A stretch of DNA of 50,440 nt, taken from Patescibacteria group bacterium (GTDB lineage Bacteria > Patescibacteriota > Minisyncoccia > Phycocordibacterales > UBA9973). A model generated the notes under the pieces. That model did not search any database. It was not told the origin of the DNA and saw only the letters and a program-made list of their open reading frames with translations. Below are positions 1 through 50,440 of the stretch, one piece after another. Within the stretch, counting starts at the first letter, position 1. Each line of letters begins with the position of its first letter. The DNA lies in NCBI GenBank assembly GCA_040384805.1, contig JAZKIP010000010.1, positions 29,545-79,984 of the forward strand. Reading direction: 5' to 3'. The position numbers and the translations under genes are program-made.

Positions 1-356
1 CTATTCGAAGCGTCAAATTGCCGAATCCTCTCGAAATTCCTAATGTTGGATCTTTCTTTAAAAATCCGATCGTTGAAAAAACTATTGCTGATACATTGAA
101 AGAGCGCCATCCGACAGTGACGGTTTTCCCCGTAAGTGAAAGAGAAACGAAGGTTCCCGCCGGATGGCTTATTGAAAATGCAGGCCTGAAAGGGAAAAGT
201 TTTGGTCCGATTTCAACATATAAAAACAATGCGCTCGTTCTTGTAAATAATGGAAACGCCACATTCGCCGATGTCGAAAAAGCCCGCAATGAGATAATAA
301 AAGAAGTCAGAAATAAATTCGGTATTATACTTGAAACGGAACCGGAGTTTGTGTAG
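1..356 (+). CDS. murB: UDP-N-acetylenolpyruvoylglucosamine reductase MurB, C-terminal fragment (5' end outside window)
   Basis: The reading frame of ORF 18..356 is open to the left edge. PNVGSFFKNP...PAGWLIENAGLKGKSFG...NALVLVNNGNATFADV matches the conserved MurB C-terminal domain. The cell-wall genes ddl and alr follow. Confidence 0.8.
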   Translation, partial: IRSVKLPNPLEIPNVGSFFKNPIVEKTIADTLKERHPTVTVFPVSERETKVPAGWLIENAGLKGKSFGPISTYKNNALVLVNNGNATFADVEKARNEIIKEVRNKFGIILETEPEFV

Positions 357-521
357 ATCCGTCACTGTGATCACGAATCACTAAATATAATTCTGCGCTT
401 TGCTTGAATTCTATGTAAGTGTTCGCGACCCCGGCTCGGCAATTTTTGTACTCAAAAATTATGCCTGCGCCCGCACAAATTGTCCTCAGGCAAAGCAGTT
501 TTGCCTGTTTTATGCAATTTG

Positions 522-603
522 TGCCGGAGGGGAGACTTGAACTCCCAAGTCTTGCGACACGCGATTTTGAGTCGCGCATGGTTACCAATTTCATCACTCC
601 GGC
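522..603 (-). tRNA. tRNA-Leu (anticodon CAA), long variable arm, no encoded CCA
   Basis: The reverse complement reads GCCGGAG-TG-ATGAAATTGGTAACCAT-G-CGCGA-CTCAAAA-TCGCG-TGTCGCAAGACTT-GGGAG-TTCAAGT-CTCCC-CTCCGGC-A. This folds by hand as a class II cloverleaf. Confidence 0.85.
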
Positions 604-677
604 AAGTGATACCAGTATACTAAAATATTCCATAAAATCAATTTTGAAACGACTTAAAAAAGGCGTATAGTTAAGGC

Positions 678-1769
678 ATGAAAAAGCCCAAGAAAAAATT
701 AAAAGTCGCCATCCTCTTTGGAGGTAAATCCGTCGAACACGAAGTGTCTCTCCGGTCCGCGCGCAATATCGCCGAGGCAATGGACAAAGATAAATACGAT
801 ATTGTTTTTATCGGGATCGACAAAAAAGGAAATTGGCTTCGCCTCAAGAAAAATCCGAGTTTGGAAGGCAAGAGTCTCGTTCTTGCAGATTCTGCATCGA
901 CTGCCTTTGTTCCCCTTGATACTAGAAAGATACAAGCAGGGGAAAGCTCTTTGGATGGCGAAGTGGATGTCGTTTTCCCCGTTCTTCACGGAACTTTCGG
1001 AGAGGACGGTACGGTTCAGGGGCTTTTGAAGCTCAAAGGTATACCGTTTGTCGGCTGTTCGGTTCTCGGATCTGCTGTTGCCTTCGATAAGGATGTTACG
1101 AAAAGGCTTCTCACCGAAGCGGGAATTCCTAACTCACGATATATGACGTTTAAGAAAGGCGATGTTGTTTCTTTCAGCCATGCGAAGAAAAAACTCGGCC
1201 TTCCTCTTTTTATAAAACCGGCGAATTCAGGATCGTCTGTCGGAGTAAGCAAGGCCGCGACTAAGGCAGAGTTTGATCGCGCAGTCGAGCAGGCATTTCT
1301 CTTTGATCGCAAGATCCTGATTGAAGAATTCATCGACGGTCGGGAAGTTGAATGCGCGGTTCTCGGCAATGACGATCCCGTCGCATCTGTTGTCGGGGAG
1401 GTGATTACAAATACTGCTCATGGTTTTTATTCCTACGAAGCAAAATATCTTGATGAGAACGGGGCAGCCATCGAGATACCGGCAAAATTGTCGAAAACCG
1501 TACAAACGAAAATACAAAAACTTGCGGTCAAGACATTCCAGACTCTTTGCTGCGAAGGATTATCACGTGTTGATTGCTTCGTAACCAAAAAAGGCAAAAT
1601 ATACGTCAACGAGGTCAATACTCTGCCCGGGTTTACTAATATCAGCATGTACCCGAGCTTGTGGAAAGCAAGCGGTCTTTCCTATTCCAAACTCATTGAT
1701 CGGCTGATTATGCTTGCCATTGAGCGCTTCACTAAAGAGAAAAAATTGCGAACGTCTTTGGAAAAATAA
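678..1769 (+). CDS. ddl: D-alanine--D-alanine ligase
   Basis: 363 aa. KVAILFGGKSVEHEVSLRSA, VFPVLHGTFGEDGTVQGLL, NEVNTLPGFT are typical Ddl ATP-grasp motifs. alr is adjacent. Confidence 0.95.
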   Translation: MKKPKKKLKVAILFGGKSVEHEVSLRSARNIAEAMDKDKYDIVFIGIDKKGNWLRLKKNPSLEGKSLVLADSASTAFVPLDTRKIQAGESSLDGEVDVVFPVLHGTFGEDGTVQGLLKLKGIPFVGCSVLGSAVAFDKDVTKRLLTEAGIPNSRYMTFKKGDVVSFSHAKKKLGLPLFIKPANSGSSVGVSKAATKAEFDRAVEQAFLFDRKILIEEFIDGREVECAVLGNDDPVASVVGEVITNTAHGFYSYEAKYLDENGAAIEIPAKLSKTVQTKIQKLAVKTFQTLCCEGLSRVDCFVTKKGKIYVNEVNTLPGFTNISMYPSLWKASGLSYSKLIDRLIMLAIERFTKEKKLRTSLEK

Positions 1770-1772
1770 AGT

Positions 1773-2912
1773 ATGCAGAAGAAACATCCTCTCTCATATA
1801 TCGAAATCTCAAAAGCGAATGTGATTTACAACATCAAGCAATTTCGCCGTATTGTAAAAGAGGGAACAAAGATCGCAGCTGTCGTGAAGGCCAATGCATA
1901 TGGTCATGGAGATAGGGCAGTGGTATCGATCCTTGCTCCTTATGTTGATTATTTCCAAGTCAACAGCGTTGAAGAATTGGAAACGATCAGAGCGGTTACG
2001 AAGAAACCGGTTCTCCTTTTAGGATATGTGCAAAAGAGCGATCTTGCTCGTGTGATGTCGGCCGGATGTATTCTTTCCGTTTTCGATCTTCCTCATGCTC
2101 TTGCGATTAATGAGGCATCACGGAAACTAAAGATCATTCAGAAAGTCCATATCGCCATTGATGCTCATCTTGGTCGCGAAGGACTATTGCCTTCGCAGGT
2201 CGAGAAATTTCTCGCTGAAATCAAAAAAATGAAAAATATCAGCATTGACGGGATCTATGCCCACTTTGCCAATATCGAGGACAGCGCTGATCTTTCTCAT
2301 GCCGAAAAACAAATAAAGGCATTTAAAGACGCCATACAGCTATTCAAGGAGCCTGCCGGCAAGCAGGGCATAAAGACTCATATATCCGCGACATCGGGGG
2401 TATTGGCATATGAGAAATGGAAGGGTATTCATCCGATCGTTCGGATTGGTATTGGACTCTATGGCATGTGGCCAAGCGGCGCTCTTGAGAAAATGTGGCA
2501 AAAGAAAATTTCTCTCAAGCCTGCCCTGCGCTACGTTACCCGCGTCGCATCTCTTAAGGAACTTCCCGCCGGAGAATCAATCGGATACGGTCTCTCATAT
2601 GTGACTACAAAGAAAACAGATATTGTGGTCATCCCGCAGGGATATTCGAACGGCATTCCGCGCTCGGCTTCCAATAAAGGCTCCGTTCTTATCCGCGGCA
2701 AGCGGGCGCCGATCCTCGGACGCATAGCGATGAACATGTTCGTTGTCGATGTGACTGATATAAAAGGGGCAAAAGCCGAAGACGAGGCTGTCATTATAGG
2801 AAGCCAAAAAGGGCAAAGCATATCTGCCGAGGAGTGGGCCGAGAAAACCCAGACGATCAATTATGAGGTCACGACAAGGCTAAGCGCATTATTGCCCCGG
2901 ATTATCGTATAG
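1773..2912 (+). CDS. alr: alanine racemase
   Basis: 379 aa. It has the PLP-lysine motif AVVKANAYGHG and the C-terminal IGYG...RIAMNMFVVD region typical of Alr. It starts 4 nt after the ddl stop. Confidence 0.95.
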   Translation: MQKKHPLSYIEISKANVIYNIKQFRRIVKEGTKIAAVVKANAYGHGDRAVVSILAPYVDYFQVNSVEELETIRAVTKKPVLLLGYVQKSDLARVMSAGCILSVFDLPHALAINEASRKLKIIQKVHIAIDAHLGREGLLPSQVEKFLAEIKKMKNISIDGIYAHFANIEDSADLSHAEKQIKAFKDAIQLFKEPAGKQGIKTHISATSGVLAYEKWKGIHPIVRIGIGLYGMWPSGALEKMWQKKISLKPALRYVTRVASLKELPAGESIGYGLSYVTTKKTDIVVIPQGYSNGIPRSASNKGSVLIRGKRAPILGRIAMNMFVVDVTDIKGAKAEDEAVIIGSQKGQSISAEEWAEKTQTINYEVTTRLSALLPRIIV

Positions 2913-2950
2913 TTGCCTTTTACGGACTTTTATAGTATCCTATACCCACT

Positions 2951-3115
2951 ATGTCACAAGATAGAATTTTAAAGATGAAATGCGCCGTCTGCAAGAATGG
3001 CAATTACATTACAAGCAAGAATAAAAAACTAGTTCCGAAAAAGCTTGATCTTAATAAATTCTGCAAAACATGCAGAAAGAATACAAAGCATAAGGAAGCG
3101 AAGATAACTGGTTAA
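2951..3115 (+). CDS. rpmG: 50S ribosomal protein L33
   Basis: This 54-aa ORF is below the ORF-track cutoff: MSQDRILKMKCAVCKNGNYITSKNKKLVPKKLDLNKFCKTCRKNTKHKEAKITG. It shows the CxxC...CxxC zinc-ribbon pattern and the KN..KLxLxKFC..C..HT.HKE signature of L33. Confidence 0.85.
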   Translation: MSQDRILKMKCAVCKNGNYITSKNKKLVPKKLDLNKFCKTCRKNTKHKEAKITG

Positions 3116-3179
3116 AACCTCCTTTTTCTGATACAATGACACCGTTTCGTCAACCGCGAAGCGGTTTGTCGTTTTATAA

Positions 3180-3253
3180 GGGCGATTAGTTTAATGGTAG
3201 AACAACGGTCTCCAAAACCGTTGGTGGGAGTTCGATTCTTCCATCGCCCGCCA
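3180..3253 (+). tRNA. tRNA-Trp (anticodon CCA) with encoded 3' CCA
   Basis: GGGCGAT-TA-GTTTAATGGTAGAAC-A-ACGGT-CTCCAAA-ACCGT-TGGT-GGGAG-TTCGATT-CTTCC-ATCGCCC-G-CCA. Acceptor, anticodon and T stems all pair. Confidence 0.9.
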
Positions 3254-3424
3254 TGATCCGCAAGGATAGCTGGAAGGAGCTATCCGCGTGGAGTATCATT
3301 GCGAGGCGATGGAAGAATCGAAAGCCGGACTCCGACTCGGGTCGGAGGAGGCGGGGTCGCGAGATTTTTCACCAGAAAAATACTTGTGACCGATAAATGT
3401 ACTCATGATCTTCCATCGCCCGCA
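3254..3424 (+). other. GC-rich structured trailer of tRNA-Trp, with an antisense and a sense partial copy of the tRNA 3' end
   Basis: 3305-3322 is the exact reverse complement of tRNA positions 3231-3248 (18 nt). 3410-3423 repeats CTTCCATCGCCCGC (14 nt exact). Hairpins are GGATAGCT/AGCTATCC and CTCCGAC/GTCGGAG. There is no plausible ORF. Confidence 0.6.
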
Positions 3425-3475
3425 GTTTAAAAATCCTTATTTTTTAGCAAAGCGTAAAAATGATATAATAAAAAA

Positions 3476-4183
3476 ATGAAGCTAGAAAACCCATTAGAAC
3501 GACAAATTCTTGAAAAAGAAAACCTTTTAAAGCGATTGAGGGAAAAATATGGAAATCTGTTTGAGAAAAGAGAGGAACTTCAGAGTCAAATCGAAGATTT
3601 TATTTTACAGCTGGACATCTATGAAAAAGAAGGAATTATCTCTAATAAAGAAGAATTTGTTATGGGTTTAAAAGAAAGTTTCGAAATACAAGACAAAGAA
3701 AAGTTCGTTACTCATTTATTAAAAATATTCGAACCCTTAGTAAACGCAAAATTTACTCAACCAAGAATTTTTGAAAAAATACAAAGAGAAATGGAAGTAA
3801 ATAGCGGTTTAAAATTAAGCGAAGTGTTATCCGCTGAATTAAAGCCAGAAGATGGAATAGTTAAAATTCATCTAGCCCCAGCAAAAGAATTAATAAAAGG
3901 AGAAGGAGTTGGATATTTTAAAAAAGAAATAGAAATTGGTTTAAGAAAATTAGCAGAAGAAATAGGAATACCGAACAATGAAATAAAAAAAATTGTAGCC
4001 GAATCTTGGATAGTCGCAAAAAATCGATCGCTGGTCGAAACATTAGGATTTACTTACGATGGCATACTTCCCAAAGAGGAGAGTGGCGCTGTCTATCATG
4101 ATGATTTAGGCAATAAGCTACCAGTAGCTAGGGCGGTTATGACGCGTGAAGATTTCTTAGTCAGATACGGTATTAAAAAATAA
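3476..4183 (+). CDS. hypothetical protein (coiled-coil N-terminus)
   Basis: 235-aa ORF in an AT-rich patch. I recognise no motif. Confidence 0.55.
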   Translation: MKLENPLERQILEKENLLKRLREKYGNLFEKREELQSQIEDFILQLDIYEKEGIISNKEEFVMGLKESFEIQDKEKFVTHLLKIFEPLVNAKFTQPRIFEKIQREMEVNSGLKLSEVLSAELKPEDGIVKIHLAPAKELIKGEGVGYFKKEIEIGLRKLAEEIGIPNNEIKKIVAESWIVAKNRSLVETLGFTYDGILPKEESGAVYHDDLGNKLPVARAVMTREDFLVRYGIKK

Positions 4184-4292
4184 AAATGATTTTCTAGTTT
4201 AACTAAGTAAATTATACCCTTCGAAGACGCTATCCCACTTTATAACCACATTTTGGGTAGTGCTCCACTCCAGTTTTTCACAGCCCGCATGT

Positions 4293-4652
4293 ATGAAAAA
4301 TAATCAAACGAGAAAACCTTTCAAGAAAAATATATCCGAGATACCTGTCGAGGAAGCACATGGTGGAAATGGTAAAAGAAAATTAATTCTCTCTACAAAA
4401 GACTCAATTTCCAATCAATTGCATGCGATGACAAAAGGTTTTCTTGCTGTAAACGGATGTTTTGATTGGCATGAACATGAAGATATAGATGAATTTTTCT
4501 TGGTAATAAAAGGTATGGGGATAGTTGAATTTGAAGATGGTACAACAATGGAATATAAAACTGAAGACATTATATACATGTCATCAAATTTGAAGCATAA
4601 AATAACAGCACAAGAAGACAGTGAGTTTTTCTTTATGAGAATAAACGATTAA
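4293..4652 (+). CDS. cupin domain protein
   Basis: WHEHEDIDEFFLVIKGMGIVEFEDG...YMSSNLKHKI fits the two-motif cupin pattern (HxH...E...H). I prefer the ATG at 4293 (MKNNQTRK) to the GTG at 4260. Confidence 0.6.
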   Translation: MKNNQTRKPFKKNISEIPVEEAHGGNGKRKLILSTKDSISNQLHAMTKGFLAVNGCFDWHEHEDIDEFFLVIKGMGIVEFEDGTTMEYKTEDIIYMSSNLKHKITAQEDSEFFFMRIND

Positions 4653-4757
4653 CTAACCTATCGTTTTTATCGTTTCTCTGTTCTATTCTCTCTAATATGA
4701 GAAAAGCTGCTTCCGATATTATCGAAAACAGCTTTTACTTTTTCGTGGGGGGTTATT

Positions 4758-5009
4758 TCATGTATTCGTGTAATACAGGAACAGGTTTAAACTGACCCAA
4801 GCTACGAGACATGACAGGACCAGTCCGACAATTACGGTAATGATGTTTAAAATTTGCATTTCGTAGGCAATGACTATAGAAACAAAGCCCAGGAATAAAC
4901 ATATTGATATAATTGCCTGAAAGGAGAGGCTCGTGTAGGATCCTACAATCCCGCCTACAGATCCTGAGATAATCATAAACATTAAAAAAAGGACGTATTT
5001 TCTTTTCAT
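4758..5009 (-). CDS. small membrane protein (about 3 TM), hypothetical
   Basis: 83-aa ORF that is almost entirely hydrophobic helices. Confidence 0.45.
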   Translation of the reverse strand: MKRKYVLFLMFMIISGSVGGIVGSYTSLSFQAIISICLFLGFVSIVIAYEMQILNIITVIVGLVLSCLVAWVSLNLFLYYTNT

Positions 5010-5078
5010 ACTTATTAATTTAAGTGAAGAATTTCTTATACATTACAACAATTCATATCTATTGTCAATTCGCCTTTT

Positions 5079-5993
5079 CTATTTTAAAAACTCGCTTATT
5101 TTTTTCGTAACTTTCCTCCTCTCGCTCTCTTTCCTCGGATCGATCCACGCCGTCTCTTGGTCTCTTTTAAACCATGTCTTCTGCCGCTTGGCATAGTGCC
5201 AGATCTCGGTATTTAATTTCTCGATCATTTCCTGTTTTGAAATTTTCTTCTGAAGGTACAAAGCTCCATATCTGTACTCAAGTCCGAGTTCCTGCATCCG
5301 TCGCCACGAAACTCCTTTGTCGTGAAGGCTTTTGATTTCCTTTAGCATCCCTTTTTTAATTCGAGCGGTCAGTCGTGTTCTGATCTTTTCTTTCAATACT
5401 TCATCAGGGAGAGCAAGACCGATTTTTAAAACATCGTATTTCTGTTTTCCTTTTATTTTCGGGACTTTGCCGAGAGCATTGGCGATCTCGATCGCGCGGA
5501 TAAGCCGGACTTTGTTATTGATATCAATTACCTTCGCGCGGCCGGGATCGAGTTTTCTTAATAGGATGACAAGTTGGGCAGCTGTTTTTTTATTAAGCCC
5601 TTCACGCAGCGCACTATTTGGCGGAACTTCAGGTAAAATAATATTATCGACAAGAGCATCAATATAGAATCCTGTGCCTCCGCAGACAATAGGGATGTTG
5701 CCTCGCTCGAGAATTTCATCTATTTTTTTATCAGCGAGCTTTTTAAATTCGCTCACCGTGAAAGTTTTCTTGGGAGATATAATATCAAGGAGATGATGCG
5801 GAACACCTCTCATTTCCTTATATGTAATTTTTCCTGTACCGAGATTCATGCCCCGGTAAACCTGCCGCGAATCGGCAGAAATAATTTCGCCTAAAACTTT
5901 ATTCTGCAAAGTTTGGGCGATCTCGACGGCGAAATCGCTTTTTCCTGTTGCAGTTTGTCCGAGAACTACGATGATTTTCGGCATTTCTTTCAT
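5079..5993 (-). CDS. miaA: tRNA dimethylallyltransferase
   Basis: The P-loop IIVVLGQTATGKSDFAVEIA, then SADSRQVYRGMNLGTGK and VCGGTGFYIDAL, are MiaA hallmarks. I set the start at the ATG at 5993 (MKEMPKII), because the ORF-track start at 6158 adds a non-homologous extension. Confidence 0.9.
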   Translation of the reverse strand: MKEMPKIIVVLGQTATGKSDFAVEIAQTLQNKVLGEIISADSRQVYRGMNLGTGKITYKEMRGVPHHLLDIISPKKTFTVSEFKKLADKKIDEILERGNIPIVCGGTGFYIDALVDNIILPEVPPNSALREGLNKKTAAQLVILLRKLDPGRAKVIDINNKVRLIRAIEIANALGKVPKIKGKQKYDVLKIGLALPDEVLKEKIRTRLTARIKKGMLKEIKSLHDKGVSWRRMQELGLEYRYGALYLQKKISKQEMIEKLNTEIWHYAKRQKTWFKRDQETAWIDPRKESERRKVTKKISEFLK

Positions 5994-6147
5994 ATGATTT
6001 CTATCCTCGCATACTCGGACTTTTTTTGCTATAGTACTGATACTTGTCCCGTATGAAATTCTCGATGAAGGGATAGAATAGATAATCGTTGTATAGCAAA
6101 CTAACTTAGATTCTTGCATAAAAAATACCGCAAGAATTTCATATGGG

Positions 6148-6450
6148 ATGTCAATCAAATCATTTTTATTGAAAAAGGCTCTTCAGCTCAAAGGTGTATC
6201 ATCAGATCAGGCTGATAAGATCAGCAAGGAGCTGTCTGAAAACCCTCAACTTGCCGCAAGTCTCAAAGCTCTTGAATCAAACAAGGAAATAAAGGACCTT
6301 TTTGAAAAAATTCAGAAAGAAATTGCGGAGAAAAAGAAGGGAGGCTTAGGCGATGAATACGCTGCAGTCTTAGTCATGGGGAAATATAAGGCCGATATCA
6401 TGAAGCATCGCGAGGCTCTCGCTCCGCTCTTGGCTTTAATGCAGAAATAA
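6148..6450 (+). CDS. hypothetical small helical protein
   Basis: 100-aa ORF. Its stop lies 1 nt before the orphaned ychF start at 6452. Confidence 0.5.
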   Translation: MSIKSFLLKKALQLKGVSSDQADKISKELSENPQLAASLKALESNKEIKDLFEKIQKEIAEKKKGGLGDEYAAVLVMGKYKADIMKHREALAPLLALMQK

Positions 6451-6451
6451 T

Positions 6452-6475
6452 ATGTCACTATCTATCGGAATAGAG
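6452..6475 (+). repeat. attL-like junction: orphaned native ychF start (ATGTCACTATCTATCGGAAT = MSLSIGI) that runs into a stop
   Basis: It encodes MSLSIGI, then IERT*. Compare MSSLSIGIVGLPNVGKST at 19585. The shared ATCGG(A/C)AT core suggests a crossover at AT 6470-6471. Confidence 0.6.
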
Positions 6476-6729
6476 CGAACATAACCCGACACGCTATTCC
6501 TTTCTCCTTTACCATAAAGTTACCTCCTCCACTACAAAGAGGGGTAGATTATGGTTTTAAGCGCTCAAAATGAGGGTTTAGAAATAGTTTATCTTTTTTA
6601 GGTAAAATAGGCCTTGGGGATAGCCCCTATAAGTTAGGGGGGCTTGTTCCTATAAGATGTGACTCTCTTACTTTTTACAACAAACATCGACTTCTATCAT
6701 TCTAGAGGAGAAAAGAGTAAAATCGAATT

Positions 6730-9700
6730 ATGGTAGTTGATGTTAACTGGAATAATTTTAGAGCAAAATTCAACCTTCAAGAAGAGGTCGCTTTTGAACG
6801 ATTCTGTTATCTTTTATTCTGTAAAGAGTTTAACAAAAATTTAGGTATTTTTAGATTCAAGAATCATGCTGGTATTGAAACTAACCCCGTAGAACAGGGT
6901 AGCCTAGTTATAGGTTGGCAAGCAAAGTTTTATACTACAGCGTTATCACAGCATACAGCTGATTTTAAAGAATCAATTGATACGACTAAAGAAAGGCATC
7001 CAGAAGTAAATAAAATTCTCTTTTATACGAATCAAGAATTTGGACAGGATAAAAAGAAGACAGATCCAAAATATAAAAAAGATATCGAAGCTCATGCAAA
7101 ATCAAAAGGAATTGAAATTGAATGGAGAACAGGAAGTTATTTTGAATCATCATTTGTTTGTGAAGAAAATTCCAGCATTGCCCAACATTTCTTTAGTCTT
7201 AAAATAGGTATCATTGACTCAATTATTGAGCTTCAGAAATATACTGAGTTAGTATTACAACCTATCCGTTCTGAAATTCCTTTTGGAGAAGATGTAATCA
7301 AGCTTGATCGTTCTTCTGTTGTCGGTGGTATCAGAGATACAGTTCAAAATTTTTCCATTGCTGTTTTAAGTGGTGGTGCTGGGGTTGGTAAAACTGCAGT
7401 TGTTAAAGATCTTTACGAAACAGTTAAAGACTCAGCACCTCTTTTTGTCTTTAAGGTGACACAGTTTAAAGATACTTCTCATATAAATCAACTTTTTAAA
7501 AATTACGGGGAAATTACTGCTACTGAATTTATTACCGAACATAAGGATATTAACGAAAAGTATGTAGTTTTTGATTCTGCTGAGAGGCTTTCAGAGATTG
7601 AAGATCAAGACGTATTTAGAATGTTTCTATCTGATTTGGTAGAAAATGGATGGAATATTATTTTTACAGTACGGCACAACTATCTCGACGATCTCCGGTT
7701 TCAATTGCGAGAATTTTACGGAGCAAATTTCGCATCTCTAAACATTCCTTTTCTCTCTGCCGAAGAAGTGGAAAAAATTGCTAAAGAACACAAATTTAAG
7801 CTTCCAAAAAATGATAGGCTAGTAAGCTTGCTATCGACTCCGCTTTACCTGAGTGAATACTTACAGGATTATACAGAGATAAAATCGGATATTAGCTATG
7901 CTGATTTTCGAGAGATTGTATGGAAAAAGCAAATACAAAATTCTAGTTATCAAGCAAATAATTTACATAGACGTAGAGAAGAATGTTTTCTAAAGATCGC
8001 TAAACAGCGAGCAAATGAAGGTGGCTTTTTTGTTAAAACTCAAGAATCAGATCAAGAAGCGCTCCAAAAGCTAGAAGTGAGTGAAATTATTAAATTTGAC
8101 CCGAATGCTGGTGGTTACTTCATAACACATGATGTTTATGAAGAATGGGCGCTAGATATGTTAATTGAAAGGTCTTTTAATACTGCTCCTGACTATCAAA
8201 CTTTTTATCAGGAAATTGGAAGTTCACTCCCGATTCGACGTGCCTTTAGAGTTTGGTTGTCTGATAAATTATTTGCAAATGATGATAAGGCGAAGAAGTT
8301 GATTGAATTCAGTATTCAGGATTCAAGTGTGCAAAATCATTGGAAGGATGAAGTCTTGGTTTCTGTACTTCTTTCTGATTACTCAAAGATTTTTTTTGAA
8401 CTTTTTGAAGAAGAATTACTAAAAGAGCCTGAGCGATCAGTTTCAGTCAAAAGCTCTTCTAAAGTCATTACAGTTGTTGATATTGACTATAAGTTTGAGC
8501 AAAGACTTCTCCATAGAGTGCTTTTTTTACTAAGAATTGCTTGTAAAACTGTAGACGAAGACCTTCTAAAACGTTTAGGTTTAACGCGTGCGGGTGCGTA
8601 TTCTTTGAAAACTATATTTACAACTCCAAAAGGTAGCGGTTGGGATTCCGTGATTGCTTTTATCAATAAGAACAAGAATAAACTTAAACTTAAGTACATG
8701 AATGCCATTCTTCCAGTGCTCGATGATTGGAATCGAGGGCATAAGCAAGGAGCTACAACAAAACACGCAAGCCAGATCGCGTTGTTTTATTACAACACTC
8801 TCACTGCTCACAAAGATTTTTATTTCAGTTCACGGGACAGTTCCAAAGATCAAATTATTAGAACGATTCTTAATGGATCTAGTGAAATAAAAAAAGAATT
8901 AGCAAAAATTATAGATAAGATTGTCGCTACAGGAGATACTACTCATCGGAGTAGGTATTATGAATTAGTAAAAACGATTCTCTCATCAATTCTAGATAGT
9001 ATGGAGATTGCTAGGCATCTTCCAAAAGAAGTTATAAAACTTGCAAATCTTTTCTGGTTCTATACACCTCCAAAGGATAGATATCCATATTCAGATTATC
9101 GAAACGATATAGAACAATATTTTGATCTTGCGGGAGGTCATCTTGAGTATTATCCAGCTAGTGCTTTTCAGACTCCGATTGGGACACTTTTACAGGTTGC
9201 CCCTCAAGAAACAGTTAATTTTATTATATCCTTTACGAATAAGTCTATTGAATATTTTTCCAAATCAGAACTTGGTGATGAAGCAGAAGAAATTGATGTT
9301 GTGATTGATGACTCTGGTGCTGTAGTAAAGCAATATATTGGACATAGGATTTGGAATACTTATCGCGGTACGCAAGTGGTTCCACCATTATTGGAATCTA
9401 TCCATATGGCTTTGGAAAGTTGGTTGCTTAATATAGCGAAAACTTGGGATTCAGAGGTTGTAGAGAAGTGGTGTTTGTACCTCATTAAGAATTCTCATTC
9501 GTCATCTATTACCGCAATCGTAGTTAGTACTGTTCTTGCTGAACCCTCAAAATTATTCAATGTCGCAAAGATACTTTTCCGCACGAAAGATCTTTTCTTT
9601 TTTGATTCTGCAAGAATGCAACTTGATATGACACATGCAAAGTTTTCTTATTCGATGGCTCACGATCCTACAGAGATATTTAAAAATGAACGTCTCCAGA

Positions 9701-11565
9701 CTTGTGAAGATAAACATCGGAATCATTCATTAGAAAATCAGGTTCTTAATTACCAATTGTTTGCTACAGAAGGTGAGAGTGAGGAGGTTACAAAAGGTAG
9801 ACAAGAGGCTATTTGGGAAATACTTGATAAGTATTATTCAGAGTTACCTGATAAGTCTAAAGAAACTGATAACGATAAGACATGGAGACTTTGCTTAGCA
9901 AGGATGGATCGTCGGAAAATGAAAATAGCTACTGAAAAGAAGGATGATCAAGTTCTCATTAGTTTTAATCCAGAAATTGACCCTGAATTGAAGCAATATA
10001 GCGAAGATGCACTGGCAAAAAATTCAGAGGCAATGAAATATTTACCATTGCAATTATGGTCTCGTAATAAGTTTGAAAAAAATGACGACGCAAAGAAATA
10101 TCCTCAATACGAGGATGATCATACTTTGGCGTTATCTGAGACTAAAATTATTATTAAACAATTGGCTTATGAGAAAGATGAAGAAAGTCAATTTAGGCTT
10201 TTCTATCGCTCTGTTCCATCGTATGTTTGCGCAGTTCTTCTGCGAGATTATTCAGAAAAATTGAAGCCCAATGAAGCAAAGTTTTGCAAGAATGTTGTGA
10301 TTGACTATGCGTCTATGCCCTTACGAAGTGGTTTTCGATATCAAGTTGGTGATGGGCTAGATGTATCAGTAAATATCCTTCCATTGTTGATTAAAAAATT
10401 TCCTAAGGATGCCCAGAAAATCAAAGAAATTCTTTTACTTATACTTTTCGACTCATATCCAATTGGAATGAATCAGCGCGTTTCTGGGTATGCAGTGTCA
10501 GCTATTATGCAACATTTGTGGCAAGAAAGTCCTGATGATGCGAATGCTCTACTCTATGGATATTTATTATTGCAACCAAAATTCGACAAAATACAGGAAA
10601 TTCTTAGAACAGAAAATCGAAAAAATAATGTATATGATTTCTCTAAATCTATCCTCCTAAAGCGTTTCAAGAAAGAATGTAAGAGTGAAATTCTTAAAGC
10701 TGTATCTAATCAACTTTCGTATAGCGATGTACAAAATATATCCGACATAGAAGCTGGTACATTAGTGACTGCTTTTCTGTTGGTGCCATTAAAAACTACT
10801 GACGAAAATCATAAGAAGTTTTTACGAGACATGAGTCCTGTTCTCACAAATTCATTTAAAAGTGAAAAAAGGGAAGAGCATCTTGATTATGTACTGGAGC
10901 ACCACTTTTTAAATAAATTTGCTTATTTTGTGCTTAATTCTCCAAAAGAAGAGATTGAAGTATATGTAAAACCCTTCACAGAACTCATTGGAGATTTCAG
11001 GCGAACTAAAGATGCTGCAGATGTATTGGAGGCATTCGTTATTGCGGAGGATGCTATAAATCAATATGAAGAATTTTGGACTGTATGGCGAGTATTCTAT
11101 CCAAAGATAGTTGAACTCTGTTCTGATGAATATCGTCTTAGACATTCCGAAAGTATAGTTTATAAATATCTATTGGCATTAGAGTGGAAAAAGGAGGCAA
11201 AAGAATGGAGATCATTAAAAGATAGAGAAAAAACTTTCTTTAAAAAGGTGTCAGAAGAGATAGGAGGCAACCCTGCTGTTCTATACTCGATTGCAAAACT
11301 TCTGAATGATATTGGAAGCAATTTTGCCTTTGATGGTATCTCTTGGGTTAGTGCCATGTTGCAAAAAAATCCAGATCTTTCTCGTAAAGAGTTGGAAGTT
11401 AATACTGTCTATTATCTAGAAAACCTTGTAAGGAGTTATATTCTTAAAAATCGTCAAAAAGTTAAAACTGATCAACAATTAAAAAAACAAATTCTTGTTA
11501 TTTTAGATTTTCTCTTAGAAAAAGCCTCAGTAACTGCCTACTTATTGAGAGAAGATATTTTATAA
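6730..11565 (+). CDS. 1611-aa protein: N-terminal Mrr-like PD-(D/E)xK nuclease-like domain + P-loop NTPase (STAND/AAA-like) + about 1300-aa helical C-terminal region
   Basis: The N-terminus FERFCYLLF...HAGIET...VIGWQAKFY resembles the Mrr catalytic pattern (FE..L...DGGID...QxK). Walker A is LSGGAGVGKTAVV (nt 7372-7395) and Walker B-like is YVVFDSAERL. The remainder has no motif I recognise. Confidence 0.85.
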   Translation: MVVDVNWNNFRAKFNLQEEVAFERFCYLLFCKEFNKNLGIFRFKNHAGIETNPVEQGSLVIGWQAKFYTTALSQHTADFKESIDTTKERHPEVNKILFYTNQEFGQDKKKTDPKYKKDIEAHAKSKGIEIEWRTGSYFESSFVCEENSSIAQHFFSLKIGIIDSIIELQKYTELVLQPIRSEIPFGEDVIKLDRSSVVGGIRDTVQNFSIAVLSGGAGVGKTAVVKDLYETVKDSAPLFVFKVTQFKDTSHINQLFKNYGEITATEFITEHKDINEKYVVFDSAERLSEIEDQDVFRMFLSDLVENGWNIIFTVRHNYLDDLRFQLREFYGANFASLNIPFLSAEEVEKIAKEHKFKLPKNDRLVSLLSTPLYLSEYLQDYTEIKSDISYADFREIVWKKQIQNSSYQANNLHRRREECFLKIAKQRANEGGFFVKTQESDQEALQKLEVSEIIKFDPNAGGYFITHDVYEEWALDMLIERSFNTAPDYQTFYQEIGSSLPIRRAFRVWLSDKLFANDDKAKKLIEFSIQDSSVQNHWKDEVLVSVLLSDYSKIFFELFEEELLKEPERSVSVKSSSKVITVVDIDYKFEQRLLHRVLFLLRIACKTVDEDLLKRLGLTRAGAYSLKTIFTTPKGSGWDSVIAFINKNKNKLKLKYMNAILPVLDDWNRGHKQGATTKHASQIALFYYNTLTAHKDFYFSSRDSSKDQIIRTILNGSSEIKKELAKIIDKIVATGDTTHRSRYYELVKTILSSILDSMEIARHLPKEVIKLANLFWFYTPPKDRYPYSDYRNDIEQYFDLAGGHLEYYPASAFQTPIGTLLQVAPQETVNFIISFTNKSIEYFSKSELGDEAEEIDVVIDDSGAVVKQYIGHRIWNTYRGTQVVPPLLESIHMALESWLLNIAKTWDSEVVEKWCLYLIKNSHSSSITAIVVSTVLAEPSKLFNVAKILFRTKDLFFFDSARMQLDMTHAKFSYSMAHDPTEIFKNERLQTCEDKHRNHSLENQVLNYQLFATEGESEEVTKGRQEAIWEILDKYYSELPDKSKETDNDKTWRLCLARMDRRKMKIATEKKDDQVLISFNPEIDPELKQYSEDALAKNSEAMKYLPLQLWSRNKFEKNDDAKKYPQYEDDHTLALSETKIIIKQLAYEKDEESQFRLFYRSVPSYVCAVLLRDYSEKLKPNEAKFCKNVVIDYASMPLRSGFRYQVGDGLDVSVNILPLLIKKFPKDAQKIKEILLLILFDSYPIGMNQRVSGYAVSAIMQHLWQESPDDANALLYGYLLLQPKFDKIQEILRTENRKNNVYDFSKSILLKRFKKECKSEILKAVSNQLSYSDVQNISDIEAGTLVTAFLLVPLKTTDENHKKFLRDMSPVLTNSFKSEKREEHLDYVLEHHFLNKFAYFVLNSPKEEIEVYVKPFTELIGDFRRTKDAADVLEAFVIAEDAINQYEEFWTVWRVFYPKIVELCSDEYRLRHSESIVYKYLLALEWKKEAKEWRSLKDREKTFFKKVSEEIGGNPAVLYSIAKLLNDIGSNFAFDGISWVSAMLQKNPDLSRKELEVNTVYYLENLVRSYILKNRQKVKTDQQLKKQILVILDFLLEKASVTAYLLREDIL

Positions 11566-11569
11566 AGTA

Positions 11570-12646
11570 ATGACTTGTCTCAAACCACATCAACACTACT
11601 CAGATTTGTACGATCGCCATACCGTAGAGAAATGTCGTTGGTGGGAAGAACATTCACCTAACCTTGAAGAACTTCGAGAAAAGGCGAAAGAAAAAGACGA
11701 GGAGGTAGACGAAAAAGAATTGATCCGAGCTGCGAATACATATACCAACCTTCACTTTTTCTTTCTCACAGGTGATCGCTACATTAATAAAGAGAAAACG
11801 ATTAGTGAATGGATGCAACGCGATGAGGAAAGCGATAAGTTCTTTGAAAGCGTTAGAGAACCAGAAAATATCAACTGTTTGACTTGCGGTCGCTTGATGT
11901 TTATTAGTTCACATCATAATCAGCAAGGATTTAAAGATGAGAAAGATAGAGTTCTCTTTATGTACGATTGTCCTTTAGAACATATTCCACGTCGAGCTTT
12001 CTATGATGACGGTGAGGAATTTCGACGGGAGAAGCCAACTTGTCCTAAATGTCACGCTGAAGTGGTTGAAGAAGACAAAACTACTGATGAGAAATTCATC
12101 ACTATCGTTACTTGTCCGAATTGTAACTACACAAATATCTCAGAGATTGAACGCACTGTTGAAAAAGAAGATCCTCACTTTGAACGCGATCGAGCAAGGT
12201 TTTGCCTCGATGAGAAGAGGGGTCAAGAGTTCATCGAGGGTAAACAAAACATAGAAGGACTTGCTCGTCTGATGGATGAGATTAAGGAGAAAGAAAAGAA
12301 TAAAGATAAGTATGATGCGGTAGCCAAGCTCAAAAAGTTAAAGATTATAGAGCTTGAGGAATTACTTATACCTATTGTTGAGAAAGTAGAATATATACGC
12401 TTTCAACTCAAACAGCCGGAGATTAATAAGGATGTAGTAGTACCTTTTGTTGTCTATGAAAAGAAAGCTGATAGAGGGGAATATGACAGTAAGAAGACTT
12501 TAGAGAAATTGATCAAGGGTGCTTTAGCTGATACCAACTGGAGACTTATGAGCGATGGAGTAAGTTATAGGCTGGGGATGCTTGAGGGTCGACTGCGAGC
12601 CTATGAAAGAGAGGAAGATTTACTTAAGCTTGTGAGTCAAAAATGA
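11570..12646 (+). CDS. zinc-ribbon protein (several CxxC pairs) with a coiled-coil C-terminus, hypothetical
   Basis: 358 aa. CLTCGR...CPLEH...CPKCHAE...CPNCNY. It starts 4 nt after the giant gene. Confidence 0.75.
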   Translation: MTCLKPHQHYSDLYDRHTVEKCRWWEEHSPNLEELREKAKEKDEEVDEKELIRAANTYTNLHFFFLTGDRYINKEKTISEWMQRDEESDKFFESVREPENINCLTCGRLMFISSHHNQQGFKDEKDRVLFMYDCPLEHIPRRAFYDDGEEFRREKPTCPKCHAEVVEEDKTTDEKFITIVTCPNCNYTNISEIERTVEKEDPHFERDRARFCLDEKRGQEFIEGKQNIEGLARLMDEIKEKEKNKDKYDAVAKLKKLKIIELEELLIPIVEKVEYIRFQLKQPEINKDVVVPFVVYEKKADRGEYDSKKTLEKLIKGALADTNWRLMSDGVSYRLGMLEGRLRAYEREEDLLKLVSQK

Positions 12647-12659
12647 TAAAATTAAACCA

Positions 12660-13529
12660 ATGACAAAAGAACAAGCAGGCGGATATATCTTTGAGGCAGC
12701 TATATGGGAACTTTTAAAGAAATCTGGGTATATAACTGTAAAAGGTGACAAGTTACGAGGCAGAGGTAGTGAACATCAAATAGATGCTGTAGGGTACTGG
12801 AAAATTCCAATTCCTTTTGTTTTTCCTGTAAGGTTAATGCTTGAAGGTAAGTTTAAAGAGACAACTGACTTATCATCTGTTCGCAGTTTTCTTGGTGCAC
12901 ATATTGATATTAAAGAAAATTATTTCGTTCGGGGGAAAAGTCGGCCTTCACGATATACAGATGTAGCTTGTATTTGTTGTAAAGGCTCATTTACACAACC
13001 TGCGCAAGATTATGCATGGGCGCATAATATTTTTCTGGTCTCGTTTAGAGGAGTCCAAAGTCTTCGAGGTATTATTGAAAACATTGAGCAATTCTTGAAT
13101 GAAGCGAACTTAGAAGTTAGCAGAGAAGATCTTATTCTTTCATTTCAAAATCAGTCAGGAGTGGTAAATCAGAACTTAATTCTTATTGTTGGAATGTTAG
13201 ATGGCAAGTACCCAATTATGCTTTCTGCGGATAAAGAATTTACTAAATTTTTAGAACGTCGAAGTTTAGAGACTGGGGATGTTTTGCGTGCAGTAAAGAC
13301 TGAAAGGTTTACTGGCGAGAGTGAGACAGTATACCGAATTGGCTTCATTGAAAATGAGAGGATTCCTGTTGAATTTTCCTTACCGAACGGAATTGCAACA
13401 AAGTTAAGTCGTCATATAGATCAAACTCATTATGGTCGGAAAATATTTGATATTGAGATTCCGTCTGTTCAATCATCTAAAGGTAAAGAAACGAGAAGAA
13501 TTTTTAAACTTAATGTTATTCTCGGGTAA
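12660..13529 (+). CDS. restriction-endonuclease-like (Mrr-type PD-(D/E)xK) protein
   Basis: 289 aa. GYIFEAAIWELLKKSGY...EHQIDAVGY...RLMLEGKFKE gives the FE..L..GY / D / ExK order typical of Mrr_cat nucleases. It starts 13 nt after the previous gene. Confidence 0.7.
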   Translation: MTKEQAGGYIFEAAIWELLKKSGYITVKGDKLRGRGSEHQIDAVGYWKIPIPFVFPVRLMLEGKFKETTDLSSVRSFLGAHIDIKENYFVRGKSRPSRYTDVACICCKGSFTQPAQDYAWAHNIFLVSFRGVQSLRGIIENIEQFLNEANLEVSREDLILSFQNQSGVVNQNLILIVGMLDGKYPIMLSADKEFTKFLERRSLETGDVLRAVKTERFTGESETVYRIGFIENERIPVEFSLPNGIATKLSRHIDQTHYGRKIFDIEIPSVQSSKGKETRRIFKLNVILG

Positions 13530-13582
13530 TTTTTTGAGTATCTTTCTGGTATACTTTTGTTATGATATCTCTGTAAAAAATT

Positions 13583-13909
13583 ATGAAAAAGCGCCCCTCT
13601 GTCAGACAAGTGAGATACGCCTACGGTCTCATGAATCATCACAAATCAAAACAGCAAGTCGCCCTTGAAGCTGGCTTTTCGGAGAGTACAGCGCGCGTAC
13701 CTAAATCCATCGAGAATAAGCTCGGTTTTAAGCTCGCCATGGCCCAATTAGCGGGCGAAATGGAGAATGTTACTATGAAGCTCATGTTTGAGCTTCAGGC
13801 ACGAGATATGAGCAAAATGAGCAATAAGGATCTCCTGCAATCTCTCGATGTAATGTCTAAAACTCACGAACGTTTCTATTCTCAAATTCCCGAGGAAATG
13901 AAATACTAA
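13583..13909 (+). CDS. small HTH-like protein, hypothetical
   Basis: 108 aa. KQQVALEAGFSESTARV looks like a helix-turn-helix. Confidence 0.5.
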   Translation: MKKRPSVRQVRYAYGLMNHHKSKQQVALEAGFSESTARVPKSIENKLGFKLAMAQLAGEMENVTMKLMFELQARDMSKMSNKDLLQSLDVMSKTHERFYSQIPEEMKY

Positions 13910-13969
13910 GCCTTTATTTTTACCAGAAATATGGTAGTATAAAAGCACAACTTAATAAAAAAAGTAGCC

Positions 13970-14110
13970 TAAACCTTTAGTAATAAAGGCATGGTGAAAG
14001 CTCAAGTCCTGCAAAGACATAAAAAACCGATCATGGGTTTGTCTTTGCAGGCCGTGTCCGAAAGGATACGAGGAGCGAAAGCTTCTATCCCGTGGTCGGC
14101 TTTTTGTTTG
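13970..14110 (+). ncRNA. structured RNA leader, copy A (motif shared with 42530-42682)
   Basis: P1 is CCTTTA-GTAA-TAAAGG (13974-13989). P2 is CCTGCAAAGAC/GTCTTTGCAGG (14008-18/14041-51). P3 is GTCC-GAAA-GGAT (14056-67). It ends in a T-rich tail. Copy B keeps the same architecture with compensatory changes. Confidence 0.55.
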
Positions 14111-14152
14111 CCTGCTTCTGGAATTTATAAATCAGAAACAAAGAATGTATTT

Positions 14153-14467
14153 ATGAAAAATATAAAAATAATAGTTGCTACGTTTATCGTTACAGGTATC
14201 TTGACGATCGCGGGGTCTGTATTTGCAGGATTTTTAATTGGCGTTCCATCAACTGCTGATGGGAAAAATACTCAAGGAACAATTTTTGTTCCACCTCAAC
14301 CTATTACTAAATCGGGATGTTTGTCTGTATCTGAACAAATTGCGAAAGGATATAAATATGATAGTTGTACTGGCGAGAAGTTGCCCGCAAGTTTTTCTCC
14401 AGATCAAGTAGAAGCACGATTTCAAGCAATTGAAGCGAGACTGAATAAATTAGAAGCTAAGAGGTAA
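14153..14467 (+). CDS. small membrane-anchored/secreted protein
   Basis: MKNIKIIVATFIVTGILTIAGSVFA is signal-anchor-like. I prefer the ATG at 14153 because the upstream part of ORF 13991.. overlaps the structured leader. Confidence 0.55.
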   Translation: MKNIKIIVATFIVTGILTIAGSVFAGFLIGVPSTADGKNTQGTIFVPPQPITKSGCLSVSEQIAKGYKYDSCTGEKLPASFSPDQVEARFQAIEARLNKLEAKR

Positions 14468-14473
14468 ACTTCT

Positions 14474-14641
14474 ATGGAAACCATACTAATTATATTTGGA
14501 TGTTTAGTGGTTTATTGCCTATTTAGGATAGAGCAGAAGATTGAAAAGCTTTATGATAGTTTTGAAAGCTTTTATGGAGATTGGCAGAATAGACATGATC
14601 CATATATACCTACATACGACAGTGAAGATATAACTTCATAA
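14474..14641 (+). CDS. possible 55-aa single-TM peptide
   Basis: METILIIFGCLVVYCLF... starts 7 nt after the previous stop. It is below the ORF-track cutoff. Confidence 0.3.
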   Translation: METILIIFGCLVVYCLFRIEQKIEKLYDSFESFYGDWQNRHDPYIPTYDSEDITS

Positions 14642-14700
14642 GTCTAAAGGAGATTTTGACAAATACTGCGTAAATTGTAGTATAAAGAAAAACCTAGAAT

Positions 14701-15093
14701 TTGGAAAATCAAAACAAATCCTCGCTTTGGCAAATCATTCGTTTTGGAGTTGTAGGAGTTCTAGCAGTTGGTTTATATTATGGAATACTATATGCACTTA
14801 CCGAGTTTCTTCATGTTTGGTACTTACTATCTGCAGTCATAGCTTATGTTTTTAATATCACTTCCAATTTTATCTTGCATAAATACTGGACGTTTAAAAA
14901 CAAAGACAAGCAGAAAGTTCGTAAGCAAATATTTTGGTACCTCGTATTGTGTATATCGTTCTTTATCGTAAACACGACATCCTTGTATATACTTGTTGAG
15001 ATCGTTCATTTATACTATCTTCACGCACAAATCATTCTGACGGTTATCCTCAGTATTACAAGCTATTTCCTTACTAAAAGAATTTTTGCCTAA
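14701..15093 (+). CDS. GtrA-family membrane protein
   Basis: 130 aa with 4 TM. IRFGVVGVLAVGLYYGILY...NFILHKYWTF is the GtrA-like signature. TTG start. Confidence 0.7.
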   Translation: MENQNKSSLWQIIRFGVVGVLAVGLYYGILYALTEFLHVWYLLSAVIAYVFNITSNFILHKYWTFKNKDKQKVRKQIFWYLVLCISFFIVNTTSLYILVEIVHLYYLHAQIILTVILSITSYFLTKRIFA

Positions 15094-15120
15094 GACCTCG
15101 CACTTGCGGGGTCTTTAATT
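15093..15120 (+). terminator. intrinsic terminator after the GtrA-like gene
   Basis: AGACCTCGC-ACTT-GCGGGGTCT (9 bp including one G.U), followed by TTAATTT. Confidence 0.55.
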
Positions 15121-15511
15121 TAATAGCTTGCATTTTGAGAACACTTAGGCTATTATATTTCCAGTTCATTTTATAAATGTCACTTTCCCAAATATTGTGG
15201 TGATTCCACTGGACCCACAAAAATAGCGGTAAACCGCCCCCAACCAAACAACCGTGCGATTCCTCGCATACCATTGCTAGATAAGCCCGACAGCTTTCAC
15301 ATCATTATTAGTACGTCATGTACTTACTTATGCTGTTAGCTTGGTTGTAATCTAAAAATTTAATAACAAGATGAAAGCATAAGTAGCACCTGACAGGGTG
15401 TTTTTTTGTTTTTTACAAAATAAACATTCTTAACTTTGTTTTTGGTGTTAGCCTTGGGTAAAGAATTCATCCTTTGCTATCCAAGGCGAACACGAGAAAC
15501 AGCAAAGGAAT

Positions 15512-17581
15512 ATGTTAAATCAAAAAGAATTTTTATCTCTGTTTTCAAGCTGTAGGTTTAGGTATATACACGAAGTCAACAAAGAAGTTGTTCAAGGCAC
15601 TAACGCATTAAGTTCGTCGTGGAATAGTAAAGGTTACGGGGTCTATTTTACAGTTAACGGATTCCCACCTGCTGGTGCAGCGACTATTGCAAATCTTGCA
15701 TGTCTTAATTGCAACTTTATTGATATAGATATAAAAAAAGACGGAATTTCTCAACAAGAAAGAAGCTTGTTGATACAGGAGAGAATCATGCGAGCATATG
15801 AAGAAGGTATTTTAATGCCTACGATTATCGTCAGAACAAAAAATGGTGCTCATTTGTACTGGCTTTATACAGGATCTATTTCATCTCCTTCGAATTCTCA
15901 AATACTGCAATGGCAGAGTGTTCAAAATCGGCTAGTAAAATATTTTGATGGTGATAAAAATGCTAAAGACATAGCAAGAGTTTTGCGGGTGCCTTTTACA
16001 AATCATTTGAAAGACCCATCAGATCCTTATTTTATAACAATCGATAGTTATAAACCCGAAAATTTGTACTCTCTTGAAGAGTTAAACGAAGCGCTTCCTA
16101 AATATGAGGATGAAGTACTAGTTGAAAATAAAATATCAGCTACAGAATTATTATTAAAAGGTATTCCTGTTGGGCAAGGGTTACGGCATGGAGCGCTAGC
16201 GCAAATGGCAGGTTTATTTTTGAGAGGGGCTGATACTCCAGAAAAAATTGCTATTGCAAGAAAAAACTATTATGACTGGGATAAAGGAATCGTAGGGTCG
16301 CCCGAAAAATTCGAGGATAGAAAAAAAGAACTAGATAATACCTTTGACGGTATTTTGAAGTTAAACCTTAAAAAAACTGTAAATAAATTTCAGCAACCTG
16401 AAAAAATAATACTTAAAAAAGCAATAACTAGGTGTTTTTCTGATATACAATCTGTTGCTATTAACTGGTTATGGCCGAATAGAATAGCAATAGGAAAATT
16501 GACTTTAATTGCCGGTGATCCCGGCCTTGGAAAAAGTTTAGTAACTGCCACATTAGCAGCTAATGTTTCAAAAAGTTACGCATGGCCCATTGATAATTTT
16601 AGCGCTCCTCTAGGGGATGTAATTTTACTGTCGGCTGAAGATGATCCAGCTGATACTATTAAGCCACGTCTTGAAGCTATTGGAGCCGATTGTTCTCGGA
16701 TACATATTTTAGAAGCTGTTGAAGTAAAAATGGAAGAGGGGATGGAGGAAAGAATGTTTTCTCTTGAAAGCGATCTAAAAATTCTTGAAGAGTTGTTGGA
16801 TACTTTGCCAGAGTGCAAATTAGTCATCATTGATCCAATATCTGCTTATCTTGGAGATACAGATAGTAATAAAAATGCCGAAGTAAGAGGTTTACTTGCT
16901 CGATTATCAAAATTGGCTGGAAAATATAAATCAGCTTTTGTATTAGTAAGTCATCTAAATAAAAATACTGGGACAAGTGCGATGTATCGTACTAGCGGAT
17001 CATTGGCATTTGTTGCTGCTGTGCGAAGTGCTTTCATGGTCACAAAAGATAAGGATAATCCCGAACGTAGATTATTCATGCCCATAAAAAGCAATATAGC
17101 AAAAGATACAACTGGATATGCTTATTCAGTAGTAGAGGCCGAAAATAAAGCACCAATGATTGTTTGGGAAAATGAAGTTGTTGATATTCCAGTTGAAGAG
17201 GCTCTTGCTCCTGTTGAGTCTCCAGAAGAACATAGTGCCACTGATGAAGCAAAAGTATTTTTGATCTATTCTCTAAAGAATGGGCCGAGAAGAGCAGATG
17301 AAGTACAAAAAGAAGCTAGGTCGGCTGGCATTACTCCTAAACCTCTAAGATCAGCGAAAGAAAAATTAGGAATAAAGTCACAGAAAACATCAAACTTTAC
17401 AGGTGGTTTTTGGGTGTGGCAATTACCCGAAGATGCCCTCACAGCAGAAGAAGCCCTATTAAAAAGGGAGGGCATGTTGGATGATCAAGGGCATCTTCGA
17501 AATAGTTTTAACAAACTAGACAACTTTGTAGAGGATATAAAGTCGGAACCAGAGATCAAAGACGATTCATTGGATTTATAA
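15512..17581 (+). CDS. element replicase: primase-like N-terminal domain + RecA-like (AAA_25/RepA-type) ATPase
   Basis: 689 aa. The N-terminus has VRTKNGAHLYW and RVLRVPFTNH (primase-like). The C-terminus has LIAGDPGLGKS (Walker A), VIIDPISAYLG (Walker B) and VSHLNK. Confidence 0.75.
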   Translation: MLNQKEFLSLFSSCRFRYIHEVNKEVVQGTNALSSSWNSKGYGVYFTVNGFPPAGAATIANLACLNCNFIDIDIKKDGISQQERSLLIQERIMRAYEEGILMPTIIVRTKNGAHLYWLYTGSISSPSNSQILQWQSVQNRLVKYFDGDKNAKDIARVLRVPFTNHLKDPSDPYFITIDSYKPENLYSLEELNEALPKYEDEVLVENKISATELLLKGIPVGQGLRHGALAQMAGLFLRGADTPEKIAIARKNYYDWDKGIVGSPEKFEDRKKELDNTFDGILKLNLKKTVNKFQQPEKIILKKAITRCFSDIQSVAINWLWPNRIAIGKLTLIAGDPGLGKSLVTATLAANVSKSYAWPIDNFSAPLGDVILLSAEDDPADTIKPRLEAIGADCSRIHILEAVEVKMEEGMEERMFSLESDLKILEELLDTLPECKLVIIDPISAYLGDTDSNKNAEVRGLLARLSKLAGKYKSAFVLVSHLNKNTGTSAMYRTSGSLAFVAAVRSAFMVTKDKDNPERRLFMPIKSNIAKDTTGYAYSVVEAENKAPMIVWENEVVDIPVEEALAPVESPEEHSATDEAKVFLIYSLKNGPRRADEVQKEARSAGITPKPLRSAKEKLGIKSQKTSNFTGGFWVWQLPEDALTAEEALLKREGMLDDQGHLRNSFNKLDNFVEDIKSEPEIKDDSLDL

Positions 17582-17596
17582 GAACGCTAACATCCA

Positions 17597-17770
17597 ATGT
17601 CAATCGATAACATAAAAAACAAAAAACCAAGAAAAGGAAAGGCTAAAAATACGAAGCCCTTTGTGTTTTCTTATTATGTTGTTGAATCAGCATCGGAAAC
17701 AGAAGTTCAGTCGAGAATAGATAAAGCGTTCGACATCCTTTTCTCGGAGGTTGTGAATAAGTCTAATTGA
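17597..17770 (+). CDS. possible 57-aa basic/acidic small protein
   Basis: MSIDNIKNKKPRKGKAKNTK... lies between the replicase and the excisionase-like gene. It is below the ORF-track cutoff. Confidence 0.3.
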   Translation: MSIDNIKNKKPRKGKAKNTKPFVFSYYVVESASETEVQSRIDKAFDILFSEVVNKSN

Positions 17771-17802
17771 CATCTATAGACAATTAGGAGTATAGTATAT
17801 TT

Positions 17803-17982
17803 ATGGAATTTCTAACTAGGACCGAGGTAGCAAAATATTTCAGAGTTCACGAAAGAACAGTTGATCGCTGGATTGAGAGCGGTATTTTGAAGAGTTATAA
17901 ACTTGGAAAGGGCAGGACTGCGTTATTGAGAATACCAAAGTCAGAGGTAAAGAAGTTTTTAGAGAAAAGTAAAAACAAATAA
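17803..17982 (+). CDS. excisionase-family / MerR-like HTH DNA-binding protein
   Basis: 59 aa. LTRTEVAKYFRVHERTVDRWIESGILKSYKLGKG...RIPKSEV is the classic HTH_17/excisionase pattern. It ends 2 nt before the recombinase start. Confidence 0.75.
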   Translation: MEFLTRTEVAKYFRVHERTVDRWIESGILKSYKLGKGRTALLRIPKSEVKKFLEKSKNK

Positions 17983-17984
17983 AA

Positions 17985-19646
17985 ATGATAGAAGAAATTC
18001 AAAAACAAAATAAGTTGATTGCGGTTTACGGAAGAGTATCAACTTCAAATCAAGAAAATGAAGGTACTATTGAGACCCAGCTTTCGGCTGTGAGAGAATT
18101 TGCTAAAGCACATGGTTATACCATAGTAAAAGAATACTTAGACGAGGGCTGGAGTGGTGATACTCTCGTAAGGCCATCTCTCGATCAGCTTCGTATAGAT
18201 GCAAAAAAGAAAGGTTGGGAAGCAGTCTTGATTTTTGACCCTGATAGATTAGCAAGACGTGGAGCATGGCAAGAAGTCGTAATAGAAGAATTAAAAGAAC
18301 TAGAGATTGATGTTCTCTTTGTTACTATTCCACAACCTAAAACAGATGAAGATAAGATTATGTATAAAATGAGAGGAGTATTCACCGAGTACGAGAGAAT
18401 GAAGATCAAAGAAAGATTTAGACTTGGAAAAGTTCGCAAAGCCAATGAAGGTCATATTATCTCTACAGAAGGGCCTTATGGTTATAATTTCATAACTAAG
18501 AAAGGGAAAAAAGGCGATGCAGATTTTCTAGAAAGTCATTATGAGATTAACGAATATGAATCACAAATTGTTAAAAACCTTTTTTCATGGGTAGCAGATG
18601 AAGGGCTAACCTTGCGTGCTATTGTTCGGAGACTTCAAGAATTAAATATACAGCCACGTAAGAGTAAAAGAGGTGTTTGGAATACGAGTACATTAAGCAC
18701 TCTTTTCAAAAACAAAACTTATATCGGAGAAGGTCACTATGGGGCCTCTTATGCCGTAGTACCAACAAATCCTTTGAAAAAAGAGGGATATAGAAAGATT
18801 AAAAAAACCAGTAGAAAGATGAAGCCAGAGAATGAATGGATCATTATTCCCACTCCTAAAATTATAGATGAAGATATCTTCATGAAAGTCGGACAACGTT
18901 TAAGATCAAATTTTGAACTTTCGTCTAGAAACACAAAGAACGAGTATCTGCTTAGTGGTAAAATATGGTGTGATTGTGGCAAAAGGCGTGCAGGAGAAGG
19001 CCCACAGCAGGGCAAGCATCTTTATTATCGGTGTACTGATCGAGTAAAGAGTTTTCCTCTACAACCTGAATGTAAAGAAAAAGGCTTAAATGCTAAGATC
19101 CTCGATCCACTAGTATGGCAAGGAGTTGCAAATCTTATGAGTTCTCCTGAATTACTTCTTAAGCAAGCAGAGCGTTGGCTAAATAATCAGAAAATGGGAA
19201 ACAAAACTTCAACAATAAATATTGAAGAAACAAAAAAAGAAATTGCTAAATTGAAAGATCAAGAGGATCGTTACACTAAAGCGTATGGAGCTGGCGTTAT
19301 TACCATAGACCAACTAAAAGAATACATCGCACCACTGAAAGAAAAAATATCATTGTTCAATAGTCAAATCAATAAAGCTCGATTAGAGACAGAACACATT
19401 GATGAAAGGCAATTACCAAAATTAAATGAAATAGAAGTATTTGCAGAAAAAGCATCAGAATTCTTAAAAGACTTGAAATTTAATGCTAAAAAGGCCATAA
19501 TCAACAATATTGTTGATAAAGTGGTCGGAACCAGAGAGAAATTACAAGTATATGGATATATTCCAGTAACATCATCAGATATTAATGTCTTCACTGAGTA
19601 TCGGCATCGTAGGACTTCCCAACGTCGGCAAATCGACGCTTTTTAA
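17985..19646 (+). CDS. large serine recombinase (integrase)
   Basis: 553 aa. The resolvase catalytic N-terminus is IAVYGRVSTSNQ...QL. A recombinase domain follows, then a zinc ribbon (CDCGKRR...YYRC) and a coiled coil. The last about 20 codons overlap the ychF start. Confidence 0.9.
   Translation: MIEEIQKQNKLIAVYGRVSTSNQENEGTIETQLSAVREFAKAHGYTIVKEYLDEGWSGDTLVRPSLDQLRIDAKKKGWEAVLIFDPDRLARRGAWQEVVIEELKELEIDVLFVTIPQPKTDEDKIMYKMRGVFTEYERMKIKERFRLGKVRKANEGHIISTEGPYGYNFITKKGKKGDADFLESHYEINEYESQIVKNLFSWVADEGLTLRAIVRRLQELNIQPRKSKRGVWNTSTLSTLFKNKTYIGEGHYGASYAVVPTNPLKKEGYRKIKKTSRKMKPENEWIIIPTPKIIDEDIFMKVGQRLRSNFELSSRNTKNEYLLSGKIWCDCGKRRAGEGPQQGKHLYYRCTDRVKSFPLQPECKEKGLNAKILDPLVWQGVANLMSSPELLLKQAERWLNNQKMGNKTSTINIEETKKEIAKLKDQEDRYTKAYGAGVITIDQLKEYIAPLKEKISLFNSQINKARLETEHIDERQLPKLNEIEVFAEKASEFLKDLKFNAKKAIINNIVDKVVGTREKLQVYGYIPVTSSDINVFTEYRHRRTSQRRQIDAF
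19585..19610 (+). repeat. attR-like junction: element-encoded replacement start of ychF
   Basis: ATGTCTTCACTGAGTATCGGCAT|CGTAGGACTT parallels 6452-6475. The proposed crossover dinucleotide is AT at 19606-19607. Confidence 0.6.
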
Positions 19647-20700
19647 TGCACTGACGAAAAAAGGCGTTCCCGCCGAGAATTATCCTTTCTGCACGATCGA
19701 TCCGTCAGTCGGAATTGTTCCTGTGCCTGATGAGCGCCTCTGGAAGCTTTCGGAATTCTCGAAATCCATAAAGACGATACCGGCTGTCATCGAATTCGTC
19801 GATATTGCGGGACTTGTGAAAGGGGCATCTGCGGGAGAGGGGCTTGGCAATAAATTCCTTGCCAATATCCGCGAAGTGGACGCGATTTTTGAAATGGTTA
19901 GAATATTCCCGCTTAAGACCGAGAAGGGAAATGAAATCATCCATGTCTATGGAGATATTGATCCATTGCGCGATATCGAAGTGATTAATCTTGAATTGAT
20001 CTTGGCGGATCTTGAAACTGTTACGAAAAGAAAGAATAATATCGTGCGAGATCTTAAAAAAGGCGATAAAGAGGCCGTTATTGAAGATGCTGCTCTTGAG
20101 AAACTTATGCAAGTATTTGAAAAAGGCGCGCTTGCCAATACTGTCGAATTGAATGAAAAAGAAATGGAGAAAGTGAAGATGCTCAATTTGCTGACACTCA
20201 AGCCTTTCGTGTATGGCCTCAACAAGCGAAGCGGAACGAAAAATCTCGATGAGATGAACCCGGAAGTATTTAAAGAATTAACAGACTATATAATAAGCAT
20301 GGGATCGCGCTACGTTGTTTTAGACGCCAAAATCGAAGAAGAATTAAAAGATTTCGAAGGCGAAGAAAAAGAAGTTTTCCGCAAGGAATTGGGCGGAGAC
20401 GATGACGGGATCAACAGCCTTATTTCCGAAGGATATAAGTTGCTCGGCCTTGATACGTATTTCACGACCGGGGAAGATGAGACGCGTGCATGGACTATCA
20501 AAACTGGCAGCACTGCGCCTGTTGCCGGCATGGCGATCCATACGGATTTCAAAGATAAATTTATCCGCGCGGAAGTCGTGTACTGGAAAGATCTTCTTGA
20601 TGCCGGATCATATGTCGACGCCCGATCCAAAGGCAAAGTACGGACGGAAGGGAAGGAATACATCGTTCGCGATGGGGATGTTATAGAATTCAAGATATGA
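19585..20700 (+). CDS. ychF: redox-regulated ATPase YchF (OLA1 family GTP/ATP-binding protein)
   Basis: 371 aa. IGIVGLPNVGKSTLFNALT, FCTIDP, DIAGLVKGAS, and the C-terminal TGS-like ...VRDGDVIEFKI. Confidence 0.95.
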   Translation: MSSLSIGIVGLPNVGKSTLFNALTKKGVPAENYPFCTIDPSVGIVPVPDERLWKLSEFSKSIKTIPAVIEFVDIAGLVKGASAGEGLGNKFLANIREVDAIFEMVRIFPLKTEKGNEIIHVYGDIDPLRDIEVINLELILADLETVTKRKNNIVRDLKKGDKEAVIEDAALEKLMQVFEKGALANTVELNEKEMEKVKMLNLLTLKPFVYGLNKRSGTKNLDEMNPEVFKELTDYIISMGSRYVVLDAKIEEELKDFEGEEKEVFRKELGGDDDGINSLISEGYKLLGLDTYFTTGEDETRAWTIKTGSTAPVAGMAIHTDFKDKFIRAEVVYWKDLLDAGSYVDARSKGKVRTEGKEYIVRDGDVIEFKI

Positions 20701-21440
20701 TAAAGCTTATTTCATTAAATATTGAAACGGATATTCATCATGAAAAAGTGGTGCCGTTTTTAAAACTTGAAAATCCTGACGTTGTTTGTTTGCAGGAAGT
20801 ATTTGAGAAAGATCTCTCATTGTATGAAGAAGCGCTCGGAATGAAAAGCTACTTTAAGCCGATGTCTGTTCATCCGTCTGTAAAAGATAAGGGAGCAACG
20901 AGTCATGTCGTAGGTATTGCAATTCTGACGAAATTCCCCGTCACGATGCATTATCATTATTATGCAGGCAATGAAAACAGTATCCCACACTGGGTCAGAT
21001 CTCCAGATCTTTATATTGCTCCTCACACGGCAAATCAATTAGTATTGTGGGTTGAAATGATGATAGAGGGAAAACTTTTCCGAATAGCAACCACTCATCT
21101 TCCGGTAACTCCACCTTTTGGCATCTCAACAGAGTATCAGCTTGATCAGGCACGAAAGATGCTTGAAATTCTCGCTCCGTTCGAAAGTCTCATCATCTGC
21201 GGCGATTTGAACGCTCCGCGAGGGAAAGAAACCTTTGCATTGTTCAGCGACAAATACATCGATCATGTCCCTCTTCGTTTTGATTCGAGCATCGATCCGG
21301 TGTATCACAAAAACCCTGTTCTTATCCTGATGGTTGACGGCCTTTTCAGCACGCCGGATTATGAAGTCAAAGACGTGGAACTCCGGCAGGGCCTGAGCGA
21401 TCATAAAGCTATTGTCGCGCATATTGGCAAGGTCAATTAA
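20697..21440 (+). CDS. endonuclease/exonuclease/phosphatase (EEP) family protein
   Basis: 247 aa. LISLNIE, VVCLQEV, GDLNAPRG, SDHKAI. The start overlaps the ychF stop (ATGA). Confidence 0.8.
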   Translation: MIKLISLNIETDIHHEKVVPFLKLENPDVVCLQEVFEKDLSLYEEALGMKSYFKPMSVHPSVKDKGATSHVVGIAILTKFPVTMHYHYYAGNENSIPHWVRSPDLYIAPHTANQLVLWVEMMIEGKLFRIATTHLPVTPPFGISTEYQLDQARKMLEILAPFESLIICGDLNAPRGKETFALFSDKYIDHVPLRFDSSIDPVYHKNPVLILMVDGLFSTPDYEVKDVELRQGLSDHKAIVAHIGKVN

Positions 21441-21502
21441 CCTTGTGATTTCATTACGTGTGGCATATTGACTTTTATTCTTAACTTTGGCATTATCTAC
21501 AC

Positions 21503-21634
21503 ATGAGCCACAGCAAGCAATCGTTTCTCTATTACTTTATCTTTCGATCCTACAATAGAGGGCTGTTATTTACGTTGGTGTAATTCTCCACAAACTTAAA
21601 AAACAGCCCTCTATATTAAAAAGGCTGTTTTTTA
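21503..21634 (+). promoter_or_regulatory. candidate leader-peptide attenuator (26-aa Phe/Tyr-rich ORF plus alternative hairpins and a terminator)
   Basis: ORF 21503-21583 reads MSHSKQSFLYYFIFRSYNRGLLFTLV. Segment 1 is ATAGAGGGCTGTT (21555-67). Segment 2 is AACAGCCCTCTAT (21602-14) and pairs with it over a perfect 13 bp. Segment 2' AAAAAACAGCC (21598-608) pairs with segment 3 GGCTGTTTTTT (21623-33), which looks like a terminator. TTGACT-17-CATTAT lies upstream (21469-21497). Confidence 0.35.
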
Positions 21635-21670
21635 AGTTAACCCATATTGTTCATTCAAAAAATCACAACA

Positions 21671-22027
21671 ATGCGAATTCTATTTTTAAGAGGAATTTTT
21701 TCCACGGACGAAAAAAATGCTTATCAAGGTCTGATTTGTTGGTGTCATTTTAGCAACAAAGATACCGAGGAAACAGTCAGAAAAGCAATTCCCCAAATCG
21801 TGTGCAGGAAAAAATGCAAGAAAAAAGAGGAGGAAGAGGCTATTATATTAGTACCATTCTCCGGTCTTGATGAAGCGACCCATACAATGCCTTTCGATGA
21901 TGCCTGTTCTTTATTTAGGACACTTGGTGAAAATCTTCCCGGGGCGATCACAACTCCATTCAACACAAGTACCGGTTTTAATCTTCAACTGCCCGGTAGC
22001 GCATATGTTGGCTTCATAGAAGTCTGA
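21671..22027 (+). CDS. hypothetical protein (weak resemblance to the archaeal-type ThrRS editing / DTD2-like fold)
   Basis: 118 aa from the ATG at 21671 (MRILFLRG...). IILVPFSGLDEAT and TTPFNTSTGF loosely recall the VYPFAHLS and PFGYYK motifs. This is from memory only. Confidence 0.4.
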   Translation: MRILFLRGIFSTDEKNAYQGLICWCHFSNKDTEETVRKAIPQIVCRKKCKKKEEEEAIILVPFSGLDEATHTMPFDDACSLFRTLGENLPGAITTPFNTSTGFNLQLPGSAYVGFIEV

Positions 22028-22093
22028 TTCTAAAAGTAATTTCATGAAATGGCGTCAATATTAAGACGCCATTTTTTATGCTATAATTTCTCC

Positions 22094-22423
22094 ATGGATC
22101 TTACACAGCAAAAATGCGTCCCGTGCGAAGGAGGAACAGAGCCGATGACCAAAGCAGATGCCGAAGCAATGCGTGAATATCATGTCAAAGACTGGATACT
22201 ATCTGCCGATGCGAAAAATATATCAAGGAAATTCGAATTCAAGGATTTTGCTGAAGCGCTCGATTTTGTAAATAAAGTAGGCGTGATCGCTGAAACTGAA
22301 GGTCACCACCCTGATATTCATCTTGCTGACTATAAATTTGTCACTGTCGATCTCTCGACTCATGCGATCGGCGGGCTATCTCAGAATGATTTTATTGTTG
22401 CGGCGAAAATAAATGTCTTGTAA
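22094..22423 (+). CDS. pterin-4-alpha-carbinolamine dehydratase (PCD/DCoH)
   Basis: CVPCEGGTEPM...W...L.R.F.FKDF..A..FVN.V...AE..GHHPDI...Y..V.V.L.TH...GLS.ND is the PCD signature. I chose the start at MDLTQQK (22094). Confidence 0.85.
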   Translation: MDLTQQKCVPCEGGTEPMTKADAEAMREYHVKDWILSADAKNISRKFEFKDFAEALDFVNKVGVIAETEGHHPDIHLADYKFVTVDLSTHAIGGLSQNDFIVAAKINVL

Positions 22424-22565
22424 TAATAAAAGTACGCACAATTAGCTCTTTTCGAAATGCACGAATATTTTCCTGCTGAAAAATTTCTCCGGCTCGAGCC
22501 GTCGCTCTTGTGCAGTCATTTCTTAAGGACTAATTCTGCTCCCTTTTATTTATTTTATTATTTAT

Positions 22566-23150
22566 ATGAAAAACGATTGGCGAAAAATTATTACTGTTTT
22601 GAAGAATGACGGCGTGGCGGTTATCCCGACTGACACTCTCTATGGAGTGGTGGGAAAAGCACTCTCTAAAAAAACCGTAGAACGTATTTACAAACTTAAG
22701 GGTCGCGATAAAAGCAAGCCGCTCATTGTTCTTATTTCATCATTCGACGATCTGAAAAAATTCAATATTACGTTGGAGCATAGGCAGTCAGAATTTCTAA
22801 AGACGATTTGGCCCGGGAAAGTAAGCGTCATAATGAGTGTTCCATCTGCACGATGGGAATATCTTCATCGGGGGACAAAAACGATCGCATTCCGCATGGT
22901 CGGACCGCGCAACAGGAACATATATCATCTCATCCGGACAGTCGGACCCCTCGTTGCTCCAAGCGCCAATCCGCAAGGGGAAGATCCTGCACGGACAATG
23001 CAAGAGGCCAAAAGATACTTTAGAGATATGGTCGATCTCTACGCATGTGGCGGAACACGCATGGCCAAGCCATCAACGCTTGTTGAATATAAGAACAATA
23101 CATTTACAATTCTTCGTCAAGGAGCGGTAAAGATAAAAGAGAAGAAGTAA
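22566..23150 (+). CDS. tsaC: L-threonylcarbamoyladenylate synthase (TsaC/YrdC/Sua5 family)
   Basis: 194 aa. VIPTDTLYGVVGKA, KGRDKSKPLIVLISS, IAFRMV, APSANPQGEDPA. Confidence 0.85.
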   Translation: MKNDWRKIITVLKNDGVAVIPTDTLYGVVGKALSKKTVERIYKLKGRDKSKPLIVLISSFDDLKKFNITLEHRQSEFLKTIWPGKVSVIMSVPSARWEYLHRGTKTIAFRMVGPRNRNIYHLIRTVGPLVAPSANPQGEDPARTMQEAKRYFRDMVDLYACGGTRMAKPSTLVEYKNNTFTILRQGAVKIKEKK

Positions 23151-23153
23151 TTA

Positions 23154-23696
23154 TTACTTCTTCTCTTTTGATTTTTTCAACTCTTCGATATCTGTCATGA
23201 GTTTGCCGAGAGTGTATTCGATTCGGGCAAGGACGATATCGCTGTCTTTTTTGATTGTCGGCTGTTCGTTTTCTTCCTCGCTTATTTCCTCTCCGATCTC
23301 AACGACATCCTCTTGAATCTCCTCCACGTCTTCCTGGATTTCATCGACATCTTTCTGGATCTCGTCGACGTCCTTTTCAATGCCTTCTACGTCTTCTTGG
23401 ATCTCTTCCACATTCTCCTGAATTTCTTCAACGTCGCGGGCGACAGCATACAGACGCCGCGCCTGACGGTTCATGCTCATTTGAATGAAGATAGAAAGAT
23501 AAATTGCCTCAAGAGAAACAACGGTCGTGACAACCAGAAGTATGGTATTAATTTCTACTCCCCAGAAGTATAAAACGAAAGCGACGATAAAAAGCGCGGT
23601 GTGTACTAATAGGGAATTAGTCGAGCCGATCCAGCGCGTGGCGCGTACGGCTATTTTCTCCACCGCATTCGCTGATCGTCGCTTGAGTTCTTTCAT
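23154..23696 (-). CDS. DUF1003-like membrane protein with an acidic heptad-repeat tail
   Basis: 180 aa. The 2-TM core LLVHTALFIVAFVLYFW...SLEAIYLSIFIQMSMNRQ is DUF1003-like. The C-terminus has (V/I)EEIQEDV repeats. Confidence 0.7.
   Translation of the reverse strand: MKELKRRSANAVEKIAVRATRWIGSTNSLLVHTALFIVAFVLYFWGVEINTILLVVTTVVSLEAIYLSIFIQMSMNRQARRLYAVARDVEEIQENVEEIQEDVEGIEKDVDEIQKDVDEIQEDVEEIQEDVVEIGEEISEEENEQPTIKKDSDIVLARIEYTLGKLMTDIEELKKSKEKK
23301..23426 (-). repeat. six tandem 21-nt (7-aa, EEIQEDV-like) in-frame repeats inside the DUF1003-like gene
   Basis: Units on the plus strand: aacgacatcctcttgaatctc / ctccacgtcttcctggatttc / atcgacatctttctggatctc / gtcgacgtccttttcaatgcc / ttctacgtcttcttggatctc / ttccacattctcctgaatttc. 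Confidence 0.8.
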
Positions 23697-23742
23697 AGTA
23701 GATATATTATAGCGTATCTTTTTGCTATACTCTATAGTATGG

Positions 23743-23864
23743 ATCCCGTTAGAGATGTGCTGTTATGAGCTAGCGGGAAGCATTATAATAAATATTGTCG
23801 TTTATTCTAATTATCATTTAACAAGATACGGAAGACTTAAAAGGCTTCCTATCTCTAACGGGAT
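23743..23864 (+). promoter_or_regulatory. perfect 14-bp long-range inverted repeat that encloses the 5' leader and overlaps the start codon of the 23863 gene
   Basis: ATCCCGTTAGAGAT (23743-56) and ATCTCTAACGGGAT (23851-64). The right arm ends in the AT of the ATG at 23863. Confidence 0.3.
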
Positions 23865-24879
23865 GGAAACACATCACGCGCAAAAAACATCATTAACACC
23901 TAAGTTCTTCTTTTTATCAGCCGGCCTTTTGGTCACTCTTATTGTAAGTGTCACGTCCGGTATTATTCTTTTCTTTGAATCGTTGAATATTAAATTCCCC
24001 GATGCTCTGACGGCGGTCTATCAATACGGATATAACAGCTACAATTACGAAGGAATGCGTGCAGCTCTTGCCACGCTTATCATTATCTTTCCCTTGTTTC
24101 TCGTTATTTCCTATTTCTGGAATAAGGAATCGCGAAAAAATATCGGATACAAGGATGCTACGCTTCGCAAATGGGTCATTTATCTCGTCCTCTTTCTTGC
24201 AAGTGTGGTTATTATTTCAGATCTTGTCACTCTTGTGCGCTATTTCGTATCGGGAGAAATAACGACCCGTTTTATTCTCAAAGTAGTGGGAGCATTCGTG
24301 ACCGCAGGTCTTGTCGGTTCATATTATATATTCGGGCTTCGTTCCTATGATAAAAGGCCGAAAGCGCTCTCACGCATCTATGGAGCTATTGGAAGCGCGC
24401 TCATCGTCGCACTCATTATCCTTTCATTTATGGCAATGGGAAGTCCGAAGGAGCAGCGTGCGTTGCGGTTCGATGATCGCCGCGTATCGGATCTCCAATC
24501 GATCCAGTACCAAGTGATCACTTATTGGCAGCAAAAAGAAAAACTACCTTCTGCGCTTTCCGATCTCTCGACTCCTCTTTCTAGCTATTCCGTTCCGCGC
24601 GATCCGGAATTTGACAAGGGAACAGGGTATGAATACCGCGCGATCGATGCTCTCTCATTTCAGCTCTGTGCGACTTTCGCCCGGGCGATGCCGGAAGGAT
24701 GGCAGGAATATTCCAAGGGAGGAGGCGTGCTGTCGATGCGAGACATGGCTCTCTCATCTTCGTCCTATCCGGGAAGTGGCATTAATGAGTCTTGGGATCA
24801 TGACAGAGGACGCACATGCTTCACACGCACGATTGACCGCGACATCTATCCTCCGTATCCTAAAATCCCGAAACAATAA
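23863..24879 (+). CDS. multi-pass membrane protein with a C-terminal soluble domain, hypothetical
   Basis: About 5 TM segments, then a soluble tail. I prefer the ATG at 23863 (METHHAQK) to the non-ATG start at 23722. Confidence 0.65.
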   Translation: METHHAQKTSLTPKFFFLSAGLLVTLIVSVTSGIILFFESLNIKFPDALTAVYQYGYNSYNYEGMRAALATLIIIFPLFLVISYFWNKESRKNIGYKDATLRKWVIYLVLFLASVVIISDLVTLVRYFVSGEITTRFILKVVGAFVTAGLVGSYYIFGLRSYDKRPKALSRIYGAIGSALIVALIILSFMAMGSPKEQRALRFDDRRVSDLQSIQYQVITYWQQKEKLPSALSDLSTPLSSYSVPRDPEFDKGTGYEYRAIDALSFQLCATFARAMPEGWQEYSKGGGVLSMRDMALSSSSYPGSGINESWDHDRGRTCFTRTIDRDIYPPYPKIPKQ

Positions 24880-24940
24880 AACCTTATATATCAAAAAACT
24901 CTCGATATATCGAGAGTTTTTTGATATAGTATGAAGACAT

Positions 24941-27793
24941 ATGAAAAATTACGACCATACTAAAATTGAGCGTAAATGGCAGAAGGAATGGGAGGCGAAA
25001 AAACTATACCATGCAAAGACAAAAGCTAAGGGAAAGAAATTTTATGGCTTGATCGAGTTCCCATATCCGTCAGGATCAGGCCTTCATGTGGGCCACATCA
25101 GAAGCAATACGGCTATGGATATTATCACTCGCAAGCGCAGGATGGAGGGATACAACGTGCTCTATCCGATCGGCTGGGATGCTTTCGGACTGCCGACGGA
25201 AAACTATGCGATCAAGACAGGAAAACAGCCCGAAAAAGTAACCAAAGAAAATACCGACATGTTCCGCAAACAGCTCAAGGCATGCGGCTTCGGATTCGAC
25301 TGGTCGCGGGAAATCAATACGACCAATCCGGCCTATTATAAATGGACGCAGTGGATATTCTTGCAATTTTATAAGAAAGGTCTCGCATATAAGACGAAGA
25401 CCATGATCAACTGGTGCCCGAAGGACAAGATCGGCCTTGCCAACGAAGAAGTGGTCAACGGCCGCTGCGATCGCTGCGACGGTCCCGTTGAAAAAAGAGA
25501 AAAGGAGCAGTGGATGCTTGCGATCACGAAATACGCCGATCGTCTTGATAAAGATCTCGATGATGTGAATTACCTTGAAAAGATCAAGATCCAGCAGAGA
25601 AACTGGATCGGAAAATCCGAGGGAAGCGAAATTGATTTTACAATCAAAAATTTCCCGGAAAAAGTTACCGTTTTCACAACCCGTGCCGATACTCTCTACA
25701 GTGCCTTTGCAGTTATCCTTGCACCGGAGCACTCTTTGGTGGAGTCTCTGAAAGGACAGATAGAAAACTGGAGCGATGTGGAGAAATATATTTCCGATGT
25801 TAAGAAGAAAACTGATATCGAGCGTACCGCCGAGGACAAGGAAAAAACAGGAATCGAGCTCAAGGGAATCCGTGCGATCAATCCGATTAACAACGAAGAA
25901 ATTCCCGTATGGATCGCAGACTTCGTGCTTGTCCACTACGGTACGGGAGCGATATTCGCCGATATTCATGACGAGCGCGATCATGCCTTTGGCAAGAAAT
26001 ATGGCTTGCCCATGCGTCGCTCAATCGAGCCGGTATTCCATGCGTCTGACCATCCGATCCGGGACGGCCTTCCTGTTATAAAGCGCAATGCTATCTGCGC
26101 TGTTATTCGAAACCCGAAAGACGATACCTATTTATGCAGCGTCTGGCGCGATATGCATATGCACGGTCTCATCACCGGGGGCGTCGAAGACGGAGAGGAT
26201 ATGGTGAAAGCGGCCATGCGGGAAATATATGAGGAAACAGGATATAAGAACGTAAAGCTCGTCAATAATCCCGATATCGCGATACACAGCACATTTTTTC
26301 ACCGCAAGAAGCAGGAGAATCGATGGGCGCGATTCCAGTACATGTTTTTTGATTTGATCGATAAGGAGAAAGATGAAATCGACGAAAAAGAAGCTGCCAT
26401 CCATGACGTTGTCTGGAAGAAAAGAAGCGAGCTCGATAATTTTTTCTCTGTCGTTGAAGGGGAATTCGTTCTTAATTTGATCGATACGGGTGACTATATA
26501 CATACGGGAGAGGGAATACTCTCGAATTCAGGTCCTCATACCGGCATGACATCCGAAGAAGCCCGAAAAAAGATAACAGAAGCTATCGGAGGAAAGATCG
26601 TGACGAAATACAAGCTTCGTGACTGGGTCTTCTCGCGTCAGCGCTATTGGGGAGAGCCGATTCCGATCATTCATTGCCAGATATGCGGCTATGTTCCGGT
26701 TCCGGAAAAAGATTTGCCGATACTCTTGCCGAAAGTAAAATCATATACGCCGACCGACACCGGTGAATCTCCGCTTGCCGCAATTTCGACATGGGTTAAT
26801 ACGACATGCCCCCACTGCAAAGGCAAAGCCAAGAGGGAAACTGACACGATGCCCAATTGGGCGGGAAGCTCGTGGTACTATCTTCGCTATACTGATTCGA
26901 AGAATAAGAAAGAATTCGCAAGCCCGAAAGCCCTTTCATATTGGATGAGCAAGAAGTCAGGCGGAGTCGACTGGTACAACGGCGGCATGGAGCATACGAC
27001 GCTCCATCTGCTCTACTCGCGTTTCTGGCACAAATTCCTCTACGATTTAAAGCTTGTGCCAACGCATGAACCCTATATGAAAAGAACATCTCATGGCATG
27101 ATCTTAGCCGATGACGGTTCAAAAATATCAAAATCAAAAGAAAATGGCGTCAATCCGATCGATGTCATAAAAACCTACGGAGCTGACACCCTTCGGGTCC
27201 ACGAGATGTTCATGGGTCCGTTCGACCAGGCAGTGCCGTGGAATTCAGAGAGCCTGATCGGCTCGCGGCGATTTCTTGAGAAAGTGTGGAGAGCCGCAAC
27301 TCTCCTTGAGACTAAGAATAAAAACTCTCATAAGGAAATCGAAAAAACTCTTCATAAGACGATCAAGAAAGTCACTGAGGATATTGAGACCATGAGCTTC
27401 AACACGGCGGTCTCGTCGATGATGGTCCTTGTCAATGAAATTGAAAAACAGAAGGAGATTTCCCGGAAGGATTTCATGATGTTTTTACGGATACTCTGTC
27501 CCTTCGCTCCTTTCATTGCCGAAGAGTTGTGGCATCAGATGGGAGAGAAAAAATCAATTCATCGTGCGCCATGGCCCGCATATGATTCACAAAAGATCAT
27601 CGATGAGGAGATTACAATCGTCTTTCAAGTCAATGGCCGCGTGCGCACGGAAAGAAAGATCCCTCGCGATTTATCCGAAGAAGAGATCAAGGCTCTTGCT
27701 ATAAGCGACAGCGTCGTTATCCCGTGGATCGATGGCAAGGAAATAAAGAAAATCATCTATGTGCCCGGACGACTTGTTAACATTGTTGTCTAG
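24941..27793 (+). CDS. leuS: leucine--tRNA ligase carrying an inserted NUDIX hydrolase domain
   Basis: 950 aa. HVGH (HIGH), KISKSK (KMSKS), the CP1 editing motifs TTRADTLYSAF and GTGAIFADIHDERD, and RDWVFSRQRYWGEPIP. The Nudix box GGVEDGEDMVKAAMREIYEETGY is at nt 26177-26245, inside an extra segment of about 150 aa. Confidence 0.95.
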   Translation: MKNYDHTKIERKWQKEWEAKKLYHAKTKAKGKKFYGLIEFPYPSGSGLHVGHIRSNTAMDIITRKRRMEGYNVLYPIGWDAFGLPTENYAIKTGKQPEKVTKENTDMFRKQLKACGFGFDWSREINTTNPAYYKWTQWIFLQFYKKGLAYKTKTMINWCPKDKIGLANEEVVNGRCDRCDGPVEKREKEQWMLAITKYADRLDKDLDDVNYLEKIKIQQRNWIGKSEGSEIDFTIKNFPEKVTVFTTRADTLYSAFAVILAPEHSLVESLKGQIENWSDVEKYISDVKKKTDIERTAEDKEKTGIELKGIRAINPINNEEIPVWIADFVLVHYGTGAIFADIHDERDHAFGKKYGLPMRRSIEPVFHASDHPIRDGLPVIKRNAICAVIRNPKDDTYLCSVWRDMHMHGLITGGVEDGEDMVKAAMREIYEETGYKNVKLVNNPDIAIHSTFFHRKKQENRWARFQYMFFDLIDKEKDEIDEKEAAIHDVVWKKRSELDNFFSVVEGEFVLNLIDTGDYIHTGEGILSNSGPHTGMTSEEARKKITEAIGGKIVTKYKLRDWVFSRQRYWGEPIPIIHCQICGYVPVPEKDLPILLPKVKSYTPTDTGESPLAAISTWVNTTCPHCKGKAKRETDTMPNWAGSSWYYLRYTDSKNKKEFASPKALSYWMSKKSGGVDWYNGGMEHTTLHLLYSRFWHKFLYDLKLVPTHEPYMKRTSHGMILADDGSKISKSKENGVNPIDVIKTYGADTLRVHEMFMGPFDQAVPWNSESLIGSRRFLEKVWRAATLLETKNKNSHKEIEKTLHKTIKKVTEDIETMSFNTAVSSMMVLVNEIEKQKEISRKDFMMFLRILCPFAPFIAEELWHQMGEKKSIHRAPWPAYDSQKIIDEEITIVFQVNGRVRTERKIPRDLSEEEIKALAISDSVVIPWIDGKEIKKIIYVPGRLVNIVV

Positions 27794-27849
27794 TCATTTA
27801 AAGTGTCATTGAGTATAATGAGCTTATTACCATACTAAAATTAAAAATA

Positions 27850-30171
27850 ATGAAATCAAAAAAAGCGCATCTCTTTAACAGGCTGTCATTTGCAACTCTG
27901 CTCGCGACCATTTTTTTGTCGCTCTTCTTCTTTGTCCCTTATACGCCGGTTACCCTTGAAGCAAGCAAAGGATTCCTCGTGTCTGTCGGGATGACTCTTG
28001 CGCTTTTCTTTTGGCTGATCGCATGCCTCGTAGAAGGGAAAGTCGTGATTCCTCGCGACCGGCTCATCCTTTTTGCCGGGCTTATTCCAATCGTATTCCT
28101 GATCTCATCGTTCTTCTCCTCATCATTCTATGTATCTCTTTTCGGAACGGGATTCGAAACCGGCACGTTCGGCTCCATTCTCGTTCTTTTTATCCTTTTT
28201 TTCCTGTCGGCGATTCATTTCCAGACAGAAAGGAGGGTCTGGTATTTTTATCAAGCTCTCTTTTTCGGCGCTCTGCTCGTTGCGCTTTTTCAAATTGTGA
28301 ATATGTTTGCAGGTATTGGCGGCATGCTGCCGGGGTTCTTTCAGGGAATGTCCTTTGGCAATCTCATCGGCGGTTGGAGCGATTTTGCGTTCTTTTTTGG
28401 CCTCGTGATCATCATAGCGGTCTCGGCGATAGAGTTTCTTAAAACAAAAATTCTTTTCCGTATCGGGCACTATATACTCTTGGTTTCAGGGTTATTTTTC
28501 CTTGCTATCATCAATATCCCTCTCGTCTGGCTTCTCGTCGGGCTCTCCTCGATCATTGTCTTTATTTACAGCATATCGGCGACAAACAGAACCGATTCCC
28601 ACAACCACGCAAGAGCGTTCCCCGCAGCCTCTCTTCTTGTCATTCTTGTCTCTCTTGTTTTCCTTATCGGCAGCAGTTCTCTCGGCAACCTGATCTCTCA
28701 GCATATCAGCGTTTACAATCCCGATATTCGCCCTTCATTCGCGTCAACCGCCCATGTTGCATGGCAAGCGATTACGGATAACCCCCTCTTGGGAAGCGGT
28801 CCGAATACATTTGCCATTGATTGGGCCCTGTGGCAACCGAAGGCCTTCGCGCAAACATCCGTCTGGAATATGGAATTTACGAGCGGAGTGAGCCTTTTGT
28901 CGACCTTTGCGGCAACAACCGGTATTCTCGGCATCGTTTCTATTCTGCTTTTCCTCGTCGTATTTATCATCAGAGGTATCCAGTCTCTGCGGATCGCATT
29001 TAATAAGGATAACCCTTCTCATTATTTCCTTGTTGTTACGTTTTCGACGGCGCTCTATGCATGGATTACCGTCATTCTTTTTACGCCTAATATCATCATG
29101 CTTGCTATTGCATTCGCGACAAGCGGAATGCTTATCGGCATATTGGTCAACAAGCAGGCGGTACGGATACGCGAATTCTCATTTCTCGGTGATCCGCGCG
29201 GAAGCTTCTTCACCATTCTTGGTCTTATGATAATGATGATCGCTTCCATATCTCTTGCATACGTGTATGCCGAAAAATTCGCATCAGTTATTTATTTCTC
29301 GCGCAGCCTTGCCAGCGACGGTACTCCGCAATCACTGGCGCAATCCGAAAAAATGCTTGCCAATGCGATTATTCTCGACAAAAACGATCTGTATTATCGC
29401 GCTTTGTCGCAAGTGTATGTGCAGGAAATCGGAACTCTCGTCAACGATACGACTGTCTCGCAGGATACCTTGAAATCGACTCTCCAAAATCTGCTTAATC
29501 TTGCCCAGCAAAATGCCGAGCAGGCTATCATGCGGAATCCGAAGCACTATTTGAATTACGTCAATCTCGGCAATGTATACAGTTCTCTTGTGCCTCTCGG
29601 AGTCGCTCAAAGCTATGAAGGCGCGAAAGCCGCCTATATCCGCGCTTCCGAACTTGCGCCGAATAATCCGGCCATATATCTGCGGAGAGCTCAGCTCGAA
29701 TCTATCAATAAGAATAACGATGAGGCGCGCAAGCTTATTGAGCAAGCCCTCGCTCTAAAGTCTGACTATACGGACGCGCTCTTCTTTCTCGTAGAAATTG
29801 AGACAGAAGAAGGGGACATTGCAGGAGCAATCAGGCAGGCCGAACGCGCAAGCGAGCTTTCTCCTAAGGATGCAACAGTGTTCTTCCGGCTCGGACTGCT
29901 TCGCTATAAAAATGGCGACTATAAGGGGGCCGCAAGCGCGTTTGAGGCGGCTGTTATCCTCAATACATCATACTGGAATGCGCGCTACTATCTCGGACAA
30001 GCGTATCAGAAAGAAGGTCGCATGGAGGATGCGCTCGCGCAATACCGAATACTTGAAAAATTCCTTCCTGACAATCAGGATGTCAAAGATGCAATCGGCT
30101 CGCTTTCGAAACCGGCTCCATCTTCATCCGTAGAAACAACATCCCAAGAGGATACTGAGCGAACGCCATAG
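27850..30171 (+). CDS. O-antigen-ligase/polymerase-like polytopic membrane protein fused to C-terminal TPR repeats
   Basis: 773 aa. The N-terminal about 480 aa are multi-TM with a large loop containing NPLLGSGPNTF (Wzy_C-like). The C-terminal about 250 aa show TPR-like A..Y...A.....P repeats. Confidence 0.65.
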   Translation: MKSKKAHLFNRLSFATLLATIFLSLFFFVPYTPVTLEASKGFLVSVGMTLALFFWLIACLVEGKVVIPRDRLILFAGLIPIVFLISSFFSSSFYVSLFGTGFETGTFGSILVLFILFFLSAIHFQTERRVWYFYQALFFGALLVALFQIVNMFAGIGGMLPGFFQGMSFGNLIGGWSDFAFFFGLVIIIAVSAIEFLKTKILFRIGHYILLVSGLFFLAIINIPLVWLLVGLSSIIVFIYSISATNRTDSHNHARAFPAASLLVILVSLVFLIGSSSLGNLISQHISVYNPDIRPSFASTAHVAWQAITDNPLLGSGPNTFAIDWALWQPKAFAQTSVWNMEFTSGVSLLSTFAATTGILGIVSILLFLVVFIIRGIQSLRIAFNKDNPSHYFLVVTFSTALYAWITVILFTPNIIMLAIAFATSGMLIGILVNKQAVRIREFSFLGDPRGSFFTILGLMIMMIASISLAYVYAEKFASVIYFSRSLASDGTPQSLAQSEKMLANAIILDKNDLYYRALSQVYVQEIGTLVNDTTVSQDTLKSTLQNLLNLAQQNAEQAIMRNPKHYLNYVNLGNVYSSLVPLGVAQSYEGAKAAYIRASELAPNNPAIYLRRAQLESINKNNDEARKLIEQALALKSDYTDALFFLVEIETEEGDIAGAIRQAERASELSPKDATVFFRLGLLRYKNGDYKGAASAFEAAVILNTSYWNARYYLGQAYQKEGRMEDALAQYRILEKFLPDNQDVKDAIGSLSKPAPSSSVETTSQEDTERTP

Positions 30172-30186
30172 CACGTCTCTTCCGGT

Positions 30187-31872
30187 ATGGTGAAGCGCAT
30201 CCTCACATTTTTTAATAAAGAGTTTAACGGCGTAAATGAGGCGGCGCTTCTTCTCGGGGGATTCGCATTCCTTTCCCAGCTTTTGGGGATGGTGCGCGAC
30301 AGGACTCTTGCTCATGTGGTCGGTGCCGGGCCTGTTCTTGACGTGTATTATGCCGCCTTCCGCATACCGGATTTCCTCTACATATCGATCGCATCTCTTG
30401 CATCAGTGACGGTATTGATGCCGTTTCTGATCGACAAGATAAACAACGGACCGCAAAAAGCCGATGATGCGCGGCGTTTTCTCAACAGCATTTTCAGTGC
30501 CTACATGCTTTTCATGGTCGGGGTGAGTATTGTTGTGGCGCTTTTTATGCCCCATATCGCGCGATGGATCGCGCCCGGATTTACCGAAGCGCAGCTTGAT
30601 TCTCTCGTCATGATAAGCCGGATCATGCTCTTATCTCCGATCTTTATTGGACTTTCCAATTTGATCGGAACGATCACTCAGCTTTTTCGGAATTTCTTCG
30701 TTTTTTCCCTGTCGCCGGTATTTTACAATATCGGTATTTTATTCGGTATCGTGTATCTGTATCCGCGGGTAGGAATAGCGGGACTTGGATGGGGGGTGAT
30801 CACAGGCGCGATTCTCCATCTTGCGATCCAGATACCGACCGTAATCAAGCATAGATTTTTCCCGACATTTTCGCGCATTACATGGTCTGAAGTCAGAAGC
30901 GTCGTTTCGACATCGCTTCCGCGCACTTTCACGCTTTCTTCCAACAGCCTTGCCTTTATCGTGCTGATCGCCATGGCATCGACGCTCGTTCCCGGATCAA
31001 TATCACTTTTCACATTCTCGTATAACTTGCAATCGGTCCCTGTCGGGATCATCGGCATCTCGTATTCCGTTGCGGCATTTCCGCTTCTGGTCCAATCGTT
31101 TTCCAAGAAAGATATGGGAAACTTCATCGGACATATCATAGGTGCCGCCAAGCAGATCGTTTTCTGGTCATTGCCCGCCATGGCTCTTCTTGTCGTTCTG
31201 CGCGCTCAGATCGTCCGCGTTGTTCTCGGATCGAATGCTTTCTCATGGTCGGATACCCGCCTGACCGCCGCCGCCGCCGCGCTCTTTATCGTTTCTCTCG
31301 TTTCTCAAGGCCTCGTTCTTCTCTTCGTGCGCGGATATTATGCGACAGGCAACACCAAGAAGCCCCTGATCGTTAATGTCTCATCATCGATCCTGGTTAT
31401 CATTCTCGCGTCTGTTTTTGTCTTTTTATTCAGGCATTACCCGATGATGCTTTCGCTCATGGAAGGATTGCTCCGCGTGAAAGACGTGCCGGGTACCATC
31501 ATGCTTGCATTGCCGCTAGCCTATGCTTCCGGATCACTGATCAACTTTTTTCTAATCTGGGTCCTCTTCAAGAAAGATTTTATCCGCGGGGTTCATTCGG
31601 GCTTGTCTGTCACATTCGTCCAGAGCGCGCTCGGCGCTGTTGCCATGGGTTCCGTGGCATACATTTGTCTTGATCTTTTCGATGATGTTTTTATGCTCTC
31701 GACCGGATGGGGAGTGTTTCTGCAAGGATTCTTCTCGGGTGTTATCGGTATTGCATTCGGAGTTGTCGTTCTAACACTTCTTGGAAGTCGCGAGCTTGCG
31801 ACCCTTCTTCAAACTCTTACGAAGAAGCTCTGGCGCAAGCAGACAATCGCTCCAGAACAAAAGGAACTATAA
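30187..31872 (+). CDS. murJ: lipid II flippase MurJ (MviN family)
   Basis: 561 aa with about 14 TM. LLGMVRDRTLAHVVGAGPVLDVYYAAFRIPDFLY is the MurJ N-terminal signature. Confidence 0.85.
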   Translation: MVKRILTFFNKEFNGVNEAALLLGGFAFLSQLLGMVRDRTLAHVVGAGPVLDVYYAAFRIPDFLYISIASLASVTVLMPFLIDKINNGPQKADDARRFLNSIFSAYMLFMVGVSIVVALFMPHIARWIAPGFTEAQLDSLVMISRIMLLSPIFIGLSNLIGTITQLFRNFFVFSLSPVFYNIGILFGIVYLYPRVGIAGLGWGVITGAILHLAIQIPTVIKHRFFPTFSRITWSEVRSVVSTSLPRTFTLSSNSLAFIVLIAMASTLVPGSISLFTFSYNLQSVPVGIIGISYSVAAFPLLVQSFSKKDMGNFIGHIIGAAKQIVFWSLPAMALLVVLRAQIVRVVLGSNAFSWSDTRLTAAAAALFIVSLVSQGLVLLFVRGYYATGNTKKPLIVNVSSSILVIILASVFVFLFRHYPMMLSLMEGLLRVKDVPGTIMLALPLAYASGSLINFFLIWVLFKKDFIRGVHSGLSVTFVQSALGAVAMGSVAYICLDLFDDVFMLSTGWGVFLQGFFSGVIGIAFGVVVLTLLGSRELATLLQTLTKKLWRKQTIAPEQKEL

Positions 31873-31925
31873 ACCTTTTATTTTAAAGGCTTTTCTGGTA
31901 GGATGAATAAATATAGCCATCATTT

Positions 31926-33692
31926 ATGCCTACCCGAAAATCTTCAGTATTAAAACGCATCGCTTTCTATCTCAAAGATCGCAAGAAACGGTTGTTCTTT
32001 TTACTTATACTGATCCTTGTTTCCCAAATTGCCAGCATCACGGTCCCTTTCATATCAAAAAACCTCATTGATATGCTGACCGCATTTATCCAAAACGGCG
32101 GAATAGTGCCGTGGACTCCTTTGATATATTCCGCTCTTGGGATCTTGATCGTGACTCTGGTCAGCACTATTTTGCAATCTGCCTATAATTACAATCTTTT
32201 CGAGATGACCACGAAAATCGAGGACAAGATCAAGAATGAGGCCTTGAAAAAATATCTTCAACTTCACTCCTTGTTTCATCATGGCGCTTCAGGGGGGCAA
32301 ATCATAGGAAGAATTGATCGCGGGGGAACTGCCATCTATAGTATTGTATATGATATCGTCGGACAAAACCTCGTACCTGCCGGTCTCATCTTCATAGGTT
32401 CATTTATCGCTCTTTTGCTTGAAAACGTATGGATTGCCCTTGCTGTCCTTATTCCGTTTCCCATCTATATTTTTGCAACTCGCCAGATTGCCAACAGAAT
32501 CTACAAAATAGAACAACAATCGAATGATGCGTTCGAGAGCGTTGGCAAAGAAATGTATGACGTTGCGGGGAATGTCCTTACGGTCAAGAAATTTTCTCAG
32601 GAAGAGATAGAAACGGAAAATAACCGGACGCTTATGGCAGGCGCTCGTGAGATCCAATATACCGCCGAACGCTTATGGCAGCGAATCGAGAATATCCAGG
32701 CAATCATCTCCACGACAGGCCGCATCGCCGTCCTCTCTCTTTCGGCATTTTTCGTCATACAGGGCACGGCAACGATTGGTCAGTTCGTATTGTACGTTAC
32801 GCTTCAGAATATGGCCTATCAGCCCTTGTCTATTCTTGGATCCCTCTTTACCCGCATCAGGAGAAATACGACACGAGTGGAACGACTGTTCAGCATTCTC
32901 GATGAGCCGCTCCATGTCGTCGACAGCGAAAATGCTGCTGTACTTCATCCTCTTGAAAAGAATATTGAGTTTAAAAATGTCTCGTTTTCCTATCATAACG
33001 ACGGGCAATGGGCTCTGAAAGACATCACTGTACTTATTCCTGCGGGTACAACATGCGCTCTGGTCGGGCGATCGGGAAGCGGAAAGACAACTTTCATCAA
33101 TCTGCTCCTGCGATCGTATGATCCGCAGAAAGGCGAAATAATGATCGATGGCGTCGATATCCGCACTGTCACGCAAGCGAGCTTACGCGGACAGATTGCT
33201 GTCGTTCCTCAGGAAGTCGATCTATTTTCTCGGACGGTTGCTGAAAATATCGCCTATGGCCGTGATGTCATGTCGCGCGACGAGATCGAGAATGCGGCCC
33301 GGACGGCGCTTGCACATGACTTTATCCTTAAATTGGAAAGTGGATATGATACTGTCGTCGGAGAAAGGGGAATCAAGCTTTCCGGAGGTGAGCGCCAGAG
33401 AGTCGGGATCGCGCGGGCAGTATTGCGCGATCCCCGTATTCTGATTTTGGATGAGGCAACAAGCCATCTTGATACGGAAAGCGAGCAGCTTATCACTCGC
33501 GCAACCGATGCTCTTGTGAAGAACCGCACATCTCTTGTCATCGCTCATCGCCTGTCGACTGTCATTCATGCCGATATGATCCTTGTCTTTAAAGACGGCA
33601 CTATAGAAGCGGCGGGAACGCATGCGCACTTATTAGAATCGAGTCCGACATATGCCAAACTGCATTCATTGCAGTTCGCCGAAGATGAATAA
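31926..33692 (+). CDS. ABC transporter, fused permease/ATP-binding protein (MsbA-like exporter)
   Basis: 588 aa. A 6-TM domain, then GRSGSGKTT (Walker A), LSGGERQR (signature) and ILILDEATSHLD (Walker B). Confidence 0.9.
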   Translation: MPTRKSSVLKRIAFYLKDRKKRLFFLLILILVSQIASITVPFISKNLIDMLTAFIQNGGIVPWTPLIYSALGILIVTLVSTILQSAYNYNLFEMTTKIEDKIKNEALKKYLQLHSLFHHGASGGQIIGRIDRGGTAIYSIVYDIVGQNLVPAGLIFIGSFIALLLENVWIALAVLIPFPIYIFATRQIANRIYKIEQQSNDAFESVGKEMYDVAGNVLTVKKFSQEEIETENNRTLMAGAREIQYTAERLWQRIENIQAIISTTGRIAVLSLSAFFVIQGTATIGQFVLYVTLQNMAYQPLSILGSLFTRIRRNTTRVERLFSILDEPLHVVDSENAAVLHPLEKNIEFKNVSFSYHNDGQWALKDITVLIPAGTTCALVGRSGSGKTTFINLLLRSYDPQKGEIMIDGVDIRTVTQASLRGQIAVVPQEVDLFSRTVAENIAYGRDVMSRDEIENAARTALAHDFILKLESGYDTVVGERGIKLSGGERQRVGIARAVLRDPRILILDEATSHLDTESEQLITRATDALVKNRTSLVIAHRLSTVIHADMILVFKDGTIEAAGTHAHLLESSPTYAKLHSLQFAEDE

Positions 33693-33696
33693 AAAT

Positions 33697-35514
33697 ATGG
33701 AAATAAAAAATATTAGAAATTTCTCGATTATTGCCCACATCGATCACGGCAAATCGACTCTTGCCGATCGGATGCTCGAAGTGACCCATACGATCGAAAA
33801 GCGCAAGATGAAGGACCAGGTTCTCGACTCTATGGAGCTTGAACGGGAGCGGGGAATTACGATCAAGATGCAGCCAGTTCGCATGGAGTATTCTCATGGG
33901 GGAGAAACATATACCCTCAATCTCATCGATACGCCGGGACATATCGATTTTTCCTATGAGGTCTCCCGCGCTTTGAAAGCCGTTGAGGGATCGATTCTTC
34001 TTGTCGATGCGACGCAGGGCGTGCAGGCGCAGACACTCACAACATTAGGTCTCGCCCGTGAATCAGGTCTTGTTATCATTCCTGTTGTCTCGAAAGTTGA
34101 TTCGCCTCTTGCCCGCGTCGAGGAAGTGAAGATGGAAGTGGCGCTTCTTCTGGATATCGATCCTGACAGCGTTCTTTCGGTATCCGGCAAAACAGGATAT
34201 GGTGTTCCCGAGCTTCTTGAAGAAATTATCAAGAAGGTTCCCGCTCCCGCGCACGAAGAGATGACTCCTGCAGTCTCGGGCCGCGCTCTCGTCTTTGATT
34301 TTAAATATGACAACCATCGCGGTGTTATCGTCTATGTGCGCGTCATCAACGGGCAATTCAAAAAAGGGGAATCCCTTCTTTTCGCAGTTTCCGAAGAGAA
34401 ACTGATCTCCCTTGAAGTGGGGACATTCTCTCCCGAAGAGACTCCGCGTGATACTATCAGTACCGGCGAGATCGGCTATATCGTCACCGGCATCAAAAAG
34501 CCCGGTATCGCATCGGTCGGAGACACGATCACATATGCCAAGAATCCTGCGCCTGCATTGCCCGGATATATGAAACCGCGGCCTGTTGTCTGGGCATCGA
34601 TTTATCCAGAAAGTCAGGATGATTTCCCGAATCTCAAGCTTGCCTTGAGCCGTCTGCGCCTATCCGATTCATCGTTCTCATACGAAGAAGAATCTTCAGG
34701 AACGCTTGGCAGAGGATTCCGCTGTGGATTTCTGGGAATGCTTCATCTTGAAATCATTACCGAACGCCTTAACCGCGAATTCGATCTTGAACTCATTGTT
34801 ACTATGCCCTCTATCACATATAAGGTTGTTTTGCGCGGCGGGAAAGAAGAAACGATCTATTCTCCGCACCTTTTCCCCGATGATGGAAACGTCATGAAAG
34901 TCCTTGAGCCGTGGGTTAACGTCAAGATCATTGTTCCGTCGGCGTATGGCAGCCTCTTAATGCCGTTTCTCTTTGATCATGAAGCACATGTGAAGACAAC
35001 CGAGAATTTCGGCGATAATCGGTCGGCGATCGAGCTTGAGATGCCGCTTCGGGAACTGATGCGGAATTTCTTCGATGATATGAAAAGCATCACGTCGGGT
35101 TACGCATCGATTTCATACGAGATCGGGGATTATAAGGAAGCTGATGTGGTCCGTCTCGACATTATCGTTGCCGATGAGCCGATGATCGCCTTCTGCCGCG
35201 TTGTTTCCCGGCGCCGCGTCGAGGAAGAAGCTCGGACGCAAGTTGAGAAACTCCAAAAGATCATTCCTCGCCAACAGTTCGCATTCAAGATCCAAGGCAA
35301 GGCCTTGGGCCGCATCATCGCGAGCGAATCGGTATCAGCCTTCCGCAAGGATGTCTTGATGCACGGAAGCAAGGTTGTCGGGGGAGGGGATATCAGCCGC
35401 AAGAAAAAACTCCTTGAGAAACAGAAGAAGGGCAAGAAGCGCATGCAGTCGCAAGCAAAGATAAACATCTCTCATGATGTTTTCTTGAAGATGATGCGCG
35501 GCGGAGATAAATAG
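33697..35514 (+). CDS. lepA: elongation factor 4 (LepA)
   Basis: IRNFSIIAHIDHGKSTLADR, DTPGHIDF, and the LepA-specific C-terminus ...GGGDISRKKKLLEKQKKGKKRM. I prefer the ATG at 33697, 5 nt after the ABC stop, to 33652. Confidence 0.95.
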   Translation: MEIKNIRNFSIIAHIDHGKSTLADRMLEVTHTIEKRKMKDQVLDSMELERERGITIKMQPVRMEYSHGGETYTLNLIDTPGHIDFSYEVSRALKAVEGSILLVDATQGVQAQTLTTLGLARESGLVIIPVVSKVDSPLARVEEVKMEVALLLDIDPDSVLSVSGKTGYGVPELLEEIIKKVPAPAHEEMTPAVSGRALVFDFKYDNHRGVIVYVRVINGQFKKGESLLFAVSEEKLISLEVGTFSPEETPRDTISTGEIGYIVTGIKKPGIASVGDTITYAKNPAPALPGYMKPRPVVWASIYPESQDDFPNLKLALSRLRLSDSSFSYEEESSGTLGRGFRCGFLGMLHLEIITERLNREFDLELIVTMPSITYKVVLRGGKEETIYSPHLFPDDGNVMKVLEPWVNVKIIVPSAYGSLLMPFLFDHEAHVKTTENFGDNRSAIELEMPLRELMRNFFDDMKSITSGYASISYEIGDYKEADVVRLDIIVADEPMIAFCRVVSRRRVEEEARTQVEKLQKIIPRQQFAFKIQGKALGRIIASESVSAFRKDVLMHGSKVVGGGDISRKKKLLEKQKKGKKRMQSQAKINISHDVFLKMMRGGDK

Positions 35515-35646
35515 GCTACTGTTGGAAAACCGGCAGATACAATATGATCATGCTTATGATAACGATGACCGAAATGACCGCGAAGACCCTCTCCATTCTT
35601 TTCTTATTCTTCTGGCTGAAAAACATGATATAATCTTACCATATTC

Positions 35647-36027
35647 ATGGCTCAATTCAAGAAGAAAAATTCTTATAGATTTTGGCATTCGCCGCTTGCT
35701 CTCATCATTCTTTTCTGTGTTTTTGCCATTTTTGCGTATAATATGATCAGCCTCGTCGGCAAAGAAAGAGAAACCTCGAAAAAGAAGGAGCATGTTCTCG
35801 AAGAAATCGATACTCTTAATAAAAGGGAAAAAGTCCTGTCGTCCGATATTTCACGCCTTAATACAGAAGAGGGAATCGAAGAGATGATCCGGGAGAAATA
35901 TCAGGTAGTTAAGCCGGGTGAAAAAGTGGTAGTGATCGTAGATCAGGAGGAAAAAACTGCTGGAGAGGATAATACGCGGAAAGATCATAGCTTCTGGGGA
36001 TTCATCAAGAGAATGTTCGGAAAATAA
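35647..36027 (+). CDS. septum formation initiator family protein (FtsB/DivIC-like)
   Basis: 126 aa. One N-terminal TM, then a coiled coil, then IEEMIREKYQVVKPGEKVVVI, typical of DivIC/FtsB. Confidence 0.7.
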   Translation: MAQFKKKNSYRFWHSPLALIILFCVFAIFAYNMISLVGKERETSKKKEHVLEEIDTLNKREKVLSSDISRLNTEEGIEEMIREKYQVVKPGEKVVVIVDQEEKTAGEDNTRKDHSFWGFIKRMFGK

Positions 36028-36032
36028 TTTTT

Positions 36033-36103
36033 GCGGGATTGGTATAGTGGTAGCATGCGACCTTCCCAAGGTTGAGACACGGGTTCGATTCCCGTATCCC
36101 GCA
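36033..36103 (+). tRNA. tRNA-Gly (anticodon CCC)
   Basis: GCGGGAT-TG-GTATAGTGGTAGCAT-G-CGACC-TTCCCAA-GGTTG-AGAC-ACGGG-TTCGATT-CCCGT-ATCCCGC-A. Confidence 0.9.
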
Positions 36104-36441
36104 CCCTCAAAAAGCTTTTTGAGGGTGCGGGATAGCAGACAACTGCTTGTCTGCGTGCGGGAATCGAAAGGCTTTTCGTTATCCGCTTTGGCGGATCGAA
36201 AAGCACCTGGCTACGTGGTAGCCGATTCCCGTATCCCGCACAAAAGTGCGTTTTTACATAAGCACTCTGCAATGCTTATGTGCGCTTTTGTGAGCCGGAG
36301 CGATATGCCACGAGCACGCGGGCATCGCGAGGCGGGGTCGCGCAAATCCCGATGCGACGGCGAAGGATTATGGGTGACCAGAAAAAGCCTTCGATCGAAA
36401 AGCACATGGCTAGGTAATAGTAGATTCCCTTATCCCGCACT
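36104..36441 (+). other. GC-rich, heavily structured noncoding trailer of tRNA-Gly with two extra copies of the tRNA 3' end
   Basis: CGATTCCCGTATCCCGCAC occurs at 36086-36104 (in the tRNA) and 36223-36241. A near copy, GATTCCCTTATCCCGCAC, is at 36423-36440. A perfect 40-nt palindrome spans 36095-36134 and includes the tRNA acceptor 3' strand. Several further 8-bp hairpins follow. The overlapping ORFs look spurious. Confidence 0.6.
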
Positions 36442-36529
36442 AATTACCTGTCAAGTGTTGCACTCTTACTCTCTATGATATAATAAGAATCTATTTATCA
36501 AATATCGGGCCTTCACGGGCTTAAAAATC

Positions 36530-36769
36530 ATGAACAAAGTCACTATTTACAGCACCCCATCCTGCCATTTCTGCCACATGGCAAAAGATTTCTTTACTGA
36601 GAAAGGCGTTGAGTATGAGGACTTCAATGTTGCGGGAGATCAGGAGAAACGCCAGGAAATGATCCAGAAAAGCGGACAGATGGGCGTTCCGGTGATCGTC
36701 ATCGGCAATACGATCGTGGTTGGCTTCAACAAGCCGAAGATCGTCGAGCTACTTGGAATCAAGGAGTAG
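36530..36769 (+). CDS. glutaredoxin-family small redox protein (NrdH/YruB-like)
   Basis: 79 aa. VTIYSTPSCHFCHMAKDFF..KGV.YE..NV...GVPVIVIG. CxxC thioredoxin fold. Confidence 0.85.
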   Translation: MNKVTIYSTPSCHFCHMAKDFFTEKGVEYEDFNVAGDQEKRQEMIQKSGQMGVPVIVIGNTIVVGFNKPKIVELLGIKE

Positions 36770-36795
36770 CGAACTTGAAAAGAATAGCGTATTAT

Positions 36796-36821
36796 AAAAC
36801 CATTCTACAAAGAATGGTTTT
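36796..36821 (+). terminator. intrinsic terminator after the glutaredoxin-like gene
   Basis: AAAACCATTCT-ACAA-AGAATGGTTTT: an 11-bp stem whose 3' arm ends in a T run. Confidence 0.6.
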
Positions 36822-36830
36822 ATAATAATA

Positions 36831-36902
36831 GCTTTCGTAGTTCAATGGATAGAACGGCTCACTCCTAACGAGCTGATTCAGGTTCGACTCCTGACGAGAG
36901 CA
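36831..36902 (+). tRNA. tRNA-Arg (anticodon CCT)
   Basis: GCTTTCG-TA-GTTCAATGGATAGAAC-G-GCTCA-CTCCTAA-CGAGC-TGAT-TCAGG-TTCGACT-CCTGA-CGAGAGC-A. There is one A.C mismatch at the base of the anticodon stem. Confidence 0.8.
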
Positions 36903-36956
36903 CATTACGTATTGTGCTACTTTTATTTTTACTCCAAATATGATATTGTCATATCA

Positions 36957-37211
36957 ATGGACAATGAATTAAAAGAGCTTTTGAAGATAAACATCGATTT
37001 ATCCGAAAAGAACAACGCGATGCTTACCAAGCTTGTCCGGGCACAGAAGCGGGCACTGATTTACCGTATCATCTACTGGGCAATTCTTATATTCTCGGCT
37101 CTCGGCCTCTTTTATTTTCTCAAGCCATATGCATCGAGTTTATTTAATGTCTATTCCGGAGGAGTATCGGATTTTAGCCAGATACAGAATCTTTTTGATA
37201 GTTTGAAATAA
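36957..37211 (+). CDS. small single-TM protein, hypothetical
   Basis: 84 aa from the ATG at 36957 (MDNELKELL...). The TM segment is IIYWAILIFSALGLFYFL. Confidence 0.5.
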   Translation: MDNELKELLKINIDLSEKNNAMLTKLVRAQKRALIYRIIYWAILIFSALGLFYFLKPYASSLFNVYSGGVSDFSQIQNLFDSLK

Positions 37212-37379
37212 ATAATGACCCTTAAAAGATACGCGGAAGCGTGTTTTTTTGCATCATATCAAATTGATAATCTTAATTGATAGAAAAAATCTGCTACCGG
37301 TAGATTTTTCTTTTTTGAGTTCTAAAATATAGCCATTCGAACACTTTCTATATTCAAAGCATCGACAAAATTTTAACAA

Positions 37380-37949
37380 ATGATACCATTTAAATATATG
37401 AAAAATATAATAATTGGATTATTGATAATAATTTGTCTTTTATTTGTTTACTTGCATTTTAAGCCAGAACAAAAAACCGCACCTATCAATAAAGTTGAGC
37501 AATCCATATCAACGGAAGTTAATACTGGGGAAAGTCAAGAAAAGCCAGAACAAAATACTCCATGGTCTAATTTAAAAACCTCAACAATGGAAGGAAGTGG
37601 TGGAAAAACTATTACTGTTTCTCATTCCAGTACTTTAACAGCAATACCAAGAGGATCCGAATTTAATCCCGAATTACTGGTTCTTATTGACTCCAAAGCG
37701 CAGCTTGCAGTATTTGGTATCGATGAGATACTTCCATCGGAGATTATTGAGGCTAGAAAACAATCTAACTCCTTGGAGGGCCTAATAGATGAACAGAAGT
37801 TTGCAAAATATAGCGTTAAGCAATTTCAGGGTACAGATATAAAAAACTCAAAAACGTGGTTTATTGATTTTGGGAATTACGGATTGCAAGTTTTTGATTA
37901 TTCTGAAGGAAAATATATGATTGATTGGTCTTCATTTAGAATTAAATAA
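37380..37949 (+). CDS. membrane-anchored hypothetical protein
   Basis: 189 aa. N-terminal TM IIIGLLIIICLLFVYL. AT-rich segment. Confidence 0.5.
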   Translation: MIPFKYMKNIIIGLLIIICLLFVYLHFKPEQKTAPINKVEQSISTEVNTGESQEKPEQNTPWSNLKTSTMEGSGGKTITVSHSSTLTAIPRGSEFNPELLVLIDSKAQLAVFGIDEILPSEIIEARKQSNSLEGLIDEQKFAKYSVKQFQGTDIKNSKTWFIDFGNYGLQVFDYSEGKYMIDWSSFRIK

Positions 37950-38056
37950 TTTCAAACATCGCCCTATTATTTGGAGGTACTAGTTGAAATTGATAATTAT
38001 CGCTAAATTTGCTACTATCAAAGAAGTCTTTTGTTGGTAAATATAGGTTATATTCT

Positions 38057-38129
38057 GCCGAGATAGCTCAGTTGGTAGAGCGCTCCCCTGAAGAGGGATA
38101 GGTCACCAGTTCGACTCTGGTTCTCGGCA
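38057..38129 (+). tRNA. tRNA-Phe (anticodon GAA)
   Basis: GCCGAGA-TA-GCTCAGTTGGTAGAGC-G-CTCCC-CTGAAGA-GGGAT-AGGTC-ACCAG-TTCGACT-CTGGT-TCTCGGC-A. Confidence 0.92.
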
Positions 38130-38256
38130 CAAAAAAGTTAATTAGCAACGTATTTTAGAAAATAGACGATTTTTTTAGCCAGTCCCGCCTGTAAACAGGC
38201 TCTCGGCCCTAATTCTAAAAAATACAAAATATGATCGCCGCATGTAATAAAATTAC

Positions 38257-39150
38257 ATGGATTTATTGATCTTGTGCCAGAAGTTTTGTGATTATTCCTT
38301 GTCCATAAAAGGATTCTCAAAGGTTACGGTTAGGCGCTATAGGCAAGTAATACGCTTCTATTGCAAGCAGGCAGCCATAAGCGACATCAACGAAGTAACA
38401 CAGGAGAATATACGCGCTTTGTTCTATAATGGAAGGACAGAGCGATCTTGGACGCCGAATACCTTTATTCATTACCATAAATCATTACTGGTCTTTTTCA
38501 GATGGTGTATCAAACAGGGTTATATGGAAAGTAATCCTGTACATGATATCGAAATACCCAAGCTCCATAAGAAACTGCCTCCCAAGCTAACCAGACAAGA
38601 TGCCATACGCCTTTTGGAGGTTGCTTATAACTATCCTTATAAATATAAGTTTTTAAGATATCGCAATCATGCCATATTCTCGATGTTTATCTTTACCGGC
38701 TTGCGGAAGCAGGAATTACTACATCTTAAATTTACCGATGTGGATATAGAAAATCTCTCTATCTTTGTCAGGCAAGGGAAGGGGAATAAGGATCGCATTG
38801 TGCCGATGTCATATACTCTCGCTTTGAGCCTAAAAAGGTATCTGGAGGAGAGGAAGCGGCTCCATAAGACATGTCCTGAATTTTTTACATCATTGAATCA
38901 GAATCATGGTTTTACCGAAAGCGGGCTTAGAAACCTTATTTCACAGCTTCGTGTTTCATCGGGAATATTCTTCACAGCGCATAAATTGCGACATACATTC
39001 TCTACATTGATGCTCGAAAATGGCGTTGATATCTATTCTCTAAGCAAGATGCTCGGACACTCGGATATCAAGACTACTACTATTTATCTGTATGCCAGTG
39101 CGGAACATTTGCGTGCCCAGATAGGGAAGCACCCTTTAAATGAGATTTAA
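38257..39150 (+). CDS. tyrosine recombinase / integrase (XerC/D-like)
   Basis: 297 aa. The N-terminal SAM-like domain is followed by the catalytic ...TGLRKQELLHL...HKLRHTFSTLMLENGVDIYSLSKMLGHSDIKTTTIYLY (R...HxxR...Y). Confidence 0.9.
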   Translation: MDLLILCQKFCDYSLSIKGFSKVTVRRYRQVIRFYCKQAAISDINEVTQENIRALFYNGRTERSWTPNTFIHYHKSLLVFFRWCIKQGYMESNPVHDIEIPKLHKKLPPKLTRQDAIRLLEVAYNYPYKYKFLRYRNHAIFSMFIFTGLRKQELLHLKFTDVDIENLSIFVRQGKGNKDRIVPMSYTLALSLKRYLEERKRLHKTCPEFFTSLNQNHGFTESGLRNLISQLRVSSGIFFTAHKLRHTFSTLMLENGVDIYSLSKMLGHSDIKTTTIYLYASAEHLRAQIGKHPLNEI

Positions 39151-39225
39151 TTTCTGTTTAGTATTTTTGGTTGGTGTGCTTAGCAAAATACAGGTTTGCC
39201 AAGTGGGGGTCTTCAAGTGATTCTG

Positions 39226-39266
39226 CTTAGTGCTTGGTAATATCTATATGATATTACCAAGCTAAG
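39226..39266. terminator. bidirectional hairpin between the convergent integrase and prim-pol genes
   Basis: CTTGGTAATATC-TATAT-GATATTACCAAG is a perfect 12 bp, extended by CTTAG/CTAAG. Confidence 0.55.
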
Positions 39267-39291
39267 AAGCTGAAGAGTTATATTTAGAGCC

Positions 39292-41100
39292 TTAAGAGTT
39301 TTCTGCTGGTACTACATTATAGTACTTTGTGTTGTGGTGAATTGGCTTAGAATCATCTAGAACATCAAGCCCTTGTAGTCTAATGTCTTTACCCTCTAGC
39401 ATTACTATTTTGCCGTCTAGTCCTAATAATTTAAGACTTTCTCTAATTGATTTATTTCCTGCAATTTCCGATTCGACTAGATCGTCTACGGTTACCCACT
39501 TTCTAAGATTAGTCATGGTAGTAAGTATTTCTTCGTAAACCTTTTTGTTTGATTTTGCCCCATTATATTCACCGTCATAAGTAAAGAAATCATCTTTGCC
39601 ATCAATATTTATAATCACTTTAATCGGGTTCATTTTCTTATCTCCCTTTAACTTGTCTTGGCTTATAATCAAATACTGAGTATCGGTATCCTTGTCCTTT
39701 TGGGGTTCAAGACTTATGTGCCCGTGTACTGCTGCATTTATCGCACTACTTCCTCTTGTTTCTTCTGCTCCCATATTGCTCTTACCAAACCCCGATTTTT
39801 TGCGGTTATGGTGTGTAAATAGGATAGTAAATCCAGCGTTAGTTATTTTCTTAAGGTTATTCATGACCCCCTGCATGGCAGTAGAATCATTTTCTTCGGC
39901 AGAGTGAATACTGCGAAGTGAATCAAATATAATGAATTTAACTCCGCGATCTTTTCCTATGCCGATAATACTGTCTACTGTTTTTTCATCTAACTGAATT
40001 TCATTTGATACCATAAAGTGTATTGGCAAATTATCCCATTCCTTTTCTAAAATATTAAGTCTTTCTCTGATTTGTCTTGCTCGATCCTCTTCATTAATAA
40101 TGAGAACCCCTTGTTGTTTAACAGCAAGGTTCCCAAATAGTGGTTTTCCTTTGGATAAACAAATGGCAATGTAAAGTGTAAGCCAGCTTTTAAAGTTATT
40201 TGGTGCGGCACTGACCATATTTACTGTTTCGGTCTCAAAAAGCCCTTGGACTGCCCATGCGGCTTCAGGAAATTCTGCATTACTAAGTTCTTTTGCACCC
40301 ATTACTAACAGTTCTTTTTTAGTTTCAGAGGTAATTCTCTTTGACAATTCTGCTTTTACAATGGAGCGATAAATCGTATCAATTTCCGAATTTGGCAAAG
40401 GTTTTTCTGCGCCCTTATTAACTAAATGCATTAGCGGTCTTACAAATGTTTCCCAATCATCTTGTTTTAGAGTGGCTAACAGCTTTCCTGTCATTGAGGT
40501 GATGTTATTGTTTCGTGAGCCGACTAATAGGTTTAGATATGGCGATGGCTTGCTTGAACTTACTTCTTTTTGATCTTCCTTAATTTTTTCTTCAAACCAT
40601 TCAGGCAGAGGGGGAATGGGTTCACTATCATCTGGCTCTACGGCCCACCAGTAATCTTTTGCCAAGCCAATTGTTGAAGATGGCAGAAGAATATATCCAC
40701 CATCTGCTTTAATGTCTACTCCTTGTCCAAATAACTTACCATTTGTAGATTTCACATGGTAGCCGGGGTGAAGAAAGAAAAAATGCCAGCCCGCATTTCC
40801 TGTTCTTGAGTGAACAGTGTTTCCGAGAGGGAACTCATCAACAGATCGTGGATTCTCTCCCTTTGCATCAATATCCAATACTACTAAATTTGATATTTTT
40901 CCTGTAACTACGGCAGGATTTGCATCTGGCCATTTAGCCCACCATTCCTTAATTTGCTCCTCAGAGGCACTTTCTTGTTGATATTTAACCCAAGATGAAA
41001 TATATGGGGTCTTGTCCTCTTTAACAGGGATTATAGACCAACCTAATTTTTCACATTTTAATGCGGTTTCTAATTTAATATTTGTCTTTATTTCTATCAT
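39292..41100 (-). CDS. bifunctional prim-pol domain + RecA-like (AAA_25) ATPase replicase
   Basis: 602 aa. The N-terminus has GWSIIPV...NPAVVTGKISNLVVLDIDAKG...GWHFFF...VDIKADGGYILLPSS (prim-pol). The C-terminus has MVSAAPNNFKS (Walker A-like), FIIFDSLRS (Walker B) and ILFTHHNRK. Confidence 0.8.
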   Translation of the reverse strand: MIEIKTNIKLETALKCEKLGWSIIPVKEDKTPYISSWVKYQQESASEEQIKEWWAKWPDANPAVVTGKISNLVVLDIDAKGENPRSVDEFPLGNTVHSRTGNAGWHFFFLHPGYHVKSTNGKLFGQGVDIKADGGYILLPSSTIGLAKDYWWAVEPDDSEPIPPLPEWFEEKIKEDQKEVSSSKPSPYLNLLVGSRNNNITSMTGKLLATLKQDDWETFVRPLMHLVNKGAEKPLPNSEIDTIYRSIVKAELSKRITSETKKELLVMGAKELSNAEFPEAAWAVQGLFETETVNMVSAAPNNFKSWLTLYIAICLSKGKPLFGNLAVKQQGVLIINEEDRARQIRERLNILEKEWDNLPIHFMVSNEIQLDEKTVDSIIGIGKDRGVKFIIFDSLRSIHSAEENDSTAMQGVMNNLKKITNAGFTILFTHHNRKKSGFGKSNMGAEETRGSSAINAAVHGHISLEPQKDKDTDTQYLIISQDKLKGDKKMNPIKVIINIDGKDDFFTYDGEYNGAKSNKKVYEEILTTMTNLRKWVTVDDLVESEIAGNKSIRESLKLLGLDGKIVMLEGKDIRLQGLDVLDDSKPIHHNTKYYNVVPAENS

Positions 41101-41802
41101 ATAATTTTTAATTTTAATTTACATATTTCTAATAAACCAATTTGCATAAATCAGTGAGAATTACGTTCCTTTCCACTCCAAAGAAACGGTAAAAAACAGG
41201 AATTTAAGTTCCTTTATTAGTCCGTTTGGATCCAAGAATTTCTGCTACTAATCAGAAATCTAAATGATAAGTGGTGATCATATTAGTTTTCTCATTAATA
41301 TCTGAAACATGCTTGTGCCGATACTAAATCACTAAAATTTATTAAGTTTGGTGTGTATATTATACTCCCTTGACTATACGATGGCCTAGAGTATCTAAGC
41401 CGCTTAATAAGACTATGTAAAGATACTTTTGTTTTGGCAAGTACTAACCCAAACGAACAGAAAAAGCCTTGGTAATTAAAGGCTTTTTCTATTTAAAATA
41501 TGTCCATGAAATATTTTGAAAAAATTAAAAATATTCGTATTTTGCTTCGACATCCCTTCCCTTACCGATCACGCTCGGTAAACCCTCAAAGTGCAAGAAC
41601 CTAGGGAAGTATCAAAAATAATGGAATTTTGTCCGCCCCACGGACAGGTCCCTTACCCACAGTATCTTTCAATACTCTGGGACTCCTAGCCGACAACTCC
41701 CATACCCCCTCCCACTAAAACCACTCTTCTTTTGAAGGAATGAACCGTATACATTCACACCTTCGGCTTCACTCGTCATGAAGTCATTAACATTAGAAAT
41801 AT

Positions 41803-42132
41803 ATGTATCAGAGCATTAAGGAAATACTGGAAAGTCCGGTGCATCTTTCCACCTACAAAGGGAGCAAGAACACCAAGGATATGGTCGCAGAAGAGATCAA
41901 GAAAAAGTACGGAGTAAGTGAGTTAAAGAACTATAACCCATATAATTCAATGATGACCTACGCTTCGTGGTTCAAGCTTGGATATGTCCCAAAGAAGGGA
42001 GAAAAAGCTATCAAAAGCACTACCTATGTCGAGGTAAAGGATGATAGAGGGAAGATTTTAAGAAAGGTCAAACGATCGGTAAATCTCTTTTATTATCGCC
42101 AGATGCAACAGCTTAAGCCAAAAGAACTATGA
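41803..42132 (+). CDS. hypothetical protein (faint ArdC-N/DUF1738-like W..LGY.VKKGEK motif)
   Basis: 109 aa. TYASWFKLGYVPKKGEKAI. Confidence 0.5.
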   Translation: MYQSIKEILESPVHLSTYKGSKNTKDMVAEEIKKKYGVSELKNYNPYNSMMTYASWFKLGYVPKKGEKAIKSTTYVEVKDDRGKILRKVKRSVNLFYYRQMQQLKPKEL

Positions 42133-42428
42133 ATACTCCTGTAGAGCGAATAGATGTCTTTAGGGCGGATTTAGAGACCTTTGGCGAACGTGTAGCAAGC
42201 TTTGCTCAGATGTTTTCTATCGTAGAAGACACCCTGCTTATGGATGAGATGCCTGAGAGTTACCAAGATACTCCCATTACCGACAAGCAGAAGAAACTCC
42301 TTGTTGATCTTATCCACCAGAGATTCTCCAACAAAAACGAGAAAGAGAGGTGGTTGAGGGAAATTGAGGGAATGAGCAAGTTTGATGCATCAGAGGCTAT
42401 CAGCTCTCTTTTGATGGGAGGGAGGTAA
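42129..42428 (+). CDS. hypothetical protein
   Basis: 99 aa. The start overlaps the previous stop (ATGA). Confidence 0.5.
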   Translation: MNTPVERIDVFRADLETFGERVASFAQMFSIVEDTLLMDEMPESYQDTPITDKQKKLLVDLIHQRFSNKNEKERWLREIEGMSKFDASEAISSLLMGGR

Positions 42429-42529
42429 CAGAAGGGGCTAGTATAATTACGAGAAATCGTGGCTACTAGCCTTTTTTGTGCCAAGTGTGTTTTAGCTAAT
42501 TTTTTGATATAATATATTTGTACAAAGAA

Positions 42530-42682
42530 AACCTAACCCTTTAGAAATAAAGGTATGGTAGTAAATCCTCCGCAACAAAGACGGTCATCTGACTGGCTCT
42601 CTGTTGCGGAGGTCTACACTTGAAAAGGTGTAGTGGCGGTCCGAAAGGATTCGCTTGCCAGTTCGGGTGACCTTTTTTGTTA
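42530..42682 (+). ncRNA. structured RNA leader, copy B (same motif as 13970-14110)
   Basis: P1 is CCTTTA-GAAA-TAAAGG (42538-53). P2 is CCTCCGCAACA/TGTTGCGGAGG (42567-77/42602-12). P3 is GTCC-GAAA-GGAT (42639-50). It ends in a T-rich tail. The P2 sequence differs from copy A but stays complementary. Confidence 0.55.
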
Positions 42683-42718
42683 CCTCAACTATTATCAAAT
42701 AACCTCCGCAACAGGTAT

Positions 42719-43780
42719 ATGAAAAAAATAATAATTCTGGTTTTTGTATTTTTATGGGGTTTAAGTGGAACAGTATTAGCATATATGGGTCCCGGTTCTC
42801 AATATGATCCATTACATGTTCAGATAGAGGAAACTCCATTAGATAGGCTCCGTACTGAACAGCAAAATGTTCAATCTTTAAAAAAGTCACTCCAAAGTCA
42901 GTATGGAACTACTGCATATTATGCTTGTTATGATACTACACGATGCGCAGATATAAATTCTGATACAAGTTTCCCTGGCGCTACTCAAATGTGCGAATAC
43001 CAAGTACAGTCATGCCTAGGACATGGTACATATAAATCAAAATTAACGGAGGAGTGTCGAAAAAGACATGGTGATACTAGTTCTTGGAATGACACTACTA
43101 AAAAATGTACTGCTCCACAGAAAACAAATGACCAAATCTGCAACGATTCTTTTCTTAATAGTAAATGGGATGGTGTAAGAAATGATAAAGGTGGGCTTGT
43201 GTGTGGTTGCGCAACGGGTTTTCAATGGAATACTTCAGGTACTCAATGTATTGCCATTCCTAATAAAGTTGTTCAGCAGAATGTAAATATAGGAGCAGCT
43301 CCGACTTGTAGCATTGTTTTCAACCCTCAAATCATAGAAGCGGGCCAATGGGTTGTTGGCTCAAGAAAAACAAGCGGAACAGTAAGCGATCTTGTCATGA
43401 AATATGTTACTGATGCGACTGGCAAAATTACTTTTGCCATGACATTGGATTCAAATGACACTATCATTAAAAAATTAAATAATGGACAAGTTGATATATA
43501 CAAGACAGGTAAACTTGCAACGCAGGAAACTGGAAAATTCTCTCAAACATGGACAATTAAGGGCCCAGGTGGTTCTGGTACTTGCACTGGTTCATACACT
43601 GTCATACCAAGTAAAACTTCTACAAAAAAAGTAAGTCCTGAAAAGATAACTACCACAGCTCAAGTTTCTGAAACAATTCAGGCTTCTTTTGAGGCGTCTG
43701 TTCCTGTTTCAGAGCCTGTCGATATTCCAGCTTATCAAAAGATTGGATTATTCCGTCATATATTAAATTGGTTTAAGTAA
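42719..43780 (+). CDS. secreted Cys-rich protein, hypothetical
   Basis: 353 aa from the ATG at 42719. The signal peptide is MKKIIILVFVFLWGLSGTVLA, and the mature part has many Cys. Confidence 0.65.
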   Translation: MKKIIILVFVFLWGLSGTVLAYMGPGSQYDPLHVQIEETPLDRLRTEQQNVQSLKKSLQSQYGTTAYYACYDTTRCADINSDTSFPGATQMCEYQVQSCLGHGTYKSKLTEECRKRHGDTSSWNDTTKKCTAPQKTNDQICNDSFLNSKWDGVRNDKGGLVCGCATGFQWNTSGTQCIAIPNKVVQQNVNIGAAPTCSIVFNPQIIEAGQWVVGSRKTSGTVSDLVMKYVTDATGKITFAMTLDSNDTIIKKLNNGQVDIYKTGKLATQETGKFSQTWTIKGPGGSGTCTGSYTVIPSKTSTKKVSPEKITTTAQVSETIQASFEASVPVSEPVDIPAYQKIGLFRHILNWFK

Positions 43781-43786
43781 AATTAT

Positions 43787-44236
43787 ATGAGAAAGATAAA
43801 GCAAACCTTGGAAGAGAATAAACTAGTAATGTTAATAGTTATTATTTTCTTTCTACTGATTGGGTATAAAATGATTAGCTCTCATATCCAAGAAAAGAAA
43901 GAGAAAGCTATTTTGCAAGAAAGAGCGCGGCTTGAAGCTTTAGCAAAAAAGCCGCTTGAGGACTGCTTGAAAGATGCCTATGAAAATTCAATATATAACG
44001 ATTCTCTTGAGGGGATATTGGGAAACCCGTTGGTTTTTAAACGTGGTATGTTTAAGAATGCTTTTGAGACATGTAATACTAATGAAGCAAATAAATGTGT
44101 ACTTGATTATTTGTATCAAGACACTTTAACCTCAAAACAAAAAATGGATGAATTTAACACTACGCAAAATGAGCTAAATATAGGGGTAAAAAATTACGAA
44201 GAAGTAAAAGATGAATGTTATAGACATTACAAATAA
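43787..44236 (+). CDS. membrane-anchored hypothetical protein
   Basis: 149 aa with one N-terminal TM. Confidence 0.5.
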   Translation: MRKIKQTLEENKLVMLIVIIFFLLIGYKMISSHIQEKKEKAILQERARLEALAKKPLEDCLKDAYENSIYNDSLEGILGNPLVFKRGMFKNAFETCNTNEANKCVLDYLYQDTLTSKQKMDEFNTTQNELNIGVKNYEEVKDECYRHYK

Positions 44237-44237
44237 G

Positions 44238-44447
44238 ATGAAGCCAGAAAATCTAAATATAAAACCTAATCAGAATTTAATTGGCCTTATCGTAGGTCTT
44301 GCCTCGGTCGGTATAGCAGAGTATTTTTGTCTAAACTTACTTTTCTGTTTAGGAACAATCGTAACGGTACTCTTCTTAATATCTATTTGCTTTACTTTGT
44401 ATTTCTATACACTTGGGTATTGCAAAAAAAGAGGTTTAGATAGTTAA
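44238..44447 (+). CDS. small 2-TM protein, hypothetical
   Basis: 69 aa from the ATG at 44238, 1 nt after the previous stop. Confidence 0.45.
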   Translation: MKPENLNIKPNQNLIGLIVGLASVGIAEYFCLNLLFCLGTIVTVLFLISICFTLYFYTLGYCKKRGLDS

Positions 44448-44467
44448 TTAGCACTAAAATTCAATAT

Positions 44468-44824
44468 ATGAAAAAGATAAACAAATTTACAAAACTAACA
44501 ATTATATTCACCATCCTATATGTAATATACCTTCTCCTAATAAACACATTCGGCATATCCCTAGCAGGACTATTAATAGATTTGGTTATATATTTAAGTC
44601 ATACTTACTCGCTACATTCTATTCTTGATCCTATCTATCCGTATTTTTCTAAAGTTATTTTTGCCATCTTCCCCGGACTAACAATTTCAGCGGTCATATC
44701 GGGTATCATAGCTGTCATACAAACTTTTAAAACAAAGGAGAGGGATAGATTTTTCATAGTAATGCTTACCTTAGCCCATGTTGGTGTATTTTTAATTTAT
44801 CTAACAAGTTTCTATTTTAGATGA
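44468..44824 (+). CDS. 4-TM membrane protein, hypothetical
   Basis: 118 aa, hydrophobic throughout. Confidence 0.5.
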   Translation: MKKINKFTKLTIIFTILYVIYLLLINTFGISLAGLLIDLVIYLSHTYSLHSILDPIYPYFSKVIFAIFPGLTISAVISGIIAVIQTFKTKERDRFFIVMLTLAHVGVFLIYLTSFYFR

Positions 44825-44939
44825 TAAAAATAGGGATATTTAAAGTAATCATCTAAAAGAATAGATTTTAGATCTTATTTAGATTTTGTTTATTTTTTAT
44901 GTAGTATAATTATTACTTATTATCATCAAGTAAAAACAT

Positions 44940-45461
44940 ATGAAATTAACAGCTATTGAAAGAGCAACTCTCATAATGCTCCACAAAATACTCAAAAATC
45001 TAGAACCAGAAAATAAGAAAGAACACACAAATGCAATTGAAATCCTTGAAGATGGATATTATGAAATGTGGGAGAATGAATGTCTTGGACATCTAAGTCA
45101 GCCATTGGAGAAAGAAAAAATGAATTATGTTCATGATATTCTAGGTATGTATTGGCGACTGCAGGATTCATATAAAGACTTAAGTGATGGAGACAAAAAG
45201 AAAGTAGGAACTGAAGATACAGTCATCTTCGAAGGATTTGATGGAAATAATGAAACAGAATTATTGTCATATGCACGATTTCTTATGGAGAGATTTGATA
45301 AATGGAGTGGTGTAAAAGCCACACATGATCTTAATACTCATGCTCCAACTGGTAGAAGATATAGTGCTATGCTCGAAGCAATGCCAAGCTCAGAACTAAG
45401 ACACCTTTCTGCGGAACAGATCAATACAGTTCTTAAAGCACAATTTATAAACATTATTTAA
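44940..45461 (+). CDS. YfbU-family (UPF0304) protein
   Basis: 173 aa. ...ERATLIMLHKIL..LEP, ILEDGY, FEGFDGNNETELLSYARFLM and LSAEQINTVLKA line up with the E. coli YfbU pattern as I remember it ([20 protein letters not shown]...LSANEINQIINA). Confidence 0.65.
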   Translation: MKLTAIERATLIMLHKILKNLEPENKKEHTNAIEILEDGYYEMWENECLGHLSQPLEKEKMNYVHDILGMYWRLQDSYKDLSDGDKKKVGTEDTVIFEGFDGNNETELLSYARFLMERFDKWSGVKATHDLNTHAPTGRRYSAMLEAMPSSELRHLSAEQINTVLKAQFINII

Positions 45462-45466
45462 TAAAA

Positions 45467-46006
45467 ATGAAAATAAGTATATCAAAATTAGATGCTGCAA
45501 AAAGGCAATTAGAAATGGCCCTGAACCTCTTTTTTAGAAATGCAGATCCTGTTTCTATTCATACGTTGGTCGGAGCGGCACACCAAGTTTTACAGGATAT
45601 CTGTGAAGAACAAGGTACGCAAAGTATAAAACAGAAATTACTGGATATGGTTAAACCAGAAAAGAAAACAGAGTTTATAAAAAAATTAAATGCGCCACGC
45701 AATTTTTTTAAACATGCTGAGAATGATCCAAACAGTGTCATAGAATTCAATCCTGAAATGACTGACCTTATTTTGTGGGATACATGTTTAATGTATACAA
45801 CATTAACACAAGAGAATCCGGCAATAATACAGGTATTTAACGCTTGGAACTATGCTAATTCTCCAGAAATATTGATCTTGCCTGATCAAGTAAGAGAGAA
45901 GTTAGATCTAGCAATTACTGGGTTAAAGCTAAATCCACAAAATCGAATAGGTTTTTTAGAATTAGTCCCTTTAATTGAGAATAATTTATATGGACAAACT
46001 ACATGA
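45467..46006 (+). CDS. hypothetical helical protein with an RNxxxH (HEPN-like) motif
   Basis: 179 aa. APRNFFKHAEND (nt about 45698-45715) fits the HEPN Rx4-6H / Abi-type RNxxxH motif. It starts 5 nt after the YfbU-like gene. Confidence 0.5.
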   Translation: MKISISKLDAAKRQLEMALNLFFRNADPVSIHTLVGAAHQVLQDICEEQGTQSIKQKLLDMVKPEKKTEFIKKLNAPRNFFKHAENDPNSVIEFNPEMTDLILWDTCLMYTTLTQENPAIIQVFNAWNYANSPEILILPDQVREKLDLAITGLKLNPQNRIGFLELVPLIENNLYGQTT

Positions 46007-46688
46007 TAATATTCAATTTTATATTGATGAATCCTATAATGCTAACTTTTTAGGAGTAGCTATTGTTGTCATTCTTGGTGAAACTAATATCAAAATTACA
46101 CAAGGTATTCTTTCTTCGCTAAGTAACGATCCAGTATTCAAGCATCGCAATAATGGCTCCGGCAAGATCCATTCCACTGAGAATAATCTTGGTCCCAAGA
46201 TAAATGTTGTAGATAAAATTTACCAAATGCCAATATCAACTTACTTATCTTACAAAAAGCAAGATACTTCCTCGCTAACAAAGCAAGAAATGGATGAGAT
46301 CGCATATGGAGAATTGCTACCTGAACTTTTAAAAAGAATAGCTACAAAATATATAAAGAACTTCAAAGACCGATCTATAATTATTACCCTAGAATTTGAA
46401 CAATTAAGTGATAAAAAGGAAAAAGATAGGTTGTTTTTTGCTGAATGTATTAAGGATTTAATATTTAATTTTGAAATCCAAGTATTAAGTAAAAAGAACA
46501 TTTTTACTAGCCTTCCAGATTACTTCTTGACGTTTTTGCGGAATTTACTAGAAGAACCACATACCAATTGGTCTAAGAATGAGTTAGAGTTGGTTGAAAG
46601 CAAGATAGGGCTTATACTTGATGCAAGTAATCTCCAAAGGAAGTATTACAGTAGAGGAGATGAAATAAGGAACTTTATAAAAGCATAG
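45990..46688 (+). CDS. DUF3800-like protein
   Basis: 232 aa from the ATG at 45990. The N-terminal FYIDES motif and the later SLPDYFL resemble DUF3800 (YxDESG ... QxAD). It overlaps the previous gene by 17 nt. Confidence 0.5.
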   Translation: MDKLHDNIQFYIDESYNANFLGVAIVVILGETNIKITQGILSSLSNDPVFKHRNNGSGKIHSTENNLGPKINVVDKIYQMPISTYLSYKKQDTSSLTKQEMDEIAYGELLPELLKRIATKYIKNFKDRSIIITLEFEQLSDKKEKDRLFFAECIKDLIFNFEIQVLSKKNIFTSLPDYFLTFLRNLLEEPHTNWSKNELELVESKIGLILDASNLQRKYYSRGDEIRNFIKA

Positions 46689-46695
46689 TAATTAG

Positions 46696-46775
46696 TGAGG
46701 CCTCTAGCTATTAGTTTAGGGCATGAGTTCGTGTCCGGTATAGTATATTTACTGTTTTCCTAGCTAGAGGCCTCA
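46696..46775 (+). ncRNA. perfect 15-bp inverted repeat enclosing 50 nt, immediately upstream of the RT (candidate compact msr/msd-like RNA)
   Basis: TGAGGCCTCTAGCTA (46696-46710) and TAGCTAGAGGCCTCA (46761-46775). The loop contains the small hairpins GGGCA/TGTCC and AGTA/TACT. It lies 10 nt before the RT ATG. Confidence 0.45.
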
Positions 46776-46784
46776 TTGCTTATT

Positions 46785-47768
46785 ATGAAAATACCATCTG
46801 ACGAGATAAAAAATATTAAAACCCTAGAGAATTTTTGTAGGTTTTTCGCTATTTCCGAAGAACAGCTTGTTCACTTTAGAAAACATAAAAATGAGTTATT
46901 TAAAGTTGCAAAAATAGGCAAAAGAAGTGGTGGGCATAGGATTATTTATCCGATAGGGGATGACGGCTATAGGAATTTCTTAAAAGCCACTGCAGAAATA
47001 CTCGATGATCATTATATGCATAATTCAAGTTCTCCGCCTCAGAGCGTACACGGTTTTCTTAGAAATAGATCAATTATTACAAATGCTCAATGTCATGTAA
47101 AGAAAAAGATACTTTTGAATTTGGATATTAAGGATTTCTTCGAGTCAATTACAAAAGATAAAATAAACGAAATATTTATAGACCTAGGCTTTAGTAAAAA
47201 CCATAGTTCAATCCTTACAGAATTTGTAACAGTTAATGATGTCTTAGCTACAGGATTTCCTTCTAGTGCCGTATTGGCTAATATAGTCTGCAAACAAATG
47301 GATTATGGTTTTGAAATACTTTGTAAAAAATATGAAGCTACATATACACGTTATGCTGACGATATATCAATATCTAGTAATATATCTATTCCCGAGAAAG
47401 AAGTTATCGTTAAGCTTCTCTGTGGTTACGGATTTGAAATAAACGATAGGAAATATAAAATATCTCCCCGTGGTGGAAATCAGTATGTTACAGGGCTAAC
47501 TGTCTGCGACGAAAGACCGAGATTATCAAGAAAGCTAAAACGATCAATACGCCTAGAACTTTACTATATTAAAAAATATGGCTCTACAGATCACTTTCTC
47601 CATAACTTAAATAGATCTATATATAGTAAATTTACTGGTATGTTATTTACATACAGCATGGGTGGATATATATCTTTTATCCACTCTATAGAACCTGAAT
47701 TGGCTAAAAAGATTAGGAAAGTTTTAAGTTATACTAAGATTAAGGCTAATTTCTTTTTAGAAGAGTAA
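46785..47768 (+). CDS. retron-type reverse transcriptase
   Basis: 327 aa. RIIYPI, SVHGFLRNRSIITNAQCH (NAxxH), LLNLDIKDFFESI, LATGFPSSAVLANI, YTRYADDISIS (YADD at 47352-47363) and QYVTGLTV (VTG). It aligns motif by motif with Ec86 RT as I remember it. Confidence 0.85.
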   Translation: MKIPSDEIKNIKTLENFCRFFAISEEQLVHFRKHKNELFKVAKIGKRSGGHRIIYPIGDDGYRNFLKATAEILDDHYMHNSSSPPQSVHGFLRNRSIITNAQCHVKKKILLNLDIKDFFESITKDKINEIFIDLGFSKNHSSILTEFVTVNDVLATGFPSSAVLANIVCKQMDYGFEILCKKYEATYTRYADDISISSNISIPEKEVIVKLLCGYGFEINDRKYKISPRGGNQYVTGLTVCDERPRLSRKLKRSIRLELYYIKKYGSTDHFLHNLNRSIYSKFTGMLFTYSMGGYISFIHSIEPELAKKIRKVLSYTKIKANFFLEE

Positions 47769-47780
47769 ATTATATAAGGT

Positions 47781-48794
47781 ATGAAAGAAAATTTAATTAA
47801 AAATGAAATAAGCATTGAATTACATTATAATTTTGTTGATAATAGCACTCATTCAATAGATTTTCATACTAGAAATATATGTTCTTTGGTTCAAGTAGAG
47901 ATCATTTCATACATAATAAAAACACTAGATCCTAATGTAGAATTTGAAATATTATCATTACCTCCACAAGATGGTTCTTTTAAAGATTTAAACGTTGTTA
48001 AGTTTTTAAATAGGAACACAGGCCTTATTACTGCAGTTACGCTTATATTTACGGGACTACTATTTAATTCTCAAAGAGAAGCTAATAGTACCACTGCAGA
48101 TTTTAATACATTACAGATAGTAGAAAAATGTAAAGGTTTAGGCTTAGATGAGGAAAAAATTCAAAAAGTAGAAGATATATGCAGTTCCTATTACACAAAA
48201 AAACAAAAGAATGCTTTTTATCAATCAGTAATATCAAATAAAGATGTAACTAGTATAGAACCTACAGTAATTGAAAATAGTAAAGATACTTTCAACAAAG
48301 AAATTGAAAAAAAGAATTTTAGAGATTATATAGAAGAAATACCGAAGGAAAAAGAATTTCTAAAAACTAATCTGTCGGGTAATATACAACTATCTCAACC
48401 CTTTATTGATAAACAACAGCAGTATGGAAGAGGTGTAGCGTGGAAAGGTGTATATTACGGAAGCGATGTCTTTGATGATAACGATGAGTTGATTATAGAA
48501 GACGGAGAAAACATCTATTTTTACATGCAGGATGATGATTATAAAAACCAGATATTAAATCAAGAGATTTCATTTACTAGTGGAGATAACATTGGTGTAA
48601 CTTTCGATATAAGCCGATACTATGATTATATTAACGGTAAATTTGGTAAACCAAGATTGTACATAAAAAGAGTTATATCTCATAATGACAATCTAGTACA
48701 GCATAAACAAGAGCTGGCATTAAAAAAGGAGAAGAAGAAATTTGACGAAAAAAATAAAAATCAAGGCCTGTTATTCCATAATAGCCAAAACTAA
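47781..48794 (+). CDS. hypothetical protein with one central TM segment (candidate RT-associated effector)
   Basis: 337 aa. The TM segment is GLITAVTLIFTGLLF. I recognise no motif. It starts 12 nt after the RT. Confidence 0.6.
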   Translation: MKENLIKNEISIELHYNFVDNSTHSIDFHTRNICSLVQVEIISYIIKTLDPNVEFEILSLPPQDGSFKDLNVVKFLNRNTGLITAVTLIFTGLLFNSQREANSTTADFNTLQIVEKCKGLGLDEEKIQKVEDICSSYYTKKQKNAFYQSVISNKDVTSIEPTVIENSKDTFNKEIEKKNFRDYIEEIPKEKEFLKTNLSGNIQLSQPFIDKQQQYGRGVAWKGVYYGSDVFDDNDELIIEDGENIYFYMQDDDYKNQILNQEISFTSGDNIGVTFDISRYYDYINGKFGKPRLYIKRVISHNDNLVQHKQELALKKEKKKFDEKNKNQGLLFHNSQN

Positions 48795-48813
48795 GATAAT
48801 AAAAGAAAAATAT

Positions 48814-49509
48814 ATGAATCATTATACCCTTGACGATCTTAAAAAAATATTTCCCTCAAAGACTGATCAGGAGCTAGTAGATGCTCTATCAAAGGGCGTG
48901 TTGAAGTTATCTCAACCAGAAATTGAAACCGTATCCTTTATATTTTTTCTTTCACATATTGCGGAGCGTGATATGGATCATGTTTTGACTAGTCCATGGA
49001 AAGTTTTAGCTCAAATTGGTACGCCAGAGCAAATTAAAATTGCAAAAGGTATTTTAAATGCCCACATGACTAAGAATAAGTTTACAGAGCCTCCACTCGA
49101 GGAGGTTTTGAAGGAAATTCCGTCTGGACAGGCTGAAAAGATTCGTGCAGTTGTCGAGAATCGTTATCGGGATAAGTCTTCATTAAATATAGATAAGTTA
49201 GAGACTTTTGGAGACAAGATTTTGGCTTATGAAGCGATTAAATCTAAAAATAATGTATCGCGAATTCTTTGGCAACTTAAACAACTTCGGGATGATATAA
49301 GTCATGGAAGGATAAAAGAGCTAACTTATGAAAAACAATCTTTAATGAAACGCGAGGTGAAAGAAAAATTATTCTTTGACTATATGAGTGCAGTTAGTGA
49401 ACCAGAACACGAAAAATCAGGCTTAGAAGAAGCCTTAGGGGCGACATGGAGTGAAGAGGAAGATCAAACTATTAATGGGAAAGCAAAAGATTTACTAAGA
49501 AGGATTTAA
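48814..49509 (+). CDS. hypothetical protein with an Rx4H (HEPN-like) motif
   Basis: 231 aa from the ATG at 48814. LWQLKQLRDDISHGRI (nt 49288-49305). Confidence 0.55.
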   Translation: MNHYTLDDLKKIFPSKTDQELVDALSKGVLKLSQPEIETVSFIFFLSHIAERDMDHVLTSPWKVLAQIGTPEQIKIAKGILNAHMTKNKFTEPPLEEVLKEIPSGQAEKIRAVVENRYRDKSSLNIDKLETFGDKILAYEAIKSKNNVSRILWQLKQLRDDISHGRIKELTYEKQSLMKREVKEKLFFDYMSAVSEPEHEKSGLEEALGATWSEEEDQTINGKAKDLLRRI

Positions 49510-49648
49510 TTAAAGCCGTTCGAAGCCAACATTGACAAAAACTAAATATTGTTATAACGTAATTTTAATTATCGCTATTTGAAATAGATTTTGTGATGGA
49601 TAGAGGAAATCTATCTAGTTTTTTCTATTCACCACAAAATCAAATAAG

Positions 49649-50077
49649 ATGAGAAATATACATTACATTTCTGTTGATAAAAAAACTGGGAAGGTCGATT
49701 TAATGGGACATGACAGATCCCCACTTTCTTATATAGAGACTGCTCAAAGTTATGAGGGATTTTCGATTGGAGACTATAACGAACTACTCTACTTTTTAGC
49801 AGGACTGCTTTTTACGCAAAAAGAATGGGTGGTAATCATCGACAATAAAGACCGTTCTTCCATAGAAAGTAAATCTGCTTTTATGTTACGGGAATTTCTT
49901 TCTCAGCTATCAGATTCAGTAAGACGAGAATTCTTTAATGAAATTAAAGCCAATAATTTGGATGAAAGAGATGCTTCCAGCTGGTTGTATGAGCATCCAG
50001 AAATCAAATTGCCCGATATTAAGAATAAAATAATAACAGGTAAAAAGTTTTTGGAAGACTTGATTGCCAGCAAATAA
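49649..50077 (+). CDS. hypothetical protein
   Basis: 142-aa ORF followed by a terminator hairpin. Confidence 0.5.
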   Translation: MRNIHYISVDKKTGKVDLMGHDRSPLSYIETAQSYEGFSIGDYNELLYFLAGLLFTQKEWVVIIDNKDRSSIESKSAFMLREFLSQLSDSVRREFFNEIKANNLDERDASSWLYEHPEIKLPDIKNKIITGKKFLEDLIASK

Positions 50078-50100
50078 AATTTTTGTTTTAGGATTCTAAG

Positions 50101-50133
50101 AAAAGGAGTTAGATTTTTATCTGAACTCCTTTT
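50101..50133 (+). terminator. intrinsic terminator at the end of the defence-like gene train
   Basis: AAAAGGAGTT...AACTCCTTTT is a 10-bp stem with an inner AGAT/ATCT. ATTTTG follows. Confidence 0.55.
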
Positions 50134-50385
50134 TATTTTGCTATCAGAATAGCTATCTGGATATCAATACACGCTCGGAGCTAGTTTTTAAATTGATAAT
50201 TATCTTTAAATTTGTTAAACTTAAAATAGTCATTTATTAGTTAAAAACATTCTTTGTGGCAACCTCTTTTTGAGGTTTTATATTGAAAGTTTTTAGGATA
50301 GAAACAGGCTCAGGATAAATAGGCGATAAAAGAAGCAGATTTCTAAAATATCATTGTAAAATACATTCTTATCGTGTTCGAGGCC

Positions 50386-50440
50386 CTCAGTTGGTAGAGC
50401 GCTCCCCTGAAGAGGGATAGGTCACCAGTTCGACTCTGGT
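50386..50440 (+). repeat. direct repeat: partial tRNA-Phe (D-arm to T-arm; continues past the window end), attR-like
   Basis: It is identical to 38067-38121. The 5' acceptor strand and the first D-stem base are missing (GGCC instead of GATAG), so it is not a complete tRNA as far as can be seen. Confidence 0.75.

Follow-up and report, generated by a model that had tools for sequence, protein, structure and literature searches.

The three co-directional genes at the left of an integrated element in a Patescibacteria genome very probably do not form one immune system: gene 1 is a known Avs4, a sensor that is defined as a single-gene system, gene 2 (hereafter G2) and gene 3 are not its partners, and the locus is a mosaic defence island of independent cassettes. 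We read the locus as mosaic because (i) relatives of the Avs4 gene have other neighbours, and DNA similarity among them stops at the borders of that gene, and (ii) loci that contain relatives of G2 or of gene 3 lack the other two partners. A sequence-only reading had proposed an undescribed three-gene system and had suggested co-occurrence of the genes as a check. This proposal fails because profile searches place gene 1 in the named Avs4 family and because the three genes are not co-conserved, their co-occurrence being absent from the G2, the Avs4, and the gene 3 loci alike. As posed, the three-gene locus is ordinary: a mobile element carries a typical Avs4 and, besides it, a lone Mrr-type nuclease. 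A by-product of the analysis is that a large, unannotated, conserved G2 family and the orphan LOOT RNA belong to compact integrative elements of Patescibacteria, in which the slot beside G2 gathers very different defence systems.

Layout and setting of the locus

The window, that is, the whole stretch of DNA analysed, comprises 50,440 nt from a Patescibacteria group bacterium (GCA_040384805.1, contig JAZKIP010000010.1, positions 29,545-79,984, forward strand), and its relevant features are collected in Table 1. The ORF coordinates confirm the compact arrangement described for genes 1, 2, and 3, which lie on the same strand and are separated by gaps of 4 nt (gene 1/gene 2) and 13 nt (gene 2/gene 3). 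No terminator-like hairpin was seen between the three genes, and a promoter and terminator scan of the locus yielded a signal no better than that of shuffled sequence; judged by spacing alone, the cassettes are probably read as one transcript.

The suggestion that an integrated element carries these genes as cargo was also borne out, by the flanking miaA and ychF genes and by the presence of a primase/helicase-type gene and a serine recombinase gene. The former ORF matches Pfam AAA_25 (1.2e-29), shows a weak RepB_primase match, and falls into PHROG primase/helicase families, and the latter matches Pfam Resolvase (4.4e-28), Recombinase (1.4e-16), and Zn_ribbon_recom (4.2e-6). Together, these features support an integrated mobile element between miaA and ychF, at ~6.5-19.6 kb of the window, the left part of which is a small mosaic defence island of independent cassettes. 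The closest YchF relatives, with 76-78% identity, come from Paceibacterota-type MAGs, which indicates a Patescibacteria host and agrees with the CPR genome that had been presumed.

Table 1. Features of the integrated element and its flanks (positions in the window)
Feature	Position	Strand	Basis or remark
miaA	5079..6158	-	left flank of integrated element
Gene 1, Avs4 (AVAST type 4), 1611 aa	6730..11565	+	NCBIfam, PADLOC, EcAvs4 alignment
Gene 2 (G2), 358 aa, Patescibacteria mobile-element gene	11570..12646	+	family context
Gene 3, stand-alone Mrr/MspJI-type PD-(D/E)xK nuclease, 289 aa	12660..13529	+	motif and Foldseek
LOOT RNA (RF03000), structured RNA	13966..14086	+	Rfam score
Primase/helicase-type replication protein of element	15512..17581	+	Pfam AAA_25, PHROG
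Large serine recombinase, the element's integrase, at its right end beside ychF	17985..19646	+	Pfam
ychF	19585..20700		right flank of element

Gene 1 and the neighbours of its relatives

Judged by its sequence, gene 1 is a full-length Avs4 orthologue and an ordinary member of this known anti-phage sensor. The NCBIfam Avs4 equivalog (NF041815) matches residues 6-1611 with 2039.2 bits (cut-off of 1500) and is covered completely (profile positions 1-1579 of 1579); the PADLOC Avs4 profile scores 1948 bits; and the EcAvs4 structure (8dgf_A) aligns end to end, with residues 3-1611 of gene 1 on residues 2-1587, at 1311 bits. The N-terminus carries the motifs FERFCYLL, AGIET, and GWQAKFY, the last of which contains Q64 and K66 and aligns with GWQSKFY of 8dgf_A. 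The Walker A motif, GGAGVGKT, is present at about residues 214-221 and the Walker B motif is VVFDS, in a region that aligns with EcAvs4, and Pfam NACHT and nSTAND3 were both matched under cut-off on residues 203-354. The predicted domains are an N-terminal Mrr-type nuclease, a STAND NTPase, and a long helical sensor, and the sensor-effector of Mrr nuclease and STAND NTPase that had been recognized from the letters alone is supported by both the motifs and the Avs4 profile matches. The catalytic and Walker residues are conserved, and the protein is presumably active.

Gene 1 shares with EcAvs4 (8DGF) its length, domain order, QxK, and Walker A motif, and differs from it in its Patescibacteria host and in its location, a cargo slot of mosaic make-up within an integrative element. 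In Avs4, (i) the C-terminal sensor binds the phage portal protein, (ii) tetramers assemble, driven by the STAND ATPase, and (iii) DNA is then cut by pairs of N-terminal Mrr-type nuclease domains, which aborts the infection (bioRxiv 10.64898/2026.08.25.746987; PDB 8DGF). The gene 1 product would likewise act alone, from portal sensing through tetramer formation and DNA cutting to abortive infection.

The neighbourhood of Avs4 varies among its relatives of 78-82% identity. L097 is preceded by a DpnII restriction-modification set; L100 and L101 are preceded by a divergent S24/methyltransferase/HinfI set; and L103 lies behind an HTH_3 gene, its element having a serine-recombinase/HTH_28/methyltransferase arm. 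The genes 3' of these relatives (165, 233, and 179+159 aa) show no relationship to either G2 or gene 3. Moreover, blastn similarity to related Avs4 loci is confined to window positions 6711/6745 to 11566-11569, which are the borders of the Avs4 gene. Because the neighbours vary among such close relatives and DNA similarity ends where the gene ends, Avs4 appears to move alone, without a conserved partner.

We weighed this against the idea that Avs4, the zinc-ribbon protein G2, and gene 3 make up one new immune system, in which G2 and gene 3 would modulate or execute the Avs4 response. The shared direction of the genes, their short gaps, and the lack of a terminator between them are in keeping with this idea, and the domains of all three proteins fit defence. 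The layout also recalls multi-gene Avs systems, in which small genes follow that of a STAND sensor in the same direction: Avs2 has trypsin-MBL partners, and Avs1 and Avs3 have accessory genes. However, the partners in those systems are co-conserved with the sensor, whereas G2 and gene 3 are not co-conserved with Avs4. Relatives of Avs4 or gene 3 were found in none of the 79 other distinct G2 loci, neither G2 nor gene 3 relatives were found beside any Avs4 relative of 78-82% identity, and neither Avs4 nor G2 was found beside the relatives of gene 3. Even around the closest relative of G2 (L092, 87% identity), the genes on either side differ from those in the window. Neither the complete triad nor two of its members together occurred in any related locus examined, the breakpoints of similarity coincide with gene borders, and Avs4 is, as far as we know, defined as a single-gene system, all of which makes a three-component system highly improbable.

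The G2 family, its elements, and their cargo slot

The G2 protein contains C103xxC106, C134xxxH138, C158xxC161, and C182xxC185, so that the "four Cys pairs" noted earlier are three CxxC pairs and one C..H pair; the accompanying description of zinc ribbons and a coiled coil stands, the helical/coiled segment spanning residues 204-253. The cysteines, as well as a C-terminal motif, are invariant in 38 homologues. In the AF2 model (pLDDT 86), N-terminal helices are followed by two zinc ribbons, the coiled coil, and a C-terminal alpha/beta domain. At least 889 homologues were found, all of them devoid of Pfam domains, and the family comprises 808 clusters at 50% identity. Searches of G2 against Pfam, NCBIfam, PADLOC, and PHROGs returned sub-threshold zinc-ribbon matches only, with none from PADLOC; the best hit of a profile search of PDB sequences had an E value of 0.05; and Foldseek searches of PDB and BFVD returned no whole-protein match, the partial ones being S24e/S6-like or of NrdR/Lar-type zinc-ribbon likeness with E values of at least 0.001. 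Long G2 variants, which we checked for informative fusions, offered nothing beyond an additional zinc ribbon, unannotated and with an HTH-like tail, in some and one AAA_18 domain. Our best guess, held with low confidence, is that G2 is a zinc-dependent nucleic-acid-binding protein for element maintenance or regulation.

G2 belongs to the conserved genes of compact Patescibacteria integrative elements, which carry phage-type packaging genes. Within 10 kb of G2, an element hallmark gene is present in 53 of 80 distinct loci (the window included), namely a ParB-methyltransferase in 44, a small terminase in 31, a large serine recombinase in 31, and a large terminase in 16; many of the 27 loci without a hallmark gene are short contigs. 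The usual left arm consists of a serine integrase, LOOT RNA, an optional large terminase, a small terminase, and the ParB-methyltransferase, its genes all reading leftward, after which the opposite strand carries an optional CI-like S24 repressor, 0 to 4+ optional cargo genes, and G2. The distance between the ParB-methyltransferase and G2 ranges from 132 nt to 8.4 kb, with 0 to 4+ unrelated genes within. Genes 3' of G2 for the most part belong to the ordinary cellular complement, and the G2 loci showed no genes for capsid, portal, or tail.

With a median pairwise identity of 43%, G2 is conserved on par with the other element genes (methyltransferase, 39%; large terminase, 41%; small terminase, 35%). 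Pairwise identities of G2 and of the ParB-methyltransferase were uncorrelated in a co-evolution test (rho of 0.01), which could reflect mosaicism or saturation and also makes a single conserved core of the element less plausible. In the window's element, we sought the ParB-methyltransferase, the small and large terminases, and the S24 repressor, and all were absent; G2 therefore appears common to variants of the element, and by analogy with the other loci it would serve as a conserved element gene here as well. Two further assignments were discarded. G2 is not a single-copy core gene, as its relatives number 149 among 185,579 species genomes, with two copies in some, and both of its flanks are variable. 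Nor is it a gene of full prophages, as the right arm is without structural genes and G2 occurs at one locus among 2.9 million viral contigs (IMG/VR).

The genes immediately 5' of G2 vary by locus and include a CBASS-type cyclase (L001), a KAP NTPase (L003), NotI with a methyltransferase (L005), and two copies of ThsB-TIR (L093). Among 98 proteins 5' of G2 in 42 loci, PADLOC and Pfam further identified GajB/UvrD, type I REases, Eco57I methylases, AAA_15/21, SNF2, HNH, and others, so that this cargo slot often holds defence genes, from CBASS cyclases, TIR proteins, and KAP NTPases to restriction-modification and Gabija-like helicases. Judged by family counts, the cargo seems rich in defence, with 665 PADLOC families in these 98 proteins vs 183 in 142 downstream proteins, families and not proteins being counted. 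Since the cargo sits between G2 and its presumed promoter region, it would be co-expressed with G2.

We lean towards the view that G2, together with LOOT, marks a hotspot of defence cargo and has so far gone unreported in this role. Such a slot resembles the anti-phage hotspots that Rousset et al. (2022, PMC9122126) described in P2-like prophages and P4-like satellites, in which conserved genes likewise frame a variable slot that is defence-rich, as the one beside G2 seems to be; moreover, an integrase gene and a primase/helicase-type gene occur together in the window's element as they do in P4. The G2 elements differ from these in (i) the frame, formed by the ParB-methyltransferase or S24 repressor on one side and G2 on the other, and the host phylum; (ii) the integrase, which is a serine recombinase; and (iii) the presence of terminase genes with no capsid genes seen, as might befit a satellite, a decayed prophage, or an island. 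CPR bacteria combine tiny genomes with a high density of defence genes (PMC12259885). As a marker of exchangeable immune genes, G2 would, if this view is true, provide a bait for new systems in these bacteria.

The junctions between cargo and G2 are tight or overlapping, which is also compatible with functional coupling, and G2 might accordingly be a generic accessory (a regulator, sensor, or adaptor) for whatever immune genes lie 5' of it. BrxR/CapW-type regulators serve many different systems, and G2 too stands behind a wide range of defence genes, either overlapping them or at a very short distance; its strong conservation, with invariant zinc ligands and C-terminal motif, and the extra zinc ribbon and HTH-like tail of some members would suit such a role. 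However, 9 of 30 loci have nothing in the slot, G2 directly facing the ParB-methyltransferase there, and G2 therefore exists without cargo. Further, the cargo includes complete, self-sufficient systems (restriction-modification pairs and Avs4), the Avs4 relatives do without G2, and G2 has neither a PADLOC match nor a fold match to a known regulator. We thus consider a generic accessory role decidedly unlikely, and attach a similarly low probability to G2 being a shared zinc-ribbon partner that, perhaps in concert with the LOOT leader RNA, makes the expression or activity of the immune cargo depend on the state of the element.

Somewhat less doubtful, but still unlikely, is that G2 is a life-cycle protein of the element, such as a recombination directionality factor or an initiator of replication or packaging, with the defence genes as mere neighbours. 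A large serine recombinase lies near G2 in the 31 loci mentioned above, and in the window, these compact elements have few conserved genes (integrase, terminase subunits, methyltransferase, and repressor), and the modelled zinc ribbons and coiled coil would suit DNA or protein binding. Against this, neither homology nor fold searches linked G2 to a known directionality factor, primase, or initiator, many loci have no recombinase within reach, and G2 was found at a single locus among the 2.9 million viral contigs.

Gene 3 and the LOOT RNA

The modelled structure of gene 3 has a restriction-endonuclease-like fold, which Foldseek matched to MspJI (4f0p_A, E value of 5.4e-5) and AF1548 (1y88, E value of 3.5e-4), both with a probability of 1.0. 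Consistent with the earlier assignment of gene 3 as a PD-(D/E)xK nuclease, E12, D42 (in IDAVG), and E62-x-K64 (in LEGK) are invariant in 14 sequences. The model is of low confidence at residues 32-57 (pLDDT <50, a stretch that includes D42) and at residues 78-100, and its C-terminal domain is beta-rich. Pfam Mrr_cat matched gene 3 with an E value of 0.046 and 14.3 bits, below its cut-off of 21, and 9 of 13 homologues are annotated with PF04471 (Mrr_cat), some of these matches being weak or faint.

Gene 3 is most likely a type IV-like (modification-dependent) restriction enzyme, for which it is a candidate on several grounds: like the Mrr/MspJI type IV enzymes, it has the E...D...ExK motif, relatives with Mrr_cat, and fold matches to MspJI and the Mrr-like AF1548. 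It differs from them in its score below the Pfam cut-off, its beta-rich C-terminal domain, and the rarity of its family, of which 13 relatives were found, in unrelated contexts. No methyltransferase was detected among the element ORFs scanned with Pfam. We also discarded G2 and gene 3 as a pair, given that they co-occur in neither the G2 loci nor the gene 3 loci. Beside Avs4, gene 3 would add a second, unrelated layer of defence.

The LOOT RNA of the window scores 72.9 bits in Rfam, vs a gathering score of 46.4. This orphan RNA is part of these Patescibacteria elements; we know of no earlier genomic context for it, and the link to G2 elements would provide one.

With the LOOT covariance model, the RNA was detected in 32 of the 80 G2 loci and in 0 of 51 control loci. 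Within the G2 element family, it recurs as a leader ahead of a co-directional ORF.

The locus and its Avs4 gene

The layout of the locus is collected in the table below. As the sequence-only reading had described, genes 1 to 3 are co-directional, with gaps of 4 nt (genes 1/2) and 13 nt (genes 2/3), and the motifs named in them are present; a promoter/terminator scan, overall no better than shuffled sequence, gave no terminator-like hairpin between them. Their placement as cargo of an integrated element in a CPR genome was likewise borne out, by the miaA and ychF flanks, the serine recombinase, and the Paceibacterota type of the YchF relatives. This gene layout can fairly be described as an integrated element with miaA and ychF on either side; the region of genes 1 to 3 and the element has ∼35% G+C. 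Because the closest relatives of the window YchF come from Paceibacterota-type MAGs (76–78% identity), the genome is that of a Patescibacteria (CPR) host. Between miaA, whose annotated TTG start it overlaps by 11 nt, and Avs4, which begins 279 nt further on, lies a 100-aa ORF; its sole match is a weak PHROG (E 0.0015), and it could be the first element gene or a spurious ORF. Further right, window positions 20000–37000 have a G+C of 42–50%, versus ∼35% in the flanking element regions, and hold several large + strand ORFs (950, 773, 561, 588, and 620 aa).

Features of the window and of related loci (L numbers)
Feature	Locus	Coordinates	Strand	Remark
miaA	window	5079–6158	-	left flank of element
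100-aa ORF	window	6148–6450
Gene 1 (Avs4)	window	6730–11565	+	1611 aa
Gene 2 (G2)	window	11570–12646	+	358 aa
Gene 3	window	12660–13529	+	289 aa
LOOT RNA, copy 1	window	13966–14086
GtrA-like membrane protein	window			right of genes 1–3
Primase/AAA_25 helicase-type gene	window	15512–17581		right of genes 1–3
Large serine recombinase	window	17985–19646		then ychF
Stretch with second integrated element	window	38057–50440
tRNA-Phe	window	38057–38130		adjoins second element
Tyrosine integrase	window	38257–39150		second element
Prim-Pol/AAA_25 helicase-type gene	window	39292–41100	-	second element
LOOT RNA, copy 2	window	42530–42652		second element
YfbU-domain protein	window	44940–45461		second element
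Reverse transcriptase	window	46776–47768		second element
LOOT RNA	L001	2569–2696
LOOT RNA	L020	2762–2883
LOOT RNA	L103	3119–3244
miaA	L103 (GCA_019745315.1)	12232–13140
∼132-aa hydrophobic protein	L005	9074–9472		after G2

Gene 1 matched the NCBIfam equivalog "AVAST type 4 anti-phage nuclease Avs4" along the full length of the profile (2039 bits, cut-off 1500) and the PADLOC Avs4 model (1948 bits). Its residues 3–1611 align with the E. coli Avs4 structure (8dgf_A, 1311 bits), the nuclease motif GWQAKFY pairing with GWQSKFY and the Walker A region falling within the same alignment. Among 998 homologues (E ≤ 1e-50), the closest are 76–82% identical and include one from a Patescibacteria genome, while relatives at 50–65% identity come from Pseudomonadota, Legionella, Bradyrhizobium, and others. 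By every sequence-level criterion, gene 1 is an Avs4 member. Gao et al. (2020, 2022) reportedly defined Avs4 as a system of one gene and tested it as such. It is a STAND sensor that is activated by the phage portal protein, and its tetramer brings the Mrr nuclease domains together (bioRxiv 10.64898/2026.08.25.746987).

A mosaic of three genes

The sequence-only reading had proposed an undescribed Avs-like three-gene system, to be given up if profile searches led to a named system or if the genes did not co-occur. It is refuted on both counts: gene 1 falls in Avs4, and the trio is absent from the other G2 loci, from the loci of the 78–82% identical Avs4 relatives, and from those of the gene 3 relatives. 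These three Avs4 relatives reside in similar elements, next to genes different from those in the window. Avs4 is preceded (i) in L097 by HTH_17, a D12 methyltransferase, DpnII, and an N6_N4 methyltransferase; (ii) in L100/L101 by S24, a methyltransferase, and HinfI, all divergent; and (iii) in L103 by a recombinase, LOOT RNA, HTH_28, a methyltransferase, and HTH_3. It is followed by proteins of 165 aa, 233 aa, and 179 and 159 aa (then miaA), respectively, and relatives of G2 and gene 3 are missing from all of these loci. Nucleotide similarity between them and the window extends only from 6711/6745 to 11566–11569, and that to the G2 loci L092 and L093 starts at 11578–11582 and is over by 12646, inside gene 2. 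As these limits lie at gene borders, the three-gene operon is a mosaic jointed there, and Avs4 moves as a single-gene cassette.

The L103 element, from another Patescibacteria genome, adjoins miaA too. The two miaA proteins are 47% identical, and the element lies on the 3' side of miaA in L103 and on the 5' side in the window; the shared adjacency may reflect a preferred integration neighbourhood or coincidence.

Gene 3 has only 13 relatives that we found, nine with Pfam Mrr_cat on record, and E12, D42, and E62-x-K64 are invariant in the family. Its structure model (pLDDT 75, weak at 32–57 and 78–100) has a beta-rich C-terminal domain, and its best predicted fold matches are MspJI, a type IV enzyme (E 5.4e-5), and the Mrr-like AF1548. 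The relatives occur in a Falkowbacteria defence island, beside NucS, and beside a NERD protein, with neither Avs4 nor G2 alongside, and no methyltransferase was found among the element ORFs scanned with Pfam. Gene 3 adds a member to the Mrr/MspJI class; most likely it is a solitary type IV-like restriction enzyme.

G2 and its proposed element family

G2 belongs to a family of at least 889 proteins by word-indexed search, and of 808 clusters at 50% identity by exhaustive profile search (406 with E ≤ 1e-30), of uniform length (∼340–400 aa) and nearly confined to Patescibacteria. It matched no Pfam, NCBIfam, PADLOC, or PHROG model. The alignment shows eight invariant cysteines (C103, C106, C134, C158, C161, C182, C185, and C212) and an invariant C-terminal motif, TNW...YR.G...R. 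A confident AlphaFold model (pLDDT 86) predicts N-terminal helices, a beta zinc-ribbon region, a coiled coil, and a C-terminal alpha/beta domain, with no whole-protein likeness in PDB or BFVD. Five longer members (P0340, P0365, P0393, P0397, and P0330; 533–697 aa) share a C-terminal extension, covered by no Pfam model, with an extra CxxC...CxxC ribbon and an HTH-like segment, and one of them carries an AAA_18 domain; the extra ribbon and HTH-like tail hint at DNA binding.

The gene directly upstream of G2 varies by locus: a CBASS-type cyclase in L001; a KAP NTPase in L003, with a methyltransferase, a Clp protease, and a ResIII enzyme ahead of it; NotI with a methyltransferase in L005; and two ThsB-TIR genes in L093 (G2 72% identical). 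The closest G2 relative, in L092 (87% identity), has different neighbours again. Across 80 distinct G2 loci, the window counted, no Avs4 or gene 3 relative was found besides the window's own. G2 is not an Avs4 partner.

After clustering the G2 neighbours and annotating representatives, we found a recurrent arm upstream of G2 on the opposite strand, comprising a ParB-N6/N4 DNA methyltransferase (phrog_498, 2e-88), a small terminase (phrog_4044), often a large terminase (phrog_38, 1.5e-81), and a large serine recombinase; some loci also carry a CI/LexA-like S24 repressor oriented like G2. At least one of these genes lies within 10 kb of G2 in 53 of the 80 loci (methyltransferase, 44; small terminase, 31; recombinase, 31; large terminase, 16; repressor, 10). 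Between methyltransferase and G2, 9 of 30 loci have an empty slot (132–475 nt); in the remaining 21 it is filled by one to four or more genes. Slot proteins (98, from 42 loci) match many defence families in PADLOC/Pfam, including GajB/UvrD helicases, type I restriction enzymes, CBASS cyclases, Eco57I-type and C5 methylases, AAA_15/AAA_21 ATPases, SNF2, and HNH. On the downstream side, the six G2 neighbours in 24 loci are chiefly ordinary cellular genes (e.g., ABC transporters, FtsX, PilM, FtsH, and response regulators), with a few defence genes and no capsid, portal, or tail genes. G2 is about as conserved as other element genes, its pairwise identities show no correlation with those of the methyltransferase, and one IMG/VR contig in 2.9 million carries it.

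In our reading, the G2 loci make up a family of compact integrative elements, which may be satellite-like or be decayed prophages. G2 would be the conserved gene closing the far end of their cargo slot, and its presumed promoter region would lie on the other side of the cargo. The whole arrangement resembles the P2 prophage and P4 satellite defence hotspots (PMC9122126), although its framing genes and host phylum differ. The window's element is a variant with G2, LOOT RNA, a primase/helicase-type gene, and a serine recombinase, in which the methyltransferase/terminase arm was looked for and is absent. In six loci (L005, L015, L021, L046, L020, and L037), a small hydrophobic protein of ∼132 aa, without family match, follows G2; in four of them its gene is directly 3' of G2, its start overlapping the G2 stop by 4 nt.

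LOOT RNA and the second element

Rfam identified LOOT RNA (RF03000) twice in the window and eight times in 16 related loci. A covariance model made from these ten sequences found it in 32 of 80 G2 loci (1.32 Mb) and in none of 51 Patescibacteria YchF control loci (about 0.30 Mb). In most loci LOOT stands shortly ahead of a co-directional ORF, these ORFs being mostly of different families; in ten, 103–165 nt separate it from the start of the divergently oriented serine recombinase gene, and elsewhere it stands just after G2 or heads a cargo operon. This orphan motif, located in the window, in L001, L020, and L103, and in 29 further loci, is a recurrent component of these Patescibacteria mobile elements and resembles a leader or regulatory RNA of their rightward operons.

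The second LOOT copy in the window lies in a second integrated element, a low-GC stretch (29–40%) adjoining tRNA-Phe, whose reverse transcriptase is possibly a retron, DRT, or Abi-type defence gene.

What the first reader, a model, noticed from the sequence alone, without database searches (positions are those of the whole stretch)
46689..47768. Retron-type reverse transcriptase preceded by an unusually compact inverted-repeat RNA candidate
**The RT.** It has all retron hallmarks: NAxxH (TNAQCH), YADD, the VTG motif and an Ec86-like C-terminus.

**The RNA candidate.** Retrons need an msr-msd RNA bounded by a1/a2 inverted repeats, usually 130 nt or more in total. Here only 96 nt separate the upstream gene from the RT. 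That gap is almost filled by a perfect 15-bp inverted repeat (46696-46710 / 46761-46775) around just 50 nt.

**Possible explanations.**
- This is a minimal msr/msd giving a very short msDNA.
- The template RNA overlaps the upstream coding sequence or lies elsewhere. For example, the hairpin-rich 49580-49641 region has GATTTTGTG...CACAAAATC arms around GATAGA-GGAAA-TCTATC.
- The RT uses a different priming mode.

Any of these would be unusual, especially in a CPR-type host.
Basis: partly seen in the sequence, partly recalled or inferred. Interest (0 to 1): 0.75.

Follow-up and report, generated by a model that had tools for sequence, protein, structure and literature searches.

The report
Type VII-A2 retron with compact ncRNA
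A Patescibacteria (CPR) chromosome carries a known kind of anti-phage retron, made of an RNase-H2-like DUF3800 gene and a reverse transcriptase, and the short inverted-repeat RNA between the two genes is a conserved structure shared by that whole retron clade, not a one-off oddity.

Summary
A perfect 15-bp inverted repeat, extendable to 18 to 27 bp, fills the 96-nt gap before a retron-type RT.

**What the locus is.** The RT scores best as PADLOC RT_VII-A2. The upstream gene is a DUF3800_VII protein with an RNase HII-like predicted fold. The locus is therefore a type VII-A2 retron (RT clade 4) in a Patescibacteria defence island.

**The repeat.** It is the closing stem (P1) of an RNA of about 86 nt. 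A 7-bp hairpin (P2) with an AGUN loop sits inside it.
- The same architecture lies before the RT in 12 CPR loci, in 10 proteobacterial, actinobacterial and metagenomic type VII-A1/A2 loci, and in 3 gut loci.
- P1 and P2 carry many compensatory changes.
- It is not a terminator, and no Rfam family matches it.

**Novelty is limited.** Khan et al. (retron census) already used homologous 88-92-nt elements as the predicted ncRNA of clade-4 retrons.
- Three of four type VII retrons gave no RT-DNA in E. coli.
- A type VIII relative gave a 65-nt cDNA spanning the whole interior.
- One VII-A2 retron gave a cDNA running out into upstream sequence.

**Verdict.** This is a new member of a known kind. Compactness is the clade norm. 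Whether a roughly 50-nt msDNA is made remains open. The 49580-49641 hairpin is unrelated.

The parts
45990..46688 (+). DUF3800_VII gene (232 aa from ATG 45990; an alternative TTG start lies at 45975). It is the RNase-H2-like partner or effector of the retron.
   Evidence: - PADLOC DUF3800_VII at 8e-8.
- 5 of 15 orthologues hit Pfam DUF3800.
- Invariant residues D13, E14, H61, D177 and Y178.
- The AlphaFold model has pLDDT 86, and its top 8 PDB matches are all archaeal RNase HII (E = 6e-6 to 5e-4).
- An orthologue lies directly upstream of the RT in all 12 CPR loci.
46693..46778 (+). Compact structured ncRNA, the candidate msr/msd equivalent of clade-4 retrons (86 nt). In close relatives an outer extension to 46684-46787 is possible.
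   Evidence: - Fold z = -8.
- Covariance model R1 scores 99.4 bits on the + strand against 34.5 bits on the - strand.
- Conserved in 12 CPR loci with covariation.
- No Rfam match.
46693..46710 (+). P1 5' arm (a1). Its inner end, GCUA, is invariant in the CPR group.
   Evidence: helix 2: 18 pairs, 94% of cells paired, 13 pairs with changes on both sides. The inner 14 pairs are paired in every sequence.
46711..46718 (+). J1 linker (UUAGUUUA). The last A is invariant.
46719..46736 (+). P2 hairpin, GGGCAUG-AGUU-CGUGUCC. It has a 7-bp stem and an AGUN loop, and is the presumed RT recognition element.
   Evidence: -, helix 3: 98.8% of cells paired, 3 pairs with compensatory changes, and G-U pairs that make sense only on the + strand.
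- The same hairpin occurs in type VII-A1, VII-A2 and VIII elements.
46737..46760 (+). J2, a 24-nt 3' segment. It starts with an invariant G and ends in a conserved CUGUUUUCC-like motif next to a2. It is the candidate start of the template. A local 6-bp hairpin, 46740-46745 / 46750-46755, is not conserved.
   Evidence: -.
- The candidate helix P3 is only 59% paired across 12 loci.
- By analogy with the type VIII RT-DNA, which maps from the a2 junection inward.
46761..46778 (+). P1 3' arm (a2).
46785..47768 (+). Retron reverse transcriptase, type VII-A2 (clade 4), 327 aa.
   Evidence: - Pfam RVT_1 at 2e-15.
- PADLOC RT_VII-A2 at 260.8 bits, against 233 bits for the next model, RT_III-A.
- NAxxH, YADD and VTG are present and invariant.
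- The best-ranked relatives in GTDB genomes are type VII retrons (L001, L002, L003).

Best explanation
Window 45990-47768 is a type VII-A2 retron: a clade-4 retron RT with a separate DUF3800 RNase-H2-like protein. It sits in a defence or mobile island of a Patescibacteria (Paceibacteria-like) chromosome.

**The RNA.** The intergenic inverted repeat is the closing stem (P1, a1/a2) of the retron's own structured RNA, about 86 nt long. Its conserved core is:
- P1, 14-18 bp;
- an 8-10-nt linker;
- a 7-bp hairpin P2 with an AGUN loop;
- a 24-26-nt, mostly single-stranded 3' segment ending in a conserved pyrimidine-rich motif.

This compact form is the standard ncRNA of clade-4 retrons (types VII-A1, VII-A2 and VIII).

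**Most likely mechanism (inferred, not shown).**
1. The RNA is transcribed within the DUF3800-RT operon.
2. The RT binds P2.
3. The RT primes at the inner end of P1 and copies the interior from 46760 leftwards.
4. At most a cDNA of about 50 nt results, predicted as 5'-GGAAAACAGTAAATATACTATACCGGACACGAACTCATGCCCTAAACTAA. It is made at low level or only on a trigger.
5. The RT-RNA(-cDNA) complex keeps the DUF3800 nuclease in check until phage infection disturbs it.

**Confidence by step.**
- Identity of the system: about 0.9.
- This RNA is the RT's cognate ncRNA: about 0.85.
- It is reverse-transcribed into a short msDNA from the a2 junction: about 0.45.
For: **Classification**
- RT_VII-A2 at 4e-78 and DUF3800_VII at 8e-8.
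- The DUF3800 model matches only RNase HII structures at E < 1e-3. This agrees with Mestre 2020 (PMC7736814).

**Synteny**
- All 12 CPR loci (RT 44-66% identical to the window's) have a 223-244-aa DUF3800 orthologue, then a 64-165-nt gap, then the RT.
- Downstream genes differ in every lineage.

**Structure**
- Every gap holds the same P1/P2 architecture, with a 49-54-nt interior.
- RNAalifold finds 17 of 27 pairs with compensatory changes.
- The count of structure pairs: P1 is 94% paired with 13 covarying pairs, and P2 is 98.8% paired. 0 of 500 shuffles reach the observed covariation. Slid controls drop to 35-43% paired.

**Strand**
- G-U pairs in P2, and model scores of 99 bits (+) against 34 bits (-).

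**Specificity**
- Model R1 found the motif on the RT strand, directly 5' of the RT, in 10 of 160 generic retron loci.
- The five of these tested with PADLOC classify as RT_VII-A2 or RT-DUF3800_VII-A1. Tested motif-negative loci are type III-A or XI/XII.
- Three further VII-A2 loci that the filters missed show the motif on inspection.

**Experimental anchor**
- The census construct for the type VIII retron Mestre-796 has the same architecture in 88 nt. It gave a 65-nt RT-DNA that maps to positions 12-76, the whole interior from the a2 junction.
Against: - No conserved unpaired G follows a1 and none precedes a2. The neighbours are U or A, and C. The canonical branching-G geometry is therefore not evident.
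- There is no conserved long msd stem. Candidate P3 is 59% paired.
- Three type VII retrons gave no RT-DNA in E. coli: Mestre-807 (= my L001) and Mestre-789 (= L092) with the compact element alone, and Mestre-783 with a longer construct that contains the motif. [quoted passage not shown]
- The one positive VII-A2 case (Altibacter, Mestre-803) gave a cDNA whose 5' end maps at the 5' strand of P2. It runs leftwards through a1 into upstream sequence, which does not fit simple initiation at a2.
- All functional steps are inferred. No transcript or cDNA data exist for this organism.
Confidence: 0.7

Rival explanations
1. The conserved RNA is the RT's binding partner or a cis-regulator, but it is not constitutively reverse-transcribed. 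cDNA would be made only on phage infection, as reported for type VI retrons, or not at all. The stem would mainly control RT expression. In the window and its closest relatives the extended stem pairs the DUF3800 stop-codon region (46684-46692) with the RT start-codon region (46779-46787). Ribosomes terminating on DUF3800 could then open the RT start, giving translational coupling.
For: - Three of four type VII retrons gave no RT-DNA, and clade 4 gave 'almost none' in the census.
- There is a type VI precedent for retrons without standing msDNA (bioRxiv 10.1101/2025.10.22.683967).
- The 27-nt extended repeat spans the stop and start codons.
- G-U wobbles in P2 would become A-C mismatches in a cDNA hairpin, so selection acts on the RNA.
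Against: - The outer extension is 68% paired with essentially no compensatory change, and it is confined to close relatives (helix 1).
- In more distant CPR loci the RT start lies 9-70 nt beyond a2.
- VII-A1 loci have the motif without an upstream DUF3800 gene.
- The type VIII relative and one VII-A2 retron did yield RT-DNA.
Confidence: 0.22
2. The true template is larger than the compact element. Reverse transcription starts inside the element, near P2, and runs 5'-ward through a1 into the 3' end of the DUF3800 coding sequence. The result would be a long cDNA complementary to the effector mRNA, a possible substrate or regulator for the RNase-H2-like protein.
For: In the Altibacter VII-A2 construct (Mestre-803), the first 39 nt of the reported RT-DNA (listed as 170 nt in the census table, 181 nt as printed) map to positions 175-213. 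They end exactly at the 5' strand of P2 and continue upstream of a1. Production was 0.16x Eco1.
Against: - This is a single heterologous construct with an arbitrarily chosen long 'ncRNA'.
- The rest of the reported RT-DNA does not match the printed ncRNA exactly.
- No conserved outer inverted repeat encloses a larger RNA in 14 loci. The best outer repeats are at shuffle level.
- The type VIII cDNA stops at a1.
- Mestre-783, with a long construct, gave nothing.
Confidence: 0.06
3. The inverted repeat is an intrinsic terminator, an RNase III processing site of the DUF3800 transcript, or a chance palindrome. It would have no link to the RT. The real retron RNA would lie elsewhere, for example at the 49580-49641 hairpin.
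For: The repeat lies immediately after a stop codon. Long perfect duplexes can be RNase III substrates.
Against: - There is no U-tract after the stem, and the terminator scan calls nothing there.
- The interior is 50 nt with its own conserved hairpin.
- The structure covaries across 12 loci.
- It precedes RT-DUF3800 fusion genes that have no upstream DUF3800 gene.
- The 49.6-kb hairpin has z = -3.2 and no model hit, and its flanking genes are absent from all homologous loci.
Confidence: 0.02

Closest known systems
Retron type VII-A2 (Mestre et al. 2020, RT clade 4). Examples: Mestre-807 from Deltaproteobacteria bacterium UBA6106 and Mestre-803 from Altibacter sp.
   Same: - A separate DUF3800 gene sits immediately upstream of the RT on the same strand.
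- The RT scores best on the RT_VII-A2 model.
- The same P1/P2(AGUN) compact RNA lies between the genes. L001, the Mestre-807 locus, is hit by the model built from the CPR elements.
   Different: - RT identity is only about 35%.
- The CPR elements have a longer, nearly perfect P1 (14-22 bp, no internal loop) and a shorter interior of 49-54 nt.
- The host is Patescibacteria.
Retron type VII-A1 (RT-DUF3800 fusion). Examples: Mestre-789 from Pseudoxanthomonas; loci L013, L002 and L003.
   Same: The same RNA motif lies directly 5' of the RT gene, with the same P2 hairpin followed by G and a CACUUGCUU-like 3' motif.
   Different: DUF3800 is fused to the RT C-terminus rather than encoded by a separate upstream gene. 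P1 is GC-rich and interrupted.
Retron type VIII (clade 4), Mestre-796 from Pseudomonas syringae.
   Same: It has an 88-nt compact ncRNA with a 12-bp P1 and a GUACG-AGUC-CGUAC hairpin. It is the only relative with a cDNA mapped inside the compact element: 65 nt, covering the whole interior.
   Different: The effector is a DUF626 serine esterase, not DUF3800. It has an extra 5' hairpin in J1. RT-DNA was seen by sequencing only (0 by PAGE).
Canonical retrons such as Retron-Eco1 (Ec86).
   Same: An RT with NAxxH, YADD and VTG; an adjacent same-strand RNA closed by a1/a2 inverted repeats; and a tripartite RT, RNA and effector logic.
   Different: Canonical ncRNAs are 130 nt or more. They have one to three msr hairpins, a long msd stem-loop and opposed unpaired G residues at the a1/a2 junction (Mestre 2020). 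Here there is one hairpin, no conserved msd stem and no such G. Abundant msDNA is not documented for this clade.
Type VI retrons (Retron-Vpa2, Retron-Sen3).
   Same: They are retrons that give no detectable msDNA in standard assays. They serve as a functional analogy for conditional reverse transcription.
   Different: They belong to a different RT clade (3), have different partners (small protein plus HTH) and a different RNA.
DUF3800-I to XI and RT-1 to RT-19 RNA motifs (Weinberg et al. 2017).
   Same: They are structured RNAs found next to DUF3800 or RT genes, with function unknown.
   Different: No Rfam 15 model reaches even E = 10 on the window element. None reaches its gathering score in 20 related loci. 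I could not check whether all of those motifs are in Rfam.

Membership tests
Retron (general definition) | RT of the retron lineage with NAxxH, YADD and VTG motifs | tested here: met
   TNAQCH, YADD and YVTGL are in the translation and invariant in 30 homologues. All top PADLOC hits are retron RT models.
Retron (general definition) | Adjacent same-strand structured RNA closed by a1/a2 inverted repeats | tested here: met
   P1 is 18 bp at 46693-46710 / 46761-46778, ending 7 nt before the RT start. It covaries in 12 loci.
Retron (general definition) | msr hairpin(s) plus a long, stable msd stem-loop | tested here: not met
   Only one conserved hairpin (P2) is present. The candidate second helix is 59% paired and not conserved. 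The whole interior is only 50 nt.
Retron (general definition) | Conserved unpaired branching G at the 3' end of a1, opposed by a G 5' of a2 | tested here: not met
   The base after a1 is U or A, and the base before a2 is C or G-variable. Invariant G residues instead lie inside the inner end of P1 (GCU) and immediately 3' of P2.
Retron (general definition) | Production of branched msDNA | not testable with these tools
   Literature on relatives: none for Mestre-807, 789 and 783; low for 803; sequencing-only for the type VIII retron 796.
Retron type VII-A2 (Mestre 2020 / PADLOC) | RT belongs to the clade-4 VII-A2 group | tested here: met
   RT_VII-A2 scores 260.8 bits and is the best of 63 models. 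The margin over RT_III-A is a modest 28 bits. The nearest relatives in two collections are VII-A2 or VII-A1. No full phylogeny was built.
Retron type VII-A2 (Mestre 2020 / PADLOC) | Separate adjacent DUF3800 protein with an N-terminal DE motif and an RNase H2-like fold | tested here: met
   DUF3800_VII at 8e-8. D13-E14 are invariant. The fold search returns only RNase HII at E < 1e-3, with TM 0.38-0.48.
Clade-4 compact retron RNA (as used in the Khan et al. census; no formal family) | A long P1 enclosing a 7-8-bp hairpin with an AGU(N) loop and a 3' single-stranded tail of 25-35 nt, directly 5' of the RT | tested here: met
   A model built from the CPR elements recovers the census elements L001 (Mestre-807) and L092 (Mestre-789).
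Intrinsic terminator | GC-rich hairpin with a short loop followed by a U-tract | tested here: not met
   The loop is 50 nt and a2 is followed by UUGCUUAUUAUG. The scan makes no terminator call at this site.
Rfam families (msr, DUF3800-n, RT-n and others) | Covariance-model match | tested here: not met
   Nothing at gathering score in the window or in 20 loci. At E <= 10 only chance hits appear: miRNA models, and RT-2 at 10 bits against a threshold of 40.

The most novel reading that the evidence does not exclude
Clade-4 retrons, including this one, may use their compact RNA in a non-canonical way. No unpaired branching G and no msd stem are conserved, and the partner is an RNase-H2-like enzyme.

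In this reading the RT copies either the entire interior, its own recognition hairpin included, into a cDNA of about 50 nt, or it runs out into the DUF3800 mRNA. The resulting RNA-DNA hybrid or junction, rather than a free msDNA stem-loop, would be the species that the DUF3800 nuclease senses or processes. Production would be conditional on infection.

This would explain why clade 4 looked 'dead' in the retron census and would define a distinct mode of retron operation.
Probability: 0.25. Interest if true: 0.7.

Novelty: new member of a known kind. Interest (0 to 1): 0.38.

Why it matters
**The gap in the literature.** Types VII and VIII (RT clade 4) are among the retron types whose RNA component and product remain formally uncharacterised.
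- Mestre 2020 lists their RNA family as 'nd' (not determined).
- A 2026 preprint still says the msr-msd 'have not yet been identified'.
- The experimental census found almost no RT-DNA from the clade.

**What this locus adds.** The locus and its CPR relatives form a divergent, AT-rich set of sequences. Together with proteobacterial and actinobacterial loci, they give covariation support for one shared compact structure, P1 plus an AGUN hairpin.
- This yields a usable covariance model.
- It yields precise mutational targets: P1, P2, G46707 and G46737.
- It yields a concrete predicted product of 50 nt or less to look for with assays that retain small DNA.

**Limits.** The work also documents retrons of this type in Patescibacteria defence islands. 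It does not reveal a new kind of system.

Tried and rejected
1. **Rfam.** No family matched at gathering score in the window or in 20 loci. At E <= 10 on the element only chance hits appeared.
2. **Generic locus scans.** It returned mostly other retron types at 39% identity or less. These were still useful as a specificity background.
3. **Viral contigs.** No close relatives of the RT were found.
4. **Structure prediction.** I repeated it with database hits.
5. **PDB by sequence.** A profile search with the DUF3800 alignment gave nothing. Only the fold search was informative.
6. **A third helix (msd-like).** It has one compensatory change between the window and L177 but is 59% paired overall, so I rejected it as a conserved feature.
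7. **A larger ncRNA closed by an outer inverted repeat,** as chosen for Altibacter in the census. The best outer repeats in 14 loci are at shuffle level. The window's 16-nt candidate is not conserved.
8. **A pseudoknot between the P2 loop (GAGU) and the J2 'ACUU' motif,** which could have explained the Altibacter cDNA start. The complementary tetranucleotide is absent in the window, L164, L167, L173, L175 and Altibacter, so I rejected it.
9. **The PDC-S42-like downstream gene as a retron component.** It is absent from every homologous locus.
10. **The 49580-49641 hairpin as the template.** Rejected.
11. **The model-fitted alignment A3.** It was contaminated by minus-strand hits on the near-palindromic stem, so I did not use it for pair counts.
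Full report
**1. The observation**

The coordinates are accurate. The upstream ORF ends with UAG at 46686-46688, and the RT ORF begins at AUG 46785. That start gives 327 aa, the length of its database homologues. The gap is therefore 96 nt.

The arms 46696-46710 and 46761-46775 are a perfect 15-bp inverted repeat around 50 nt. With G-U pairs the uninterrupted stem is 18 bp, 46693-46710 / 46761-46778. The repeat finder extends it to 27 nt at 85% complementarity, 46684-46710 / 46761-46787.

As RNA the region folds at -49.8 kcal/mol, against -23.1 +/- 3.3 for dinucleotide shuffles (z = -8.0). Across the whole window, only three inverted repeats with a 12-nt exact seed have an interior of 50 nt or more. 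The stem is not followed by a U-tract, and the terminator scan calls nothing there.

The RT carries TNAQCH, YADD and YVTGL. These residues are invariant in an alignment of 30 homologues.

**2. What the genes are**

- **The RT** hits Pfam RVT_1. Among 63 PADLOC retron RT models it scores best on RT_VII-A2, at 260.8 bits (4e-78). The next models are RT_III-A at 233 bits and RT-DUF3800_VII-A1 at 222 bits.
- **The upstream ORF** (45990-46688) hits PADLOC DUF3800_VII at 8e-8.
  - Five of 15 orthologues hit Pfam DUF3800.
  - The family keeps an invariant N-terminal D13-E14 plus H61 and D177-Y178.
  - An AlphaFold model (pLDDT 86, pTM 0.88) matches archaeal RNase HII and nothing else at E < 1e-3. There are 8 such hits, with TM 0.38-0.48.
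  - This reproduces what Mestre et al. 2020 reported for type VII retrons: a DE motif and an RNase H2-like model (PMC7736814).
- **The downstream gene** (47781-48794) resembles the PADLOC candidate PDC-S42 at 8e-25. It is absent from every homologous locus, so it is a neighbour and not a component.

The window itself is chromosomal. It encodes LeuRS, MurJ, LepA and alanine racemase. The retron lies downstream of tRNA-Phe and a Prim-Pol/AAA_25 gene, in what looks like an integrated island.

**3. The RNA is conserved and covaries**

I retrieved 12 distinct CPR-type loci through exact-protein look-ups. Their RTs are 44-66% identical to the window's, and their DUF3800 proteins 32-66%.

- All have the order DUF3800, then a gap of 64-165 nt, then the RT. 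Downstream genes differ (GmrSD, DUF2726, others).
- Every gap holds the same architecture:
  - an outer stem of 14-22 bp;
  - a linker of 7-10 nt ending in A;
  - a 7-bp hairpin with loop AGUU or AGUA;
  - an invariant G;
  - a tail of 23-26 nt ending in a CU(U)GUUUxCC-like motif;
  - the 3' arm.
- The interior is always 49-54 nt, so compactness is a family trait.

The covariation tests agree. On a MAFFT alignment that was not fitted to any structure, RNAalifold predicts P1 and P2, with 17 of 27 pairs showing compensatory changes. The count of structure pairs on 12 sequences gives:

| Helix | Cells paired | Covariation |
|---|---|---|
| P1 | 94% (inner 14 pairs: 100%) | 13 pairs changed on both sides |
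| P2 | 98.8% | 3 compensatory pairs |

- 0 of 500 column shuffles reach the observed covariation score.
- Sliding the 3' partners by 1-3 columns drops pairing to 35-43%.
- G-U pairs in P2 place the functional strand on the gene strand. So do the covariance-model scores, 99.4 bits (+) against 34.5 bits (-).

Two further candidate helices are not established. The outer extension that would pair the stop-codon region with the RT start codon is 68% paired and confined to close relatives. A candidate third helix in the 3' tail is 59% paired.

**4. The motif marks clade-4 retrons in general**

I built a covariance model from the CPR elements (R1) and searched 160 generic retron loci from GTDB genomes and JGI metagenomes.

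- It hit 10 loci. Every hit was on the RT strand and directly 5' of the RT.
- L013 and L003, with 595- and 612-aa ORFs, score 680-888 bits on RT-DUF3800_VII-A1. L002 has a 570-aa RT ORF of the same fusion size but was not scanned.
- L001 and L081 score 464 and 382 bits on RT_VII-A2. L021 scores 199 bits on RT_VII-A2, barely ahead of RT_III-A at 197 bits.
- Tested loci without the motif are type III-A or XI/XII.
- Three gut VII-A2 loci that the model's filters missed (L082-L084) show the same P1 and P2 (GAGUACG-AGU-CGUAUUC) on inspection.
- No Rfam 15 family, including any DUF3800-n, RT-n or msr model it holds, matches the element in the window or in 20 loci.

**5. What was already known**

- Mestre 2020 lists the structured-RNA family of clade 4 (VII-A1, VII-A2, VIII) as 'nd'.
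- A 2026 preprint repeats that the msr-msd of these types 'have not yet been identified'.
- The experimental census of Khan et al. (PMC10849725) nevertheless did predict and synthesise ncRNAs for clade 4. Its supplement shows they are this very element.

| Census retron | Type | Construct | RT-DNA result |
|---|---|---|---|
| Mestre-807 (Deltaproteobacteria UBA6106 = my L001) | VII-A2 | 92-nt compact element | none |
| Mestre-789 (Pseudoxanthomonas = L092 sequence) | VII-A1 | 89-nt compact element | none |
| Mestre-783 | VII-A1 | long construct containing the motif | none |
| Mestre-796 (P. syringae) | VIII | 88-nt compact element | 0 by PAGE, but a 65-nt RT-DNA by sequencing |
| Mestre-803 (Altibacter) | VII-A2 | 286-nt construct | 0.16x Eco1; 170 nt in the census table, 181 nt as printed |

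- I mapped the Mestre-796 RT-DNA to positions 12-76, the whole interior from the a2 junction back to the last a1 base.
- The first 39 nt of the Mestre-803 RT-DNA map to positions 175-213. They end at the 5' strand of P2 and then continue through a1 into upstream sequence.

**6. Mechanism**

Shown here: the classification, the synteny, and the conserved, strand-specific RNA structure.

Inferred:
1. The RNA is part of the DUF3800-RT operon transcript. No convincing promoter or terminator lies between the genes.
2. P2, the only element conserved in sequence and structure across VII-A1, VII-A2 and VIII, is the RT recognition hairpin. Its frequent G-U pairs would be A-C mismatches in a cDNA copy, so selection acts on the RNA.
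3. By analogy with Mestre-796, reverse transcription would start at the a2 junction (template base 46760). It could copy at most the 50-nt interior.
4. The RNase-H2-like DUF3800 protein is the effector or a processing factor that acts on the RNA-DNA hybrid or junction.

Several features argue against a simple canonical picture:
- no unpaired G follows a1 and none precedes a2;
- no conserved msd stem exists;
- type VII relatives give no or atypical RT-DNA.

Two rivals therefore stay alive:
- **Conditional or absent reverse transcription** with a mainly RNA-level or regulatory role, analogous to type VI retrons.
- **A template reaching into the DUF3800 coding sequence**, as in the Altibacter result. 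No conserved outer inverted repeat supports a larger defined RNA.

A terminator, a chance repeat, or a template at 49580-49641 are effectively excluded.

**7. Verdict**

But the system is a new, CPR-borne member of a known type, VII-A2. The 'unusual' compactness is the norm for its clade and was already exploited experimentally.

The modest new value has three parts:
- a covariation-backed consensus for the clade-4 retron RNA, which is absent from Rfam and from the published classification;
- the demonstration that it is shared by VII-A1, VII-A2 and VIII;
- precise, testable predictions about a very short or non-canonical cDNA.

Noticed in passing
window 13966-14086 (+) and 42530-42652 (+); L161:17-140; L170:4635-4766 (-): Two LOOT RNAs (Rfam RF03000, 70-73 bits) lie in the window, one about 4 kb upstream of the retron. 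LOOT RNAs also lie within a few kb of two homologous CPR retron loci. This may simply reflect LOOT abundance in Patescibacteria or in their mobile islands.
   Followed up: no
window 47781-48794 (+): The 337-aa protein immediately after the RT matches the PADLOC phage-defence candidate PDC-S42 at 8e-25. It is absent from all homologous retron loci. It is therefore a separate neighbouring candidate defence gene in a defence island.
   Followed up: partly
window 44940-46006 (+): A YfbU-domain protein (44940-45461, 9e-35) and a 179-aa protein with a weak Apea-like HEPN hit (45467-46006, E = 0.016) sit directly upstream. The second overlaps the start of the DUF3800 gene. Neither is conserved next to the retron elsewhere.
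   Followed up: no
window 38057-41100: tRNA-Phe (38057-38130) is followed, one 297-aa ORF later, by a Prim-Pol/AAA_25 gene on the minus strand (39292-41100). This suggests that the region holding the retron (about 39-50 kb) is an integrated mobile island.
   Followed up: no
window 15512-19646 (+): An AAA_25 (KaiC-like) ATPase and a large serine recombinase (Resolvase, Recombinase and Zn-ribbon domains) lie together. They look like a second mobile module in the same window.
   Followed up: no
window 24941-27793 (+): The leucyl-tRNA synthetase carries a NUDIX domain hit (residues 382-498, 1e-11). It is inserted after the editing domain.
   Followed up: no
window 3231-3248 / 3305-3322: A perfect 18-bp inverted copy of the 3' end of tRNA-Trp (3180-3253) lies 56 nt downstream of it.
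   Followed up: no
window 6730-11565 (+): A 1611-aa ORF has no Pfam match at E <= 1e-5.
   Followed up: no
It lies in the intergenic region before ORF 49649-50077. Its fold is only moderately better than shuffles (z = -3.2), and it has no link to the retron.
   Followed up: yes

Follow-up and report, generated by a model that had tools for sequence, protein, structure and literature searches.

Introduction

In retrons of type VII-A2, a clade-4 reverse transcriptase (RT) is accompanied by DUF3800 as a protein of its own and by a neighbouring non-coding RNA (ncRNA) (PMC7736814). In type IX, HEPN and wHTH effectors lie upstream of the ncRNA and the RT, and the effector of type IV is a two-transmembrane (2-TM) protein (PMC7736814). 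The HEPN motif is placed at the end of helix 3, toxins of toxin–antitoxin (TA) pairs are common among HEPN proteins, and genes embedded in type I restriction–modification (R-M) operons have been described as second-line suicide modules acting jointly with R-M (PMC3710099). HepS tetramerises, is activated by a phage protein and cuts tRNA anticodon loops (PMC13043305). ApeA is encoded by a single gene and aborts infection as a tRNA anticodon nuclease (bioRxiv 10.64898/2026.01.26.701840); it has a beta-rich N-terminal domain of about 300 aa (PMC3710099).

The locus described here lies in a window of 50,440 nt, the whole stretch of DNA that was analysed, from a chromosome of the candidate phyla radiation (CPR, Patescibacteria-type). 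To our knowledge, the immune repertoires of CPR bacteria are poorly studied, and little is known of the mechanisms of their defence systems. An earlier note on this DNA had taken two genes immediately downstream of an RT, coding for proteins of 337 and 231 aa (p337 and p231), for a candidate new effector pair. Our analysis leads to another reading: p337 and p231 are probably two separate single-gene defence candidates, which stand beside a type VII-A2-like retron on a tRNA-Phe element and are not part of that retron.

The integrative element and its retron

The whole cluster has a low GC content and is carried at the distal end of a 12.3-kb element that encodes a tyrosine integrase and sits in tRNA-Phe of the CPR chromosome. 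The element and the retron include the following features:

38067–38121, + strand: left copy (attL side) of the tRNA-Phe repeat, inside the tRNA-Phe called at 38057–38130
38257–39150, + strand: tyrosine integrase of the element (Pfam Phage_integrase, 1.8e-31)
45990–46688, + strand: DUF3800 protein, the canonical type VII-A2 accessory (PADLOC DUF3800_VII, 8e-8)
46684–46787, + strand: probable retron ncRNA, 104 nt, in which two hairpins are enclosed by a 27-nt inverted repeat
46776–47768, + strand: retron RT (PADLOC RT_VII-A2, 5.1e-78, the best match; Pfam RVT_1, 2e-15; NCBIfam retron St85 RT, 1e-50)
50386–50440, + strand: right copy of the tRNA-Phe repeat, 55 nt, 100% identical, cut by the window end; partial tRNA match

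A Prim-Pol gene is also found within the element. The GC content of the island is 0.344 vs 0.412 in the remaining window, read depth is even throughout the island, and no joined contig form skipping it was reported.

The RT, the DUF3800 protein and the ncRNA make up what is predicted from sequence to be a complete type VII-A2-like retron. It is complete without p337 and p231, since RT_VII-A2 is the best match of the RT, a protein matching DUF3800_VII lies upstream and the 87-nt gap between the two genes is filled by an ncRNA-like predicted fold (-53 kcal/mol, z = -8.85). The N-terminal IDES of the DUF3800 protein has the ‘DE’ motif described for these accessory proteins (PMC7736814). The RT is likely to start at the ATG at 46785. 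No relatives of the RT were found in IMG/VR or among GenBank phages, and a tblastn search of plasmids recovered rhizobial RTs alone, which at 34% identity are not informative.

The 337-aa protein: family, structure and genomic contexts

47781–48794, + strand: p337, ATG start, member of the PADLOC candidate family PDC-S42
48021–48065, + strand: hydrophobic segment GLITAVTLIFTGLLF of p337, residues 81–95, candidate single membrane-spanning helix

The gene coding for p337 starts 12 nt past the RT stop at 47768, in agreement with the earlier note, and is a real gene: it has 49 homologues with 42–76% identity, all from CPR/Patescibacteria-type metagenome-assembled genomes (MAGs). The protein had been thought to carry no recognisable motif, a statement refuted by its full-length match to the PADLOC PDC-S42 model PDLC05016 (E=8.3e-25, protein residues 1–332, profile positions 2–317 of 320). 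The two other PDC-S42 models match it more weakly, and its PADLOC matches are limited to PDC-S42. This family is a computational defence candidate, for which an anti-phage role is predicted; a literature search for PDC-S42 found no paper naming it. The CPR subfamily shares 60–76% identity within itself and about 24% with homologues of cultured bacteria, and has an insert of its own, GRGVA...YG.D..D.

The AF2 model of p337 (pLDDT 81, pTM 0.61) suggests that an alpha/beta domain at the N-terminus is followed by a hydrophobic helix and a helical region; the C-terminal domain is predicted to be beta-rich and is conserved, and a last helix ends the chain. A hydrophobic helix candidate is present as had been claimed, but in the first third of the protein (residues 81–95) and not at its centre. 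The model places a helix at residues 80–95. The 19-residue Kyte–Doolittle mean of GLITAVTLIFTGLLF is 1.28 in p337 vs 1.4–2.4 in 46 homologues; in 47 homologues, and in two remote ones as well, this region stays hydrophobic although its sequence changes. These features are consistent with a membrane helix, without proving it.

Neither the comparison of the p337 model with PDB nor PDB profile and sequence searches gave any match. Against BFVD, the model matched three uncharacterised phage proteins (E from 9e-9 to 1e-6) at TM-scores of only 0.32–0.38. One of them is a DUF6575 protein; this likeness is structural only, Pfam DUF6575 matching none of 47 homologues, and p337 is not assigned to that family.

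The genomic contexts of p337 homologues point to defence. In nine of 17 distinct CPR loci the gene lies between hsdM and hsdS of a type I R-M operon, and the order hsdM–p337–hsdS–hsdR was confirmed by clustering, Pfam and tblastn. HsdM and HsdR of these loci are 79–96% identical, so the nine represent one cassette lineage and not nine independent observations. Taken together, 15 of the 17 distinct loci are defence contexts, with R-M, Thoeris, CBASS, GmrSD, retron or toxin-like genes adjoining. Further contexts of the family are Thoeris ThsB/ThsA_Macro, an HpaII R-M system, GmrSD with an EcoRI methylase, CBASS, a type I operon holding AAA_15/21, AAA_13 and Fic genes, and N6_N4 methylase, Zeta-like and MazG-like genes. 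Non-defence contexts are those of the CPR locus L006 and of the remote Vibrio and Parabacteroides homologues. No partner gene is kept across the 17 distinct loci.

On these grounds p337 may be an autonomous membrane-anchored defence protein that would serve as a backup to DNA-targeting immunity, its action being most likely, by inference, membrane-level abortive infection or exclusion. A further-reaching version of this idea, which we consider doubtful, is that PDC-S42 represents immune proteins of a kind not characterised before, non-enzymatic and anchored in the membrane, which form a ‘second line’ behind DNA-targeting systems, and that the RT, p337 and the HEPN gene form a co-transcribed, layered cassette. 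A portable PDC-S42 protein would then stand behind type I R-M at most of the CPR loci and behind the retron at this one; it might, for example, detect that the system next to it has failed or been inhibited, and then collapse the membrane.

It is unlikely that p337 is instead a surface or membrane protein of a mobile element or prophage, of a superinfection-exclusion or ‘structural’ kind, with its large C-terminal domain facing outward and no role as an intracellular immune effector. Several features would fit such a protein: the weak match of residues 239–301 to NCBIfam LAPAL_fam, a ‘putative phage structural protein’ (E=4e-5, below the family cutoff); significant fold matches to phage-encoded proteins only; a flank N-terminal to the hydrophobic helix (K68, K74, R78) that is more positive than the C-terminal one; the nearly invariant C117 and C134, in adjacent helices after the hydrophobic segment; and the lack of any conserved catalytic motif among the homologues. 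However, tblastn detected no relatives of p337 in 50,697 GenBank phage genomes or in IMG/VR, and the main home of the family is in type I R-M operons, together with other inserts of the cytoplasmic Abi type. Moreover, exclusion would still be defence, so that this alternative touches only the mechanism of p337.

The 231-aa protein: a divergent stand-alone HEPN protein

48814–49509, + strand: p231, stand-alone HEPN, predicted RNase; ATG 19 nt past the p337 stop
49288–49305, + strand: RDDISH, Rx4H motif (R159...H164), predicted catalytic; invariant columns at the end of a predicted helix

The 231-aa open reading frame, the 19-nt gap that precedes it and its LRDDISHGR stretch (49285–49311) are all as the earlier note had described them. 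An alternative TTG at 48742 would give a protein of 255 aa; the N-termini of the homologues favour the ATG at 48814. The gene is real, with 86 homologues counted as representatives at 50% clustering.

An Rx4H motif by itself is within chance, being present in 23% of shuffles of the protein; it is meaningful here because it is conserved. Among 49 p231 homologues (20–59% identity), no column other than those of R159 and H164 is invariant, and the same holds in a distant subfamily of 27 members, so that the proposed reading of p231 as a HEPN protein withstood the examination of its homologues. The motif consensus of the family is LRN[DN]xxH[GN]R. The AF2 model of p231 (pLDDT 91.2, pTM 0.81) is all-alpha: helix 147–163 closes with R159, H164 is the first residue beyond it, and helix 180–195 comes next. 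The acidic residue E51, found in 90% or more of the sequences, lies within helix 34–68, which we assign in this model to HEPN helix 2; residues 69–131 are variable or missing in homologues.

The p231 sequence itself has no Pfam match and no PADLOC match at E<=1 (the ApeA model being assumed present in the library), and the Foldseek comparison of its model with PDB matched nothing, HEPN structures included. The link to known HEPN families passes through members of its own family. One of these, P0117, scores 25.1 bits against HEPN_Apea, above the gathering threshold of 24.4, and hhalign relates the p231 subfamily to that of P0117 with a probability of 99.6% (E=1.6e-24). Among 49 family members, 13 match HEPN_Apea, six HEPN_RiboL-PSP, two Abi_2, one Cthe2314 and one DUF4145. 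A PDB sequence search with the family gave HepS (9oij) as the sole match, at a non-significant E=0.35, across F..KI...L..N..RN..H; profile and sequence searches of PDB with p231 alone or with a short HEPN subfamily gave nothing. No relatives of p231 were found in IMG/VR or among GenBank phages.

We conclude that p231 is a divergent stand-alone HEPN protein with predicted RNase activity, because its Rx4H motif is invariant and sits where the predicted helix 3 ends, E51 is near-invariant, and family members connect it by homology to the Apea-like clade. Another protein, p179, is no more than a lead as a second HEPN: the motif alone aligns, with an hhalign probability of 0.6%, and there is no PDB match.

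Are p337 and p231 linked to the RT?

49587–49641, + strand: hairpin with 23-nt arms in the 139-nt spacer between p231 and the gene for a 142-aa protein (p142) downstream of it; z = -3.35, no U-tract after

Co-occurrence was judged from the p337 and p231 loci, that is from the effector side only, over about 5–6 kb around each gene; for p231, four close homologues had usable surroundings. At 16 other distinct loci, the surroundings of the p337 homologue over this distance hold no RT, DUF3800, YfbU or p231 homologue, and neither an RT nor a p337 homologue lies near the four close p231 homologues. When the RT, DUF3800, YfbU, p179, p231 and p142 were compared by tblastn with the first 26 loci, only p337 and p231 matched, each against its own homologues, and the Pfam gene lists of three further loci (L030–L032) contain no reverse transcriptase family. 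The proposal that the membrane protein and the HEPN protein constitute a new effector pair of the RT is not supported, given these contexts and the DUF3800 protein and ncRNA that the RT already has. The idea that effectors flank the RT on both sides holds for the upstream side, where DUF3800 is the canonical VII-A2 partner, but not for p337 and p231 downstream, which are unlinked to an RT at the other loci examined. Of the two arrangements envisaged in the earlier note, adjacent systems are essentially right, except that the modules number at least three, and the composite system is unsupported.

Such a composite, in which the retron would have recruited p337 and p231 as extra effectors of a DUF3800–ncRNA–RT–TM–HEPN operon, is in our view very improbable. 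The genes are co-oriented, with gaps of 12 and 19 nt; no terminator was detected between the RT, p337 and p231, nor before the hairpin at 49587–49641, which is possibly, as a putative assignment, the end of the transcription unit; and HEPN effectors in type IX and 2-TM effectors in type IV are precedents (PMC7736814). Against this stand the absence of the RT from the 16 + 4 other loci, the DUF3800 effector of this RT clade already in place, the lack of a match of either p337 or p231 to PADLOC retron-effector models, and the arrangement of type IX, whose effectors lie upstream and include a wHTH protein. The spacing is not specific to the RT locus either, because the p337 family sits equally tightly wherever it has inserted, with gaps of 4–10 nt, once 39 nt, in its host operons. 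The close succession of RT, p337 and p231 probably reflects read-through as one transcript in a compact cassette, not mechanistic coupling. The sequence is present in one DNA metagenome run and in no RNA run.

The surroundings of p231 also bear on whether it could be the toxin of a TA pair, with p142 downstream or p337 upstream as antitoxin. The frequency of TA toxins among HEPN proteins (PMC3710099) and the joint presence of p231 and p142 on a single contig assembled from the same sample would suit a TA pair. We nevertheless hold it to be highly unlikely: no MNT nucleotidyltransferase or other known antitoxin family adjoins p231, the four close homologues have in their vicinity neither a p142 homologue nor any other small ORF that is conserved, and the 139-nt spacer with its hairpin separates p231 from p142. 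No neighbouring ORF is conserved around p231 homologues at five loci, and phage tail genes adjoin one close homologue.

That p337 and p231, adjacent on the same strand with a 19-nt gap, form a retron-independent two-gene system of a membrane sensor or anchor and a HEPN RNase is scarcely credible, as p231 is near p337 in none of 16 other loci, p337 is near p231 in none of four close loci, and the 231-aa gene upstream of the p337 homologue in L004, considered as a possible p231 relative, proved unrelated to p231.

We read the locus as a mixed defence island of an ordinary kind, carried by a small mobile element, and not as a new retron effector pair. With these comparisons, adjacency alone no longer passes for a new type of retron.

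Implications for defence in CPR bacteria

A single 12.3-kb tRNA-Phe integrase element in a CPR genome carries at least three defence modules. In CPR, PDC-S42 has a genomic habit, insertion into type I R-M operons between their hsdM and hsdS genes, and is strikingly conserved across CPR lineages; this clear habit and conservation make it a reasonable target for validation. A small HEPN clade of 86 representatives, whose member p231 is missed by current Pfam and PADLOC models, is now recognisable and open to annotation. If true, a second-line role of PDC-S42 and a new stand-alone HEPN clade would extend the knowledge of defence mechanisms in CPR bacteria.

Comparison with known systems

Retrons of types IX and IV are precedents for the pairing of an RT with a HEPN or membrane effector. 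p231 differs from the type IX arrangement in that it lies downstream of the RT and no wHTH protein was found; the RT_IX model is not among the best 25 of the 63 RT models matching the RT.

The 337-aa protein resembles PDC-S42 in its full-length match, in being a single gene without a constant partner and in its enrichment beside defence systems. By insertion into hsd operons, sometimes together with AAA_13, Fic and AAA_15/21 genes, its family is also like PrrC, RloC and other ‘restriction-linked ORFs’, AAA_13 being what we take to be the ATPase domain family of PrrC and RloC. Unlike PrrC and RloC, p337 has a hydrophobic helix and neither a HEPN nor an ABC-ATPase domain. The copy in the window cannot depend on type I R-M, because there is no type I R-M system nearby.

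In function, p231 would be closest to HepS and ApeA, two HEPN anticodon nucleases that act as single proteins. Its family is nearest to Pfam HEPN_Apea, but p231, at 231 aa and all-alpha, is without the beta-rich N-terminal domain of ApeA. Like HepS, the abortive-infection nuclease of the Gifsy-1 prophage (PDB 9oij; 212 aa), it is a lone HEPN protein of similar size, has no partner gene and is carried on a mobile element or prophage; it differs by an insert of about 60 residues between helices 2 and 3, and the sequence match is the non-significant one given above. By analogy with HepS and ApeA, p231 may be a latent RNase that forms oligomers; a cue derived from the phage would activate it to cut tRNA or other RNA, and the infection would thereby be aborted.

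Independence of p337 and p231 from the retron reverse transcriptase

The p337 and p231 families (proteins of 337 and 231 amino acids in the window) are independent of reverse transcriptases (RTs) and of one another. The earlier note had proposed the two proteins, encoded downstream of a retron RT, as a new effector pair of this enzyme. Comparison with other genomes does not support this proposal: RT, DUF3800, YfbU and p231 homologues are absent from the other 16 of the 17 distinct p337-family loci, window included (tblastn and Pfam gene lists), and no RT, p337 homologue or conserved neighbour ORF was found around the four close homologues of p231. The alternative of two adjacent systems was right in spirit. 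The coordinates reported for both genes, the 12- and 19-nt gaps preceding them and the peptide LRDDISHGR (49285-49311) all proved correct. The ATG at 48814 as start of p231 is backed by the N-termini of its homologues. Seven ORFs, all on one strand, occupy positions 44940-50077, and further genes of the region lie upstream.

Genes of the cluster and of the upstream region (window positions)
38057-38130, tRNA-Phe
38257-39150, tyrosine integrase gene (Pfam 1.8e-31)
39292-41100, minus strand, Prim-Pol/AAA_25 gene
44940-45461, YfbU-domain gene (Pfam 8.6e-35)
45467-46006, ORF of p179 (179 aa), beginning 5 nt after the YfbU gene
45990-46688, DUF3800 gene
46776/46785-47768, RT gene
47781-48794, ORF of p337
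48814-49509, ORF of p231
49649-50077, ORF of p142 (142 aa)

On sequence grounds, the RT would already form a complete retron without p337 and p231. Among PADLOC models RT_VII-A2 scores best for it (5.1e-78), and the product of the adjoining upstream gene matches DUF3800_VII (8e-8); type VII-A2 retrons were defined by Mestre et al. as exactly this RT and DUF3800 pair (PMC7736814). A 27-nt inverted repeat around two hairpins (46684-46787) fills the 87 nt that separate these genes and slightly overlaps both; its predicted fold has -53 kcal/mol (z = -8.85). This element is the probable retron ncRNA, and nothing comparable occurs in the RT-p337-p231 stretch. Its length, about 104 nt, seems short for an msr-msd unit.

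No terminator was found between RT, p337 and p231; the first candidate is a stable hairpin with 23-nt arms (49587-49641) in the spacer 3' of the p231 gene, and transcription could plausibly read through from the retron into both genes. For p142, neither a family match nor a homologue in any fetched locus was detected. The YfbU gene and p179 (44940-46006), upstream of the retron, may represent a further two-gene module; p179 contains RNFFKH (Rx4H) and a weak HEPN_Apea match (E=0.016), but hhalign did not confirm a HEPN relationship (probability 0.6%).

The integrative element and the rest of the window

The presence of Ddl, Alr, MiaA and LeuRS indicates that the window is chromosomal. An exact 55-nt repeat of tRNA-Phe is found at 38067-38121 and 50386-50440, the second copy reaching the window end, and the region upstream of the repeat is also duplicated (37984-38041 and 50187-50244, 76%). 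GC content is 34.4% in the 12.3 kb between the repeats (28-36% in the defence genes) versus 41.2% in the rest of the window; assembly depth across the island is even. The whole defence cluster, retron, p337 and p231 included, is thus carried as cargo by a single integrative element, a classic defence-island arrangement.

The element also carries a full-length match to the LOOT RNA (Rfam; 42530-42652, plus strand; E=4e-12; 70.4 bits, gathering score 46.4), directly 5' of a gene for a 367-aa protein with a hydrophobic N-terminus and no Pfam match (42677-43780). A 109-aa ORF (41803-42132) weakly matches the N-terminal domain of ArdC, an anti-restriction factor (Pfam), at E=0.0013, under the Pfam cutoff.

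Elsewhere in the window, a large serine recombinase (17985-19646) adjoins an AAA_25 protein (15512-17581), and this region (15512-19646) is probably a second mobile element; a 1611-aa ORF with no Pfam match (6730-11565) lies upstream of it. The 3' part of tRNA-Gly (36032-36106) recurs two more times within 36086-36443, with spacings of 137 and 199 nt, and these copies may have been left behind by earlier integrations. The LeuRS ORF (24941-27793) contains a NUDIX domain match (PF00293, 1.1e-11) inserted past the editing domain, at residues 382-498, which looks like an unusual fusion or insertion.

p337 is a PDC-S42 protein of defence islands

p337 matches the PADLOC family PDC-S42 (PDLC05016), a single-gene phage-defence candidate, over its full length (E=8.3e-25). 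A search of Pfam gave nothing significant, and PDC-S42 was not found named in any paper in a literature search. Metagenome assemblies are the source of all 49 homologues (42-76% identity); where a host is named, it belongs to Parcubacteria, Berkelbacteria, Minisyncoccia, Saccharibacteria or Patescibacteria.

In nine of the 17 loci the gene sits inside a type I R-M operon, flanked by hsdM and hsdS in the order hsdM-X-hsdS-(extras)-hsdR, on which clustering, Pfam and tblastn concur. HsdM and HsdR are 79-96% identical among these loci, so the nine form a single mobile cassette lineage, and other defence genes come and go within it. The remaining informative homologues have varied neighbours, and two of the 17 loci are short, uninformative contigs.

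Neighbourhoods of p337 homologues (locus positions)
L002, 2973-12153, hsdM-ThsB(TIR)-ThsA(Macro)-PDC-S42-hsdS-BroN-hsdR
L030 (= L013), 1439-11020, hsdM-AAA_15/21-130aa-PDC-S42-hsdS-AAA_13-Fic-hsdR
L001, HpaII R-M
L004, GmrSD and EcoRI methylase
L031, CBASS (SMODS, bacHORMA)
L032, Zeta-like and MazG-like genes, N6_N4 methylase
L006, housekeeping genes only

The type I R-M operons of L030 and L002, from the candidate phyla radiation (CPR), behave as insertion hubs. Two MAGs labelled 'uncultured Gammaproteobacteria' (L012, CAZEEW010000012.1; L013, CAZPKN010000001.1) carry the same hsdM-PDC-S42-hsdS-hsdR cassette as Patescibacteria MAGs (HsdM 79-96% identical), reflecting either mis-binning or mislabelling, or a recent transfer.

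Type I R-M is absent from the window. Gaps between p337-family genes and their neighbours in other loci measure 4-10 nt, with one of 39 nt; the 12-nt gap to the RT thus reflects how p337 packs wherever it is inserted. p337 is therefore an autonomous, horizontally mobile gene with a defence-island habit.

In the AF2 model of p337 (pLDDT 81), an alpha/beta domain at the N-terminus is followed by the hydrophobic helix, a helical stretch, a conserved, beta-rich C-terminal domain and one last helix. No PDB entry resembles it; in BFVD it matched three uncharacterised phage proteins (E 9e-9 to 1.4e-6) with TM-scores of just 0.32-0.38. One is annotated DUF6575, among the new defence-associated domains of Vassallo et al. 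2022 (PMC9519451); a relation between DUF6575 and p337 was looked for at sequence level and not found. Both the domain layout and the hydrophobic segment persist in remote homologues (about 24% identity) from a Vibrio replicon and Parabacteroides. The invariant residues shared with them are mainly aromatics and glycines, together with D251 and K255, and no catalytic signature emerges from the family, remote homologues included.

The hydrophobic stretch GLITAVTLIFTGLLF (residues 81-95) sits within the N-terminal third of p337 and not, as had been described, at its centre. Its Kyte-Doolittle value is marginal in the window copy (1.28) and higher in most homologues. As its sequence varies while the remainder of p337 is 60-76% conserved, it would look like a membrane helix and is considered a candidate. 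Charge distribution and two conserved cysteines weakly hint at an outward-facing C-terminal domain.

p231, a probable divergent HEPN protein

The description of p231 as HEPN-like held up. Only four homologues are close, and a profile search through 1.84 billion representatives yielded 86; among 49 aligned ones (20-59% identity), R159 and H164 are the sole invariant columns, and conservation reaches at least 90% at F42, F44, E51, I136, R166, L170, Y172 and L177. The R159/H164 pattern repeats in a short subfamily of 27 members, homologous to that of p231 (hhalign probability 99.6%). The Rx4H motif alone, present in 23% of p231 shuffles, is not significant. p231 itself matches nothing in Pfam, PADLOC, NCBIfam or PHROG; among the 49 members, HEPN_Apea is matched by 13, HEPN_RiboL-PSP by six, Abi_2 by two, and HEPN_Cthe2314 and DUF4145 by one each, and one member (P0117) exceeds the HEPN_Apea gathering score.

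The AF2 model is confident and all-alpha (pLDDT 91.2, pTM 0.81), with R159 in the final turn of helix 147-163 and H164 the first residue beyond. In HEPN proteins the motif is placed at the end of helix 3, helix 2 has a conserved acidic residue, and an insert of low conservation separates helices 2 and 3 (PMC3710099). The nearly invariant E51, in the long N-terminal helix of the model, fits this acidic residue, and the variable, often deleted region 69-131 fits the insert. Foldseek found no PDB match for the model, and the sole PDB sequence match, HepS, spans the motif with a non-significant E = 0.35. p231 carries the HEPN signature; its motif, its topology and homology traced through family members give good support to HEPN membership, which no match to a solved structure confirmed. 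One close homologue adjoins phage tail and injection genes; another is solitary in a Patescibacteria chromosome.

Proposed functions and comparison with known systems

p337 could be a membrane-anchored, apparently non-enzymatic second line beside DNA-targeting systems, acting either by abortive infection at the membrane or by envelope exclusion. By analogy with the single-protein HEPN systems HepS and ApeA, p231 would be a latent, probably oligomeric RNase which, switched on by an infection cue, would cut tRNA or other RNA and abort the infection. HepS forms a tetramer and, once triggered by a phage tail-tip protein, cleaves anticodon loops (PMC13043305); ApeA, activated by deoxydinucleotides, also cuts anticodon loops (bioRxiv 10.64898/2026.01.26.701840).

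The most useful by-products of this analysis are the insertion of PDC-S42 genes into type I R-M operons of CPR bacteria and, for p231, a HEPN clade missed by current models. Neither protein is categorically new: p337 adds a new CPR member to a known, uncharacterised candidate family, and p231 a new divergent clade to a well-known superfamily.
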